Source: an uncultured Gammaproteobacteria bacterium
Lineage (GTDB): Bacteria; Patescibacteriota; Microgenomatia; UBA10105; UBA927
DNA length: 42,969 nucleotides
Direction: 5' to 3'
Assembly: GCA_964630015.1 (NCBI GenBank)
Contig: CAZVTJ010000001.1
Coordinates: 1 to 42,969 of the forward strand
Below, one piece after another: positions 1-42,969 of this stretch. Each line of letters begins with the position of its first letter. The stretch's first letter is position 1. A model generated the notes under the pieces. It ran no database searches. It worked only from the letters and a program-made list of their open reading frames with translations, and had not been told where the DNA came from. The position numbers and the translations under genes were made by a program.

Positions 1-2
1 AG

Positions 3-542
3 TTTGACAGGAAAAGTTTCGGCCAGTCGTATGCATTCGGCAAAAAAAGCATATTTCCCGATCCGATGTCCACCCAAATCCTGTGCCAGTTGTGCCAAAA
101 AATGGCCCGCAGGATGCGTATGGCAGGCTATAGCGCCCGGGGAATCCATTGCAGTGTCCTTTTTACCGACGGATCGTTTTGGCACAAAGGTGCACTTTTT
201 CCAAACCGGCTCCTTTCTGGATCGGATTGTTTTTCCAAGGCAAAAACGGTTCTTTCCCGTGCCCCGCAAAACCGGATCCGGATTCTTGCCGTATCGGTGT
301 ACTGTCTTCTTCCCAAAAACCAAACACAGCTTGGGTTATTCGAAACGGAGGTTAAAAAAGAACAGCTTACTGCTGCCCTTGATACCATTGACGAAAAATG
401 GGGGGCAGGATCGGTGTTTCCCGGAACGCTTCTTTCCATGGATACAAAAATCCAGGACAGGATTTCCTTTGGCGGTGTGAAGGAACTGGAGGAATTTGTG
501 TTCCGCAGTGACAATTCCAGCGAGCCCGCTGCCGTCTTGTAA
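3..542 (+). CDS. dinB: Y-family DNA polymerase IV, C-terminal fragment (5' end outside window)
   Basis: Frame 3 is open from the window edge. The translation FDRKSFGQSYAFG...GIHCSVLFTDGSF...RILAVSVYCLLPKNQTQLGLFE follows the DinB palm-end/little-finger layout (RKSxG..TF, then R[LI][LI]GV.V..L...QL.LF). Stop TAA at 540-542. Confidence 0.6.
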   Translation, partial: FDRKSFGQSYAFGKKSIFPDPMSTQILCQLCQKMARRMRMAGYSARGIHCSVLFTDGSFWHKGALFPNRLLSGSDCFSKAKTVLSRAPQNRIRILAVSVYCLLPKNQTQLGLFETEVKKEQLTAALDTIDEKWGAGSVFPGTLLSMDTKIQDRISFGGVKELEEFVFRSDNSSEPAAVL

Positions 543-747
543 CACTGCCATGTATTTGGTATTGTTATCTGAAGTATTGAATACAGAGTGGTGGGGAGTG
601 ACCTAGCACGATAATCCACCCGGCAGCCGATTTTTATTCAAAAACACGGTGCCCCGTCTAGACCCCGATTTCGGGGAACGATTCGCCCAAACGATAGGGA
701 AACAGACAATGCTTCTATTTCGCTTCGTTGGACGGGAAAGTAACTTT

Positions 748-1857
748 ATGAATATGCTCCAGACAGCCGAATGCGTGGCAAGCGGACACCCTGATAAAAT
801 CTGCGACCAGATATCCGATGCCATTGTTGATGCGGCATTTGCACAGGATCCCACAAGCCGGGTGGCAGTTGAAACGATGGTGACTGCCGGGGTTTGTGCC
901 ATTGCCGGTGAAGTCAGCACGAGCCATCCGCTTCCGTATGAAGAAATCGCACGCAGTGTCATTTCCGATTTAGGCTATACGAACTCCGAATTCGGGTTTG
1001 ATTCCAACTGTACATTCCACTCATGGATCCACGAACAATCCGGCGACATTGCCCGCGGTGTGGATATGGGAGGCGCTGGCGATCAGGGAAGTATGGTGGG
1101 GTATGCAACAGACGAAACGGATGAATTCATCCCGCTTCCGTATGCTATTGCACGCAAACTCATTCAAACTATGGATAATTTGCGGACCACACAGACGCTA
1201 TCGTATCTAAGACCTGACGGGAAAGCGCAATGTACGCTTTCACAAAATCCGAAGGGAGTATATTCCGTTGCATCACTTATCTGTGCCGTACCGCATGATC
1301 TGCGTATTGATGCGTATACTGTGAAAAACGACCTTATTACCCATGCCGTTACCCCGGTGCTTACGTCGTACGGCATTTCAATTCCCGACATGGACAAAAT
1401 TATCGTTAACGGAACGGGTATATGGACAATCGGCGGTCCGGCATCCGATACCGGCGTAACGGGACGCAAAATCATTGCCGACACCTATGGACCGACCATT
1501 CCCCATGGCGGCGGAGCATTTTCCGGCAAGGATCCGACAAAAGTCGACCGGTCAGGCGCCTATGCGTGCAGATTCGCGGCAAAAAACATCGTTGCATCCG
1601 GCCGGGCAAAAAAATGTCTGGTTCGCGTTTCCTACTGTATCGGACAGGTGAAACCACAGGAACTATCCGTTGATTGTTTCGGAACTGAAAATTCAACAAT
1701 GAGCGAGATTTACCGGTATATTGACCGACTTGTGTCATTTGAACCACGCAGGATTATCGAAACCCTTGGACTTGCAAAGCCTATCTATAGGCAGACTGCA
1801 GCCTATGGGCATTTCGGGAAAAAAGGCTTGCCGTGGGAGCAAATTCGTGGAGTATAA
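748..1857 (+). CDS. metK: S-adenosylmethionine synthetase
   Basis: Motifs ECVASGHPDKICDQISDAIVDA, GAGDQGSMVGYA and GGGAFSGKDPTKVDRSGAY. Start trimmed from ORF 649 to ATG 748 (MNMLQTAE...). Confidence 0.9.
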   Translation: MNMLQTAECVASGHPDKICDQISDAIVDAAFAQDPTSRVAVETMVTAGVCAIAGEVSTSHPLPYEEIARSVISDLGYTNSEFGFDSNCTFHSWIHEQSGDIARGVDMGGAGDQGSMVGYATDETDEFIPLPYAIARKLIQTMDNLRTTQTLSYLRPDGKAQCTLSQNPKGVYSVASLICAVPHDLRIDAYTVKNDLITHAVTPVLTSYGISIPDMDKIIVNGTGIWTIGGPASDTGVTGRKIIADTYGPTIPHGGGAFSGKDPTKVDRSGAYACRFAAKNIVASGRAKKCLVRVSYCIGQVKPQELSVDCFGTENSTMSEIYRYIDRLVSFEPRRIIETLGLAKPIYRQTAAYGHFGKKGLPWEQIRGV

Positions 1858-1867
1858 TGCAGGTGGT

Positions 1868-3052
1868 ATGGGTGATACATCATCTCCACTGGCAGAGCGA
1901 CTTCGGCCAAAAACCATCGATGAAATCGTAGGGCAGGGACATCTGGTCGGAAAAAACGGCGTCATTCGTAAAATGCTGGATGCAAAATTCCTTCCGTCCA
2001 TTGTTTTATGGGGTCCGCCCGGATCGGGAAAAACTACAATTGCCAGGCTCCTTGCAGACCAAATCAATGCAGTATTTGCATCCAAGTCCGCAGTTACTTC
2101 CTCGCTTGCCGATATCCGGGAAGTTATTAAACAGGCAAAAATCGTGCGTGAGCAAAACGGAACCAGGACAGTTCTGTTTATCGATGAAATCCACCGGTTC
2201 AATAAGGCCCAACAGGATGCGCTTCTTCCGCATGTGGAAGACGGAACGGTGATCTTTATCGGTGCGACGACGGAAAATCCGTCGTTTGAGGTAATTTCCC
2301 CGCTCCTGTCGCGTTCACGCGTGCTTGTTCTTCACCAATTATCGGAAGACGATCTTAATACTCTCATTACCAGAGGAGAAAAGGAGGAAGGCGTAACGGT
2401 TCTTCCCGAAGGCAAAGAGGCTCTCAAAATTTTAGCAAACGGTGATGCCCGCCAGATGCTTACTATTCTGGAAATTGCCGGAAAACTATCCAAAAACAGG
2501 AAAAAAATTACTAGGGATGATATAGAAACCGCGTCCCAAAAAAGCATGCTCCAGTACGATACCGCCGGTGAGGAACATTACAACACCATTTCCGCATTCA
2601 TCAAATCCATGCGTGCAAGCGATCCCGATGCAACGCTGTATTATCTTGCCCGTATGGTTGCAGCCGGCGAAGAACCACTCTTTATCGCGCGACGGATGGT
2701 TATTTTTGCATCGGAGGATATCGGACTTGCCCAACCCACAGCCCTCGTCGTTGCCAATGCGGTATTTGCGGCATGCCAGACAATCGGCTACCCCGAATGC
2801 CAGGAAAACCTCGCCCATGGCGCGGTCTATCTTGCTCTTGCCAAAAAGGACAGAAGTGCATATGAGGCGTATATGGAGGCACTCCATGATGCAACCCAAC
2901 TGGGAAACCTCCCGATACCACTTTCCATCAGAAATGCTCCGACTAAACTTATGAAAGGATTAGGATACGGTAAGGATTACCAGCAGTATTCGACGGAAAG
3001 CCATTTGCCCGACAAAATTAAAGGAAAAACATATCTGAAACCAAAAACCTAA
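1868..3052 (+). CDS. rarA: Replication-associated recombination protein A (AAA+ ATPase)
   Basis: Walker A GPPGSGKTT, Walker B/sensor FIDEIHRFNKAQQD, MgsA C-terminal YYLARMVAAGEEPLFIARR. Start trimmed to ATG 1868 (MGDTSSPLAERLRP). Confidence 0.9.
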   Translation: MGDTSSPLAERLRPKTIDEIVGQGHLVGKNGVIRKMLDAKFLPSIVLWGPPGSGKTTIARLLADQINAVFASKSAVTSSLADIREVIKQAKIVREQNGTRTVLFIDEIHRFNKAQQDALLPHVEDGTVIFIGATTENPSFEVISPLLSRSRVLVLHQLSEDDLNTLITRGEKEEGVTVLPEGKEALKILANGDARQMLTILEIAGKLSKNRKKITRDDIETASQKSMLQYDTAGEEHYNTISAFIKSMRASDPDATLYYLARMVAAGEEPLFIARRMVIFASEDIGLAQPTALVVANAVFAACQTIGYPECQENLAHGAVYLALAKKDRSAYEAYMEALHDATQLGNLPIPLSIRNAPTKLMKGLGYGKDYQQYSTESHLPDKIKGKTYLKPKT

Positions 3053-3098
3053 AAAGGGTGTAAGGGATACTATAATATTCTATGATAGGAAGTATCGT

Positions 3099-3557
3099 AT
3101 GGTAAAAAAATATTCCGCGGGCGGTATCGTATTGTGTGTAAAGGATAAATCCCTATTTCTTTTGGCAATAAAGGACCGTTCCGGTGTGTATACCTTTCCC
3201 AAAGGAATTATTGAACCGGGTGAGGGGGAAGAACAAACTGCCATACGGGAAATCCGGGAAGAAACCGGTATTCGGGTAAAAAAACCGCTTGGACGTCTTT
3301 CTCCCATAGGATACAGTGTCGGCGGTGATGCGACGGGCTACTATAAACATGTACAGTTTTTCGTCTTTACCGTGCCCACCATGGAGCCTCCGCTCCCGCA
3401 GCTTGAAGAACATATTACCGAGGCAGTCTGGTTACCATTCCCTACGGCATATATCCATATTGGATACCCCAAAACCAATAAACCGCTTATCATCCAGGCA
3501 CTTGATGTTGCTGGATATGATGAATACAAAGACCAGTTGTCCGGGAGCCTGGCATGA
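3099..3557 (+). CDS. Nudix hydrolase
   Basis: Nudix box GIIEPGEGEEQTAIREIREETGI. Confidence 0.8.
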   Translation: MVKKYSAGGIVLCVKDKSLFLLAIKDRSGVYTFPKGIIEPGEGEEQTAIREIREETGIRVKKPLGRLSPIGYSVGGDATGYYKHVQFFVFTVPTMEPPLPQLEEHITEAVWLPFPTAYIHIGYPKTNKPLIIQALDVAGYDEYKDQLSGSLA

Positions 3558-4273
3558 GCGGATCTGACCTCCCCGGTATCACGCTTCTGTATGGGGAAGA
3601 CGTTGTGGCATCACGAAATGCGCTTGACGTACTCCGGCAGGGAATAAAAGACTATGAAATCCGGGAAATTTCCGGAAAAACCGCCGATCTTTCCATCGTC
3701 AAACAGGTGTTTGAATCCTCATCGCTGTTTTCCCAACCGGTCTGCCTGATTGTGGAAAGTGTGCTGACAGCACCCAAATCCTCTAAAATTCCCAAAAAAC
3801 TATTTTTTTCTCTGCTGGAATCGCGTCAGGAAAATATCCACGTGATCTCCTGGGAACCTTCCGAGCTCACCAAGGATACGCTCTCGGATTTCCCTAAGGG
3901 AACGGCAGTATCACACTTTCCTCTCCCAAAAATTTTGTTTTCGTTTTTGGATGAAATTCGCCCCGGGAATACGGAAAAATCGCTTTCGGTATTTACACAA
4001 CTTCTTGAACAGGAACCTGCCGAACTTGTGCTGTCGCTTCTTTCAACGCGCATCCGGCAGCTTATTCAGGTGAAGGACAATGCAACACCGGCAAAGGCAA
4101 GCCCGTGGCAGGTATCCCGTTTGACAAGCCAGGCGCGCTTGTTTACGATGGATAAACTTCTTTCTATGCACGAACAACTTTTTGCCATAGAACTTTCCAC
4201 AAAAAGCGGTACCCATCCGCTCCCGCTTGTCAGCCAGCTTGAACGGTTTATTATTGTTTCCTGTTCTTCGTAA
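3554..4273 (+). CDS. holA: DNA polymerase III delta subunit-like protein (short, 239 aa)
   Basis: N-terminus ITLLYGEDVVASRNAL and C-terminal PWQVSRLTSQARLFTMDKLLSMHEQLFAIELSTKSG resemble HolA. 4-nt ATGA overlap with the Nudix gene. Shorter than typical HolA, so the call is tentative. Confidence 0.5.
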   Translation: MSGSDLPGITLLYGEDVVASRNALDVLRQGIKDYEIREISGKTADLSIVKQVFESSSLFSQPVCLIVESVLTAPKSSKIPKKLFFSLLESRQENIHVISWEPSELTKDTLSDFPKGTAVSHFPLPKILFSFLDEIRPGNTEKSLSVFTQLLEQEPAELVLSLLSTRIRQLIQVKDNATPAKASPWQVSRLTSQARLFTMDKLLSMHEQLFAIELSTKSGTHPLPLVSQLERFIIVSCSS

Positions 4274-4283
4274 AGGAGGATCT

Positions 4284-5645
4284 ATGACAGTCGACCTTTC
4301 CATTTTTAAAGACTATGACATACGCGGTGTTTATCCGACCCAAATAAACGGGGAAGTATTTGGCGCGATTGCACATGCAATTGTTCGTGAATTCTCACCA
4401 AAATCCGTATGTATCTGTCGTGATATGCGTCTTTCCGGTGATGAAATAAAAAACGCTTTTGCGGACGTATTTACCTCATTGGGTGTGGATGTCTATGATG
4501 CCGGGTTAGTCGGAACGGAAATGCAGTATTACATTGCCGGCACAAAAGATATTGATCTGGTCATTATGATCAGCGCTTCCCATAATCCAAAGGAATATAA
4601 CGGTATGAAGATGGTCAAAAAAGGCCCTATTGCCGTTACCAGCGAAAGCGGAATGAATGCGGTACGTGACCGGATCAAGGAAGGTCCGCTCCCACCGGCG
4701 AAAACGCCCGGAAACGTATATCCCATCGATGTGTGGGACGAATGGAAGGAAAAAATCCTTTCCCTTGTGGATACCAAAACGTTCAAGCCCCTTTCCGTCG
4801 TAATTGATGGGGGAAACGGGATGGCAGGAACAATCGTTACGAAACTGTTTTCCGGTTTGCCGTTTTCCATTACTCCGCTCTTTTTTGAACCGGATGGGAA
4901 TTTTCCCAATCACACACCAAATCCATTGATTCCAGAAAATAATGCCGTCCTGTCCAAAACCATTCTGGAGAAAAAAGCGGACGTCGGACTGACGTTTGAC
5001 GGCGATGCGGACCGGATGTTTTTGGTAGACAATACCGGACGAATAATTCCCGGGACTATTACGACAGCACTTCTTGCGCGGTATTTCCTCAAGAAATATC
5101 CCAAAGAAATAATTTTATATAACGCCATTTGCGGCCGGGTAGTTCCCAAAATCATTACCCAATACGGTGGAACCCCAAAACGTGTTCGTGTCGGACATAG
5201 CTACATCAAAACCTACATGCGCGAAACGAACGCAATTTTTGCCGGGGAACATTCCGGACATTATTATTATCGGGATTTTTACCGTGCAGAAAGCGGGGTA
5301 CTGACGGCACTTCTTATTCTGTCGCTCCTGAGTGCGCAGGATAAACCGCTCTCGTCTCTTGTTGATGAACTGGATATCTATCCATCGTCGGGAGAAATAA
5401 ATTTTACCGTTTCCGATATTCCAACTACTGTTGAAACAATCAGAAAAAACCATGCAGACGCCAAATCCATCGATGATCTTGACGGACTCAGTGTCTGGTA
5501 TGAATCGTATTGGTTTAACGTCCGGGCATCCAAAACGGAACCACTCCTCCGGCTTAATGTTGAAGCGGATACAAAGGAGATTCTGGCTGCGCAAACGGAA
5601 AAACTACTTGCCGAACTTGTATCGTTGGGAGCAAAACGGAAATGA
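4284..5645 (+). CDS. Phosphomannomutase/phosphoglucomutase
   Basis: Phosphoserine loop ISASHNPKEYNGMK, metal loop TFDGDADRMF, sugar loop GEHSGHYYY. RBS AAAGGAGGA at 4271-4279 precedes ATG 4284. Confidence 0.85.
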   Translation: MTVDLSIFKDYDIRGVYPTQINGEVFGAIAHAIVREFSPKSVCICRDMRLSGDEIKNAFADVFTSLGVDVYDAGLVGTEMQYYIAGTKDIDLVIMISASHNPKEYNGMKMVKKGPIAVTSESGMNAVRDRIKEGPLPPAKTPGNVYPIDVWDEWKEKILSLVDTKTFKPLSVVIDGGNGMAGTIVTKLFSGLPFSITPLFFEPDGNFPNHTPNPLIPENNAVLSKTILEKKADVGLTFDGDADRMFLVDNTGRIIPGTITTALLARYFLKKYPKEIILYNAICGRVVPKIITQYGGTPKRVRVGHSYIKTYMRETNAIFAGEHSGHYYYRDFYRAESGVLTALLILSLLSAQDKPLSSLVDELDIYPSSGEINFTVSDIPTTVETIRKNHADAKSIDDLDGLSVWYESYWFNVRASKTEPLLRLNVEADTKEILAAQTEKLLAELVSLGAKRK

Positions 5646-6466
5646 CGTATACCGGAAAATACCAACACGAGCTTGAGTTTGCCGTAAACGTTGCCCGCCA
5701 TGCATCGGAAATTCTTTCTTCCATGCAGCCCTCAGCAACGGTTGCAGTACAGAAGGATATTGCCGATATTGCAACGACGGCAGATTTGGCATCGGAACAA
5801 TATATTTTGGACGAAATTAGGAAAGCATTCCCAACGGATGGTATCCATTCGGAAGAATCCCATGACACAAACACCTCCTCACCCAGAAGGTGGGTTGTGG
5901 ATCCGCTTGATGGCACCAAGGAATATGCCAAAGGACTCGCCGAATATAACGTGCTTATCGGACTAGAGGAAAACAACACGCCGGTTATGGGTGTGATCCA
6001 GCGGATCGGACCGGATGAGGTCCTTACTGCAACGATTGACGGTCCGGCTCTGTATAACGGGACGCAAATCCATGTTTCCAAAACCGATGACCTGACACGC
6101 TCATTTATCGGATTCCATATCCCGAGTTCCAGAAATGGTCCAGATGCTGTCCAGCGCGCAATGAATTGCGTTCATCGTATCGTATTGTCTGCATACAGGA
6201 TCAGGCCGGGATGGGATACTGCCCAACAATGCAGTTGGGTAGCCCGGGGTATTCTTGATGCACATATTATTCCTGCCTGCGTCAACTCATGGCATGACGT
6301 AATGGAAGGACTCCTTCTTGTGGAGCGCGCGGGGGGAACAGTTACCGATTATGCAGGTAATCCCATTACTGCAGGGAATATGGAAAACGGATTTGTCATA
6401 TCCAATGGACGTATTCATGACCGATTATTGGCTCTTATTCAATCATCAAAGGAGGATGTTCTATGA
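5642..6466 (+). CDS. Inositol monophosphatase / FBPase-family phosphatase
   Basis: Motif WVVDPLDGTKEY and a WD(T)A-type second motif (GWDTAQQ). ATGA overlap with the upstream gene. Confidence 0.8.
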   Translation: MTYTGKYQHELEFAVNVARHASEILSSMQPSATVAVQKDIADIATTADLASEQYILDEIRKAFPTDGIHSEESHDTNTSSPRRWVVDPLDGTKEYAKGLAEYNVLIGLEENNTPVMGVIQRIGPDEVLTATIDGPALYNGTQIHVSKTDDLTRSFIGFHIPSSRNGPDAVQRAMNCVHRIVLSAYRIRPGWDTAQQCSWVARGILDAHIIPACVNSWHDVMEGLLLVERAGGTVTDYAGNPITAGNMENGFVISNGRIHDRLLALIQSSKEDVL

Positions 6467-7533
6467 AATCACTTGATACCGTGTCTGCAATGAAGGCCAT
6501 TGACCCAAAAAATGTTCTCGGGTCCATCGATCTGTTTCCCGACCAATGCCAACAGGCATGGGATGATGTGGCAAAACTCACGTTTCCCAAGGAATATTCC
6601 TCTGCGGATTCCATACTCGTTGCCGGTATGGGAGGATCCCGCTTTACACCACGGACCATAAAAGAATATTGTTTTGGGGAGCTTACGGTACCGTATGAAA
6701 TTACCGATGACTACCGGACCCCCGGTTTTGTCGGGAAAAACACGTTGGTGATTTTATCTTCCTATTCCGGTACGACGGAAGAGGTACTTACCATCGGAAA
6801 AGAGGCTCTCAAACGGGGTGCAATGGTAACCGGTGTGATGGCAGGAGGTGCCATTGGAGCATTCCTTACCGAAAACCATTTACCCTATTATGCCTTTAAT
6901 CCTAAAAATAATCCGTCGGGACAACCGCGTATCGGAGGCGGATACCTGCTTTTGGGTCATTTGGCACTTCTTTCGAAATTAGGATACATTCCCGACCAGA
7001 CAACCATCGTACAAACCGCAATCCAGGAGGCCAGGAAATACGCCACACTCGTTTCCGCCGATGTTCCCGAGGCACAAAATCCCGCAAAACAGCTTGCCAG
7101 AACGCTTCTTGGCACGCATCCGTTCCTTGTCGTTTCCGAGTTTTTGCGCGGCTGGGTCAATGGGTTTGCAAACCAGATTAATGAAACAGCAAAGATGATA
7201 TCCGATTTCCGTTATATTCCGGAACTCAACCACCATTTGATGGAGGGATTAAAGCGGCCGGAGACCCTGCATGAAAACGGCTTGTTTGTCTTTTTCCATT
7301 CCGATCTGTACAGTCCCCAGATTCAAAAACGGTTTGATATCACAAAAACCGTCGTGGAAAAACAACAGGTCAAAACACTGGATATCCGCATGACCGGATC
7401 AACACCATTTTCCCAAATACTTATGGGAAATGTGCTTGGTTCGTATACGACATTTTATATGGCAATGTTAACCGATACCGATCCGGTTGCCATTCCATGG
7501 GTTGATTATTTCAAAAAAGAATTATCCAAATAG
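6463..7533 (+). CDS. SIS-domain bifunctional phosphoglucose/phosphomannose isomerase-like protein
   Basis: SIS motifs VAGMGGSR and LVILSSYSGTTEE. Size (356 aa) and C-terminal half fit the PGI/PMI family. ATGA overlap with the upstream gene. Confidence 0.7.
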   Translation: MKSLDTVSAMKAIDPKNVLGSIDLFPDQCQQAWDDVAKLTFPKEYSSADSILVAGMGGSRFTPRTIKEYCFGELTVPYEITDDYRTPGFVGKNTLVILSSYSGTTEEVLTIGKEALKRGAMVTGVMAGGAIGAFLTENHLPYYAFNPKNNPSGQPRIGGGYLLLGHLALLSKLGYIPDQTTIVQTAIQEARKYATLVSADVPEAQNPAKQLARTLLGTHPFLVVSEFLRGWVNGFANQINETAKMISDFRYIPELNHHLMEGLKRPETLHENGLFVFFHSDLYSPQIQKRFDITKTVVEKQQVKTLDIRMTGSTPFSQILMGNVLGSYTTFYMAMLTDTDPVAIPWVDYFKKELSK

Positions 7534-7677
7534 TCCCTATGATCCTGCCTAACCTCTACAGTATCAATCGTATTCATTACGGGGACGGATGGTGATTATT
7601 CCCTCCATGCAGGCAGTGCGGTTTACCGTATATCACGGTCTTGCGTGTTTGGGAAAAAATCTCCATACTGGGTATAT

Positions 7678-9960
7678 ATGAAGCAAAAATACGTCGTATG
7701 GTTTCATGATGTCGATAAGGAAGACGGCGCAATAGTCGGTGGCAAGGGAGCAAACCTTGGCGAGATGACGCAAGCCGGGTTCCCCGTGCCGCAGGGATTT
7801 ATCGTGACCGCTCAGGCATACTACGCATTTTTGGATGCCAATAACCTTCGGGATACCATAAAGGAATATTTGGGCGATCTTGACGTGAACGATTCCCATG
7901 CACTGGAAAATGCTTCCATAAAGGTGCGAAAGGCTATCGTCCACGCTCCGTTTCCCAAGGATATTTCCAAGCTGATTATTGATTCCTATTCCAAAATGGA
8001 GCATTCGATCCTCAAGCATCCCATGGTTGCGGTACGCTCCAGCGCTACGGCAGAGGACTTACCCGGCGCATCGTTTGCCGGACAACAGGAAACATTCCTG
8101 AATGTTACCGGCGAAGCGGCGCTTTTGGAAAAAGTCCGTGAATGTTGGGCATCGCTGTTTACCCAGCGGGCAATTTTTTACCGCCAGACGAATAAATTCG
8201 ATCATTTTAAGGTCGGTATTGCCGTTCCCGTACAGAAAATGGTCAACGCCGACCGTTCCGGCATCATGTTTACCATCGATCCCGTCACGAACGACAAAAA
8301 TACGATTATGATCGAGGCAATTTTCGGCCTTGGGGAAATGATCGTACAGGGTATGGTGACGCCGGACCATTATGAAGTTGATAAAAAATCGGACAAAATC
8401 ACCAAACGTGTGGTTAATACGCAGGAAAAACTCATGCGCAAGAAAGGATCGGGGAACGAAGTCATCCCGCTTTCCAAAAAAGAAGGCGTTAAAGTAAAAC
8501 TGACAGACAAGATGATCCATGAACTGGCTGATCTGGCCAGAAAGCTGGAAAAACATTATTACTTCCCTCAGGACAGTGAATGGGCGATCGAAAACGGCCA
8601 TGTGTATCTTGTCCAAACCAGGCCGGTTACGACGGCAGGAAAAGACATGAAAGCCGGATCCATTACGCTTTCCAAAATGGAAGAACTGTTAAAAGGCGAT
8701 CCGGCAAGTCCGGGAATAGCATCCGGTGTCGTAAAAATCCTTCAGTCAGCCAAGGAAATCCATAAAATCCAAACCGGCGACGTGCTGGTAGCCGAGCAGA
8801 CAAACCCGGACTACGTACCGGCTATGAAGAAAGCGGCCGCAATCGTGACGGAACGGGGGGGCAGGACTTCCCATGCCGCCATTGTTTCCCGGGAACTGGG
8901 TATTCCGGCAGTCGTAGGAACTGCTGGTGCAATGTCAAAACTCAAGGATAAAATGGTGGTCACGGTCAACGGCGCAACGGGACAAATCTTTAAAGGGGCA
9001 CTTTCAAGCGGTGACCGGCAGAAGATTGAGGATTCTAAGGCAGCACTGACCAAAAAAGCACCGATCATTACTGCAACAAAAGTCATGGTGAATCTGGCTG
9101 AACCGGATAGGGCCAAAGAGCTTTCAAAACGGCAGGTCGATGGGGTCGGATTGCTACGTGCCGAATTTATGATTGCCGATATCGGGACCCATCCGAGGAA
9201 ACTGATCGAAGAGAAAAAACAGCATGTCTTTATCGATACGCTTGCCGAACATATTTCCGAATTCTGCGAAGCGTTTTCGCCGCGTCCGGTTATCTACCGC
9301 GCAACCGATTTCAAGACGAATGAATACAGAAACCTCAAGGGTGGAGCGGCCTATGAGCCGGAAGAACCAAACCCGATGCTTGGATTCCGCGGTGCGGCAC
9401 GTTACATTGCGGATGCAAAAGTATTCGAAATGGAAATCGAAGCGATCAAAAAAGTGCGTAATAAAATGGGGTTCAAGAACCTGCACGTCATGATTCCATT
9501 TGTCCGCAATCCGAAGGAACTTTTGGAAGTCAAAAAAATCCTGGCATCAAATGGATTATCACGGTCACAATCATTCAAACTCTACATGATGGTGGAAATT
9601 CCGACTAACATTATCCGGATTGATGATTTTCTGGATGTAGGGGTAGACGGTATTTCGATCGGGTCCAACGATTTAACCATGCTGATGCTGGGAACAGACC
9701 GGGATAACAGCGAAGTGGCACACGACTTTTCCGAACTTGATCCGTCGGTTCTGTGGGCACTTGAACACGTCATTAAATCCGCATCCAAACGTGGGGTGGC
9801 TTCATCCATCTGCGGACAGGCGCCTTCGGATTACCCGGAAATCGTGCAAAAACTTGTATCCTGGGGAATTACCAGCGTTTCCGTCAATCCCGATGCGATC
9901 GACCGAGTACGGGAAACCGTTGCACTGGCGGAAAAACGACTTGTGACAAAGAAAAAATAA
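7678..9960 (+). CDS. ppsA: Phosphoenolpyruvate synthase (pyruvate, water dikinase)
   Basis: N-terminal GGKGANLGEM, phosphohistidine domain TERGGRTSHAAIVSRELGIPAVVG, C-terminal PEP-utilising barrel GISIGSNDLTML. Start trimmed from GTG 7645 to ATG 7678. Confidence 0.85.
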   Translation: MKQKYVVWFHDVDKEDGAIVGGKGANLGEMTQAGFPVPQGFIVTAQAYYAFLDANNLRDTIKEYLGDLDVNDSHALENASIKVRKAIVHAPFPKDISKLIIDSYSKMEHSILKHPMVAVRSSATAEDLPGASFAGQQETFLNVTGEAALLEKVRECWASLFTQRAIFYRQTNKFDHFKVGIAVPVQKMVNADRSGIMFTIDPVTNDKNTIMIEAIFGLGEMIVQGMVTPDHYEVDKKSDKITKRVVNTQEKLMRKKGSGNEVIPLSKKEGVKVKLTDKMIHELADLARKLEKHYYFPQDSEWAIENGHVYLVQTRPVTTAGKDMKAGSITLSKMEELLKGDPASPGIASGVVKILQSAKEIHKIQTGDVLVAEQTNPDYVPAMKKAAAIVTERGGRTSHAAIVSRELGIPAVVGTAGAMSKLKDKMVVTVNGATGQIFKGALSSGDRQKIEDSKAALTKKAPIITATKVMVNLAEPDRAKELSKRQVDGVGLLRAEFMIADIGTHPRKLIEEKKQHVFIDTLAEHISEFCEAFSPRPVIYRATDFKTNEYRNLKGGAAYEPEEPNPMLGFRGAARYIADAKVFEMEIEAIKKVRNKMGFKNLHVMIPFVRNPKELLEVKKILASNGLSRSQSFKLYMMVEIPTNIIRIDDFLDVGVDGISIGSNDLTMLMLGTDRDNSEVAHDFSELDPSVLWALEHVIKSASKRGVASSICGQAPSDYPEIVQKLVSWGITSVSVNPDAIDRVRETVALAEKRLVTKKK

Positions 9961-9967
9961 ACGAGGT

Positions 9968-11263
9968 ATGGCCAACGTTCCTTCGACAACCATTTACGGC
10001 GTGTATTCCAGGGAAATTCTCGATTCCCGTGGTACTCCGACCGTGGAAACAACGGTCATTCTGGAAAGCGGCTACCGCGGGACTGCTTGTGTTCCATCCG
10101 GTGCATCTGTCGGATCCAATGAGGCATTTGAGCTGCGGGATAAAGATCCCAACCGGTATTTGGGTATGGGGGTGCTCAAAGCAGTTGCCAACGTCAATAG
10201 CATCATAGGACCTGCAGTCAAAGGGAAAAATGCGGTTGACCAAAAAGGTCTTGATGAACTCATGATTTCCCTTGACGGGACGGAGAATAAATCAAAACTT
10301 GGGGCAAATGCGATTCTGTCGATATCCCTTGCAGCAGCTGTTGCCGCATCGTCTGCCACATCGGTACCGCTCTACCGGTACCTGAATTTTCTGTATTCCG
10401 GATACCATAAAGTGGATATGACCCGCATTCCATCGCCACTGTTTAACATCATCAATGGCGGGAAACATGCATCATGGAACCTTGATTTCCAGGAATTCCA
10501 TATCATTCCGGCATCCAATAAATCCTTTTCGCAGGCACTCCAGATCGGTGTGGAAATCTACAATAGCCTGAAGGATATTCTAATCAATCGGAATGCTTCC
10601 CATAATGTGGGTGATGAGGGCGGATTTGCACCGACGTTATTTACCAATATCGATGGTCTTGAAGTCATATCCGAGGCAATCCGTAATACCCCCCACCGGC
10701 TCAATCTTGATGTATTCTTGGGTCTTGATCTTGCCGCATCCAATTTTAAAAAAGATCGTGGGTATCATATTAAGGACCGCCCTGTTGCCTATACGGCAAA
10801 CGAATTTATTGCATTCCTAAAGGAATTGTACGAAAAATACCATCTGTTACTTATTGAAGATGCTTTGGAGGAAAACGATTGGTCATCCTGGACGCGTCTG
10901 ACCGCAGAACTTGGCAAACAGGTTCTCATCGTCGGAGATGACCTCTGCGTTACCAACTCCAAACGGCTGGAAAAGGCGATTGCCGAAAAAAGCTGTACCG
11001 CACTTATCATAAAACCCAACCAGATCGGAACACTTACGGAAGTTTTCCGGACGATCAAAATGGCAGACGAACATGACATCAAAACCGTCCTTTCCCACAG
11101 GTCGGGTGAAACAAACGATACGTTTATTGCCGATCTGGCCGTTGCAGTGCAAAGCGATTATGTAAAATTCGGTGCTCCCGCACGGGGAGAACGCATTGCA
11201 AAATATAACCGGCTCCTGCAGATTGAAACGGAGCTCTTGTATTTAGCACAGAAAAAATCATGA
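9968..11263 (+). CDS. eno: Enolase
   Basis: Motifs SREILDSRGTPTVE, IKPNQIGTLTE and SHRSGETNDTFIADLAV. Confidence 0.95.
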   Translation: MANVPSTTIYGVYSREILDSRGTPTVETTVILESGYRGTACVPSGASVGSNEAFELRDKDPNRYLGMGVLKAVANVNSIIGPAVKGKNAVDQKGLDELMISLDGTENKSKLGANAILSISLAAAVAASSATSVPLYRYLNFLYSGYHKVDMTRIPSPLFNIINGGKHASWNLDFQEFHIIPASNKSFSQALQIGVEIYNSLKDILINRNASHNVGDEGGFAPTLFTNIDGLEVISEAIRNTPHRLNLDVFLGLDLAASNFKKDRGYHIKDRPVAYTANEFIAFLKELYEKYHLLLIEDALEENDWSSWTRLTAELGKQVLIVGDDLCVTNSKRLEKAIAEKSCTALIIKPNQIGTLTEVFRTIKMADEHDIKTVLSHRSGETNDTFIADLAVAVQSDYVKFGAPARGERIAKYNRLLQIETELLYLAQKKS

Positions 11264-13374
11264 GAGACCTGCAGAAACTCTTTTACCCTTCCGCAATTGC
11301 CGTTATCGGTGCATCAAGAAACGAACATTCCGTCGGGGGAACACTCCTGTCCAACATCATCCGGTATGGCTACAGCGGCAAAGTCTATCCCGTTAATCCC
11401 AGTGCCGAAACGATCGCAAACATCCCCTGTTTTCCCGATGTTGCCCATATCGGACAACCGGTTGATCTGGCCATAATCATTGTTCCCTCCCCAGCAGTTC
11501 CCGATGTGCTGACCCAATGCGGAGAGAATCACATTCCCCATGCGGTCATCATTTCATCCGGTTTTGGGGAATTGGGGGACGAAGGCAAAAAAAAGGAAGC
11601 GGATATTGTTGCGATTGCCAAGCAATACTCCATATCGCTGATCGGTCCAAATTGCCTTGGTATTTTGAATCCCTCCATCCACTTAAACGCCTCTTTTGCG
11701 GGGAATAATCCGATGCCGGGACCGATTGCGTTTATTTCCCAAAGCGGTGCGATCTGCGCATCCATGATTGATTATGCCAATGAACTTCGGATCGGATTTT
11801 CCAAATTCGTTTCCATCGGAAACAAAGCGGATATTAACGAATACGACATTATGGAGTATTGCCTGACGGATCCTGATACGAAGGTATTGTGCCTGTATGC
11901 GGAATCGCTGTATGATGCCCCGCGGCTTCTTGGGCTTGCACAGAAGCTTTCATCAGCAAATCCGCCAAAACCGATTGTCATTCTCAAAGCCGGACAAACC
12001 GACGAAGGGTCAAAAGCCGCTAGGTCCCATACCGGCTCCGTCAGCGGAAATGCAAAAGCCTACGCGGCACTTTTTTCCCAGGCAAATATTACCCGTGTCG
12101 ATACGATCGAGGATTTGCTTACCACTGCAACCTGTTTTGCATACAATAGTGTTCCCACAGGAAACGGGGTTGCAATTTTGACAAATGCCGGAGGGCCGGG
12201 AATCCTGGCTACCGATACTGCGGTAGCAAGCGGGCTTACCATGGCCCAATACGAGGAAAAAACAAAATCCGAACTGACGGAAATTGTTGCTCCCGTCGGC
12301 CACAGCGCAAATCCCATGGATGTTTTGGGCGATGCGCCGGCAATCCGCTACGAAAAAGGGTTGCGCGCACTTATTACCGACACTACCGTTTCCAGCATAG
12401 TGACCATTCTTACACCCCAGTCAACAACCGAAGTCGAAGAAACCGCCAAGGTAATCACGGACCTGAAGCAAACGACGCAAAAACCCATTACCGCATCGTT
12501 TATGGGTGATGCAACAGTCCAAAAAGGAATAGTGTATCTTCGGGATCATGCGGTTGCCACATTTCGGTATCCGGAAGACGCCGTCCGCTCGATCGGTGCA
12601 CTCACTACCTATGCAGTTCGAAGGAATGAAACCGCGGTTGCGCTTCCCGAAAGCCAAAAAATACCACTGGAAAACGCTGTTTCGGTAAAAATTGCTAATC
12701 ATCAACCGCTCGTTCTTACGGACGCCGCCCGGCTTGTGGCATCCTATGGATTCCGTGTTCCTGAGAGCATTAAAACCAATCCGATTCCGACCGATGCGGA
12801 CGCCCAGGCTCTTACGGCAATGAAGACAGATATGTGTGTCGTTAAGGTTATTTCGGAGCAGATTTCCCATAAAACCGATGTCGGCGGGGTAGCGCTTTCC
12901 GTTCCGAAACAGCAGGTTATGGCCGCAATTGCATCCATGAAGCTTACCCTTGCCAAAACCGCACCGAATGCGACGATTGAGGGATTTTTGGTGAGTGAAA
13001 TGGCAGACCAGCTTAATGCCGTTGAACTGCTGGTTGGCTTCCGGCGGGAAAAAGGGCTCGGTACGGTCATCGTGTGCGGGACGGGCGGCATTCTGGTTGA
13101 ACTGCAGGGGGATGTGGCCATGCAGTTTGACCCTTCAACAAAGACGGGATGGACCCATGTACTCCGGAAGCTCAAGATTGCTTCCATCATTAACGGATAC
13201 CGGGGAAAAGAAAGCTACTGTTGGGACGATCTCTACACTGCCATTTCGGCCGTAACAGAGCTATCACGGGATTATCCGTCCATTTCGGAGCTGGACATTA
13301 ATCCGCTTTGCATCTATCCCGGACGCACCGGCAAACGTCCGGTTGCCCTTGATATCCGCGTTTCACTTGAGTGA
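11260..13374 (+). CDS. ADP-forming acetyl-CoA synthetase (fused alpha/beta, acetate--CoA ligase)
   Basis: N-terminal CoA-binding AVIGASRNEHSVGG, succinyl-CoA-synthetase-like ISQSGA and HTGS(V) histidine loop, C-terminal ATP-grasp half. 704 aa. ATGA overlap with eno. Confidence 0.8.
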   Translation: MRDLQKLFYPSAIAVIGASRNEHSVGGTLLSNIIRYGYSGKVYPVNPSAETIANIPCFPDVAHIGQPVDLAIIIVPSPAVPDVLTQCGENHIPHAVIISSGFGELGDEGKKKEADIVAIAKQYSISLIGPNCLGILNPSIHLNASFAGNNPMPGPIAFISQSGAICASMIDYANELRIGFSKFVSIGNKADINEYDIMEYCLTDPDTKVLCLYAESLYDAPRLLGLAQKLSSANPPKPIVILKAGQTDEGSKAARSHTGSVSGNAKAYAALFSQANITRVDTIEDLLTTATCFAYNSVPTGNGVAILTNAGGPGILATDTAVASGLTMAQYEEKTKSELTEIVAPVGHSANPMDVLGDAPAIRYEKGLRALITDTTVSSIVTILTPQSTTEVEETAKVITDLKQTTQKPITASFMGDATVQKGIVYLRDHAVATFRYPEDAVRSIGALTTYAVRRNETAVALPESQKIPLENAVSVKIANHQPLVLTDAARLVASYGFRVPESIKTNPIPTDADAQALTAMKTDMCVVKVISEQISHKTDVGGVALSVPKQQVMAAIASMKLTLAKTAPNATIEGFLVSEMADQLNAVELLVGFRREKGLGTVIVCGTGGILVELQGDVAMQFDPSTKTGWTHVLRKLKIASIINGYRGKESYCWDDLYTAISAVTELSRDYPSISELDINPLCIYPGRTGKRPVALDIRVSLE

Positions 13375-14067
13375 GAAAAGAAGTACGAATTCACCCTTCG
13401 GATGGGAAAATTTGGAAATCATATCCAGAACCGGACCTGAAACGACTTCCTCATGGACTTTGGTAAGTTCCCGGGCAACGGTAATGTCGATATTTCCAAT
13501 TATGGATGCCAGAAGCGTCAGGAACTTTTCCAATTCGTATGGGGAAATATAGAACACCACCGTGGGATGCAGGTCGGGATTTGCAATCGTCATCTGCCGA
13601 AGAGATGTTAACAGACGAGTGCGGTTGGACGGTTTTTCCGGCGGGAATCCGTAAAACAGAAGCGGTGTGGTGGGAAGGCCCGAGGCAACAAGGGCGGCAA
13701 GCAATGCCGATGCCCCGGGGACGACAACAATCGGAATATTTTTTTTGCGGCACAGCGCAACCAGCATGTATCCGGGATCGGACAATACCGGCGTTCCTGC
13801 ATCGGAACACAGGACGATATCCCGCCCGTTTTCCAGCATTTCCAATAGCTCCGGATTACGTTTGCTTTCCGTAAACCGGTCATAGCGGATAAAAGTATGG
13901 TGGACTGGCTCCGTGTGACCGCGCTCTTCGTATGTATGGACAAGGAGGGATGTGCGTTTCGTATCTTCACAGACGATCACGGGGGCCTGCAGCAGTATTG
14001 TTTTCGCCCGCAGGGTTATATCGTCTAGATTACCGATCGGCGTTGACACACAAAAAAGCGTTCCCAT
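13363..14067 (-). CDS. rsmI: 16S rRNA (cytidine1402-2'-O)-methyltransferase
   Basis: [21 protein letters not shown] and [12 protein letters not shown] motifs. Start taken at ATG (complement of 14065-14067); an upstream GTG at 14091 is possible. The 3' end overlaps the ACS gene by 12 nt. Confidence 0.85.
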
Positions 14068-14142
14068 ATAATAGCTGTACACGGCGCACACTACATTCCG
14101 CGCCTTTTTTATTGTATAGGGGTATCATATCAGGAAACTACT

Positions 14143-14805
14143 ATGAACATCATCATGAGTGTGTTTGAATTTTTCCTCCATATCGACAAGCATTTAAATA
14201 CCATTATCCAGACATATGGGGCCCTTTCATACGCACTTCTGTTTTTTGTCATCTTTATGGAAACGGGGTTTGTAGTGACGCCATTCCTTCCCGGTGATTC
14301 GCTTATTTTTGCCGCAGGTGCATTTGCCGCAGTCGGATCGTTCCATATCGTACCGCTGTGGCTGCTTCTTGTGGTTGCAGCAATTCTGGGCGATACGGCA
14401 AACTACTGGATCGGTCATACGATCGGGCCGAAAGCATTCAGCGGGAAAATCAGGTTTCTGAAAAAGGAATATCTGGATAAAACGCATGCGTATTTCGAAA
14501 AGTACGGCGGGAAAACGATCATTATTGCCCGGTTCGTACCGATTGTGCGCACGTTTGCCCCGTTTGTTGCCGGTGTCGGGAAAATGACGTACGGTCATTT
14601 CATTTCCTTTAACGTTATCGGTGGTCTATTGTGGGTAACGCTCTTTACTTTCGGTGGGTATTTCTTCGGAAATCTGGAATTCGTGAAGAAGAATTTTTCC
14701 ATCGTCATATTTGCCATCATCGGCATTTCAGTACTTCCGGCAGTCATTGAGTATATAAAGGAAAAACGGCTAGCCAAAAAAGCGCCGGCAGAAGTAAAAG
14801 AATAA
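14143..14805 (+). CDS. DedA-family membrane protein
   Basis: Motifs [18 protein letters not shown] and [17 protein letters not shown], with several hydrophobic segments. Confidence 0.85.
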
Positions 14806-14850
14806 TCCGTATTTTTATATACAGTAACTTTATACCGTATACAGAATTAC

Positions 14851-15477
14851 TTACGAGCTATATTTTCTGATAACTCCGATCACACGCCCTTGGATCTTCA
14901 CATGTGTCGTAAAAATGGGGGACATAGCTGCATTTGCAGGCATGAGTTTTATCCGGTCCTTTTCGAAATAGATTCGCTTGAGCGTTGCCATGCCGTTTGG
15001 TAAGAGGGCAACAACGATATCTCCGTTTGATGCATCGTCCTGATGCTGGATAACCACATAGTCGCCATCTAGAATGCCGTCATCGATCATGGATGTTCCC
15101 TTCACCTGCAGCACATAATTTGCCTTGTTATTGGAAATCATGGAGGGGGCAACCGACAGATAGGAATTTGGGTCCGTATATGGCTCAAGAGGCTGCCCTG
15201 CCGCAATAAACCCAAGTACCGGAAGCTCGACAGCCGCTTCATACGTACCGCTGCGGTAGCGTTCGTGGAGAATTTCGATACCGCGTGCCGTACCGTCAAG
15301 CTTTTTTATGTACCCCTTTTGCCGGAGATTTTCCAGATGTTCGTGGACCGTCGCAACGGAACCTATTCCGGTCGCCTCACCGATTTCCCGGAGCGTTGGC
15401 GCATAGCCAAACCGCTGGACAAATTGCGTGATAAAATCAAGAAGTTCGCGTTCTTTTGTATATAATGTAGGAGGCAT
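14851..15477 (-). CDS. lexA: LexA repressor
   Basis: N-terminal wHTH REIGEATGIGSVATVHEHLENLRQKGYI. S24 peptidase Ser in VKGTSMID and Lys in ATLKR. Start trimmed from ORF end 15780 to ATG (complement of 15475-15477, MPPTLYTKE...). Confidence 0.85.
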   Translation of the reverse strand: MPPTLYTKERELLDFITQFVQRFGYAPTLREIGEATGIGSVATVHEHLENLRQKGYIKKLDGTARGIEILHERYRSGTYEAAVELPVLGFIAAGQPLEPYTDPNSYLSVAPSMISNNKANYVLQVKGTSMIDDGILDGDYVVIQHQDDASNGDIVVALLPNGMATLKRIYFEKDRIKLMPANAAMSPIFTTHVKIQGRVIGVIRKYSS

Positions 15478-15501
15478 AGCGTTACCCAAACATCCTTTCC
15501 T

Positions 15502-15516
15502 GTATACCAGTAATAC
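15502..15516. promoter_or_regulatory. Candidate LexA operator 1 (GTATACCAGTAATAC; GTAT-N7-ATAC, followed by CC)
   Basis: Inverted repeat in the lexA/uvrB divergent intergenic region. It overlaps the predicted lexA -10. Confidence 0.45.
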
Positions 15517-15539
15517 CCTAAAAAAAGGCGAATTGTCAA
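15510..15539 (-). promoter_or_regulatory. Putative lexA promoter (TTGACA-18 nt-TATTAC)
   Basis: The perfect -35 TTGACA (complement of 15534-15539) shares 5 bp with the uvrB -35. The -10 is the complement of 15510-15515. Confidence 0.4.
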
Positions 15540-15561
15540 CAGGGATTTTTTGGGGTAGTAT
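15533..15561 (+). promoter_or_regulatory. Putative uvrB promoter (TTGTCA-17 nt-TAGTAT)
   Basis: Hexamers at 15533-15538 and 15556-15561, 32 nt upstream of the uvrB ATG. Confidence 0.4.
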
Positions 15562-15572
15562 GGGTACTATAC
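15558..15572. promoter_or_regulatory. Candidate LexA operator 2 (GTATGGGTACTATAC; GTAT-N7-ATAC, followed by CC)
   Basis: Second copy of the same half-site arrangement. It overlaps the predicted uvrB -10. Confidence 0.45.
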
Positions 15573-15592
15573 CCGAATAAAACCCAATCATT

Positions 15593-17590
15593 ATGTTTGC
15601 ACTCACGTCACCATATACGCCAAACGGCGACCAGCCGGAGGCAATTGCTTCACTTATCGACAACATTACCCGTGGCAAAAACCAGCAGGTACTTATCGGC
15701 GTGACCGGAAGCGGTAAAACGTTTACCATCGCAAACGTCATCCAGAAACTCCAACTCCCGACGCTTGTGATTTCCCACAATAAAACGCTTGCCGGCCAGC
15801 TCTACCAGGAATTCAAGGAATTCTTCCCGCACAATGCCGTTTCGTATTTCGTATCCTATTACGACTACTACCAGCCGGAGGCATATATTCCCGCATCGGA
15901 TACGTATATCGAGAAGGAAACGCAGATCAACGAAGAAATCGACAAACTTCGCCTGGCGGCAACAATGAACATCCTGACGCGCCCCGACACGATTACCGTC
16001 GCGTCGGTTTCCTGTATCTATAACATCGGATCACCCAGGGAGTACGGACAATTCGTTCTGGAAGGCAGAGTCGGGATGGAACTTTCCCAAACGGCAGTCA
16101 TAAACCGCCTGGTGACGCTCCAGTATGCCAGGAATGACTGGGAGGGTCAGCGCGGGACATTCCGGGTCCGGGGGGATGCCATCGATATCTTTTTGGCATA
16201 TACGGATACCGTTATTCGTTTGGAATTTGGCGATTCACGGCTTGTATCCGTAGAAGAACGGGCAAAAACGGATCTTGCCCTGCTGTCCAAACCCGATGTC
16301 TTCGTTATCTACCCGGCAAAACACTTCATGACGGATACGTCATCCAACAAAGAGATATTTGATCAGATCGAACGGGATATGGAGACGCAGGTTGAGACGT
16401 TTACCAAACAGGGGAAAGTCGTGGAAGCGTTCCGGATTAAACAGCGCGTCACCCATGATCTGGAAATGATCCGGGAGATGGGATACGTCAACGGTATCGA
16501 AAACTATTCACGGTATTTTGAACAGCGCAAACCGGGTGATGCGCCCTATACCCTGTTTGACTATTATTCCCAAACATATAAACAATGGCTTCTGGTGATC
16601 GACGAATCCCATATGACGATCCCGCAGGTCCGGGGTATGTACAACGGCGACCGGAGCAGGAAGCAGACTCTTATCGATTTCGGGTTCCGGTTGCCCGCAG
16701 CACTGGATAACCGGCCGCTGACGTTTGACGAATTTTTACGCCGTACGCCCTCAACCATTTATGTATCCGCAACACCGGACGATTGGGAACTTTCCTACAC
16801 CAACCAAACCGTAGTGGAACAATTCGTCCGTCCGACCGGACTTGTCGATCCGGAGGTGGAGGTACGGCCCTCAAGCGGCCAGATTGCCGACGTGATGAAG
16901 GAAATCCAGATACGGGTAGACAAACACGAGCGGGTACTGGTGACGACACTCACCAAACGGATTGCCGAAGACCTGACCGACTATCTGAAAGAACGGGCAA
17001 TCCGCGTATCATACCTGCATTCCGATGTGGAAACCCTTGACCGCAGCGATATTTTAACGGAGCTCAGAAAAGGTACCATTGACGTGATAATTGGCGTCAA
17101 TCTGCTCCGGGAGGGCCTTGATCTGCCGGAAGTATCACTTGTCGTTATTTTGGATGCGGATAAGGAAGGGTTTCTGCGGAGCCGCACAAGCCTTATCCAA
17201 ACTATGGGCAGGGCAGCGCGGAACGTCGGCGGGAAGGTCATTTTATATGCCGATAGGGTAACGCGGTCCATGAAACAGGCAATGGATGAGGTATCACGCC
17301 GAAGGAGCGTCCAGGAGGAATGGAATAGAAAGCACAATATTACCCCCACGACGATTTCAAAATCCATCAGGCCAGACCTGGCACAGCGATCACATGAGGA
17401 AAACGGCGGTACGGTTAAAGATCCCGAAGTCATTCTTGGTTCCATTCATCCGGACGAGTTAACCCCGGCCGATATTACCGAAAAAATCAAATACCTTACC
17501 CAGCTAATGAAGGAAAGCAGTAAGAAACTCGACTTCGAAACGGCAATGCAGTATCGCGATACGATACGGGAACTGAAAAAACGGGTATAA
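15593..17590 (+). CDS. uvrB: Excinuclease ABC subunit B
   Basis: GVTGSGKTF Walker A, DESH box, helicase C motifs, C-terminal UVR domain (FETAMQYRDTIRELK). Confidence 0.95.
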   Translation: MFALTSPYTPNGDQPEAIASLIDNITRGKNQQVLIGVTGSGKTFTIANVIQKLQLPTLVISHNKTLAGQLYQEFKEFFPHNAVSYFVSYYDYYQPEAYIPASDTYIEKETQINEEIDKLRLAATMNILTRPDTITVASVSCIYNIGSPREYGQFVLEGRVGMELSQTAVINRLVTLQYARNDWEGQRGTFRVRGDAIDIFLAYTDTVIRLEFGDSRLVSVEERAKTDLALLSKPDVFVIYPAKHFMTDTSSNKEIFDQIERDMETQVETFTKQGKVVEAFRIKQRVTHDLEMIREMGYVNGIENYSRYFEQRKPGDAPYTLFDYYSQTYKQWLLVIDESHMTIPQVRGMYNGDRSRKQTLIDFGFRLPAALDNRPLTFDEFLRRTPSTIYVSATPDDWELSYTNQTVVEQFVRPTGLVDPEVEVRPSSGQIADVMKEIQIRVDKHERVLVTTLTKRIAEDLTDYLKERAIRVSYLHSDVETLDRSDILTELRKGTIDVIIGVNLLREGLDLPEVSLVVILDADKEGFLRSRTSLIQTMGRAARNVGGKVILYADRVTRSMKQAMDEVSRRRSVQEEWNRKHNITPTTISKSIRPDLAQRSHEENGGTVKDPEVILGSIHPDELTPADITEKIKYLTQLMKESSKKLDFETAMQYRDTIRELKKRV

Positions 17591-17612
17591 TAATAGGTCA
17601 CGGTATTTTCCT

Positions 17613-20540
17613 ATGCAAACAAAAACCAATTCAGAACTAGTGGTGACCGGCGCCAGGATGCACAACCTGCAAAATGTCACGGTACACATACCCAAAAATA
17701 CGTTTACCGTATTGACCGGCGTTTCGGGCTCCGGAAAGTCATCCATGGCATTTGATACGATCTACGCCGAAGGACAACGCCGCTATGTCGAATCGCTATC
17801 TTCCTACGCGCGGCAGTTTTTGGGCATTATGGACAAGCCCGATGTGGACCGCATAGATGGACTGTCACCGGCAATTGCCATCGACCAGAAAACAAAATCC
17901 AATAATCCGCGCTCAACTGTCGGGACGGTTACGGAAATATACGATTACCTGCGTCTTCTGTATGCACGAATCGGCCACCCGCATTGCCCCCAGTGTGGCC
18001 GGGAAATTGCCCGCAATAGCATTGATCAGATTACCGACCAAATTATGCATACGATCCGGGAGTCCCTTGGATCCCATCCGGTATTTTTCTTCATTCTTTC
18101 GCCGGTTGTACGGGACAGAAAAGGGGAATTTACCCAACTTTTCGGTAACCTCCGGACAAAAGGATTCCGTATGGTCCGGGTGGATAAAACCTACTACGGA
18201 TTGGATGAGGATATTTTTCTGATCAGAACAAACCGTCATACGGTCGACTGTGTTATTGACCGGCTGTCAGTCACAAAACAGACAATACGAAACGAGGAGC
18301 TTCAAAAGGAACTCCTTGCCCGCATCAGGACTTCCGTTGAACAGGCCGTGACGCTTTCGGGCGGCTATGTAATATTTTCCGAAATTAAGGACCAGGTTTT
18401 TTCCATGCCGGAAAAGCCAAAATCAACACGGGATTTCCAGTTTTCCCAGCACTTTTCCTGTCCCGACTGCGGCATATCCATCCCCGAACTTGAACCACGC
18501 AGTTTTTCGTTCAATTCGCCCCAGGGTGCGTGCCCAACCTGCAACGGACTGGGTGTAGTTACACGGATTGATCCGTCACTGGTATTTCGCGATGAGCTTT
18601 CCATTTCCGAGGGAGGAATCCTCCCATTCGCCAAAACATTTTCCCATGATTCCTGGTTTTCCCGGATTGTCACGACTGCAGCAGCCGCCCACGGGATCGA
18701 TATCAAGGCGCAAATCAGAATGCTGACGGAAGACCAAAAAAAAGTATTGCTGTATGGAACCGGAGATCATCAGTATGAAGTCGCCGGAAATAACCGGTTC
18801 GGCGAAAAAACCGTTATCCACGAATCGTTTTCCGGTATCATTCCCGAACTAATGCGACGTTACAGCGAAACCCAATCGAGTTGGATCAGGGAAGAAATCG
18901 AAAAATTCATGGTTGAGGAAGTGTGTTCCGAATGCAAAGGGGCACGGCTTGGGGAAACAAGCAGAAACGTGACGGTTGCTAAAACAACGCTTCCCGTTGT
19001 ATCGGATTATTCCATCACGAAAGCAATTGACTGGATCCGGGGTCTTACGGACAAAAATACCCATCTATCGACAAATGAAGCGATCATTGCCGCTCCCATC
19101 AAAAAGGAACTGGAATCCCGGCTTGGATTCCTTTCCGATGTGGGACTGGAGTATTTAACGCTTTCGCGAAAAGCCGGATCGCTTTCCGGCGGAGAATCCC
19201 AACGGATACGGTTGGCATCGCAAATCGGCTCCGGATTATCGGGAGTGCTGTATGTCCTGGATGAACCCTCCATAGGCTTGCACCAACGGGATAATGCCAA
19301 ACTCATTACGACCCTTAAGAACCTTCGCGACCTAGGGAATACCGTTTTGGTGGTCGAACATGACCGCGACATGATGGAGGCAGCCGATGATATCATCGAT
19401 TTCGGGCCCGGTGCGGGCAGAAACGGCGGAACCGTTGTCGCCCAGGGAACCTACAACGACATTATTTCCTCCAAAAAATCCCTTACCGGCCAGTATCTGT
19501 CAAACAAAAAAGTCATCGTACGGCAAAAGGATACGGTTGATTCCACTACCCCGCGCCTTACCATTCGGGGTGCAACACACCACAACCTCAAAGACGTGAA
19601 CGCCTCCATACCGCTTGGAAAATTCGTCGTCATAACCGGCGTTTCCGGTTCGGGAAAATCATCCCTTATTGTGGAAACGCTGTATCCCGCTCTTGAAAAA
19701 TCGCTCATATCCTATTCCAAAGCCAAACCGGGTCCGTTTACGGAAATTACCGGATTGGAGGGCGTCGACAAGACAATCCTTATCGACCAATCGCCAATCG
19801 GCAGGACCCCACGAAGCAATCCTTCCACATATACCGGCCTCTTTACGCCAATCCGGGAGCTCTATGCCCAAACACCATCTGCCCGTTCGCACGGGTTCAC
19901 CCCCGGGCGGTTTTCGTTTAACATGAAGGGCGGTAGGTGTGAAGCGTGTGAAGGCGAAGGAGTCAAAAAAATTGAAATGCAATTCCTTTCCGACATTTAC
20001 GTTACCTGTGAAGTCTGCCATGGAACACGGTATAACCAGGAAACGCTTGATATCCTGTTTAAGGATAAGTCGATTGCCGACGTCCTTGCTATGACGGTTG
20101 AGGAGGCAAAAGATTTTTTCACCAACCAACCGGCAATCAAGGAGAAACTCGATACGCTGTTTGAGGTAGGACTGGGATATATGTCGCTAGGCCAAAGTGC
20201 AACGACACTTTCCGGCGGGGAAGCACAACGTGTGAAACTTGCAACTGAATTATCGAGGCGCTCAAGCGGAAAAACATTGTATATTCTTGATGAACCGACA
20301 ACCGGGCTCCATTTTGCCGACCTGGATAAATTATTGCACGTCCTTTCCCAATTGGTGAAAAAGGGCAACACCGTGATCGTCATCGAACATAACCTGGATA
20401 TCATAAAAAATGCCGATTGGATTATTGATATGGGACCGGGTGGAGGGGAAAACGGTGGGGAAATCATTGCGCAGGGAACGGTGTCCGACATTGCTAAAAA
20501 TCCCAAATCCATTACGGGCGAATTTTTACGTACCATATGA
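17613..20540 (+). CDS. uvrA: Excinuclease ABC subunit A
   Basis: Two ABC modules (GVSGSGKSS twice, LSGGE twice) and Zn-finger cysteines (CPQCGR, CPDCG...CPTCNG, CEACEGEG...CEVCHG). 975 aa. Confidence 0.95.
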   Translation: MQTKTNSELVVTGARMHNLQNVTVHIPKNTFTVLTGVSGSGKSSMAFDTIYAEGQRRYVESLSSYARQFLGIMDKPDVDRIDGLSPAIAIDQKTKSNNPRSTVGTVTEIYDYLRLLYARIGHPHCPQCGREIARNSIDQITDQIMHTIRESLGSHPVFFFILSPVVRDRKGEFTQLFGNLRTKGFRMVRVDKTYYGLDEDIFLIRTNRHTVDCVIDRLSVTKQTIRNEELQKELLARIRTSVEQAVTLSGGYVIFSEIKDQVFSMPEKPKSTRDFQFSQHFSCPDCGISIPELEPRSFSFNSPQGACPTCNGLGVVTRIDPSLVFRDELSISEGGILPFAKTFSHDSWFSRIVTTAAAAHGIDIKAQIRMLTEDQKKVLLYGTGDHQYEVAGNNRFGEKTVIHESFSGIIPELMRRYSETQSSWIREEIEKFMVEEVCSECKGARLGETSRNVTVAKTTLPVVSDYSITKAIDWIRGLTDKNTHLSTNEAIIAAPIKKELESRLGFLSDVGLEYLTLSRKAGSLSGGESQRIRLASQIGSGLSGVLYVLDEPSIGLHQRDNAKLITTLKNLRDLGNTVLVVEHDRDMMEAADDIIDFGPGAGRNGGTVVAQGTYNDIISSKKSLTGQYLSNKKVIVRQKDTVDSTTPRLTIRGATHHNLKDVNASIPLGKFVVITGVSGSGKSSLIVETLYPALEKSLISYSKAKPGPFTEITGLEGVDKTILIDQSPIGRTPRSNPSTYTGLFTPIRELYAQTPSARSHGFTPGRFSFNMKGGRCEACEGEGVKKIEMQFLSDIYVTCEVCHGTRYNQETLDILFKDKSIADVLAMTVEEAKDFFTNQPAIKEKLDTLFEVGLGYMSLGQSATTLSGGEAQRVKLATELSRRSSGKTLYILDEPTTGLHFADLDKLLHVLSQLVKKGNTVIVIEHNLDIIKNADWIIDMGPGGGENGGEIIAQGTVSDIAKNPKSITGEFLRTI

Positions 20541-22345
20541 ACAATCGGTTCCCATTATTCAAAACACTTCTTACCGCGCTAGTTCTGACGATTCTGTTTT
20601 CCGGAGTTTGCCGGATGGTTTCAGCGGAAGATTTTACTGCCGACCACGACGTTTCCTATACAGTCTTATCGGGCGGCATGACAATGGTATCCCAGAAAAT
20701 CACACTCACCAATCTTCAGGATTCCTATTATCCCCGTCAATATACGCTTTCCGTCGATGCGGATATCTCCGATGTTACGGCATCCGACAACAAGGGCACG
20801 ATCGAGCCGACCGTCGTCAAAATGAACGGAAAAACGAATATATCGGTAAAATTCCATGACCATCCGGTCGGAATCGGCAAAACATTACCGTTCCATCTGC
20901 GATATTTAAGTGCATCGAACGCTAAAAAAATCGGGAATATCTGGGAAGTACGGATTCCGGCGTTATCCGATGATGAATTTACCGGTGAATATACTGTCCA
21001 CCTTGCCGCAGCAGCCGAAATCGGACCCCTTGCGTATGCCAATCCGAAACCCGCAAGCGGAAATTTGTTGACATGGACAAAAGATGAGATTAAAAAAACA
21101 GGCGTCATCGCATCGTTTGGCACAGTACAAAAATACCGACTGACTATTGAATATCCCATCCAAAATCCCACGTCGGACCTGATGCTTTCGTCAATCACCC
21201 TGCCTCCGACAACCGCATATCAACGCGTTGAAGTCGTATCGCTTGATCCCAAACCCGAACAGATGCAGGCAGATCCCGATGGCAATTCCATTGCCAAATA
21301 TAAAATCAACCCAAACGATTCCCTGACTGTTGAAGGTGTCTTTGATGTTTCGATTTCGCTTCCTGACCACACTAAGCCGGTCGAACTGGATTCCTTGTTT
21401 TCAACCTACTTAACCCCCCAGACATATTGGGAATCGGATTTCGGACAAATCCAAACCCTTGCCTCATCCCTTCAGACCCCGAAAGATATCTATGACTATG
21501 TTGTCCGCACGCTTTCCTATGATTACCAACGGGCACAGGGGACGCCGGTACGCATGGGAGCAAAAGCAGCACTATCTTCGCCGTCCCAAGCCGTGTGCCG
21601 CGAATTTACCGACCTGTTTATTGCCCTGTGCCGTGCGGCAGGCATTCCGGCGCGTGAAATCATCGGATATGCCTATACCGATGATCCAAAACTCCGTCCG
21701 CTTCTTGCCGATTCGGATATTTTGCATGCATGGCCGGAATATTTCAATCCCGTCACCAAAACATGGGTAAGCGTTGATCCGACCTGGGCAAAGACTACCG
21801 GCGGGATCGACTATTTTTCCTTCTTCGATTTCCGCCATATTGCCCTTGCCATCCACGGGATATCATCCACACAACCGCCATCACCGGGAGAATATAAACC
21901 GGAAAATGCTCAGGGAAAAAGCATCCATGTGGAATTTCTGGAATCTAAACAGCCCGCACAGCAGGAGCTGTTTACCATAACGTTTGAATTTCCGCCGGGA
22001 GTCCAGGCGGGAAGGACTTATGAAGGTGTTGTCAAAATCACCAATATTTCCCCCCAGAATCTGGAGGGGATTCCCGTTTCCATCGATGCGTTTCCCTATG
22101 TTCTGCACAGCTCCAAAACCATAGACACAATTCCGCCAAAACAAAGTGTGGAAATTCCCGTATCGATTCCGGTTCGGGGAATATTTGACAGTTCACCGGG
22201 AAGAATCCGCGTGATCGTCAACCAGACGACCATGCGCGAACTCCAATTTTCCGTACAGCCGCTGTACTGGTATGCCGTACCGGTTTTTTTCCTCCTGCTT
22301 GGTATATTTTTCCTATGGATGCTCTCAAAAAAACGATCAGAATAA
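20537..22345 (+). CDS. Exported/membrane-anchored transglutaminase-like protein
   Basis: N-terminal signal-like segment LLTALVLTILFSGVC. Transglutaminase core Cys-His-Asp context (QAVCREFTDLFIALCRAAGIPAR, ILHAWPEYF, WVSVDPTW). C-terminal TM segment YAVPVFFLLLGIFFLWML. ATGA overlap with uvrA. Confidence 0.7.
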   Translation: MNNRFPLFKTLLTALVLTILFSGVCRMVSAEDFTADHDVSYTVLSGGMTMVSQKITLTNLQDSYYPRQYTLSVDADISDVTASDNKGTIEPTVVKMNGKTNISVKFHDHPVGIGKTLPFHLRYLSASNAKKIGNIWEVRIPALSDDEFTGEYTVHLAAAAEIGPLAYANPKPASGNLLTWTKDEIKKTGVIASFGTVQKYRLTIEYPIQNPTSDLMLSSITLPPTTAYQRVEVVSLDPKPEQMQADPDGNSIAKYKINPNDSLTVEGVFDVSISLPDHTKPVELDSLFSTYLTPQTYWESDFGQIQTLASSLQTPKDIYDYVVRTLSYDYQRAQGTPVRMGAKAALSSPSQAVCREFTDLFIALCRAAGIPAREIIGYAYTDDPKLRPLLADSDILHAWPEYFNPVTKTWVSVDPTWAKTTGGIDYFSFFDFRHIALAIHGISSTQPPSPGEYKPENAQGKSIHVEFLESKQPAQQELFTITFEFPPGVQAGRTYEGVVKITNISPQNLEGIPVSIDAFPYVLHSSKTIDTIPPKQSVEIPVSIPVRGIFDSSPGRIRVIVNQTTMRELQFSVQPLYWYAVPVFFLLLGIFFLWMLSKKRSE

Positions 22346-23652
22346 TTCCGCACGTTCCCGGCGTCTACATATACTACGACGGGCGGGGGACCGTTATCTA
22401 TGTGGGAAAAGCAAAAGACCTGAAGCGCCGCGTTTCTTCCTATTTCGAATCCACACGGGCACTTGGCTATAAAACCGCATATCTGGTTCCCGAAATCAGA
22501 AAAATTGCCTATAAGAAAACGTTGACGGAATTCGATGCACTCTTACTGGAAGCAAAACTGATCAAGAAATACCAGCCGAAATACAACTCACTGGCAAAAG
22601 ACGACAAAAGTCCGCTGTATCTGGTTATTACGACAAACGAAGAACTGCCGCGGATTCTGTTTTGCCGGCAAACCGAACTGAATCGTTTTCCGAAAGCAAA
22701 AATTTTCGGTCCGTTCCAATCGGGAAGGTTCCTCCGGATGCTGCTTGGGGATATACGGCACAGTATTCCGTACTGTACGCAAAAAATCCGTAACGGGCGC
22801 CCGTGTTTTTATTCCCATATCGGACTGTGTGACCCCTGCCCCAGTGCAATAGTCGGTATGGAGGAAGGACCGGAAAAACAACGCAGCATTGAGCTCTACC
22901 GCAGTTCGATCCGGAAAATATATTCGATCTTTTCAGGAAAATCCCATATCGTGCTCTCGGATCTGGAACGACGGATGCAGACTGCCGCGGATGGGGAACG
23001 GTTTGAACAGTCCATTATCATACGGAACATTATCCAAAACCTCCGCAGTGTGCTGCTTCGGACCTACGATCCGATGGTGTTTGAATCAACCGGCGACATA
23101 CGGGGCAAGCTGGCGGATGAGGAACTTGCACAGTTTTGCTCGTTGCTCCAAAAAGAGGCATACCCCAATCTAAAAGCTATAACAACGCTTGAATGCTTCG
23201 ATATTTCCCATACCTATGGAACCTATACGGTTGCGTCCATGGTCCGCTTCGAAAATGGGTTTGCCAATACCGCCAAATACCGGCGTTTCCGTATCCGTCA
23301 TAGCGATACCCCAAACGACGTAAAATCAATGCAGGAAGTACTGACCAGACGGCTTGCCCACAAAGAATGGGAATATCCGGATTGTATTGTGGTAGACGGC
23401 GGAAAAGGACAGGTTCATGCGGCGCTCCGGGCGATTTCCGTATCCGCAATACCGGCTGTACCGGTTATCGGACTTGCCAAACGGCTTGAGGAAATCATTG
23501 TCCCGATTGGCGACGCATTTAAAATCATACGATTGCCGTCCGGCCATGCTGCCCTTCGGCTTCTGGAACGGATCCGGGACGAAAGTCACCGGTTCGCCCT
23601 TTCGTACCATAAAACACTCCGGAAAACAGCATACCGGGTATCTTCCGTTTGA
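22315..23652 (+). CDS. uvrC: Excinuclease ABC subunit C, short form (445 aa)
   Basis: GIY-YIG (GVYIYYDGRGTVIYVGKAKDLKRRVSSYF), UVR domain (LERRMQTAADGERFEQSIIIRNIIQNL), RNase-H-like endonuclease domain ending DESHRFALSYHKTLR. 31-nt overlap with the upstream gene. Confidence 0.85.
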   Translation: MDALKKTIRIIPHVPGVYIYYDGRGTVIYVGKAKDLKRRVSSYFESTRALGYKTAYLVPEIRKIAYKKTLTEFDALLLEAKLIKKYQPKYNSLAKDDKSPLYLVITTNEELPRILFCRQTELNRFPKAKIFGPFQSGRFLRMLLGDIRHSIPYCTQKIRNGRPCFYSHIGLCDPCPSAIVGMEEGPEKQRSIELYRSSIRKIYSIFSGKSHIVLSDLERRMQTAADGERFEQSIIIRNIIQNLRSVLLRTYDPMVFESTGDIRGKLADEELAQFCSLLQKEAYPNLKAITTLECFDISHTYGTYTVASMVRFENGFANTAKYRRFRIRHSDTPNDVKSMQEVLTRRLAHKEWEYPDCIVVDGGKGQVHAALRAISVSAIPAVPVIGLAKRLEEIIVPIGDAFKIIRLPSGHAALRLLERIRDESHRFALSYHKTLRKTAYRVSSV

Positions 23653-23683
23653 ATGAATGGCGGGTATTTGATAGCATAGTGTC

Positions 23684-24085
23684 GTGAAATATTTTTTTCG
23701 CACGATCATTTTTTCCATGACATCACTTTGGCTTACAAGCCTTGTGATTCCCTCATTTACCATCGCGGGCGGGTTTATCGGATACCTGATCGCAGGAATC
23801 GTACTGTCGCTTCTGAATCTTCTTATCAAACCGCTTCTGAAAATTTTGTTCATTCCGATTACCATCCTGACGCTTGGATTACTGTCGTGGGTCGTCAATG
23901 TGGTTGTTTTGTATCTGTTTACCTATCTTGTTCCTTCCGTTTCGCTTTCACCGTGGTTATTTCCCGGATTTTCGTCATTTGGTTTTACGATACCGGCGAT
24001 CCAGTTTACCTATATCGTGACGCTTGTTTTAGTCTCCGTTACCATTACCGTATTTTCCAATATTCTGTCCGATCTATCCGACTGA
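23684..24085 (+). CDS. DUF360 / holin-4-like small membrane protein
   Basis: 133 aa with four hydrophobic segments. The GYLIAGIVLSLLNLLIKPLLKILFIPITILTLGL pattern is typical of the YvlD/DUF360 family. GTG start. Confidence 0.55.
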   Translation: MKYFFRTIIFSMTSLWLTSLVIPSFTIAGGFIGYLIAGIVLSLLNLLIKPLLKILFIPITILTLGLLSWVVNVVVLYLFTYLVPSVSLSPWLFPGFSSFGFTIPAIQFTYIVTLVLVSVTITVFSNILSDLSD

Positions 24086-24086
24086 T

Positions 24087-25091
24087 ATGAAACACCAACA
24101 GAATCCCAAAAACATCGTATGTATCGGCGGGGGAACGGGAACATTCGTTGTGCTCAAGGGACTTAAAAACAGCGGCCACCGGATTTGTGGCATCGTTTCC
24201 ATGAGCGATTCCGGAGGAAGCAATAAACGTATCCGTGATGAATTCGGATTGCTTCCGACTTCCGATCTGCGCCAGTGTCTGGTTGCCCTTTCTGATGAAA
24301 ACGGCGGAGTCGGGCTTCTTCGGAAACTGTTTATGTATCGTTTTGATAAGGGCGAAGGCATTTCCGGAATGACGTTCGGAAACCTGTTTATGGCGGCACT
24401 CACGGATATTCTGGGTTCCCAGAAGGAAGCGATCAAACAAACCGGCCAGGTACTGCGGATCCATGGATCCGTCATTCCCGTTTCGTTTACCGATACGAAT
24501 CTTGTTGCAACCTATGAAGACGGTTCAACGCTCTACGAAGAGCACGATATTGATGAACCTGATCATGATGGAACGCTCCGGATTACCGATCTCCATCTTC
24601 AACCGGATGCAATAGCCAATCCCGATGCGCTGGAAGCAATTGCAACTTCAGATATGATTGTTTTGGGACCCGGTGATATATATACCAGCGTCATTCCCAA
24701 TCTTTGTGTTTCGGGTATTTCGGAGGCGATTTCAAAATCCAACGCAACGATTGTCTATATCATGAACCTGATGACGAAATTCGGACAGACATATGGATAT
24801 ACCGCATCGGACCATGTGAAGGCATTTGACCGCTATATTCCGGGAAAAATAACGCACGTGATCGTCAATAATGCACCGATCCCGAAAGAGGCGGTAACGC
24901 TGTATGCACAAAGCAATGAGGAACCTGTTGTCGATGATCTTAAAAACACACCCTACCGCGTTGTGCGGACAGACGTCATGAGCAGGTATTTGGTGGAAAA
25001 ACAGAAAAGCGATACGTTGATCCGGAGCCTGATCCGTCATGATAGTAAAAAATTATCCGACGTGTTACTATCGCTTATAGATCGCGTATGA
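24087..25091 (+). CDS. yvcK: YvcK/CofD-like (UPF0052) gluconeogenesis-factor family protein
   Basis: Motifs IVCIGGGTGTFVVLKGLK and SMSDSGGSNKRIRDEFGLLPTSDLRQCLVAL. Confidence 0.8.
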   Translation: MKHQQNPKNIVCIGGGTGTFVVLKGLKNSGHRICGIVSMSDSGGSNKRIRDEFGLLPTSDLRQCLVALSDENGGVGLLRKLFMYRFDKGEGISGMTFGNLFMAALTDILGSQKEAIKQTGQVLRIHGSVIPVSFTDTNLVATYEDGSTLYEEHDIDEPDHDGTLRITDLHLQPDAIANPDALEAIATSDMIVLGPGDIYTSVIPNLCVSGISEAISKSNATIVYIMNLMTKFGQTYGYTASDHVKAFDRYIPGKITHVIVNNAPIPKEAVTLYAQSNEEPVVDDLKNTPYRVVRTDVMSRYLVEKQKSDTLIRSLIRHDSKKLSDVLLSLIDRV

Positions 25092-25303
25092 ACATTATTC
25101 TTTCCATTTTCCAGCTGATTTTCGGCATATCGCTTATCGGGTTAATCCTTTTGCAAAACAGCAAAGGCGGGTTAACCGGAGGTATCGTTCCCAGTGACGG
25201 TTACCGTACCAAACGCGGTGCGGAAAAAATTGTTTTTCGCCTGACGATAATCATTGCGATTCTCTTTCTCATTGTCTGTATTCTTGGGTTATTAATTAAA
25301 TAA
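25088..25303 (+). CDS. secG: Preprotein translocase subunit SecG
   Basis: 71 aa, two TM segments, loop LLQNSKGGLTGG. ATGA overlap with yvcK. Confidence 0.75.
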   Translation: MNIILSIFQLIFGISLIGLILLQNSKGGLTGGIVPSDGYRTKRGAEKIVFRLTIIIAILFLIVCILGLLIK

Positions 25304-25314
25304 CCCGTTCACCT

Positions 25315-26667
25315 ATGACGATTGCACGCCGCGGAAGAATGGTTTTTTGGCTTACGCGGGAGCTAAGCCGGAAATACACAAAATTCCTTATTGCCGGAAT
25401 TGTCATCGGAACGCTGTGCATATCCGTAATTATCCGCCTGTGGCCGGTAGTTGCATCAAAATACTTCGCACCGACACTAAACGTCGGCATAGTCGGGGAA
25501 TATACGCCAAGCGATCTACCCGATTCAATCCTTTCAAAAATCAGTATCGGACTTACTGCTGTCGGACCGTCCGGTGAAGCCCTGCCGTCCCTTGCCGATA
25601 GCTGGAACGCAACCGACAGCGGAAAAACGTGGATATTCCACGTTAAAAAAATGCCAATGTGGCAGGATGGCACACCCCTCCGGCTTTCCGATATCCATTA
25701 CAACATTAAGGATGTGCAATTTTCGACGAAGGGAAACGATATCATTGCGCAACTGAAAAGTCCGTATGGCCCGTTTCCGCTTATCGTATCCAAACCGTTA
25801 TTCAAACAGGGACTTACTGGTCTTGGCGGATACATGGTTGATAAGCTGGTATTAAAAGGCGATAAAGTTTCACTTCTCAGGCTTATTCCTGTCGACAAAA
25901 CGGTTCACCGGGCCGTGGAATACCGGGTCTATACGACAGAAAACCTTGCCATGACGGCATATAAACTTGGGGAAATAGACCGTATTGAAGACCTTTCCGC
26001 CATTGAACAATCAACCAGGCAATTTGTTAATACGACAGTTGAATCACCCACCATGTACAACCGGATTGTTGCGCTCTATTTCAATCTTTCCGATCCGTTG
26101 CTGAAGGAAAAAAATGTCCGTCAGGCGCTTGCGTTTGCGGTTCCTCCGATTGACGGATATGAACAGGCACTTTCACCGATTTCCAAAACTTCCTGGGCGT
26201 ATTCGCCCGATCTGAAAAAGTATTCCTATGATATGAAAGCGGCAGGAAAATTGCTTGCGCCTGTAAGTTCCGGATCCCTTTCGGGAGAACTGACGATCGT
26301 CACGTTTTCCCAGTATCTGGATGTGGCACAGAAAATCGCATCGTCATGGAATTTATTGGGGATCAAAACCCAAGTGCGGGTGGAAAACCGTCTTCCCGAT
26401 TCATTTCAGGTTCTTGTATCCGCCCATGATCTTCCCAGCGACCCGGACCAATATGCCCTGTGGCATTCATCCCAAGAGCGAACCAATATCACGGGGTACA
26501 ATAATCCAAAAATAGACAAGCTCCTTGAAGACGGCAGGCAGGAATTGTCCCCGGATATACGGCGAAAATTGTATTTGGATTTTCAGAAACGGTTTATGGA
26601 AGACATTCCGGCATTTCCGCTCTATTACCCAAAAACCTACACCATTACCCGCAAACAAATCCTCTGA
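25315..26667 (+). CDS. ABC-transporter substrate-binding protein, family 5-like (peptide/nickel type), membrane-anchored
   Basis: N-terminal TM anchor. Overall SBP_bac_5-like pattern (WNATDSGKTWIFHVKK...W.DG, ...NIT GYNNPKIDKLLE). No permease or ATPase genes adjacent. Confidence 0.6.
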   Translation: MTIARRGRMVFWLTRELSRKYTKFLIAGIVIGTLCISVIIRLWPVVASKYFAPTLNVGIVGEYTPSDLPDSILSKISIGLTAVGPSGEALPSLADSWNATDSGKTWIFHVKKMPMWQDGTPLRLSDIHYNIKDVQFSTKGNDIIAQLKSPYGPFPLIVSKPLFKQGLTGLGGYMVDKLVLKGDKVSLLRLIPVDKTVHRAVEYRVYTTENLAMTAYKLGEIDRIEDLSAIEQSTRQFVNTTVESPTMYNRIVALYFNLSDPLLKEKNVRQALAFAVPPIDGYEQALSPISKTSWAYSPDLKKYSYDMKAAGKLLAPVSSGSLSGELTIVTFSQYLDVAQKIASSWNLLGIKTQVRVENRLPDSFQVLVSAHDLPSDPDQYALWHSSQERTNITGYNNPKIDKLLEDGRQELSPDIRRKLYLDFQKRFMEDIPAFPLYYPKTYTITRKQIL

Positions 26668-26714
26668 ATGTTAAAAAATGAGCCTGCCCCCCGTAGCTTA
26701 CGTGAAGGGGGGTT

Positions 26715-26734
26715 ATTCCCGCGAAGGCGGGAAT
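26715..26734 (+). terminator. Perfect 8-bp hairpin ATTCCCGC-GAAG-GCGGGAAT after the SBP gene (no U-tract)
   Basis: Read directly from the sequence. It is preceded by a second G/C hairpin CCCCCC...GGGGGG (26687-26712). Confidence 0.35.
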
Positions 26735-26752
26735 CCATTCTCCAATTCTTCC

Positions 26753-26782
26753 TTGCACAAATTCTTCAGTTTATTGCATACT
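26753..26782 (+). promoter_or_regulatory. Putative RuBisCO promoter (TTGCAC-18 nt-CATACT) followed by RBS AAGGAGG
   Basis: Hexamers at 26753-26758 and 26777-26782. AAGGAGG lies at 26797-26803, 4 nt before ATG 26808. Confidence 0.35.
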
Positions 26783-26807
26783 GGAAACAGGGAATAAAGG
26801 AGGCACT

Positions 26808-28196
26808 ATGGCAGTTCAACTTGATTATTTTGCACCGGAGGGGTGGAAACCGGAAAATGCGGATGAACGCTATATTATTGTCCAATTCAAAATAGAACTT
26901 GCCGACTCCGTCGACCCGTCGCGTTTCCGTGATGCGGCAGCCTCCGTCGCATCCGAATCTTCAACGGGCACCTGGACAACCGTCGAATCCGGACCGGGTT
27001 CAGGGATGGAAATGGCGGAAAAATATAAAGGTTTGGTGTTTGATGTCGACGAACCCAGGAAAATGTTTAAGGTTGCCTATATTGCGGAGCTGTTTGAACC
27101 CGATAATATGTCCGGATTTCTTGCCGGCCCGGTCGGCAACATCGGCGGGATGAAGATGCTCAAAGGTCTTCGGATCATCGATATCAGATTTCCCAAACCA
27201 ATGGTCACGGCATTTCCCGGACCGCAATTTGGCATTGACGGCGTACGGGATCTTCTGGCTCAGTCGGATGAAGACAGAACCATGCCGATTATGGGAACCG
27301 TTGCCAAACCGAAAGTGGGAAGAACGGCAGCGGAACAGGCACTCCTTGCCAAACGGCTTTTAACTGCGGGCAACGGAACATATAACTTCATAAAGGATGA
27401 CGAAAACCTGACCAGTCTTCCGTTTTCCAAGTTTGAAGACCGGTGCGACGCCGTTTTGGATGCACTCAGGGAAGCCGAACAAACCACCGGAAAAAAGAAA
27501 CTCTATTTATGCAATGTTACCCATTCCTCAATCGATACGATGCTCAACCGCGCACATCGAATTAAGGACCATGGTGGAATCTGTATGATGATGGACGTGG
27601 TTGTGACGGGATTTGCTGCACTTCATTCCATGCGCCTTAAAAACCCCGGACTTGCAATCCACGCACATCGGGCGATGCATGCATTCATTACGCGCGACAG
27701 CGGAAGTGGTATTGGAGGGGACGGATCATTATCCGGTTTCTCCGTATCCATGGTTGTACTTGCAAAAATATACCGCATGCTCGGTGTCGATTCTCTCCAC
27801 TCCGGCTCTCCGAAAGCAAAGATGGAAGATTACGGGGAAAGCGAAGTAATTGCTGATCTATTGATGACCGATTCGACAAAACCCAATGACCGGTTCCATA
27901 CGCTTGGACAGGAATGGTTCGGGATGAAAAAGGTATGGCCGGTTGCATCCGGCGGCCTTCATCCTGGCGTCTTGGATAGGGTATACGAAAAGTTTGGACC
28001 CAATTGCTATATCCAGTTCGGTGGTGGCGTTCTGGGGCATCCCAAGGGGGCAGCGCGTGGTGTGGAAGCGGCAATAGAAGCAAGGACGTGTTGTGTTGCC
28101 CATATTCCGATTCTCCAATATACGAAAGACCATCCGGAAAGCGCTCTCGCAGAGGCAGTAACTCTCTGGGGAACGGAACCCAAAATTGTTTATTGA
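26808..28196 (+). CDS. rbcL: Ribulose-1,5-bisphosphate carboxylase large subunit, form II/III- or III-like
   Basis: Motifs GTWTTV, KPKVG, FIKDDENL (carbamylated Lys context), HAHRAMHA, SGGLHPG and FGGGVLGHP are all present. 462 aa. No small-subunit gene adjacent. Confidence 0.9.
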   Translation: MAVQLDYFAPEGWKPENADERYIIVQFKIELADSVDPSRFRDAAASVASESSTGTWTTVESGPGSGMEMAEKYKGLVFDVDEPRKMFKVAYIAELFEPDNMSGFLAGPVGNIGGMKMLKGLRIIDIRFPKPMVTAFPGPQFGIDGVRDLLAQSDEDRTMPIMGTVAKPKVGRTAAEQALLAKRLLTAGNGTYNFIKDDENLTSLPFSKFEDRCDAVLDALREAEQTTGKKKLYLCNVTHSSIDTMLNRAHRIKDHGGICMMMDVVVTGFAALHSMRLKNPGLAIHAHRAMHAFITRDSGSGIGGDGSLSGFSVSMVVLAKIYRMLGVDSLHSGSPKAKMEDYGESEVIADLLMTDSTKPNDRFHTLGQEWFGMKKVWPVASGGLHPGVLDRVYEKFGPNCYIQFGGGVLGHPKGAARGVEAAIEARTCCVAHIPILQYTKDHPESALAEAVTLWGTEPKIVY

Positions 28197-29224
28197 TCGT
28201 GCGGACCGGATAATAAATATGCTTCTTCCAGGAAGCGCCAAGCGACAAGAAGCTGTGCGAATGTAATTGAAGGTATAGCTGTTGAACCAGCAATAAATGA
28301 CACCATATCTTCGGGAAATATGCCCGTGCATTCGAAAATGTGGTTTATCAGTGCTTCTATTGCTTTTTTAGGAAAAAACCCATCAAGCGTTACGGTATTG
28401 CACTCTTTACCCCAATACCGCGACGGTACGACGGAAAGAAGGAATGCCTCATGATACTTGCCGATAATGGCGGAAAGATTTAAGGGTAGGGAAATATCGG
28501 GAAGCGGTGTTTTTGCTGTCGCACAGATAAGTTCGATGTTATGTAAGTCGGAAATATCCGGACCCATATATTCGTACCGTGCATATTGGGATAATTTGGA
28601 CGGATGAATCTTAATTACGACATTGGCAATCGTTTTTTGGTAATCGATATAGCGTTTAAATAACATCTCCCGTTCAAGCATTTCCTTACGCAGAGTATCA
28701 CTTTGATGTTTTCGCGCTTCCACATCACGTTTATATTTCCATTTGAATTTTACATCACGGTCCGGATCGACAAATATAGAAAAATCAATGGAGGGAAGAA
28801 GCTGATCATACAGGGCATGAAGTCCCTCAAGAAGAATTACCGGTGTCGGTTCAATAGTTCTGTCGGGTCCGAAGTCGCCACTCTTATGATTATAAGTAGG
28901 AATGGCAACAGCTTCACCCTGCTTTAACTTTTCAAGATGCATAGACAGAAGTTCCAGTCTGTTGTATGTCGGATCAAGGGGAAAATGCCCACTGATTGCC
29001 CGTTGGGAACGGTTTTCACTGTGATATCCATCCATTTCTATCGTCGTGACGATTGACGGTCCGAGAATTTTCCTGATACCGTCACTGTAAGTCGTTTTTC
29101 CCGATCCGCTATCACCGGCAATAGCAACGATAACAGGCGTATTCTGGAATACGAACCGTGACCGGAGCCTGTTGCATGCATGATGCGATACAAGGGGAGA
29201 TGAAGCGGGCAGTGCAGTATCCAT
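28190..29224 (-). CDS. prk: Phosphoribulokinase-like kinase (PRK/uridine kinase family)
   Basis: P-loop IAGDSGSGKTT, then DGYH, PTYNHKSGDF, LLEGLHALYD, IDFSIFVD and VKFKWKYKRDV in PRK-like order. At 344 aa it is much longer than Udk. RBS-like AAGGA 4 nt before the ATG. Confidence 0.7.
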   Translation of the reverse strand: MDTALPASSPLVSHHACNRLRSRFVFQNTPVIVAIAGDSGSGKTTYSDGIRKILGPSIVTTIEMDGYHSENRSQRAISGHFPLDPTYNRLELLSMHLEKLKQGEAVAIPTYNHKSGDFGPDRTIEPTPVILLEGLHALYDQLLPSIDFSIFVDPDRDVKFKWKYKRDVEARKHQSDTLRKEMLEREMLFKRYIDYQKTIANVVIKIHPSKLSQYARYEYMGPDISDLHNIELICATAKTPLPDISLPLNLSAIIGKYHEAFLLSVVPSRYWGKECNTVTLDGFFPKKAIEALINHIFECTGIFPEDMVSFIAGSTAIPSITFAQLLVAWRFLEEAYLLSGPHDQ

Positions 29225-29238
29225 AAGTCCTTATCTTA

Positions 29239-29267
29239 AGACTAGGGCCAGACAGTATTGCTGTCAA
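29239..29267 (-). promoter_or_regulatory. Possible PRK promoter (TTGACA-17 nt-TAGTCT)
   Basis: Complement of 29262-29267 and 29239-29244. Only 14 nt lie between the -10 and the ATG. Confidence 0.25.
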
Positions 29268-29329
29268 GCAAAAAATCTAATGAGGTATAGAAATATATTA
29301 AACAAATCTCTTCTTATGTCATTCTTCCA

Positions 29330-29430
29330 AGCTGCCGGGCTAGGAAGATGTTCGCCCTTAGGGCTTCATGAATGATCCGCCTATTATCGTAATCGTTGTT
29401 ACGATAATGGCTCCTCATTCCCGGACTAGA
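29330..29430 (-). other. tRNA-Gln-derived degenerate/chimeric element (not a foldable tRNA)
   Basis: The 3' 16 nt (complement of 29330-29345) are identical to the T-stem 3' half, acceptor 3' strand, discriminator and 2 flanking nt of tRNA-Gln (29493-29508). There is a T-arm-like CTAAGG...CCTAG and a weak 5' match (CCGGG). A perfect 10-bp (12 with C-G/U-G) hairpin lies at 29381-29410. Confidence 0.4.
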
Positions 29431-29453
29431 GGTCCTCTTCCGCAACCCAACAG

Positions 29454-29492
29454 ATATACAAAAAGATCCCTTCATGGAATCTTTTTGTATAT
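29454..29492. other. Perfect 14-bp inverted repeat (ATATACAAAAAGAT / ATCTTTTTGTATAT, 11-nt loop) directly 3' of tRNA-Gln
   Basis: Read directly from the sequence. It starts 2 nt after the tRNA-Gln 3' end on the minus strand. A possible processing or termination hairpin. Confidence 0.4.
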
Positions 29493-29494
29493 AG

Positions 29495-29567
29495 CTGCCG
29501 GGCTAGGATTCGGACCTAGAGTCGCGCTGATCCAAAGTCAGGCGTGTTACCATTACACTACCCGGCA
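29495..29567 (-). tRNA. tRNA-Gln(TTG)
   Basis: Manual fold: TGCCGGG TA GTGT AATGGTA ACAC G CCTGA CTTTGGA TCAGC GCGACT CTAGG TCCGAAT CCTAG CCCGGCA G. There is a C27-C43 mismatch and the T loop has C at position 55. Confidence 0.8.
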
Positions 29568-29680
29568 TTACTCATGGGAAAAAAACGCAGTTTCTATCCC
29601 AACGATTCTTCCTACCAACGTGTCGCAAAGGGCTTTAATATTAAAGCGGGGCTTTGCGGTATGAAGGTAAATAAAATATG

Positions 29681-29752
29681 AGCGGCGGAGGGGACTCGAA
29701 CCCCCGACATTCTCCTTGGCAAGGAGGCATTCTACCACTGAATTACCGCCGC
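29681..29752 (-). tRNA. tRNA-Gly(GCC)
   Basis: Manual fold: GCGGCGG TA ATTC AGTGGTA GAAT G CCTCC TTGCCAA GGAGA ATGTC GGGGG TTCGAGT CCCCT CCGCCGC T. Confidence 0.9.
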
Positions 29753-29841
29753 AATACAATCTAAAACATTATTTATGAACAAATAATGTCTTCACTTGTA
29801 AATATTAATATTTTATTTTCAGCACCATTATTTTTGTATGG

Positions 29842-29914
29842 TGCCGAGACTAGGAATTGCACCCAGATTACGTGTTTTTCAGACACGCGCCTTGACTACC
29901 TCGGCCATCTCGGC
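29842..29914 (-). tRNA. tRNA-Phe(GAA), atypical D arm and T loop
   Basis: Manual fold: GCCGAGA TG GCC GAGGTAGTCAA GGC G CGTGT CTGAAAA ACACG TAAT CTGGG TGCAATT CCTAG TCTCGGC A. Confidence 0.7.
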
Positions 29915-29977
29915 TCATTATCAAAGAACGATTTTTCTATTTTACAATACCAGTAATATTTGTACCAGATTACTTTG

Positions 29978-30051
29978 TAGCCACTAAGGGACTCGAACCC
30001 CTGACCTTCTCTGTGTAAAAGAGACGCTCTAACCAACTGAGCTAAGTGGCC
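29978..30051 (-). tRNA. tRNA-Val(TAC)
   Basis: Manual fold: GGCCACT TA GCTC AGTTGGTTA GAGC G TCTCT TTTACAC AGAGA AGGTC AGGGG TTCGAGT CCCTT AGTGGCT A. Confidence 0.9.
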
Positions 30052-30068
30052 AAAAATCGTACTTCGTT

Positions 30069-30074
30069 ATTATA
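30069..30074 (-). promoter_or_regulatory. TATAAT -10 hexamer 17 nt upstream of tRNA-Val (start of the minus-strand tRNA cluster)
   Basis: The complement of 30069-30074 reads TATAAT. Confidence 0.35.
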
Positions 30075-30149
30075 ACTGGATATATAATTTTCTGCATCCC
30101 ATAAACAATACACCAGACGTTAGCTAATTTACGCTATAATGGTCAAGTT

Positions 30150-30731
30150 ATGGCACAACTCCAGGCGCAATTTGTTAAAAGCATCAACGGTACGGACAAA
30201 ATCCTATTTGACCGCAAACCTCACATCGCGTTTATCGGCCGCTCAAATGTCGGAAAATCAAGCCTGATTAATTCCCTTTGCGGAAGAAAAAGCCTTGCTC
30301 GTTCAAGCTCCGCACCAGGAAAAACTACAACGATCGATTTTTTTGACATTAATTCCACTCATTATTTCGTCGATCTTCCCGGTTATGGATTTGCCCATGC
30401 AAACAACACAAGTAGGGAACATTACCGTAAACTCATTTCCTGGTACCTCTTCCGGTCTGGAGTAACCCAAAAACTTGCCATTCTTATTGTGGATGCAAAA
30501 GTCGGTATTACCGATTTTGACCGTGAAACAATATCCTTATTAACCACATCATCAATTCCGTTTTGTTGTGTGGCAAATAAAATCGATAAACTCAAACAGG
30601 GTGAAAAGATAAAACAGATGCAACTCATCCAATCCATCCTCCCTTCTGTTCCGGTTATTCCCTATAGCACCAAAACAGGGGAGGGAAAGAACGAATTACT
30701 CCAAAAAATCTTCTCCGAAACAAAATCGTAA
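30150..30731 (+). CDS. engB: Ribosome biogenesis GTP-binding protein YsxC/EngB
   Basis: G1 GRSNVGKSSLINSL, G3 DLPGYG, G4 NKIDK. Confidence 0.85.
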   Translation: MAQLQAQFVKSINGTDKILFDRKPHIAFIGRSNVGKSSLINSLCGRKSLARSSSAPGKTTTIDFFDINSTHYFVDLPGYGFAHANNTSREHYRKLISWYLFRSGVTQKLAILIVDAKVGITDFDRETISLLTTSSIPFCCVANKIDKLKQGEKIKQMQLIQSILPSVPVIPYSTKTGEGKNELLQKIFSETKS

Positions 30732-30781
30732 GCGATCCTATTCACCGAAATATCTATAGGATAGTATGATACAATGCTTTC

Positions 30782-31762
30782 ATGATCGTTGATTTAGTTA
30801 CCATCAATATAAAAGCCGGAAATGGAGGGAACGGAGCAGTTTCCTTTTTGCGTAACGGCCAAACGGCAAAAGGTGGTCCCGACGGAGGAAACGGCGGGAA
30901 AGGTGGGGATATTTATGTCTGCGGATCCACAAATATAACGGATCTACGCGAATTCCGCTATCATAAGGAAATTAAAGCCCAAAATGGAACAAACGGCCAG
31001 CACCATAATCTCTATGGAAAAAAAGCGGCTGATACCATTCTGAATGTACCGGTTGGAACAACCATAACCGATACCACAACAAAAACGAGTATTGAAGTCC
31101 TTGATACCAATTCAAACATACTCCTTGCACAGGGTGGGAGAGGCGGAAGGGGAAACATCACATTCAAAACATCTACAAACCAAGCGCCCCATCAGGCAGA
31201 AATGGGAAAGGAAGGGGAGCGTAAAACCATCACCATAGAACTCAAAATGATCGCAGAAATCGGACTTGTCGGACTACCCAATGCCGGTAAAAGCACAATC
31301 CTTTCCCTTCTGACGAATGCCAAACCCCAAATTGGGCCGTATCCATTTACCACACTGGACCCCACGATCGGTATGCTTGGTACGATTGCGATTGCGGATA
31401 TCCCAGGAGTTATTAAACTGGCATCGGAAGGCAAAGGATTGGGAAGCAAATTCCTCAAACATATCGAAAAAACGAGAGTGTTATTCCATTGTATTGACGC
31501 TAGCTCAACGCATCCGCTGGTGGACTATAACATCATCCGGAAGGAATTTGCAGTATATGGAAACGGATTGGAAACAAAACCGGAAATCATTATCCTGACA
31601 AAAACAGACAGTGCAGATGCTTCGCTGTTGAAAAAAACCATTGCAGCGTTTTCAAAAAAGGGAAAAACCGTCTTTACACTTTCCATGTATAACCCTGAAA
31701 GTATTGCGGCACTGAAAAAGAAAATTCCATCACTTCTGAAAAATATAAATTGCCTCCGTTGA
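30782..31762 (+). CDS. obg: GTPase Obg/CgtA
   Basis: Obg fold N-terminus (VDLVTINIKAGNGGNGAVSF, GGPDGGNGGKGGD). G domain GLPNAGKSTIL, DIPG, TKTD. Confidence 0.9.
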   Translation: MIVDLVTINIKAGNGGNGAVSFLRNGQTAKGGPDGGNGGKGGDIYVCGSTNITDLREFRYHKEIKAQNGTNGQHHNLYGKKAADTILNVPVGTTITDTTTKTSIEVLDTNSNILLAQGGRGGRGNITFKTSTNQAPHQAEMGKEGERKTITIELKMIAEIGLVGLPNAGKSTILSLLTNAKPQIGPYPFTTLDPTIGMLGTIAIADIPGVIKLASEGKGLGSKFLKHIEKTRVLFHCIDASSTHPLVDYNIIRKEFAVYGNGLETKPEIIILTKTDSADASLLKKTIAAFSKKGKTVFTLSMYNPESIAALKKKIPSLLKNINCLR

Positions 31763-31826
31763 ATTCATTGTGAAGATGATAATTTTTTTGTACAATAGAA
31801 ACCCAGATAAAGTGTTAGCAGATAAT

Positions 31827-31908
31827 GCGGACGTGGCGGAATTGGTATACGCGCATGCCTAAGGAGCATGTCCCGCAAGGGGTGGAGGTTCAAGTCCTCT
31901 CGTCCGCA
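31827..31908 (+). tRNA. tRNA-Leu(AAG)
   Basis: Manual fold: GCGGACG TG GCG GAATTGGTATA CGC G CATGC CTAAGGA GCATG TCCCGCAAGGGGT GGAGG TTCAAGT CCTCT CGTCCGC A. The anticodon stem has 5 perfect bp, so the AAG assignment is unambiguous by hand. Confidence 0.85.
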
Positions 31909-32085
31909 CAAGCTCAATGAGCGCAGTCACGTTAGACGTGACAACAAATATTTGTATTAATATTTAGGCTTCTATACAGTGATTTCTCTGCAGTAGTAAT
32001 GCACTACGCCGGTTAGTAGATCGCAAACTGCTAACAGTCAAGTTTATGTAATGCTGAGCATGTCGAAGCATCCTCTCGATGGTAT

Positions 32086-33705
32086 TCAATTCCACTTCAT
32101 TTGAACTTCCTGTTGGGGATCCGGTTCATATAAAACAATCTGGCTTTCAAATGGGGAAAGACGGAGAAATAACCCATCAATTCTTTGTTCATCAGGCTGT
32201 ATCCATGCTCCCTGTTTTAAACTATAGATTGCTGCATTTTGTCCATATCGGACACATGGGATACTGCAATCCTCTGTTGCATTGCCCAAATTTATACAGA
32301 CTACCCCGGACATTTGTCCATCGGAAGACGTAACATGAAGGGCAATAAGTCCAGGTGAATATGTATGAATATCAGCAATAGTCCATTTACCTTCGGAGAA
32401 AAGATGTGAGTTCTTAAAAAAGAGCACATCGGAATAAAACCGACGATGCTCAAAATCAATATGTTCATCCGGAAACCGACGTATCTGCATTGGTGGACGT
32501 ATTTTCCATCCGTCTTCCTGTCCTTGGTTGACCAATAAAAGGGTATTTGGCAGAAATGCAATTGTTGCAAATGCAGCTTTGGATGCTTCTATTCCCATAG
32601 CACTAGCAGCACGCTCTTCATCATGATTTTCAGTATATACGCATTCGCTATACACCCCGGTATTTTGAAGCGCTTTTCCGATATATTCCCGAAGGTTTTG
32701 TGTCCATCCATGATGTACCGTATCATTGAGAACTTTGAATGCATCATGTGCATATAAATAATCAAAAGATTGTAACTGATCCTCTTCCCAATATACTTCA
32801 CCTAAAAACGTAAATTCTCTCCCTTGTTCTTTGGCTTTTTTCTTCGCTTTTGCAACTACTGTTTCCCAAAAATTATGGGTTAAAATGTATGTTTTTTCTT
32901 CTTCTGAGAGTAAGTATCCCCAAGTCCGTAAAAAGGTGGAGGCATTTACGAGCATTGTCATATCGCACCTTACCCCATCAGCATGATCAACCAACTCTAA
33001 AAGTTGACGTTCCATTTCCTGTTGGACGTCGGAACGGGCATAATTAAGTTGAAGTGTGTCTGCCCATTCGTCGGAACCCGAATATCTTCCATGGGCAACA
33101 TAATATGTATTTCCGTCTTTGGCTACAATCGGGATATACATATTAGGATTTTGCTCGTACTGTTCTTTCAAACCTTGGATAAAATACTCAGGATGTTCAA
33201 AAACCAATGTACTATCCACAGCAGTATGATTTGGTACAAAATCTATCATGACTTTTTTTCCTCGTTCATGAAGATGGGATACTGCTTTGTCCCAATGATT
33301 CCAATCGGAAGCAATTGAAGGATTGGGAATATATTCGGGTATTGCAAATGGGCTTGCTACTACATCATGTTCCGGGTCTAAATCGGGAAGAGCATATCGA
33401 TATTGATACTCATATTTTTTGGCATGATTCCGGCTGAAACTACTTCCTTTATATATCCCCATAAACCAAATTGTGTCGTACTGTCCAGCCAGGGCATCCC
33501 ATTCTTCTTCCGGTACTTCATCAATAGAAATATGTTTTCCGTACTTCTGCTCAAGTCCAAACAACCAGAGTCGGGTGTTTACCAGTTTTACACTATGCTG
33601 ATTCCCAAATTCAACAGATGGTTGAAGATATTCCCCAATATGACGGTGAAAAAGATAATTTTGTTGTTCTACTGATATTTCCGGTAATGCAAATTCAGTA
33701 AGCAT
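32086..33705 (-). CDS. Glycoside hydrolase family 13 (alpha-amylase superfamily) protein
   Basis: The four GH13 regions are present: VMIDFVPNHTAVDS, DGVRCDMTML, FLGEVYWEE, YTENHDEERA. 539 aa. No obvious signal peptide. Confidence 0.75.
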   Translation of the reverse strand: MLTEFALPEISVEQQNYLFHRHIGEYLQPSVEFGNQHSVKLVNTRLWLFGLEQKYGKHISIDEVPEEEWDALAGQYDTIWFMGIYKGSSFSRNHAKKYEYQYRYALPDLDPEHDVVASPFAIPEYIPNPSIASDWNHWDKAVSHLHERGKKVMIDFVPNHTAVDSTLVFEHPEYFIQGLKEQYEQNPNMYIPIVAKDGNTYYVAHGRYSGSDEWADTLQLNYARSDVQQEMERQLLELVDHADGVRCDMTMLVNASTFLRTWGYLLSEEEKTYILTHNFWETVVAKAKKKAKEQGREFTFLGEVYWEEDQLQSFDYLYAHDAFKVLNDTVHHGWTQNLREYIGKALQNTGVYSECVYTENHDEERAASAMGIEASKAAFATIAFLPNTLLLVNQGQEDGWKIRPPMQIRRFPDEHIDFEHRRFYSDVLFFKNSHLFSEGKWTIADIHTYSPGLIALHVTSSDGQMSGVVCINLGNATEDCSIPCVRYGQNAAIYSLKQGAWIQPDEQRIDGLFLRLSPFESQIVLYEPDPQQEVQMKWN

Positions 33706-33827
33706 ACAATATATACGGGTAATAAATTCGGAAAAATGAACTCCATTTCATCATAACGGAATTGTGTTCCTCTTTCAGTATGCAGCAAAAATATGTATTG
33801 AAGAAAAATACTGTATGGATATTTTTG

Positions 33828-33913
33828 TGCCCGAGGGGAGACTCGAACTCCCAAGACTTGTTACGGTCACTAGCTCCTGAAGCTAGCGCGTCTACCAATT
33901 CCGCCACCCGGGC
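33828..33913 (-). tRNA. tRNA-Leu(CAG)
   Basis: Manual fold: GCCCGGG TG GCG GAATTGGTAGA CGC G CTAGC TTCAGGA GCTAG TGACCGTAACAAGTCTT GGGAG TTCGAGT CTCCC CTCGGGC A. Confidence 0.9.
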
Positions 33914-33923
33914 ATATCCAAAA

Positions 33924-33932
33924 ATTATACCA
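33924..33932 (-). promoter_or_regulatory. Extended -10 (TGGTATAAT) 10 nt upstream of tRNA-Leu(CAG)
   Basis: The complement of 33924-33932 reads TGGTATAAT. Confidence 0.4.
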
Positions 33933-33961
33933 TAAAAAATCCCGTTTTTATCGGCTATACT

Positions 33962-34948
33962 ATGTATATGGCAAAACATGAAGATCTGCTTCCCCAAAAA
34001 CTATGCGAACGGCTGTTGTTGCTGTACGGAACAAAGGAATACCGTTCACTTCTTAAAACCATATCACATTCACTTCCCACCACACTTCGCCGTAACCCAA
34101 ATGGTAGTGCTTCAGATCGGTTTGATCAGGCATTGGCAACGAGTGGAATCATGACAACTGTCGTAGCGTGGTATCCGGACGCCCGCATCGTTAACACGGA
34201 AAATACAACACAATCCATCGGAAAAACGGATGGATTCCAACAAGGGGTATTTTATGTCCAAAGCCTTTCCAGCATGATCCCACCGCTTGTTCTGGACCCG
34301 CAACCCGGCGAAAAAATTCTTGATCTGTGTGCCTCTCCGGGAAGCAAAACAACCCAACTTGCAGGGCTGATCCGAAATAACGGGGAAATCGTCGCAAACG
34401 ATGTCAGCTATATCCGCACGCTCAAACTCAAGGCAAATGTCCGTATCCAGAACGCTACGTGCGTAACGTGCACGAATCTTCCCGGCGAAAAACTGTGGAC
34501 CATTTATCCGGAATATTTTGACAAAACGCTTGTCGATGTCCCGTGTTCCATGGAAGGAACGATCCGTCTGGATAATCCAAAAACGTATGAATATTGGTCC
34601 GAAAAGAAGGTGAAGGAGCTTGCCAAAAAACAACGTTGGTTACTCCGATCGGCTATTTCCGCAACTAAACCCGGCGGAACGATAGTCTATTCTACCTGCA
34701 CAATTTCCCCTGAAGAAAATGAGGAAGTTATCGATTGGATTTGTCAAAAAGAAAAAGGAAATATTATGCTTGAAAAAATTCATATTCCCGGCCTCGAAAC
34801 ACAACCCGGGATCGTTTCTTGGAAAAATCACTCCTATATTCCGGGAGTCCAATCATGCATCCGTATCCGAAGCAGTGACGTAATGGAAGGCTTTTTTGTC
34901 GCAAAAATCAAAAAAATCCGATCTACGGTTCACGGTTCATTCGAGTAA
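33962..34948 (+). CDS. NOL1/NOP2/Sun-family RNA (rRNA) cytosine-C5 methyltransferase
   Basis: SAM motif ILDLCASPGSKTTQL and catalytic Cys motifs DVPCSMEG and VYSTCTISPEENE. An alternative ATG lies at 33968. Confidence 0.75.
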   Translation: MYMAKHEDLLPQKLCERLLLLYGTKEYRSLLKTISHSLPTTLRRNPNGSASDRFDQALATSGIMTTVVAWYPDARIVNTENTTQSIGKTDGFQQGVFYVQSLSSMIPPLVLDPQPGEKILDLCASPGSKTTQLAGLIRNNGEIVANDVSYIRTLKLKANVRIQNATCVTCTNLPGEKLWTIYPEYFDKTLVDVPCSMEGTIRLDNPKTYEYWSEKKVKELAKKQRWLLRSAISATKPGGTIVYSTCTISPEENEEVIDWICQKEKGNIMLEKIHIPGLETQPGIVSWKNHSYIPGVQSCIRIRSSDVMEGFFVAKIKKIRSTVHGSFE

Positions 34949-35989
34949 ACCAAGATGCAGGTGATTTTCGATAATCTGAAGCACAAACTCTTCAAGGGAA
35001 ATTCCGGATGCCTCAAGCGATGCCGTCATGGAATCATCGCTTGCCTCACTGATTCCGGGATTTCCGTTACCCTCAAGAAAAAACCATTGTTTTGTTTTTG
35101 GGTTATACCGGATATCAAACCGCGCATAATCGCGGAATCCGAATGCATAAAAGGCACAAATACATTGCCGCTGGATTGTCCGGAGAATCGATACCGAAAT
35201 TCCTTTTGCAGGTGCAAAGAAATGAAGATTTTTGTATATCGTTCCATTCTTCTTCCACTTTTCGTCAAACCCGTATATATTCCACTTATTATTTTTGACG
35301 TTCTGAACGATCATTTCCGATACGGGAAGGGCACGTGTCATCCCGTCACTTTCTAATACGGTTACCTGTAATTCGCGACCGCGGATAAACCGTTCACAGA
35401 TAAGCGACTGTTTTAAGGTTGTCCGTATTCTCTTCACCCGTTTCTTAAACTGCATAAATGACGTCACAACGGATTTTGAGGTTATTCCTACGCTTCCGTG
35501 TTCAAATGCCGGTTTTACCATCACGGGAAATTTCGAAGGCAAAAGACTCCGCAGTAATTTGTCTTTCGGTCCGATAACCGAAAATTCCGGAGTCGGCAGA
35601 TTGTGGAGTTTGAATATTGCTTTTGTTTTAACCTTGCTGTCGCTTGCAGATAATGCAAGAAATCCCGATCCTGAATAGGGAATATGCATACGCTCAAGTA
35701 TTCGGGCGATTTTGAGTTCCATCTGTTTGCTGTCCACCAGATTGAAAATGAAATCGCTTTTGATATCGGCAATAGGGGAAAGATCATCAAGTTCAAGTGC
35801 AATAACGGATACTCGGAATTTTCTCCTCTTCAATAACTTTTCCACGCACTGTACCGTTTTTTCCGTATCATCGTCGATGACGGTATTTTGTCTTGAATAA
35901 TATAAATCGGAAGATTCAAGCGGAACCCGATGATAAATAATTGCTATCCGAGGTCGTTTCGGACTTTTTTTCTTTTGCTTCATTGACAA
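34937..35989 (-). CDS. ATP-grasp protein of the D-alanine--D-alanine ligase family
   Basis: Motifs FPVMVKPAFEHGSVGITS and YARFDIRYNPKTKQWFFLEGNGNPGI (Ddl-like C-terminal Mg/ATP site). The basic N-terminus is atypical for Ddl. The 3' end overlaps the methyltransferase gene by 12 nt. Confidence 0.55.
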   Translation of the reverse strand: MSMKQKKKSPKRPRIAIIYHRVPLESSDLYYSRQNTVIDDDTEKTVQCVEKLLKRRKFRVSVIALELDDLSPIADIKSDFIFNLVDSKQMELKIARILERMHIPYSGSGFLALSASDSKVKTKAIFKLHNLPTPEFSVIGPKDKLLRSLLPSKFPVMVKPAFEHGSVGITSKSVVTSFMQFKKRVKRIRTTLKQSLICERFIRGRELQVTVLESDGMTRALPVSEMIVQNVKNNKWNIYGFDEKWKKNGTIYKNLHFFAPAKGISVSILRTIQRQCICAFYAFGFRDYARFDIRYNPKTKQWFFLEGNGNPGISEASDDSMTASLEASGISLEEFVLQIIENHLHLGLLE

Positions 35990-36076
35990 TGCATAGTTGG
36001 GCAGAACATATCACGAATATATCAAGCATACAGTATGGAACGATAAAATCAAATGCGTTAAAATAGGGAAGTCATT

Positions 36077-36162
36077 GCCGCGGTGGCGGAATCGGTAGAC
36101 GCCCAGGACTTAAAATCCTGTGACTTTCACCAGTCGTGTGGGTTCGAGTCCCACCCGCGGCA
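36077..36162 (+). tRNA. tRNA-Leu(TAA)
   Basis: Manual fold: GCCGCGG TG GCG GAATCGGTAGA CGC C CAGGA CTTAAAA TCCTG TGACTTTCACCAGTCGT GTGGG TTCGAGT CCCAC CCGCGGC A. Confidence 0.9.
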
Positions 36163-36172
36163 CTTAAAATGT

Positions 36173-37195
36173 ATGGCACAAACCTTTCCCCTTATAGAAG
36201 TTACCGGATCGCATACCGATATTGGCCATGCAATCGGTGAAACATTCAAAACAAAAATCCAGGATGTCATCAATCAAAAACGTACGATTATAGCAGAATA
36301 CGATCGGGTTCTCTCAACGATAGATACGTTTATATCCATAACCAAGAAGGCATTTCCGAACTTGATCCATGAACTTCAGGCAGTTGCTGATGCGGCTGAT
36401 GTTCCGTTTCGGGAATTGTTTTTCCGCAACATCGGCGCCCTTACCGATCCGGAAACGGCAATGAGTCGTGAGGAATCCGAAACCGTCGATCACTGCACGA
36501 CGATCGTATCGTGGGAAAGCGCGGGACATCCGATCGTCGGCCATAATGAGGATTGGGATATCGCAAGCATCGACGAGCTGTATATTCTTAAAGTAAAACT
36601 TCCCCATGTATCGTTTATCAGCCTCAATTACGCGACATTTTTACCCGGAGTTTCTGCAGGAATGAATTCGCATGGCATTATCCAATGCATTAATGAAATA
36701 CCCCAAACGCGTATTAACGGCATACCGAAAAATTTTATCGCTCGCGCAATGCTGGAATGCAAGATGCTTTCCGAATGCGAACGGATTGCACTGCGTACCA
36801 AACACTCCTCGGGATATAACCATGTACTTCTGCAGGGCAACAACGGCCGGGACTTGGAAATCGGAGGGCGATCCGTAGACATCCAGTCGTTTGATTACCT
36901 TCCGTATGTCCATACGAACCACTATCTCTCAAATCACCTCAAACAATACGAAATCCACACACAGTCCCATCAGGAGAATTCACATGCACGTTATGAACGC
37001 GTGAAGGAGCTTCTGCGCCTCCCGATGGATTTTTCCGATATACAGGCAATTTTATCCGATCATACAAACGAAAAATATCCGATTTGCCGCCACAAGGAAA
37101 CCATTGCGTCCGTTATCATCGAACCATCTGAAAATCTCTTCCATGTCTGTTATGGACTCCCGTGCACCGGAACATACGTACCATACCGTCTGTAA
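36173..37195 (+). CDS. Peptidase C45 / acyl-CoA:6-APA acyltransferase-like Ntn-hydrolase
   Basis: N-terminus LIEVTGSHTDIGHAIGE, putative nucleophile context VDHCTTIVSWE, then NEDW. Start trimmed from ORF 36083, which reads through the tRNA, to ATG 36173. Confidence 0.55.
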   Translation: MAQTFPLIEVTGSHTDIGHAIGETFKTKIQDVINQKRTIIAEYDRVLSTIDTFISITKKAFPNLIHELQAVADAADVPFRELFFRNIGALTDPETAMSREESETVDHCTTIVSWESAGHPIVGHNEDWDIASIDELYILKVKLPHVSFISLNYATFLPGVSAGMNSHGIIQCINEIPQTRINGIPKNFIARAMLECKMLSECERIALRTKHSSGYNHVLLQGNNGRDLEIGGRSVDIQSFDYLPYVHTNHYLSNHLKQYEIHTQSHQENSHARYERVKELLRLPMDFSDIQAILSDHTNEKYPICRHKETIASVIIEPSENLFHVCYGLPCTGTYVPYRL

Positions 37196-37199
37196 TTTC

Positions 37200-37207
37200 T
37201 GTATAAT
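37200..37207 (+). promoter_or_regulatory. TG-TATAAT -10 element 17 nt upstream of tRNA-Pro
   Basis: TGTATAATAC at 37200-37209. The same decamer recurs at 38823-38832. Confidence 0.4.
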
Positions 37208-37224
37208 ACTTTTTGTATGGATTT

Positions 37225-37297
37225 CGGAGAGTGGCGCAGTTGGTAGCGCGCATCGTTTGGGACGATGAGGTCGCGGGTTCGAGTCCCGCCTCTCCGA
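37225..37297 (+). tRNA. tRNA-Pro(TGG)
   Basis: Manual fold: CGGAGAG TG GCGC AGTTGGTA GCGC G CATCG TTTGGGA CGATG AGGTC GCGGG TTCGAGT CCCGC CTCTCCG A. Confidence 0.9.
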
Positions 37298-37309
37298 CAG
37301 GATTTTTCT

Positions 37310-38353
37310 ATGACACTTCATGACTACCACACATCGATTCGGTCGAACGTTTCCTCTCATCTGCTTTCGTATGCCCCAACCATTCCGACACTTCTTCTGC
37401 ATGATTCATCCCTTGCATCCATCATCACCACAGCCTTGATTGATGATTCCCTGAATGGAAAAATGAACAGATCGCTGCTGTGTTTTCTTGCCTATGACGG
37501 GTACACTGCCAAAAAAAATCCGCTTATCCTGGATATTGCTTCCGCTTTGGAAATAACCCATACGGCATACCTTATTCAGGATGATGTTATGGACAATGAC
37601 AGCACACGACGGGGGAAAGATGCACTATTTGTCCAGCTAAAAAAACAATACGGATCACACTATGGCAGTGATGAACAACTCTATAAATATCTTGCTATCT
37701 GCATCGGCGATGCAGGATTCCACTTTGCTAACTATTGTCTCTCCAGCGTACCGGAGCAGATACGAAAAACAGTAAACGAAGTATTTTTCCAAACGGATTG
37801 TGGGCAATATGAAGACCTGCTCAATTCCCGTTCCCAATCAATACCGGATGAGGCAATCATTGAGTCTGTCTATATACAAAAAACCGGAAAGTACACCATC
37901 GGTCTTCCAATACAATGCGGAATGTTACTTGCCGGCGCACCGGAGGAAGATATACAAACAATGGAACGTATTGCGGATATTCTTGGTCTTATCTACCAAA
38001 TAACTGATGATGAACTTAATCTATTGGGAGATCCGAAAAAAACTGGGAAACCAACCGCTTCAGATATTACGGAAGGGAAAAAAACCATCCACATGCTTCG
38101 ATTACTGAACGTTATGCAAAAACAAGATGCCGAAAAAATACGAACAATTTTTCAAAAAAATAATAAAAATCAAAACGATTGTCATATAATTATTGAAGCT
38201 ATGCATACCCATAAAATCTTCTCTCTGCTTCGGAAAGAAAATGAACAGCGATACAAAACGGCAATATCCCTTCTTCAAATGGTTCACATGAATCCGGAAT
38301 ACATAAAACTAGTACAGGAATTTACTCAAAGTCTTTTATCTAGGGCAGCGTAA
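37310..38353 (+). CDS. Polyprenyl diphosphate synthase (trans-isoprenyl, FPP/GGPP-type)
   Basis: First Asp-rich motif LIQDDVMDND and second Asp-rich motif YQITDDELNLLGD. Start trimmed from ORF 37265, which overlaps tRNA-Pro, to ATG 37310. Confidence 0.8.
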   Translation: MTLHDYHTSIRSNVSSHLLSYAPTIPTLLLHDSSLASIITTALIDDSLNGKMNRSLLCFLAYDGYTAKKNPLILDIASALEITHTAYLIQDDVMDNDSTRRGKDALFVQLKKQYGSHYGSDEQLYKYLAICIGDAGFHFANYCLSSVPEQIRKTVNEVFFQTDCGQYEDLLNSRSQSIPDEAIIESVYIQKTGKYTIGLPIQCGMLLAGAPEEDIQTMERIADILGLIYQITDDELNLLGDPKKTGKPTASDITEGKKTIHMLRLLNVMQKQDAEKIRTIFQKNNKNQNDCHIIIEAMHTHKIFSLLRKENEQRYKTAISLLQMVHMNPEYIKLVQEFTQSLLSRAA

Positions 38354-38354
38354 T

Positions 38355-38804
38355 ATGAAACGAAGAAGTAGTCCTATCTGGGTCTATGCAGTTGTATTAT
38401 TTATCGTAATAGCAATGGGCTATGTCTCATACAAAAATATGAGGCCGAAAATCCAATTCAACACAGCGTCCTACGAAATTGAACTTGCACTTACGGATCA
38501 GGAAAAAAAGAAGGGACTTTCAAACCGTGATTCCATGCCACAGGGTCACGGAATGTTATTTGTGTATCCCGTTGCGGAAAAATATGATTTTTGGATGAAA
38601 GATATGCGTTTTCCCTTGGACTTCATTTGGCTGCGCGATAAAACCGTTGTTGATATTACTCCAAATGTACAGCCCGAATCAGGACCGGAATACACACTCT
38701 ATCATCCTAGCTCACCAGCCAATATGATTTTGGAATTACACGCGGGGGAAGCGGCAAAAGCGGGGATTGTCATCGGTCAACAGGCAGTCATACGTTTCAA
38801 GTAG
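38355..38804 (+). CDS. DUF192-family protein with N-terminal membrane anchor
   Basis: Motif KGLSNRDSMPQGHGMLFVYP...FWMKDMRFPLDFIWL is typical of DUF192. Confidence 0.65.
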   Translation: MKRRSSPIWVYAVVLFIVIAMGYVSYKNMRPKIQFNTASYEIELALTDQEKKKGLSNRDSMPQGHGMLFVYPVAEKYDFWMKDMRFPLDFIWLRDKTVVDITPNVQPESGPEYTLYHPSSPANMILELHAGEAAKAGIVIGQQAVIRFK

Positions 38805-38822
38805 CGTGACAAAAAAAATCTT

Positions 38823-38830
38823 TGTATAAT
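38823..38830 (+). promoter_or_regulatory. TG-TATAAT -10 element 16 nt upstream of tRNA-Gly(TCC)
   Basis: TTTGTATAATAC at 38821-38832. Confidence 0.4.
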
Positions 38831-38846
38831 ACAAAAGTTGATTCAA

Positions 38847-38918
38847 GCGGCGGTAGTTCAGTGGTAGAATATCTGTTTTCCAAACAGAGGGTCACGGGTT
38901 CAAGTCCCGTCCGCCGCT
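38847..38918 (+). tRNA. tRNA-Gly(TCC)
   Basis: Manual fold: GCGGCGG TA GTTC AGTGGTA GAAT A TCTGT TTTCCAA ACAGA GGGTC ACGGG TTCAAGT CCCGT CCGCCGC T. Confidence 0.9.
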
Positions 38919-38957
38919 CATATACGGGGAGAGGTCAATTCACACCAGTAAAAAGTT

Positions 38958-39031
38958 GCCTCCGTAGCTCAATTGGATAGAGCAACTTCCTTCTAAGAAG
39001 TAGGTTGTGAGTTCGATTCTCACCGGAGGTA
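38958..39031 (+). tRNA. tRNA-Arg(TCT)
   Basis: Manual fold: GCCTCCG TA GCTC AATTGGATA GAGC A ACTTC CTTCTAA GAAGT AGGTT GTGAG TTCGATT CTCAC CGGAGGT A (G1-U72 wobble). Confidence 0.85.
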
Positions 39032-39032
39032 C

Positions 39033-40754
39033 ATGAGACATTTTCTGTCCATATTCATCGTTGTGTTGTGCATACTTGGGGTTCCGTTTTCAAAAACCCA
39101 GGCAACCTACGATCCGCTTTCCGTTCCCAATAACAAATTCGGTATCCATATTGCCGATCCCAACGATCTTGCCGAGGCTGCCCAACTCGTCAACAGTACC
39201 GGCGGCGATTGGGGATATGTGGTCATGGTGATACAGGATAATGACAGATCAACGGATAAATGGCAGGCGATTTTTAACCAACTCAGACGGCTCCACCTTA
39301 TCCCAATAATCAGGATTGCAACGCATCCGGATGGGGACAGCTGGAAAATTCCGACGCCGGAAGATGCCTCTCGCTGGGCTGATTTTTTAAATTCCCTCTT
39401 GTGGCCGACTAAAAACCGATATGTAGTCTTTTTCAACGAACCAAACCACGGGAAAGAGTGGGGCAATAGAATTGATCCGGAAGGATACGCGGATATTTTT
39501 TCCTCCTATGCCAGGACGTTTCGTGAATATTCATCCGACTTTTTCATTCTTCCCGCAGGACTTGATTTTTCCGCACAGTCGGATGGCCTGGCACTTAGCG
39601 CATCGGAATACCTTGAACGGATTGTGGCAAAATATCCGGACTTTTTCTCCGTTATAGACGGCTGGACGTCACATTCCTATCCTAACCCAGGATTTTCCGG
39701 CTCGCCCTTTGCAATCGGAAGGGGGAGCATTGCATCGTTCGTATGGGAAATATCCTACGCCCAGTCGCTTGGCCTTTCTAAGCCGTTACCCGTATTCATA
39801 ACTGAAACCGGATGGATCCATGACCAGGGAAAAACCTATATGCCATCATATCTTTCTCCAATACAGGTAGGATTGAATCTGCAGACTGCCGCCCACAGCG
39901 TCTGGAATGATGCGCGTATTGCGGCAGTTGTGCCGTTTCTTTTCAACTACCAGGACACGCCGTTTGACCATTTTTCCTTCAAAAACATCGGAAATACCGG
40001 ATATTATGACCACGCACAGTATTACACTTCCATCCAAAAAACTGAAGGAAAACCGCGGCAAAACGAATCCCTTGCGCGGGACGGCTTTCCGCTTATTCCC
40101 GATAAACTCGTTGCCGGTACGATATCGCTTCTTGATGCCAAACTGACCAATACGGGCCAAAGTATTATCGACCCGTTTGACGGATATTCAATTTCCTTTA
40201 TGGAAGAAAGCGGATTACTAAGTGCCTCACCCGATTCTGTACCGTATCTGGAGCCTGGCCAATCGGGGACCTTTTCCCTGACCGTGAAAACGCCAAAAAC
40301 CGAAGGATCCTATCCTGTCACGCTTTCCGTAGTGCATGGCACAGTCCCCGTGTATACGGAAAAAACCCGGATTGTCGTGGTACCACCCCCATCGATTACC
40401 GTATCGCTTTTCCCCGGATGGAAGCGGAATAAGTCGCTGCCGCGGGTAAAATGCATCGTCTATGATTCGAATGAAAAAATCGTCTACGAAGCATTTGGGT
40501 CGGTCCGTGATGACGGAAAGGCAACGTTTTCCGATGTTGCCCATGTTATTCCCGAAAAATCATACCGGGTCGTTATCGTGGCACCGTATTATCTCCCCAG
40601 ACAAGAAACCGTAACGATCCATGCAACGCATAATGTATTTACATTTTCCCGGTTGTATCCGTTTGATTTTAATGCTGACGGAACGCTTTCATGGCAGGAT
40701 ATCCCGGCGATTCTTCACCAGAAGCCCTATGAAATCATCTCGCGGTTTTTCTGA
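39033..40754 (+). CDS. Secreted clan GH-A-like glycoside hydrolase with beta-rich C-terminal region
   Basis: Signal peptide MRHFLSIFIVVLCILGVPFSKTQA. Acid/base-like FFNEPNHGKEWG and nucleophile-like VFITETGW, spaced as in (beta/alpha)8 clan A hydrolases. The family is not assignable by eye. Confidence 0.5.
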   Translation: MRHFLSIFIVVLCILGVPFSKTQATYDPLSVPNNKFGIHIADPNDLAEAAQLVNSTGGDWGYVVMVIQDNDRSTDKWQAIFNQLRRLHLIPIIRIATHPDGDSWKIPTPEDASRWADFLNSLLWPTKNRYVVFFNEPNHGKEWGNRIDPEGYADIFSSYARTFREYSSDFFILPAGLDFSAQSDGLALSASEYLERIVAKYPDFFSVIDGWTSHSYPNPGFSGSPFAIGRGSIASFVWEISYAQSLGLSKPLPVFITETGWIHDQGKTYMPSYLSPIQVGLNLQTAAHSVWNDARIAAVVPFLFNYQDTPFDHFSFKNIGNTGYYDHAQYYTSIQKTEGKPRQNESLARDGFPLIPDKLVAGTISLLDAKLTNTGQSIIDPFDGYSISFMEESGLLSASPDSVPYLEPGQSGTFSLTVKTPKTEGSYPVTLSVVHGTVPVYTEKTRIVVVPPPSITVSLFPGWKRNKSLPRVKCIVYDSNEKIVYEAFGSVRDDGKATFSDVAHVIPEKSYRVVIVAPYYLPRQETVTIHATHNVFTFSRLYPFDFNADGTLSWQDIPAILHQKPYEIISRFF

Positions 40755-40780
40755 TAATCCTGCGCTGCACCCCCGAAACA

Positions 40781-40789
40781 TGATATACT
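40781..40789 (+). promoter_or_regulatory. Extended -10 (TGATATACT) 12 nt upstream of tRNA-His
   Basis: Read directly from the sequence. Confidence 0.4.
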
Positions 40790-40801
40790 TTGTACCATCA
40801 T

Positions 40802-40877
40802 GGTGGCTGTAGCTCAGCAGTAGAGCGCCTGCCTGTGGAGCAGGAGGTTGCGGGGGCGGCACCCGTCAGCCACCCCA
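40802..40877 (+). tRNA. tRNA-His(GTG) with encoded G-1 and CCA; non-canonical D and T loops
   Basis: Manual fold: G GTGGCTG TA GCTC AGCAGTA GAGC G CCTGC CTGTGGA GCAGG AGGTT GCGGG GGCGGCA CCCGT CAGCCAC C CCA. Confidence 0.75.
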
Positions 40878-40906
40878 AAAGAGCTGGTGAAGAAAGCAAT
40901 GATTCT

Positions 40907-42619
40907 ATGGCAGATACGCAGGAAATACCGCTTCCAAAAGCCCCCGAACCAGGAGGGGAGCCCGTAGCGGAGCCAAAAACCGTCAGTACGCCACTGGAAT
41001 TATCCAAACCGGTGGCACAATTATTGGATTCCTATACCGGATGGCTCACTCGTCCAAAACCATCCAGAACACCCATTCATGTGGATGAAATTGCCTCAAA
41101 AGTCGCAAAAATCTACGAACTGATCCGCAAAGTCGTCGACTGGAAGGAAGACAACGTTCTCCGCCGGAGCGCAACGGAGCGGATTCTCAAAAGGTTACTG
41201 TTCGGAAAATTATCAGGCATTTCACGGTCATCCAAATCATCACCAAGCTATATTGCCGAAACCGTAACCACGGAACTCATCCGTGGCGGTCATCTCCCCA
41301 ATGACACAATTCCGCAGGAAGTGCTTCCCATCCTTTCCAAAAATATCGAAAAATACCTTGCGTTCCTTTCCGTTACCAACCTTCCGGCCACCAACAACGT
41401 CGTTACGGCACGCCACAACTATACGACGTTTATTGTCGAGCTTGCCGCATGTGAAATCGAAGACCTTTTGGCCCAGCCGCGCCTTGAATATGATCTCCTT
41501 GATGCCATGACACGGGCGATGCTTGAGCGAATTACGGTTACGCCGGAAGGCAGCCTTACCAAAGATGAAATCTATATCCAAACCTATATCAGCGTCGCAC
41601 GGACCCTGTTTGATCTTGATGATGCATTTATCATCTATCGGCTTCTGACTTTCCAATACAGCGACTTTTCCAATCCGTCCCCCGAAACGCTTCGCCAACT
41701 TCAGGCGGACATGCCCTCCATTTGGGATCAATCCGAAATGCTGTTAAACACCGTTGCCGGCAAACAATTTTATGCCATATCGGAACAAACCGATACCGTT
41801 TTTGCCCTTCTTGGTGATGTCCTGCGGAAATACTCCGACAAGCCGGAAAAAATCATGCCTATTTTTACCTCAAGGGAAGACCTCCAGAAGGAAATTGAAG
41901 TTGCCTATGACGTGCGCTATAAATCGCTCAAAAAACGCCTGTTCATTCTCGGTTTCTTTTCCACACTTTCCGTTTTTGCCTCCAACTGGTTTACGTTCTT
42001 TTTGATCGAAGTCCCGGCTGCTCATATTTTCGGAGAAGGATTTAACGCATTTACGACGTTTATCGATTTCATTGTCCCGACCGTTGTCATGTTCATATTG
42101 GTTTCCATTATCAAAGCACCGGGTCCCGCCAATAAACAAAACGTCACTACGGCAATATTTGATTTCGTAAAGAAAACCGAATCGTTTTCCATGTATGAAA
42201 TAAAACTGAACAGACCCCGCCGGCCAATCCTTCATTCCGTCATGGCGTTAATTTATATGGCTATTATGTTTACCGTTCTGGGATGTATCGGATGGGTATT
42301 TTATATCGCAGGACTGCCCATAACCTCAGTCATCTTCGATACGGCAACGATTGCTATGACCATTTTTGCGGCAGTCACAATCCGCAATAAATCAAAGGAA
42401 TTAACGGTAGGGGACAAAATGAGCGGAATCGAGTTTATTCTGGATATGATTTCCGTACCGGTCGCCAAGTTCGGGAATCTTTTAGCAAAAACATGGAAAC
42501 AATACAACGTCGTTGCCTTCCTGTTTAATTTTCTGGTTGAAACGCCGTTTGCCCTCATCATTGACGTTATTGAGGAATGGAGCAAATTTATCAAGGAACG
42601 CCGATCCGATATCCACTAA
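40907..42619 (+). CDS. Hypothetical multi-pass membrane protein (570 aa), function unknown
   Basis: A Pro/Glu-rich N-terminus and a ~330-aa soluble helical region are followed by at least 4 hydrophobic segments (e.g. LFILGFFSTLSVFASNWFTFFLI, VPTVVMFILVSII, VMALIYMAIMFTVLGCIGWVFYIAGL). Start trimmed from ORF 40790, which reads through tRNA-His, to ATG 40907. Confidence 0.5.
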   Translation: MADTQEIPLPKAPEPGGEPVAEPKTVSTPLELSKPVAQLLDSYTGWLTRPKPSRTPIHVDEIASKVAKIYELIRKVVDWKEDNVLRRSATERILKRLLFGKLSGISRSSKSSPSYIAETVTTELIRGGHLPNDTIPQEVLPILSKNIEKYLAFLSVTNLPATNNVVTARHNYTTFIVELAACEIEDLLAQPRLEYDLLDAMTRAMLERITVTPEGSLTKDEIYIQTYISVARTLFDLDDAFIIYRLLTFQYSDFSNPSPETLRQLQADMPSIWDQSEMLLNTVAGKQFYAISEQTDTVFALLGDVLRKYSDKPEKIMPIFTSREDLQKEIEVAYDVRYKSLKKRLFILGFFSTLSVFASNWFTFFLIEVPAAHIFGEGFNAFTTFIDFIVPTVVMFILVSIIKAPGPANKQNVTTAIFDFVKKTESFSMYEIKLNRPRRPILHSVMALIYMAIMFTVLGCIGWVFYIAGLPITSVIFDTATIAMTIFAAVTIRNKSKELTVGDKMSGIEFILDMISVPVAKFGNLLAKTWKQYNVVAFLFNFLVETPFALIIDVIEEWSKFIKERRSDIH

Positions 42620-42631
42620 CCGCTTCTTTCC

Positions 42632-42661
42632 TTGTCCTACCGGTAAAAAATGCGATACAAT
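42632..42661 (+). promoter_or_regulatory. Putative promoter (TTGTCC-18 nt-TACAAT) 11 nt upstream of tRNA-Arg(TCG)
   Basis: Hexamers at 42632-42637 and 42656-42661. Confidence 0.35.
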
Positions 42662-42672
42662 AAACCAAGTTT

Positions 42673-42745
42673 GCGCCCGTAGCTTAATGGATAGAGCGTC
42701 TGTCTTCGGAACAGCAGGTTGGAGGTTCAACTCCTCCCGGGCGCA
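42673..42745 (+). tRNA. tRNA-Arg(TCG)
   Basis: Manual fold: GCGCCCG TA GCTT AATGGATA GAGC G TCTGT CTTCGGA ACAGC AGGTT GGAGG TTCAACT CCTCC CGGGCGC A (27-43 mismatch). Confidence 0.85.
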
Positions 42746-42747
42746 CA

Positions 42748-42756
42748 TGTTATAAT
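42748..42756 (+). promoter_or_regulatory. Consensus extended -10 (TGTTATAAT) 13 nt upstream of the tRNA-Lys-like element
   Basis: Read directly from the sequence. The spacing to the element matches that seen for the real tRNAs in this window (10-17 nt). Confidence 0.45.
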
Positions 42757-42769
42757 CTGCAGGTATTTC

Positions 42770-42883
42770 GGGCGTGTAGCCTTTGCCCGCCGAAGCTGAG
42801 TTTGACTCGGCGAAGGAGGGTCAACGGTAGATCTCGCTTCCGCCAGCTGACGGATGGTGGACTCTTAAGCAATCTACACGCTT
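42770..42883 (+). ncRNA. tRNA-Lys-derived chimeric structured RNA candidate (unclassified)
   Basis: Three blocks (11+11+12 nt) are 100% identical to tRNA-Lys(CTT) positions 1-22 and 31-42. They are separated by 40-nt and 30-nt unrelated GC-rich blocks. The 3' end CTACACGC pairs with GCGTGTAG at the 5' end. It has its own -10 element. Confidence 0.45.
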
Positions 42884-42898
42884 TGAAATTAACAATCA

Positions 42899-42969
42899 GG
42901 GCGTGTAGCTCAACGGTAGAGCAATTGCCTCTTAAGCAATCGGTTCCGGGTTCGAATCCCGGCGCGCTC
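42899..42969 (+). tRNA. tRNA-Lys(CTT), truncated by the window end (discriminator missing)
   Basis: Manual fold: GGGCGTG TA GCTC AACGGTA GAGC A ATTGC CTCTTAA GCAAT CGGTT CCGGG TTCGAAT CCCGG CGCGCTC. Confidence 0.85.

What the first reader, a model, noticed from the sequence alone, without database searches (positions are those of the whole stretch)
26715..29267. Catalytically intact form II/III-like RuBisCO tail-to-tail with a phosphoribulokinase-like gene (7-nt convergent overlap)
Seen: the 462-aa RuBisCO large subunit keeps every catalytic motif I can check by eye (KPKVG, FIKDDENL, HAHRAMHA, SGGLHPG, FGGGVLGHP), so it is not an RLP/form IV. There is no small-subunit gene. The opposite-strand 344-aa gene has the PRK/uridine-kinase P-loop IAGDSGSGKTT, followed by DGYH, YNHKSGDF, EGLHALYD, IDFSIFVD and KFKWKYKRD. 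This order and protein length fit phosphoribulokinase rather than the ~210-aa Udk. The stop codons interlock (TGA 28194-28196; TAA on the complement of 28190-28192), leaving no space for terminators. Established knowledge: RuBisCOs of this type in CPR bacteria and archaea are generally placed in an AMP/nucleoside salvage route fed by AMP phosphorylase and ribose-1,5-bisphosphate isomerase. Neither gene is in this window, whereas a PRK would supply RuBP directly from Ru5P. Inference: a PRK-RuBisCO shunt could turn pentose phosphate plus CO2 into 3-PGA. That product would feed the eno, ppsA and ADP-forming ACS genes at 7.7-13.4 kb.
Basis: partly seen in the sequence, partly recalled or inferred. 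Interest (0 to 1): 0.65.

Follow-up and report, generated by a model that had tools for sequence, protein, structure and literature searches.

The report
Linked RuBisCO and phosphoribulokinase in a CPR bacterium
A small uncultivated (Microgenomates-group) bacterium carries an intact "form III-like" RuBisCO tail-to-tail with an archaeal-type phosphoribulokinase; this enzyme pair was already reported for related bacteria in 2019, and what is added here is that the two genes are physically linked in several lineages.

Summary
A 462-aa RuBisCO large subunit (26808-28196, +) and a 344-aa phosphoribulokinase (28190-29224, -) converge, and their stop codons overlap by 7 nt.

The RuBisCO keeps all 19 canonical active-site residues. 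It is not form II/III. It belongs to the CPR "form III-like" clade: 68% identity to sequences named that way, about 40% to archaeal form III, 31% to form II/III, plus a clade-specific 11-aa insertion.

The kinase passes NCBI's PRK model but not the uridine-kinase model. It keeps every Ru5P/ATP-binding residue mapped in the M. hungatei and Chlamydomonas PRK structures. Its predicted fold matches M. hungatei PRK over its full length (TM 0.82/0.91).

Both genes are under strong purifying selection. The convergent pairing recurs in 9 of 11 sampled CPR-type PRK lineages, often with a phosphoglycolate-phosphatase-like HAD gene.

The most likely function is a PRK-RuBisCO shunt: Ru5P + ATP + CO2 gives two 3-PGA, which enter lower glycolysis. 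Jaffe et al. 2019 already reported PRK in Gottesmanbacteria with form III-like RuBisCO and proposed this role.

This is therefore a new member of a known kind. Whether the shunt replaces the AMP pathway cannot be judged from one contig. The overlap itself shows no sign of a special function.

The parts
26808..28196 (+). RuBisCO large subunit, CPR 'form III-like' type, 462 aa, catalytically intact
   Evidence: ORF. Pfam RuBisCO_large_N plus RuBisCO_large. Best NCBIfam models are form III TIGR03326 (375 bits) and PRK04208 (376 bits), both below their cutoffs. Best PDB matches are form IIIB structures 8DHT and 1GEH, E about 1e-81. 68% identity to proteins named 'Form III-like' and to Gottesmanbacteria RuBisCO. 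All 19 active-site positions are kept: E50 T55 W56 N111 K167 K169 K196 D198 E199 H287 R288 H291 H331 K338 M339 S381 G383 G405 G406. dN/dS 0.034 against L001.
27708..27740 (+). Clade-specific 11-aa insertion (GIGGDGSLSGF, residues 301-311) between strands beta5 and beta6 of the barrel
   Evidence: Present in the form III-like homologues aligned (shorter in three of them). Absent from T. kodakarensis form III, the L040 form III, the form II/III proteins and the RLPs. PMC13454268 describes a beta-sheet-forming insertion shared by the form III-like lineage, which is probably this one.
28190..29224 (-). Phosphoribulokinase, archaeal-type (non-redox-regulated), 344 aa
   Evidence: ORF. PF00485. NCBIfam PRK model NF005655 246.5 bits, above its cutoff of 236; udk models 98 and 83 bits, far below their cutoffs of 180 and 220. 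Full-length match to M. hungatei PRK 5B3F, E 1e-43. P-loop 37-45 and D65 H68 R72 R75 Y111 H113 E133 K163 R166 D167 R171 are invariant across 34 homologues. AlphaFold model pLDDT 88.7; the top 19 Foldseek PDB hits are all PRKs, 5B3F with TM 0.82/0.91, while uridine kinases cover only the N-terminal ~190 residues. dN/dS 0.014 against L001.
28190..28196 (.). 7-nt convergent overlap of the two stop codons
   Evidence: Sequence TTATTGA. Also 7 nt in L001, 4 nt in L089, 2-nt gap in L172. Other lineages have 27 nt to about 0.9 kb, or a HAD gene, between the two genes. No RNA structure above shuffled controls (z -0.07 and -0.15) and no inverted repeat spanning the junction.
26797..26803 (+). Shine-Dalgarno AAGGAGG, 4 nt before the RuBisCO ATG
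   Evidence: Read directly from the sequence.
29228..29267 (-). PRK 5' region: exact TTGACA hexamer (29267-29262), 17-nt spacer, weak -10 TAGTCT, and AAGGA ribosome-binding site (29232-29228)
   Evidence: Read directly from the sequence. The consensus scan did not find promoter-like sites above chance in this region (4 found against 6.5 expected), so this is only a candidate.

Best explanation
The two genes form a functional two-enzyme module in a Microgenomates-group (CPR/Patescibacteria) bacterium. An archaeal-type phosphoribulokinase phosphorylates ribulose-5-phosphate to ribulose-1,5-bisphosphate. A homo-oligomeric form III-like RuBisCO with no small subunit then carboxylates it to two 3-phosphoglycerate. 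The 3-PGA enters lower glycolysis (enolase, PEP/pyruvate interconversion) and acetate-forming, ATP-yielding fermentation; genes for these steps lie 15-19 kb upstream on the same contig. The module acts as a heterotrophic, CO2-incorporating pentose shunt that bypasses the GAPDH step. It is not a complete autotrophic Calvin cycle. It probably works beside, not necessarily instead of, the AMP/nucleoside route that feeds RuBisCO in other CPR bacteria. Shown here: gene identities, intact catalytic residues, the PRK fold, purifying selection and conserved convergent linkage. Inferred: substrate specificity, direction of flux and physiological role. The 7-nt stop-codon overlap is a by-product of genome compaction in this lineage, possibly after loss of an intervening HAD phosphatase gene, and is not a regulatory device.
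For: RuBisCO: the domains, all 19 active-site residues and the clade-specific insertion are present, and the nearest named relatives are form III-like or Gottesmanbacteria enzymes. PRK: it passes the curated PRK cutoff but not the udk cutoff. It aligns full-length to the biochemically verified M. hungatei PRK (activity reported in PMC5241800). Its residues correspond to MhPRK H55/R59/R62/Y98/H100/K151/R154 and to CrPRK R64/R67/Y103/H105/R159/D160/R164, and all are invariant in the alignment. The predicted fold matches PRKs over both domains. Linkage: a convergent PRK-RuBisCO pair occurs in the window lineage (L001, L090), L089, L003, L007, L093, L170, L171, L172 and L174, which is 9 lineages whose RbcL is 66-86% identical to the window's. 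It is unlinked in 2 lineages, L004-6 and L173. L170 shares the window's flanking synteny (SBP_5, CofD, holin-like, UvrC, transglutaminase) at 41-66% protein identity, so the locus was inherited vertically. Selection against L001: dN/dS is 0.034 for RbcL and 0.014 for PRK, compared with 0.065-0.072 for the neighbouring genes. Downstream enzymes are present in the window. No deoA or e2b2 lies in the window or in the flanks of the related loci. Jaffe et al. 2019 (PMC6389311) proposed the same role for PRK in Gottesmanbacteria.
Against: No enzyme activity has been measured for any CPR PRK. Form III-like RuBisCO has only limited biochemical data; a Kerfeldbacteria enzyme was purified in PMC13454268. 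No source of Ru5P (rpiA/B, rpe, tkt, tal, zwf/gnd) and no phosphoglycerate mutase is visible in the 43-kb window. Many CPR bacteria with form III-like RuBisCO have no PRK and use deoA/e2b2 (PMC5113843, PMC6389311), so RuBisCO does not depend on PRK. Gammaproteobacterial members of the same PRK clade sit next to RuBisCO-like proteins that cannot carboxylate RuBP, so the kinase's substrate may vary within the clade. dS values of 1-2 are close to saturation, which makes the dN/dS figures approximate.
Confidence: 0.7

Rival explanations
1. The RuBisCO works mainly in the AMP/nucleoside (pentose bisphosphate) salvage pathway fed by AMP phosphorylase and R15P isomerase encoded elsewhere in the genome. 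The PRK is a minor auxiliary supplier of RuBP, or is functionally unrelated.
For: Form III-like RuBisCO in CPR genomes is generally accompanied by deoA and e2b2 (PMC5113843, PMC6389311). Most form III-like lineages (Dojkabacteria, Parcubacteria, Kerfeldbacteria) have no reported PRK (PMC6389311). A PNP_UDP_1 nucleoside phosphorylase sits next to the RuBisCO in L171. PRK is unlinked from RuBisCO in two lineages.
Against: The convergent PRK-RuBisCO pair is kept in 9 of 11 sampled lineages. No deoA or e2b2 lies within the window or the flanks of any related locus, whereas form III-c loci cluster with those genes. PRK is the most strongly constrained gene in the neighbourhood. This explanation is not exclusive of the best one, since both routes end in RuBP.
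Confidence: 0.2
2. The pair is part of a complete CO2-fixing cycle, either Calvin-Benson-like or of the reductive hexulose-phosphate type, that gives the organism autotrophic or mixotrophic growth.
For: Jaffe et al. found near-complete CBB gene sets, lacking only SBPase, in some PRK-bearing Gottesmanbacteria. M. hungatei uses a homologous PRK with form III RuBisCO in the RHP pathway (PMC5241800). The window encodes an IMPase/FBPase-family protein, a PGI/PMI and a PGM/PMM. A phosphoglycolate-phosphatase-like HAD accompanies the pair in relatives, as cbbZ does in cbb operons.
Against: No GAPDH, PGK, transketolase, aldolase, RPI/RPE or HPS/PHI is seen in the window. CPR bacteria are small-genome fermenters with no known source of the ATP and reductant a fixation cycle needs; this rests on established knowledge and was not tested here. 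Jaffe et al. themselves regard a functioning cycle as uncertain.
Confidence: 0.07
3. The kinase is not a phosphoribulokinase in vivo. It phosphorylates another substrate (a nucleoside or a different ketose phosphate), and its adjacency to RuBisCO reflects some other shared pathway.
For: PF00485 also contains uridine kinases. Gammaproteobacterial relatives that are 40-47% identical are paired with non-carboxylating RLPs. No member of the bacterial branch of this clade has been assayed.
Against: The protein scores above the PRK cutoff and far below the udk cutoffs. It has the full two-domain PRK fold. Every residue implicated in binding the Ru5P phosphate and in catalysis is invariant. Its partner is a bona fide RuBisCO, whose only known substrate is the PRK product.
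Confidence: 0.05
4. The interlocked stop codons are a regulatory feature: convergent transcription gives antisense interference or mutually exclusive expression of the two genes.
For: There is no room for a terminator between the genes. Overlaps or near-overlaps also occur in L001, L089 and L172.
Against: The overlap is not conserved beyond close relatives; other lineages have 27 nt to about 0.9 kb, or a whole gene, between the pair. There is no RNA structure above shuffled controls, no inverted repeat across the junction, and terminator-like sites are at the chance level. Mutually exclusive expression would defeat a two-step pathway.
Confidence: 0.03

Closest known systems
PRK plus form III-like / III-c RuBisCO in Candidatus Gottesmanbacteria (Jaffe, Castelle, Dupont & Banfield 2019, Mol Biol Evol; PMC6389311)
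   Same: The same RuBisCO clade: 67-68% identity to Gottesmanbacteria form III-like enzymes. The same PRK clade: 46% identity to the Gottesmanbacteria RIFCSPLOWO2_01_FULL_40_10 PRK, nested among archaeal-type and divergent cyanobacterial PRKs. The same host group: UvrB's best named hits are Gottesmanbacteria, Microgenomates and Woesebacteria at 63-65%. The same proposed role, PRK supplying RuBP to a non-CBB RuBisCO.
   Different: The window's PRK, with its three nearest relatives, sits on a long separate branch in my unsupported NJ tree. The host is only about 65% identical in UvrB to any named genome. The paper's text does not mention PRK-RuBisCO adjacency, which I find in 9 of 11 lineages. 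In the one published Gottesmanbacteria genome I examined the two genes are not linked.
Archaeal PRK plus form III RuBisCO of the reductive hexulose-phosphate pathway, Methanospirillum hungatei (Kono et al. 2017; PMC5241800; PDB 5B3F)
   Same: The best sequence and structure match for the kinase: E 1e-43, TM 0.82/0.91. The same Ru5P/ATP-binding residues. No redox-regulatory cysteine pair. Partnered with a small-subunit-free RuBisCO of the form III lineage.
   Different: Only 31% identity. The host is bacterial. The RuBisCO is form III-like, not III-a/b. No HPS/PHI or other RHP genes are visible. The M. hungatei paper text searched mentions no operon or adjacency.
AMP / pentose-bisphosphate pathway RuBisCO of Thermococcus kodakarensis and CPR bacteria (Sato 2007; Aono 2015; Wrighton 2016, PMC5113843)
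   Same: The RuBisCO lineage (39% identity to Tk-RuBisCO, all catalytic residues shared). The heterotrophic role of making 3-PGA from a pentose skeleton plus CO2.
   Different: There RuBP comes from AMP phosphorylase plus R15P isomerase. Here a PRK is the physically linked supplier, and neither AMP-pathway gene lies in the window or in the flanks of related loci.
Classical cbb operons (cbbL/M, cbbP, cbbZ) of autotrophic bacteria
   Same: RuBisCO and PRK are co-located. In related loci (L007, L170, L174) a COG0546 phosphoglycolate-phosphatase-like HAD sits between them, recalling cbbZ.
   Different: The genes are convergent, not co-transcribed. There is no small subunit, no cbbR, and no FBPase/TKT/aldolase/GAPDH genes in the cluster. 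The PRK is of the archaeal type, and the RuBisCO is neither form I nor form II.

Membership tests
Bona fide (carboxylating) RuBisCO large subunit | RuBisCO_large_N and RuBisCO_large catalytic domains | tested here: met
   PF02788 E 7e-26 and PF00016 E 2e-63.
Bona fide (carboxylating) RuBisCO large subunit | Canonical active-site and RuBP-binding residues (spinach E60 T65 W66 N123 K175 K177 K201 D203 E204 H294 R295 H298 H327 K334 L335 S379 G381 G403 G404) | tested here: met
   All are present. L335 is Met, as it also is in the form III and form II/III sequences aligned.
Bona fide (carboxylating) RuBisCO large subunit | RuBP carboxylase activity | not testable with these tools
   Needs a recombinant enzyme assay.
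CPR 'form III-like' RuBisCO (Wrighton 2016) | Clusters with the named form III-like sequences rather than with form III-a/b/c, II/III, I or II | tested here: met
   68% identity to two proteins named 'RuBisCO long chain, Form III-like'. 60-68% to Gottesmanbacteria, Kerfeldbacteria, Dojkabacteria and Parcubacteria enzymes. 39-41% to form III and 30-31% to form II/III. No full ML tree with form I and II references was built.
CPR 'form III-like' RuBisCO (Wrighton 2016) | Clade-specific insertion of about 10-11 aa after the TR(E/D)SG motif, between beta5 and beta6 | tested here: met
   Residues 301-311. Shared by the form III-like homologues aligned (shorter in three of them) and absent from forms III, II/III and IV.
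   NF010002 scores 218 bits against a cutoff of 489, whereas the true II/III protein of L043 scores 623. The motif is KDDENL. Identity is 30-31%.
Form IV RuBisCO-like protein | Substitutions at catalytic positions (K177, E204, R295, H298, H327, K334, S379) | tested here: not met
   None is substituted in the window protein. The gammaproteobacterial RLPs in the same alignment are substituted at all seven.
Phosphoribulokinase, archaeal/cyanobacterial-type (NCBIfam NF005655) | Scores above the curated family cutoff | tested here: met
   246.5 bits against a cutoff of 236, aligned over residues 28-334.
Phosphoribulokinase, archaeal/cyanobacterial-type (NCBIfam NF005655) | P-loop plus the Ru5P/ATP-binding and catalytic residues (MhPRK H55 R59 Y98 H100 K151 R154; CrPRK R64 Y103 H105 R159 D160 R164; RsPRK D42) | tested here: met
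   Window residues D65 H68 R72 R75 Y111 H113 K163 R166 D167 R171 are all invariant in 34 homologues. The residue lists come from PMC5241800 and 10.1101/422709.
Phosphoribulokinase, archaeal/cyanobacterial-type (NCBIfam NF005655) | Two-domain PRK fold, including the C-terminal domain that uridine kinases lack | tested here: met
   AF2 model pLDDT 88.7. 5B3F gives TMq 0.82 and TMt 0.91 over 322 columns. The top 19 hits are PRKs. Uridine kinases align to only about 190 residues, TMq 0.45.
Phosphoribulokinase, archaeal/cyanobacterial-type (NCBIfam NF005655) | ATP-dependent phosphorylation of Ru5P | not testable with these tools
   Needs an enzyme assay. No CPR PRK has been assayed, according to PMC6389311.
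Photosynthetic (thioredoxin-regulated) PRK | Regulatory Cys pair (P-loop Cys16 and Cys55 in CrPRK) | tested here: not met
   The P-loop is GDSGSGKT and the strand preceding DGYH is TIEM; there is no cysteine at either position.
Uridine/cytidine kinase (Udk) | Scores above the udk equivalog cutoff; length of about 210 aa | tested here: not met
   NF004018 97.6 bits against a cutoff of 180; TIGR00235 82.7 against 220. The protein has 344 aa and a C-terminal domain.
AMP / pentose-bisphosphate pathway (deoA + e2b2 + RuBisCO) | AMP phosphorylase and R15P isomerase genes present | tested here: inconclusive
   Absent from all large ORFs of the 43-kb window and from the flanks of L003, L007, L170-L172 and L174. 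The rest of the genome is unseen.
Calvin-Benson-Bassham or RHP cycle | PGK, GAPDH, TPI, aldolase, FBPase/SBPase, transketolase, RPI and RPE (or HPS/PHI) in addition to PRK and RuBisCO | not testable with these tools
   Only an IMPase/FBPase-family protein, PGI/PMI and PGM/PMM are in the window. A genome-wide inventory was not possible.

The most novel reading that the evidence does not exclude
In a subclade of Microgenomates, PRK, a phosphoglycolate-phosphatase-like HAD and form III-like RuBisCO form a vertically inherited, self-contained 'mini-cbb' module. The HAD has been lost in the window's lineage, which brought the two remaining genes into overlap. This module has replaced the AMP-phosphorylase/R15P-isomerase route and lets these fermenters turn pentose phosphates plus CO2 into 3-PGA without a GAPDH step, as a natural counterpart of the engineered PRK-RuBisCO redox shunt. 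If the HAD really is a phosphoglycolate phosphatase, the RuBisCO would meet O2 in vivo.
Probability: 0.2. Interest if true: 0.55.

Novelty: new member of a known kind. Interest (0 to 1): 0.3.

Why it matters
RuBisCO in CPR bacteria is normally read as a nucleotide-salvage enzyme. A PRK that is physically linked to it, vertically inherited and strongly constrained is better genomic support than mere co-occurrence for the published but untested idea that some CPR bacteria feed RuBisCO from pentose phosphates. That would widen the substrates these very abundant groundwater and sediment fermenters can convert to ATP and acetate while incorporating CO2. It also gives compact gene pairs (window, L001, L089, L172, L174) that could be cloned for the first biochemical test of a CPR PRK. 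The gain over Jaffe et al. 2019 is incremental: linkage, orientation, the recurring HAD partner, and a divergent new lineage.

Tried and rejected
1. **Terminator or regulatory structure at the overlap.** The consensus scan found terminator-like sites at the chance level (5 against 4.1 expected). RNA folds of both strands across the junction were no better than shuffles (z -0.07 and -0.15). No inverted repeat spans the junction. Rejected.

2. **HAD phosphatase in the window.** tblastn with the four HAD proteins from related loci found nothing below E 0.1 in the window.

3. **Broad synteny surveys.** They returned mostly archaeal, cyanobacterial and gammaproteobacterial PRKs, with only 1 and 3 CPR loci respectively. 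The linked/unlinked tally (9 against 2 lineages) therefore rests on a small, non-random sample assembled mainly from encoding-contig look-ups.

4. **Literature on the 'cyanobacteria-specific PRK' structures (9QKN/9QKO/9QKP).** No paper is in the library.

5. **Taxonomy.** UvrB gives only 62-66% identity to any named CPR genome, including Gottesmanbacteria, Microgenomates and Woesebacteria. The host cannot be placed below the Microgenomates group.

6. **PRK tree.** The NJ tree has no support values, and the position of the window's long branch may be an artefact. I did not add a Udk outgroup, because the HMM cutoffs and the fold search already separate PRK from Udk.

7. **Separate horizontal acquisition of the PRK.** Considered and rejected. 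Divergence from the syntenic locus L170 (PRK 49%) matches that of the flanking housekeeping genes (UvrC 47%, SBP_5 44%).

Full report
**1. Observation**

The window holds a 462-aa ORF at 26808-28196 (+) and a 344-aa ORF at 28190-29224 (-). The junction reads TTATTGA. TTA at 28190-28192 is the minus-strand TAA and TGA at 28194-28196 is the plus-strand stop, so the two ORFs overlap by 7 nt.

Both genes have good ribosome-binding sites. AAGGAGG lies 4 nt before the RuBisCO ATG, and AAGGA lies before the PRK ATG. An exact TTGACA sits 38 nt upstream of the PRK start.

**2. Host and surroundings**

Pfam annotation of 32 large ORFs gives the following genes:
- metK, rarA, a NUDIX protein and holA;
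- a sugar-phosphate block: PGM/PMM at 4227-5645, an IMPase/FBPase-family protein at 5642-6466, and a bifunctional PGI/PMI at 6463-7533;
- ppsA, eno and an ADP-forming acetyl-CoA synthetase at 7645-13374;
- lexA, uvrB, uvrA and uvrC, CofD and an SBP_bac_5 protein;
- the RuBisCO/PRK pair, four minus-strand tRNA genes, engB, obg and others.

There is no AMP phosphorylase, R15P isomerase, pentose-phosphate-pathway enzyme or RuBisCO small subunit. UvrB is 63-65% identical to Gottesmanbacteria, Microgenomates-group and Woesebacteria proteins, and 92% identical to one unnamed metagenomic protein. The contig therefore comes from a divergent Microgenomates-group CPR bacterium.

**3. The RuBisCO**

The best NCBIfam models are form III (TIGR03326, 375 bits) and PRK04208 (376 bits), both below their cutoffs. 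The form II / II-III model reaches only 218 bits. The best solved structures are form IIIB enzymes, 8DHT and T. kodakarensis 1GEH, at E about 1e-81.

In the 5.8-billion-protein search the nearest named relatives are 'RuBisCO long chain, Form III-like [uncultured bacterium]' (68%) and Gottesmanbacteria (67-68%). Kerfeldbacteria, Parcubacteria and Dojkabacteria follow at 60-63%. Identity is 39-41% to form III, 30-31% to form II/III proteins found here, and 27% to RLPs.

I aligned the protein with 35 clade members, Tk-RuBisCO, one form III, two form II/III proteins and five RLPs. The window protein keeps all 19 canonical catalytic and RuBP-binding positions; L335 is Met, as in the form III and II/III sequences aligned. 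It also carries an 11-aa insertion (residues 301-311) that the form III-like homologues aligned share, though it is shorter in three of them, and that no other form has.

It is therefore a catalytically intact member of the CPR form III-like clade of Wrighton et al. 2016 (PMC5113843). It is neither form II/III nor an RLP.

**4. The kinase**

It scores 246.5 bits against NCBIfam's phosphoribulokinase model NF005655 (cutoff 236). It scores only 98 and 83 bits against the two uridine-kinase equivalogs (cutoffs 180 and 220) and 34 bits against pantothenate kinase. The best solved structure is M. hungatei PRK 5B3F, E 1e-43, aligned over residues 20-343. Cyanobacterial and plant PRKs come next, and uridine kinases are far weaker.

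Kono et al. (PMC5241800) list MhPRK Arg59, Arg62, Tyr98 and His100 as binding the Ru5P phosphate, with His55, Lys151 and Arg154 also involved. Gurrieri et al. (10.1101/422709) list CrPRK Arg64, Arg67, Tyr103, His105, Arg159, Asp160 and Arg164. Through the printed alignments these map to window residues H68, R72, R75, Y111, H113, K163, R166, D167 and R171. D65 corresponds to RsPRK Asp42. All of them are invariant in a 34-sequence alignment of the clade.

The two regulatory cysteines of photosynthetic PRKs are absent. An AlphaFold model has pLDDT 88.7. It superposes on 5B3F with TM 0.82/0.91, the first 19 PDB hits are all PRKs, and uridine kinases cover only the N-terminal ~190 residues.

In an NJ tree without support values, the window's PRK and its three closest relatives form a long branch. 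That branch lies inside the bacterial part of the archaeal-type PRK clade, near the CPR, cyanobacterial and gammaproteobacterial groups.

**5. Is the pairing meaningful?**

I collected loci encoding relatives of the PRK and located RuBisCO in them by tblastn.

| Locus | Arrangement of PRK and RuBisCO |
|---|---|
| L001 (96% PRK), L090 (100% identical ENA contig fragment) | convergent; 7-nt overlap in L001 |
| L089 (80% PRK) | convergent, 4-nt overlap |
| L172 | convergent, 2-nt gap |
| L093 | convergent, about 27 nt apart |
| L003, L171 | convergent, one small ORF between |
| L007, L170, L174 | convergent, a co-oriented HAD_2 hydrolase between |
| L004-6 (Gottesmanbacteria RIFCSPLOWO2_01_FULL_40_10), L173 | unlinked |

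The orientation is convergent in all nine linked lineages, counting the window with L001 and L090 as one.

L170 shares the window's flanking gene order (SBP_5, CofD, holin-like, UvrC, transglutaminase). The protein identities there are UvrC 47%, SBP_5 44%, CofD 66%, PRK 49% and RbcL 70%. This fits vertical inheritance of the whole locus.

Against L001, dN/dS is 0.034 for RbcL and 0.014 for PRK, compared with 0.065-0.072 for two flanking genes. dS is 1-2, close to saturation, so these figures are approximate. Both genes are functional, and they are kept together well beyond chance.

**6. The overlap itself**

Overlap or near-abutment is limited to some lineages. Elsewhere the gap is 27 nt to about 0.9 kb, or holds a gene. 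Terminator-like and promoter-like sites are at chance frequency. The junction RNA folds no better than shuffled sequence, and no inverted repeat spans it.

I read the overlap as compaction, possibly after loss of the HAD gene found between the pair in L007, L170 and L174. No HAD homologue exists in the window.

**7. Mechanism**

Shown: the pair consists of an archaeal-type PRK and a bona fide form III-like RuBisCO, both conserved and linked.

Inferred:
- Ru5P + ATP gives RuBP.
- RuBP + CO2 + H2O gives two 3-PGA.
- 3-PGA passes through a phosphoglycerate mutase that is not in the window, then enolase, to PEP and pyruvate.
- Pyruvate goes to acetyl-CoA and then acetate, with ATP gained at the ADP-forming acetyl-CoA synthetase.

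From established biochemistry, such a shunt avoids the GAPDH step and so yields 3-PGA without forming NADH, which would suit a fermenter. The source of Ru5P is unknown for this genome.

The alternatives are set out as rivals. The AMP pathway may be the main supplier of RuBP; this is compatible with the best explanation and cannot be excluded. A full CBB or RHP cycle is unlikely. A different kinase substrate is also unlikely.

**8. Comparison with what is known**

Jaffe et al. [quoted passage not shown] They placed the Gottesmanbacteria PRKs inside a clade of divergent cyanobacterial and archaeal PRKs. They discussed both a partial CBB cycle and 'PRK providing additional RuBP', and they called for biochemical tests. 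Their text does not mention PRK-RuBisCO adjacency. No other paper in the library combines 'phosphoribulokinase' with 'Gottesmanbacteria'. A form III-like enzyme from Kerfeldbacteria has since been purified (PMC13454268).

The finding is thus a new and fairly divergent member of a known kind. The conserved convergent linkage, and the frequent phosphoglycolate-phosphatase-like HAD partner, are modest new details.

**9. Verdict**

The form label is wrong, replacement of the AMP pathway is unproven, and the idea is already published.
- Confidence that the two genes act together as a PRK-RuBisCO shunt: about 0.7.
- Interest: 0.3.

Noticed in passing
L007:11021-11677, L170:2640-3281, L174:9005-9643; L171:5127-5969, L172:7985-8773, L093:2561-3340: HAD phosphatases recur with the CPR PRK/RuBisCO pair. 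In three lineages a HAD_2 (COG0546) protein sits between PRK and RuBisCO, co-oriented with PRK with 4-nt overlaps or a 3-nt gap; its best NCBIfam and PDB matches are phosphoglycolate phosphatases, below the cutoffs. In three other lineages a Cof-type HAD-IIB flanks the pair; its best specific match is the archaeal phosphoglycolate phosphatase model TIGR01487, also below cutoff. This may be an analogue of cbbZ. No such gene is in the window.
   Followed up: partly
L017, L020 (9983-12231), L022, L023, L028: Gammaproteobacterial members of the same PRK clade (Ectothiorhodospiraceae, Alkalilimnicola, Aquisalimonas and Lysobacteraceae MAGs; 40-47% identical to the window's PRK) lie directly upstream, on the same strand, of a RuBisCO-like protein. 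That protein has K177 missing and E204H, R295P, H298T, H327I, K334R and S379G. Its best model is MtnW-like at 192-204 bits, far below the cutoff of 409. This kinase-RLP pair, of unknown function, suggests that substrate may vary within the PRK clade.
   Followed up: partly
L040:377-2478; L043:8466-10900; L045:2672-5203: Archaeal-type PRK is also adjacent to a canonical form III RuBisCO in 'bacterium isolate S5B7_HD70' (same strand, 26-nt gap). It is adjacent to form II/III RuBisCOs in two uncultured archaea. PRK-RuBisCO linkage is therefore not confined to CPR bacteria.
   Followed up: partly
window 26687-26734: Two hairpins lie just after the SBP_bac_5 stop codon and before the RuBisCO promoter region: C6/G6 arms at 26687-26692 and 26707-26712, and a perfect 8-bp stem ATTCCCGC/GCGGGAAT at 26715-26734. 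No T-run follows, and the terminator scan did not call them. They may separate RuBisCO transcription from the upstream gene.
   Followed up: no
window 29494-30051 and 31827-42969: The contig is rich in tRNA genes, 13 in its last 13.5 kb. Four of them (Val, Phe, Gly, Gln) are on the minus strand directly upstream of the PRK gene, so the PRK could be read through from the tRNA cluster.
   Followed up: no
window 4227-7533: Three overlapping or abutting sugar-phosphate genes look like one operon directly upstream of ppsA-eno-acs: PGM/PMM family, an IMPase/FBPase-family protein (best NCBIfam HisN-like, below cutoff) and a bifunctional PGI/PMI. The PGM/PMM-family enzyme could act as a phosphopentomutase, as in Thermococcus, but this was not tested.
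   Followed up: no
window 39033-40754 and 40790-42619: Two large ORFs (573 and 609 aa) have no Pfam match at E <= 1e-4. A tRNA-His prediction (40803-40877) overlaps the start of the second, so its true start is probably further downstream.
   Followed up: no
L171:9398-10114: A PNP_UDP_1 nucleoside phosphorylase is divergently adjacent to the form III-like RuBisCO in one related locus. This hints at a nucleoside to ribose-1-P to pentose-P feed into the PRK route.
   Followed up: no
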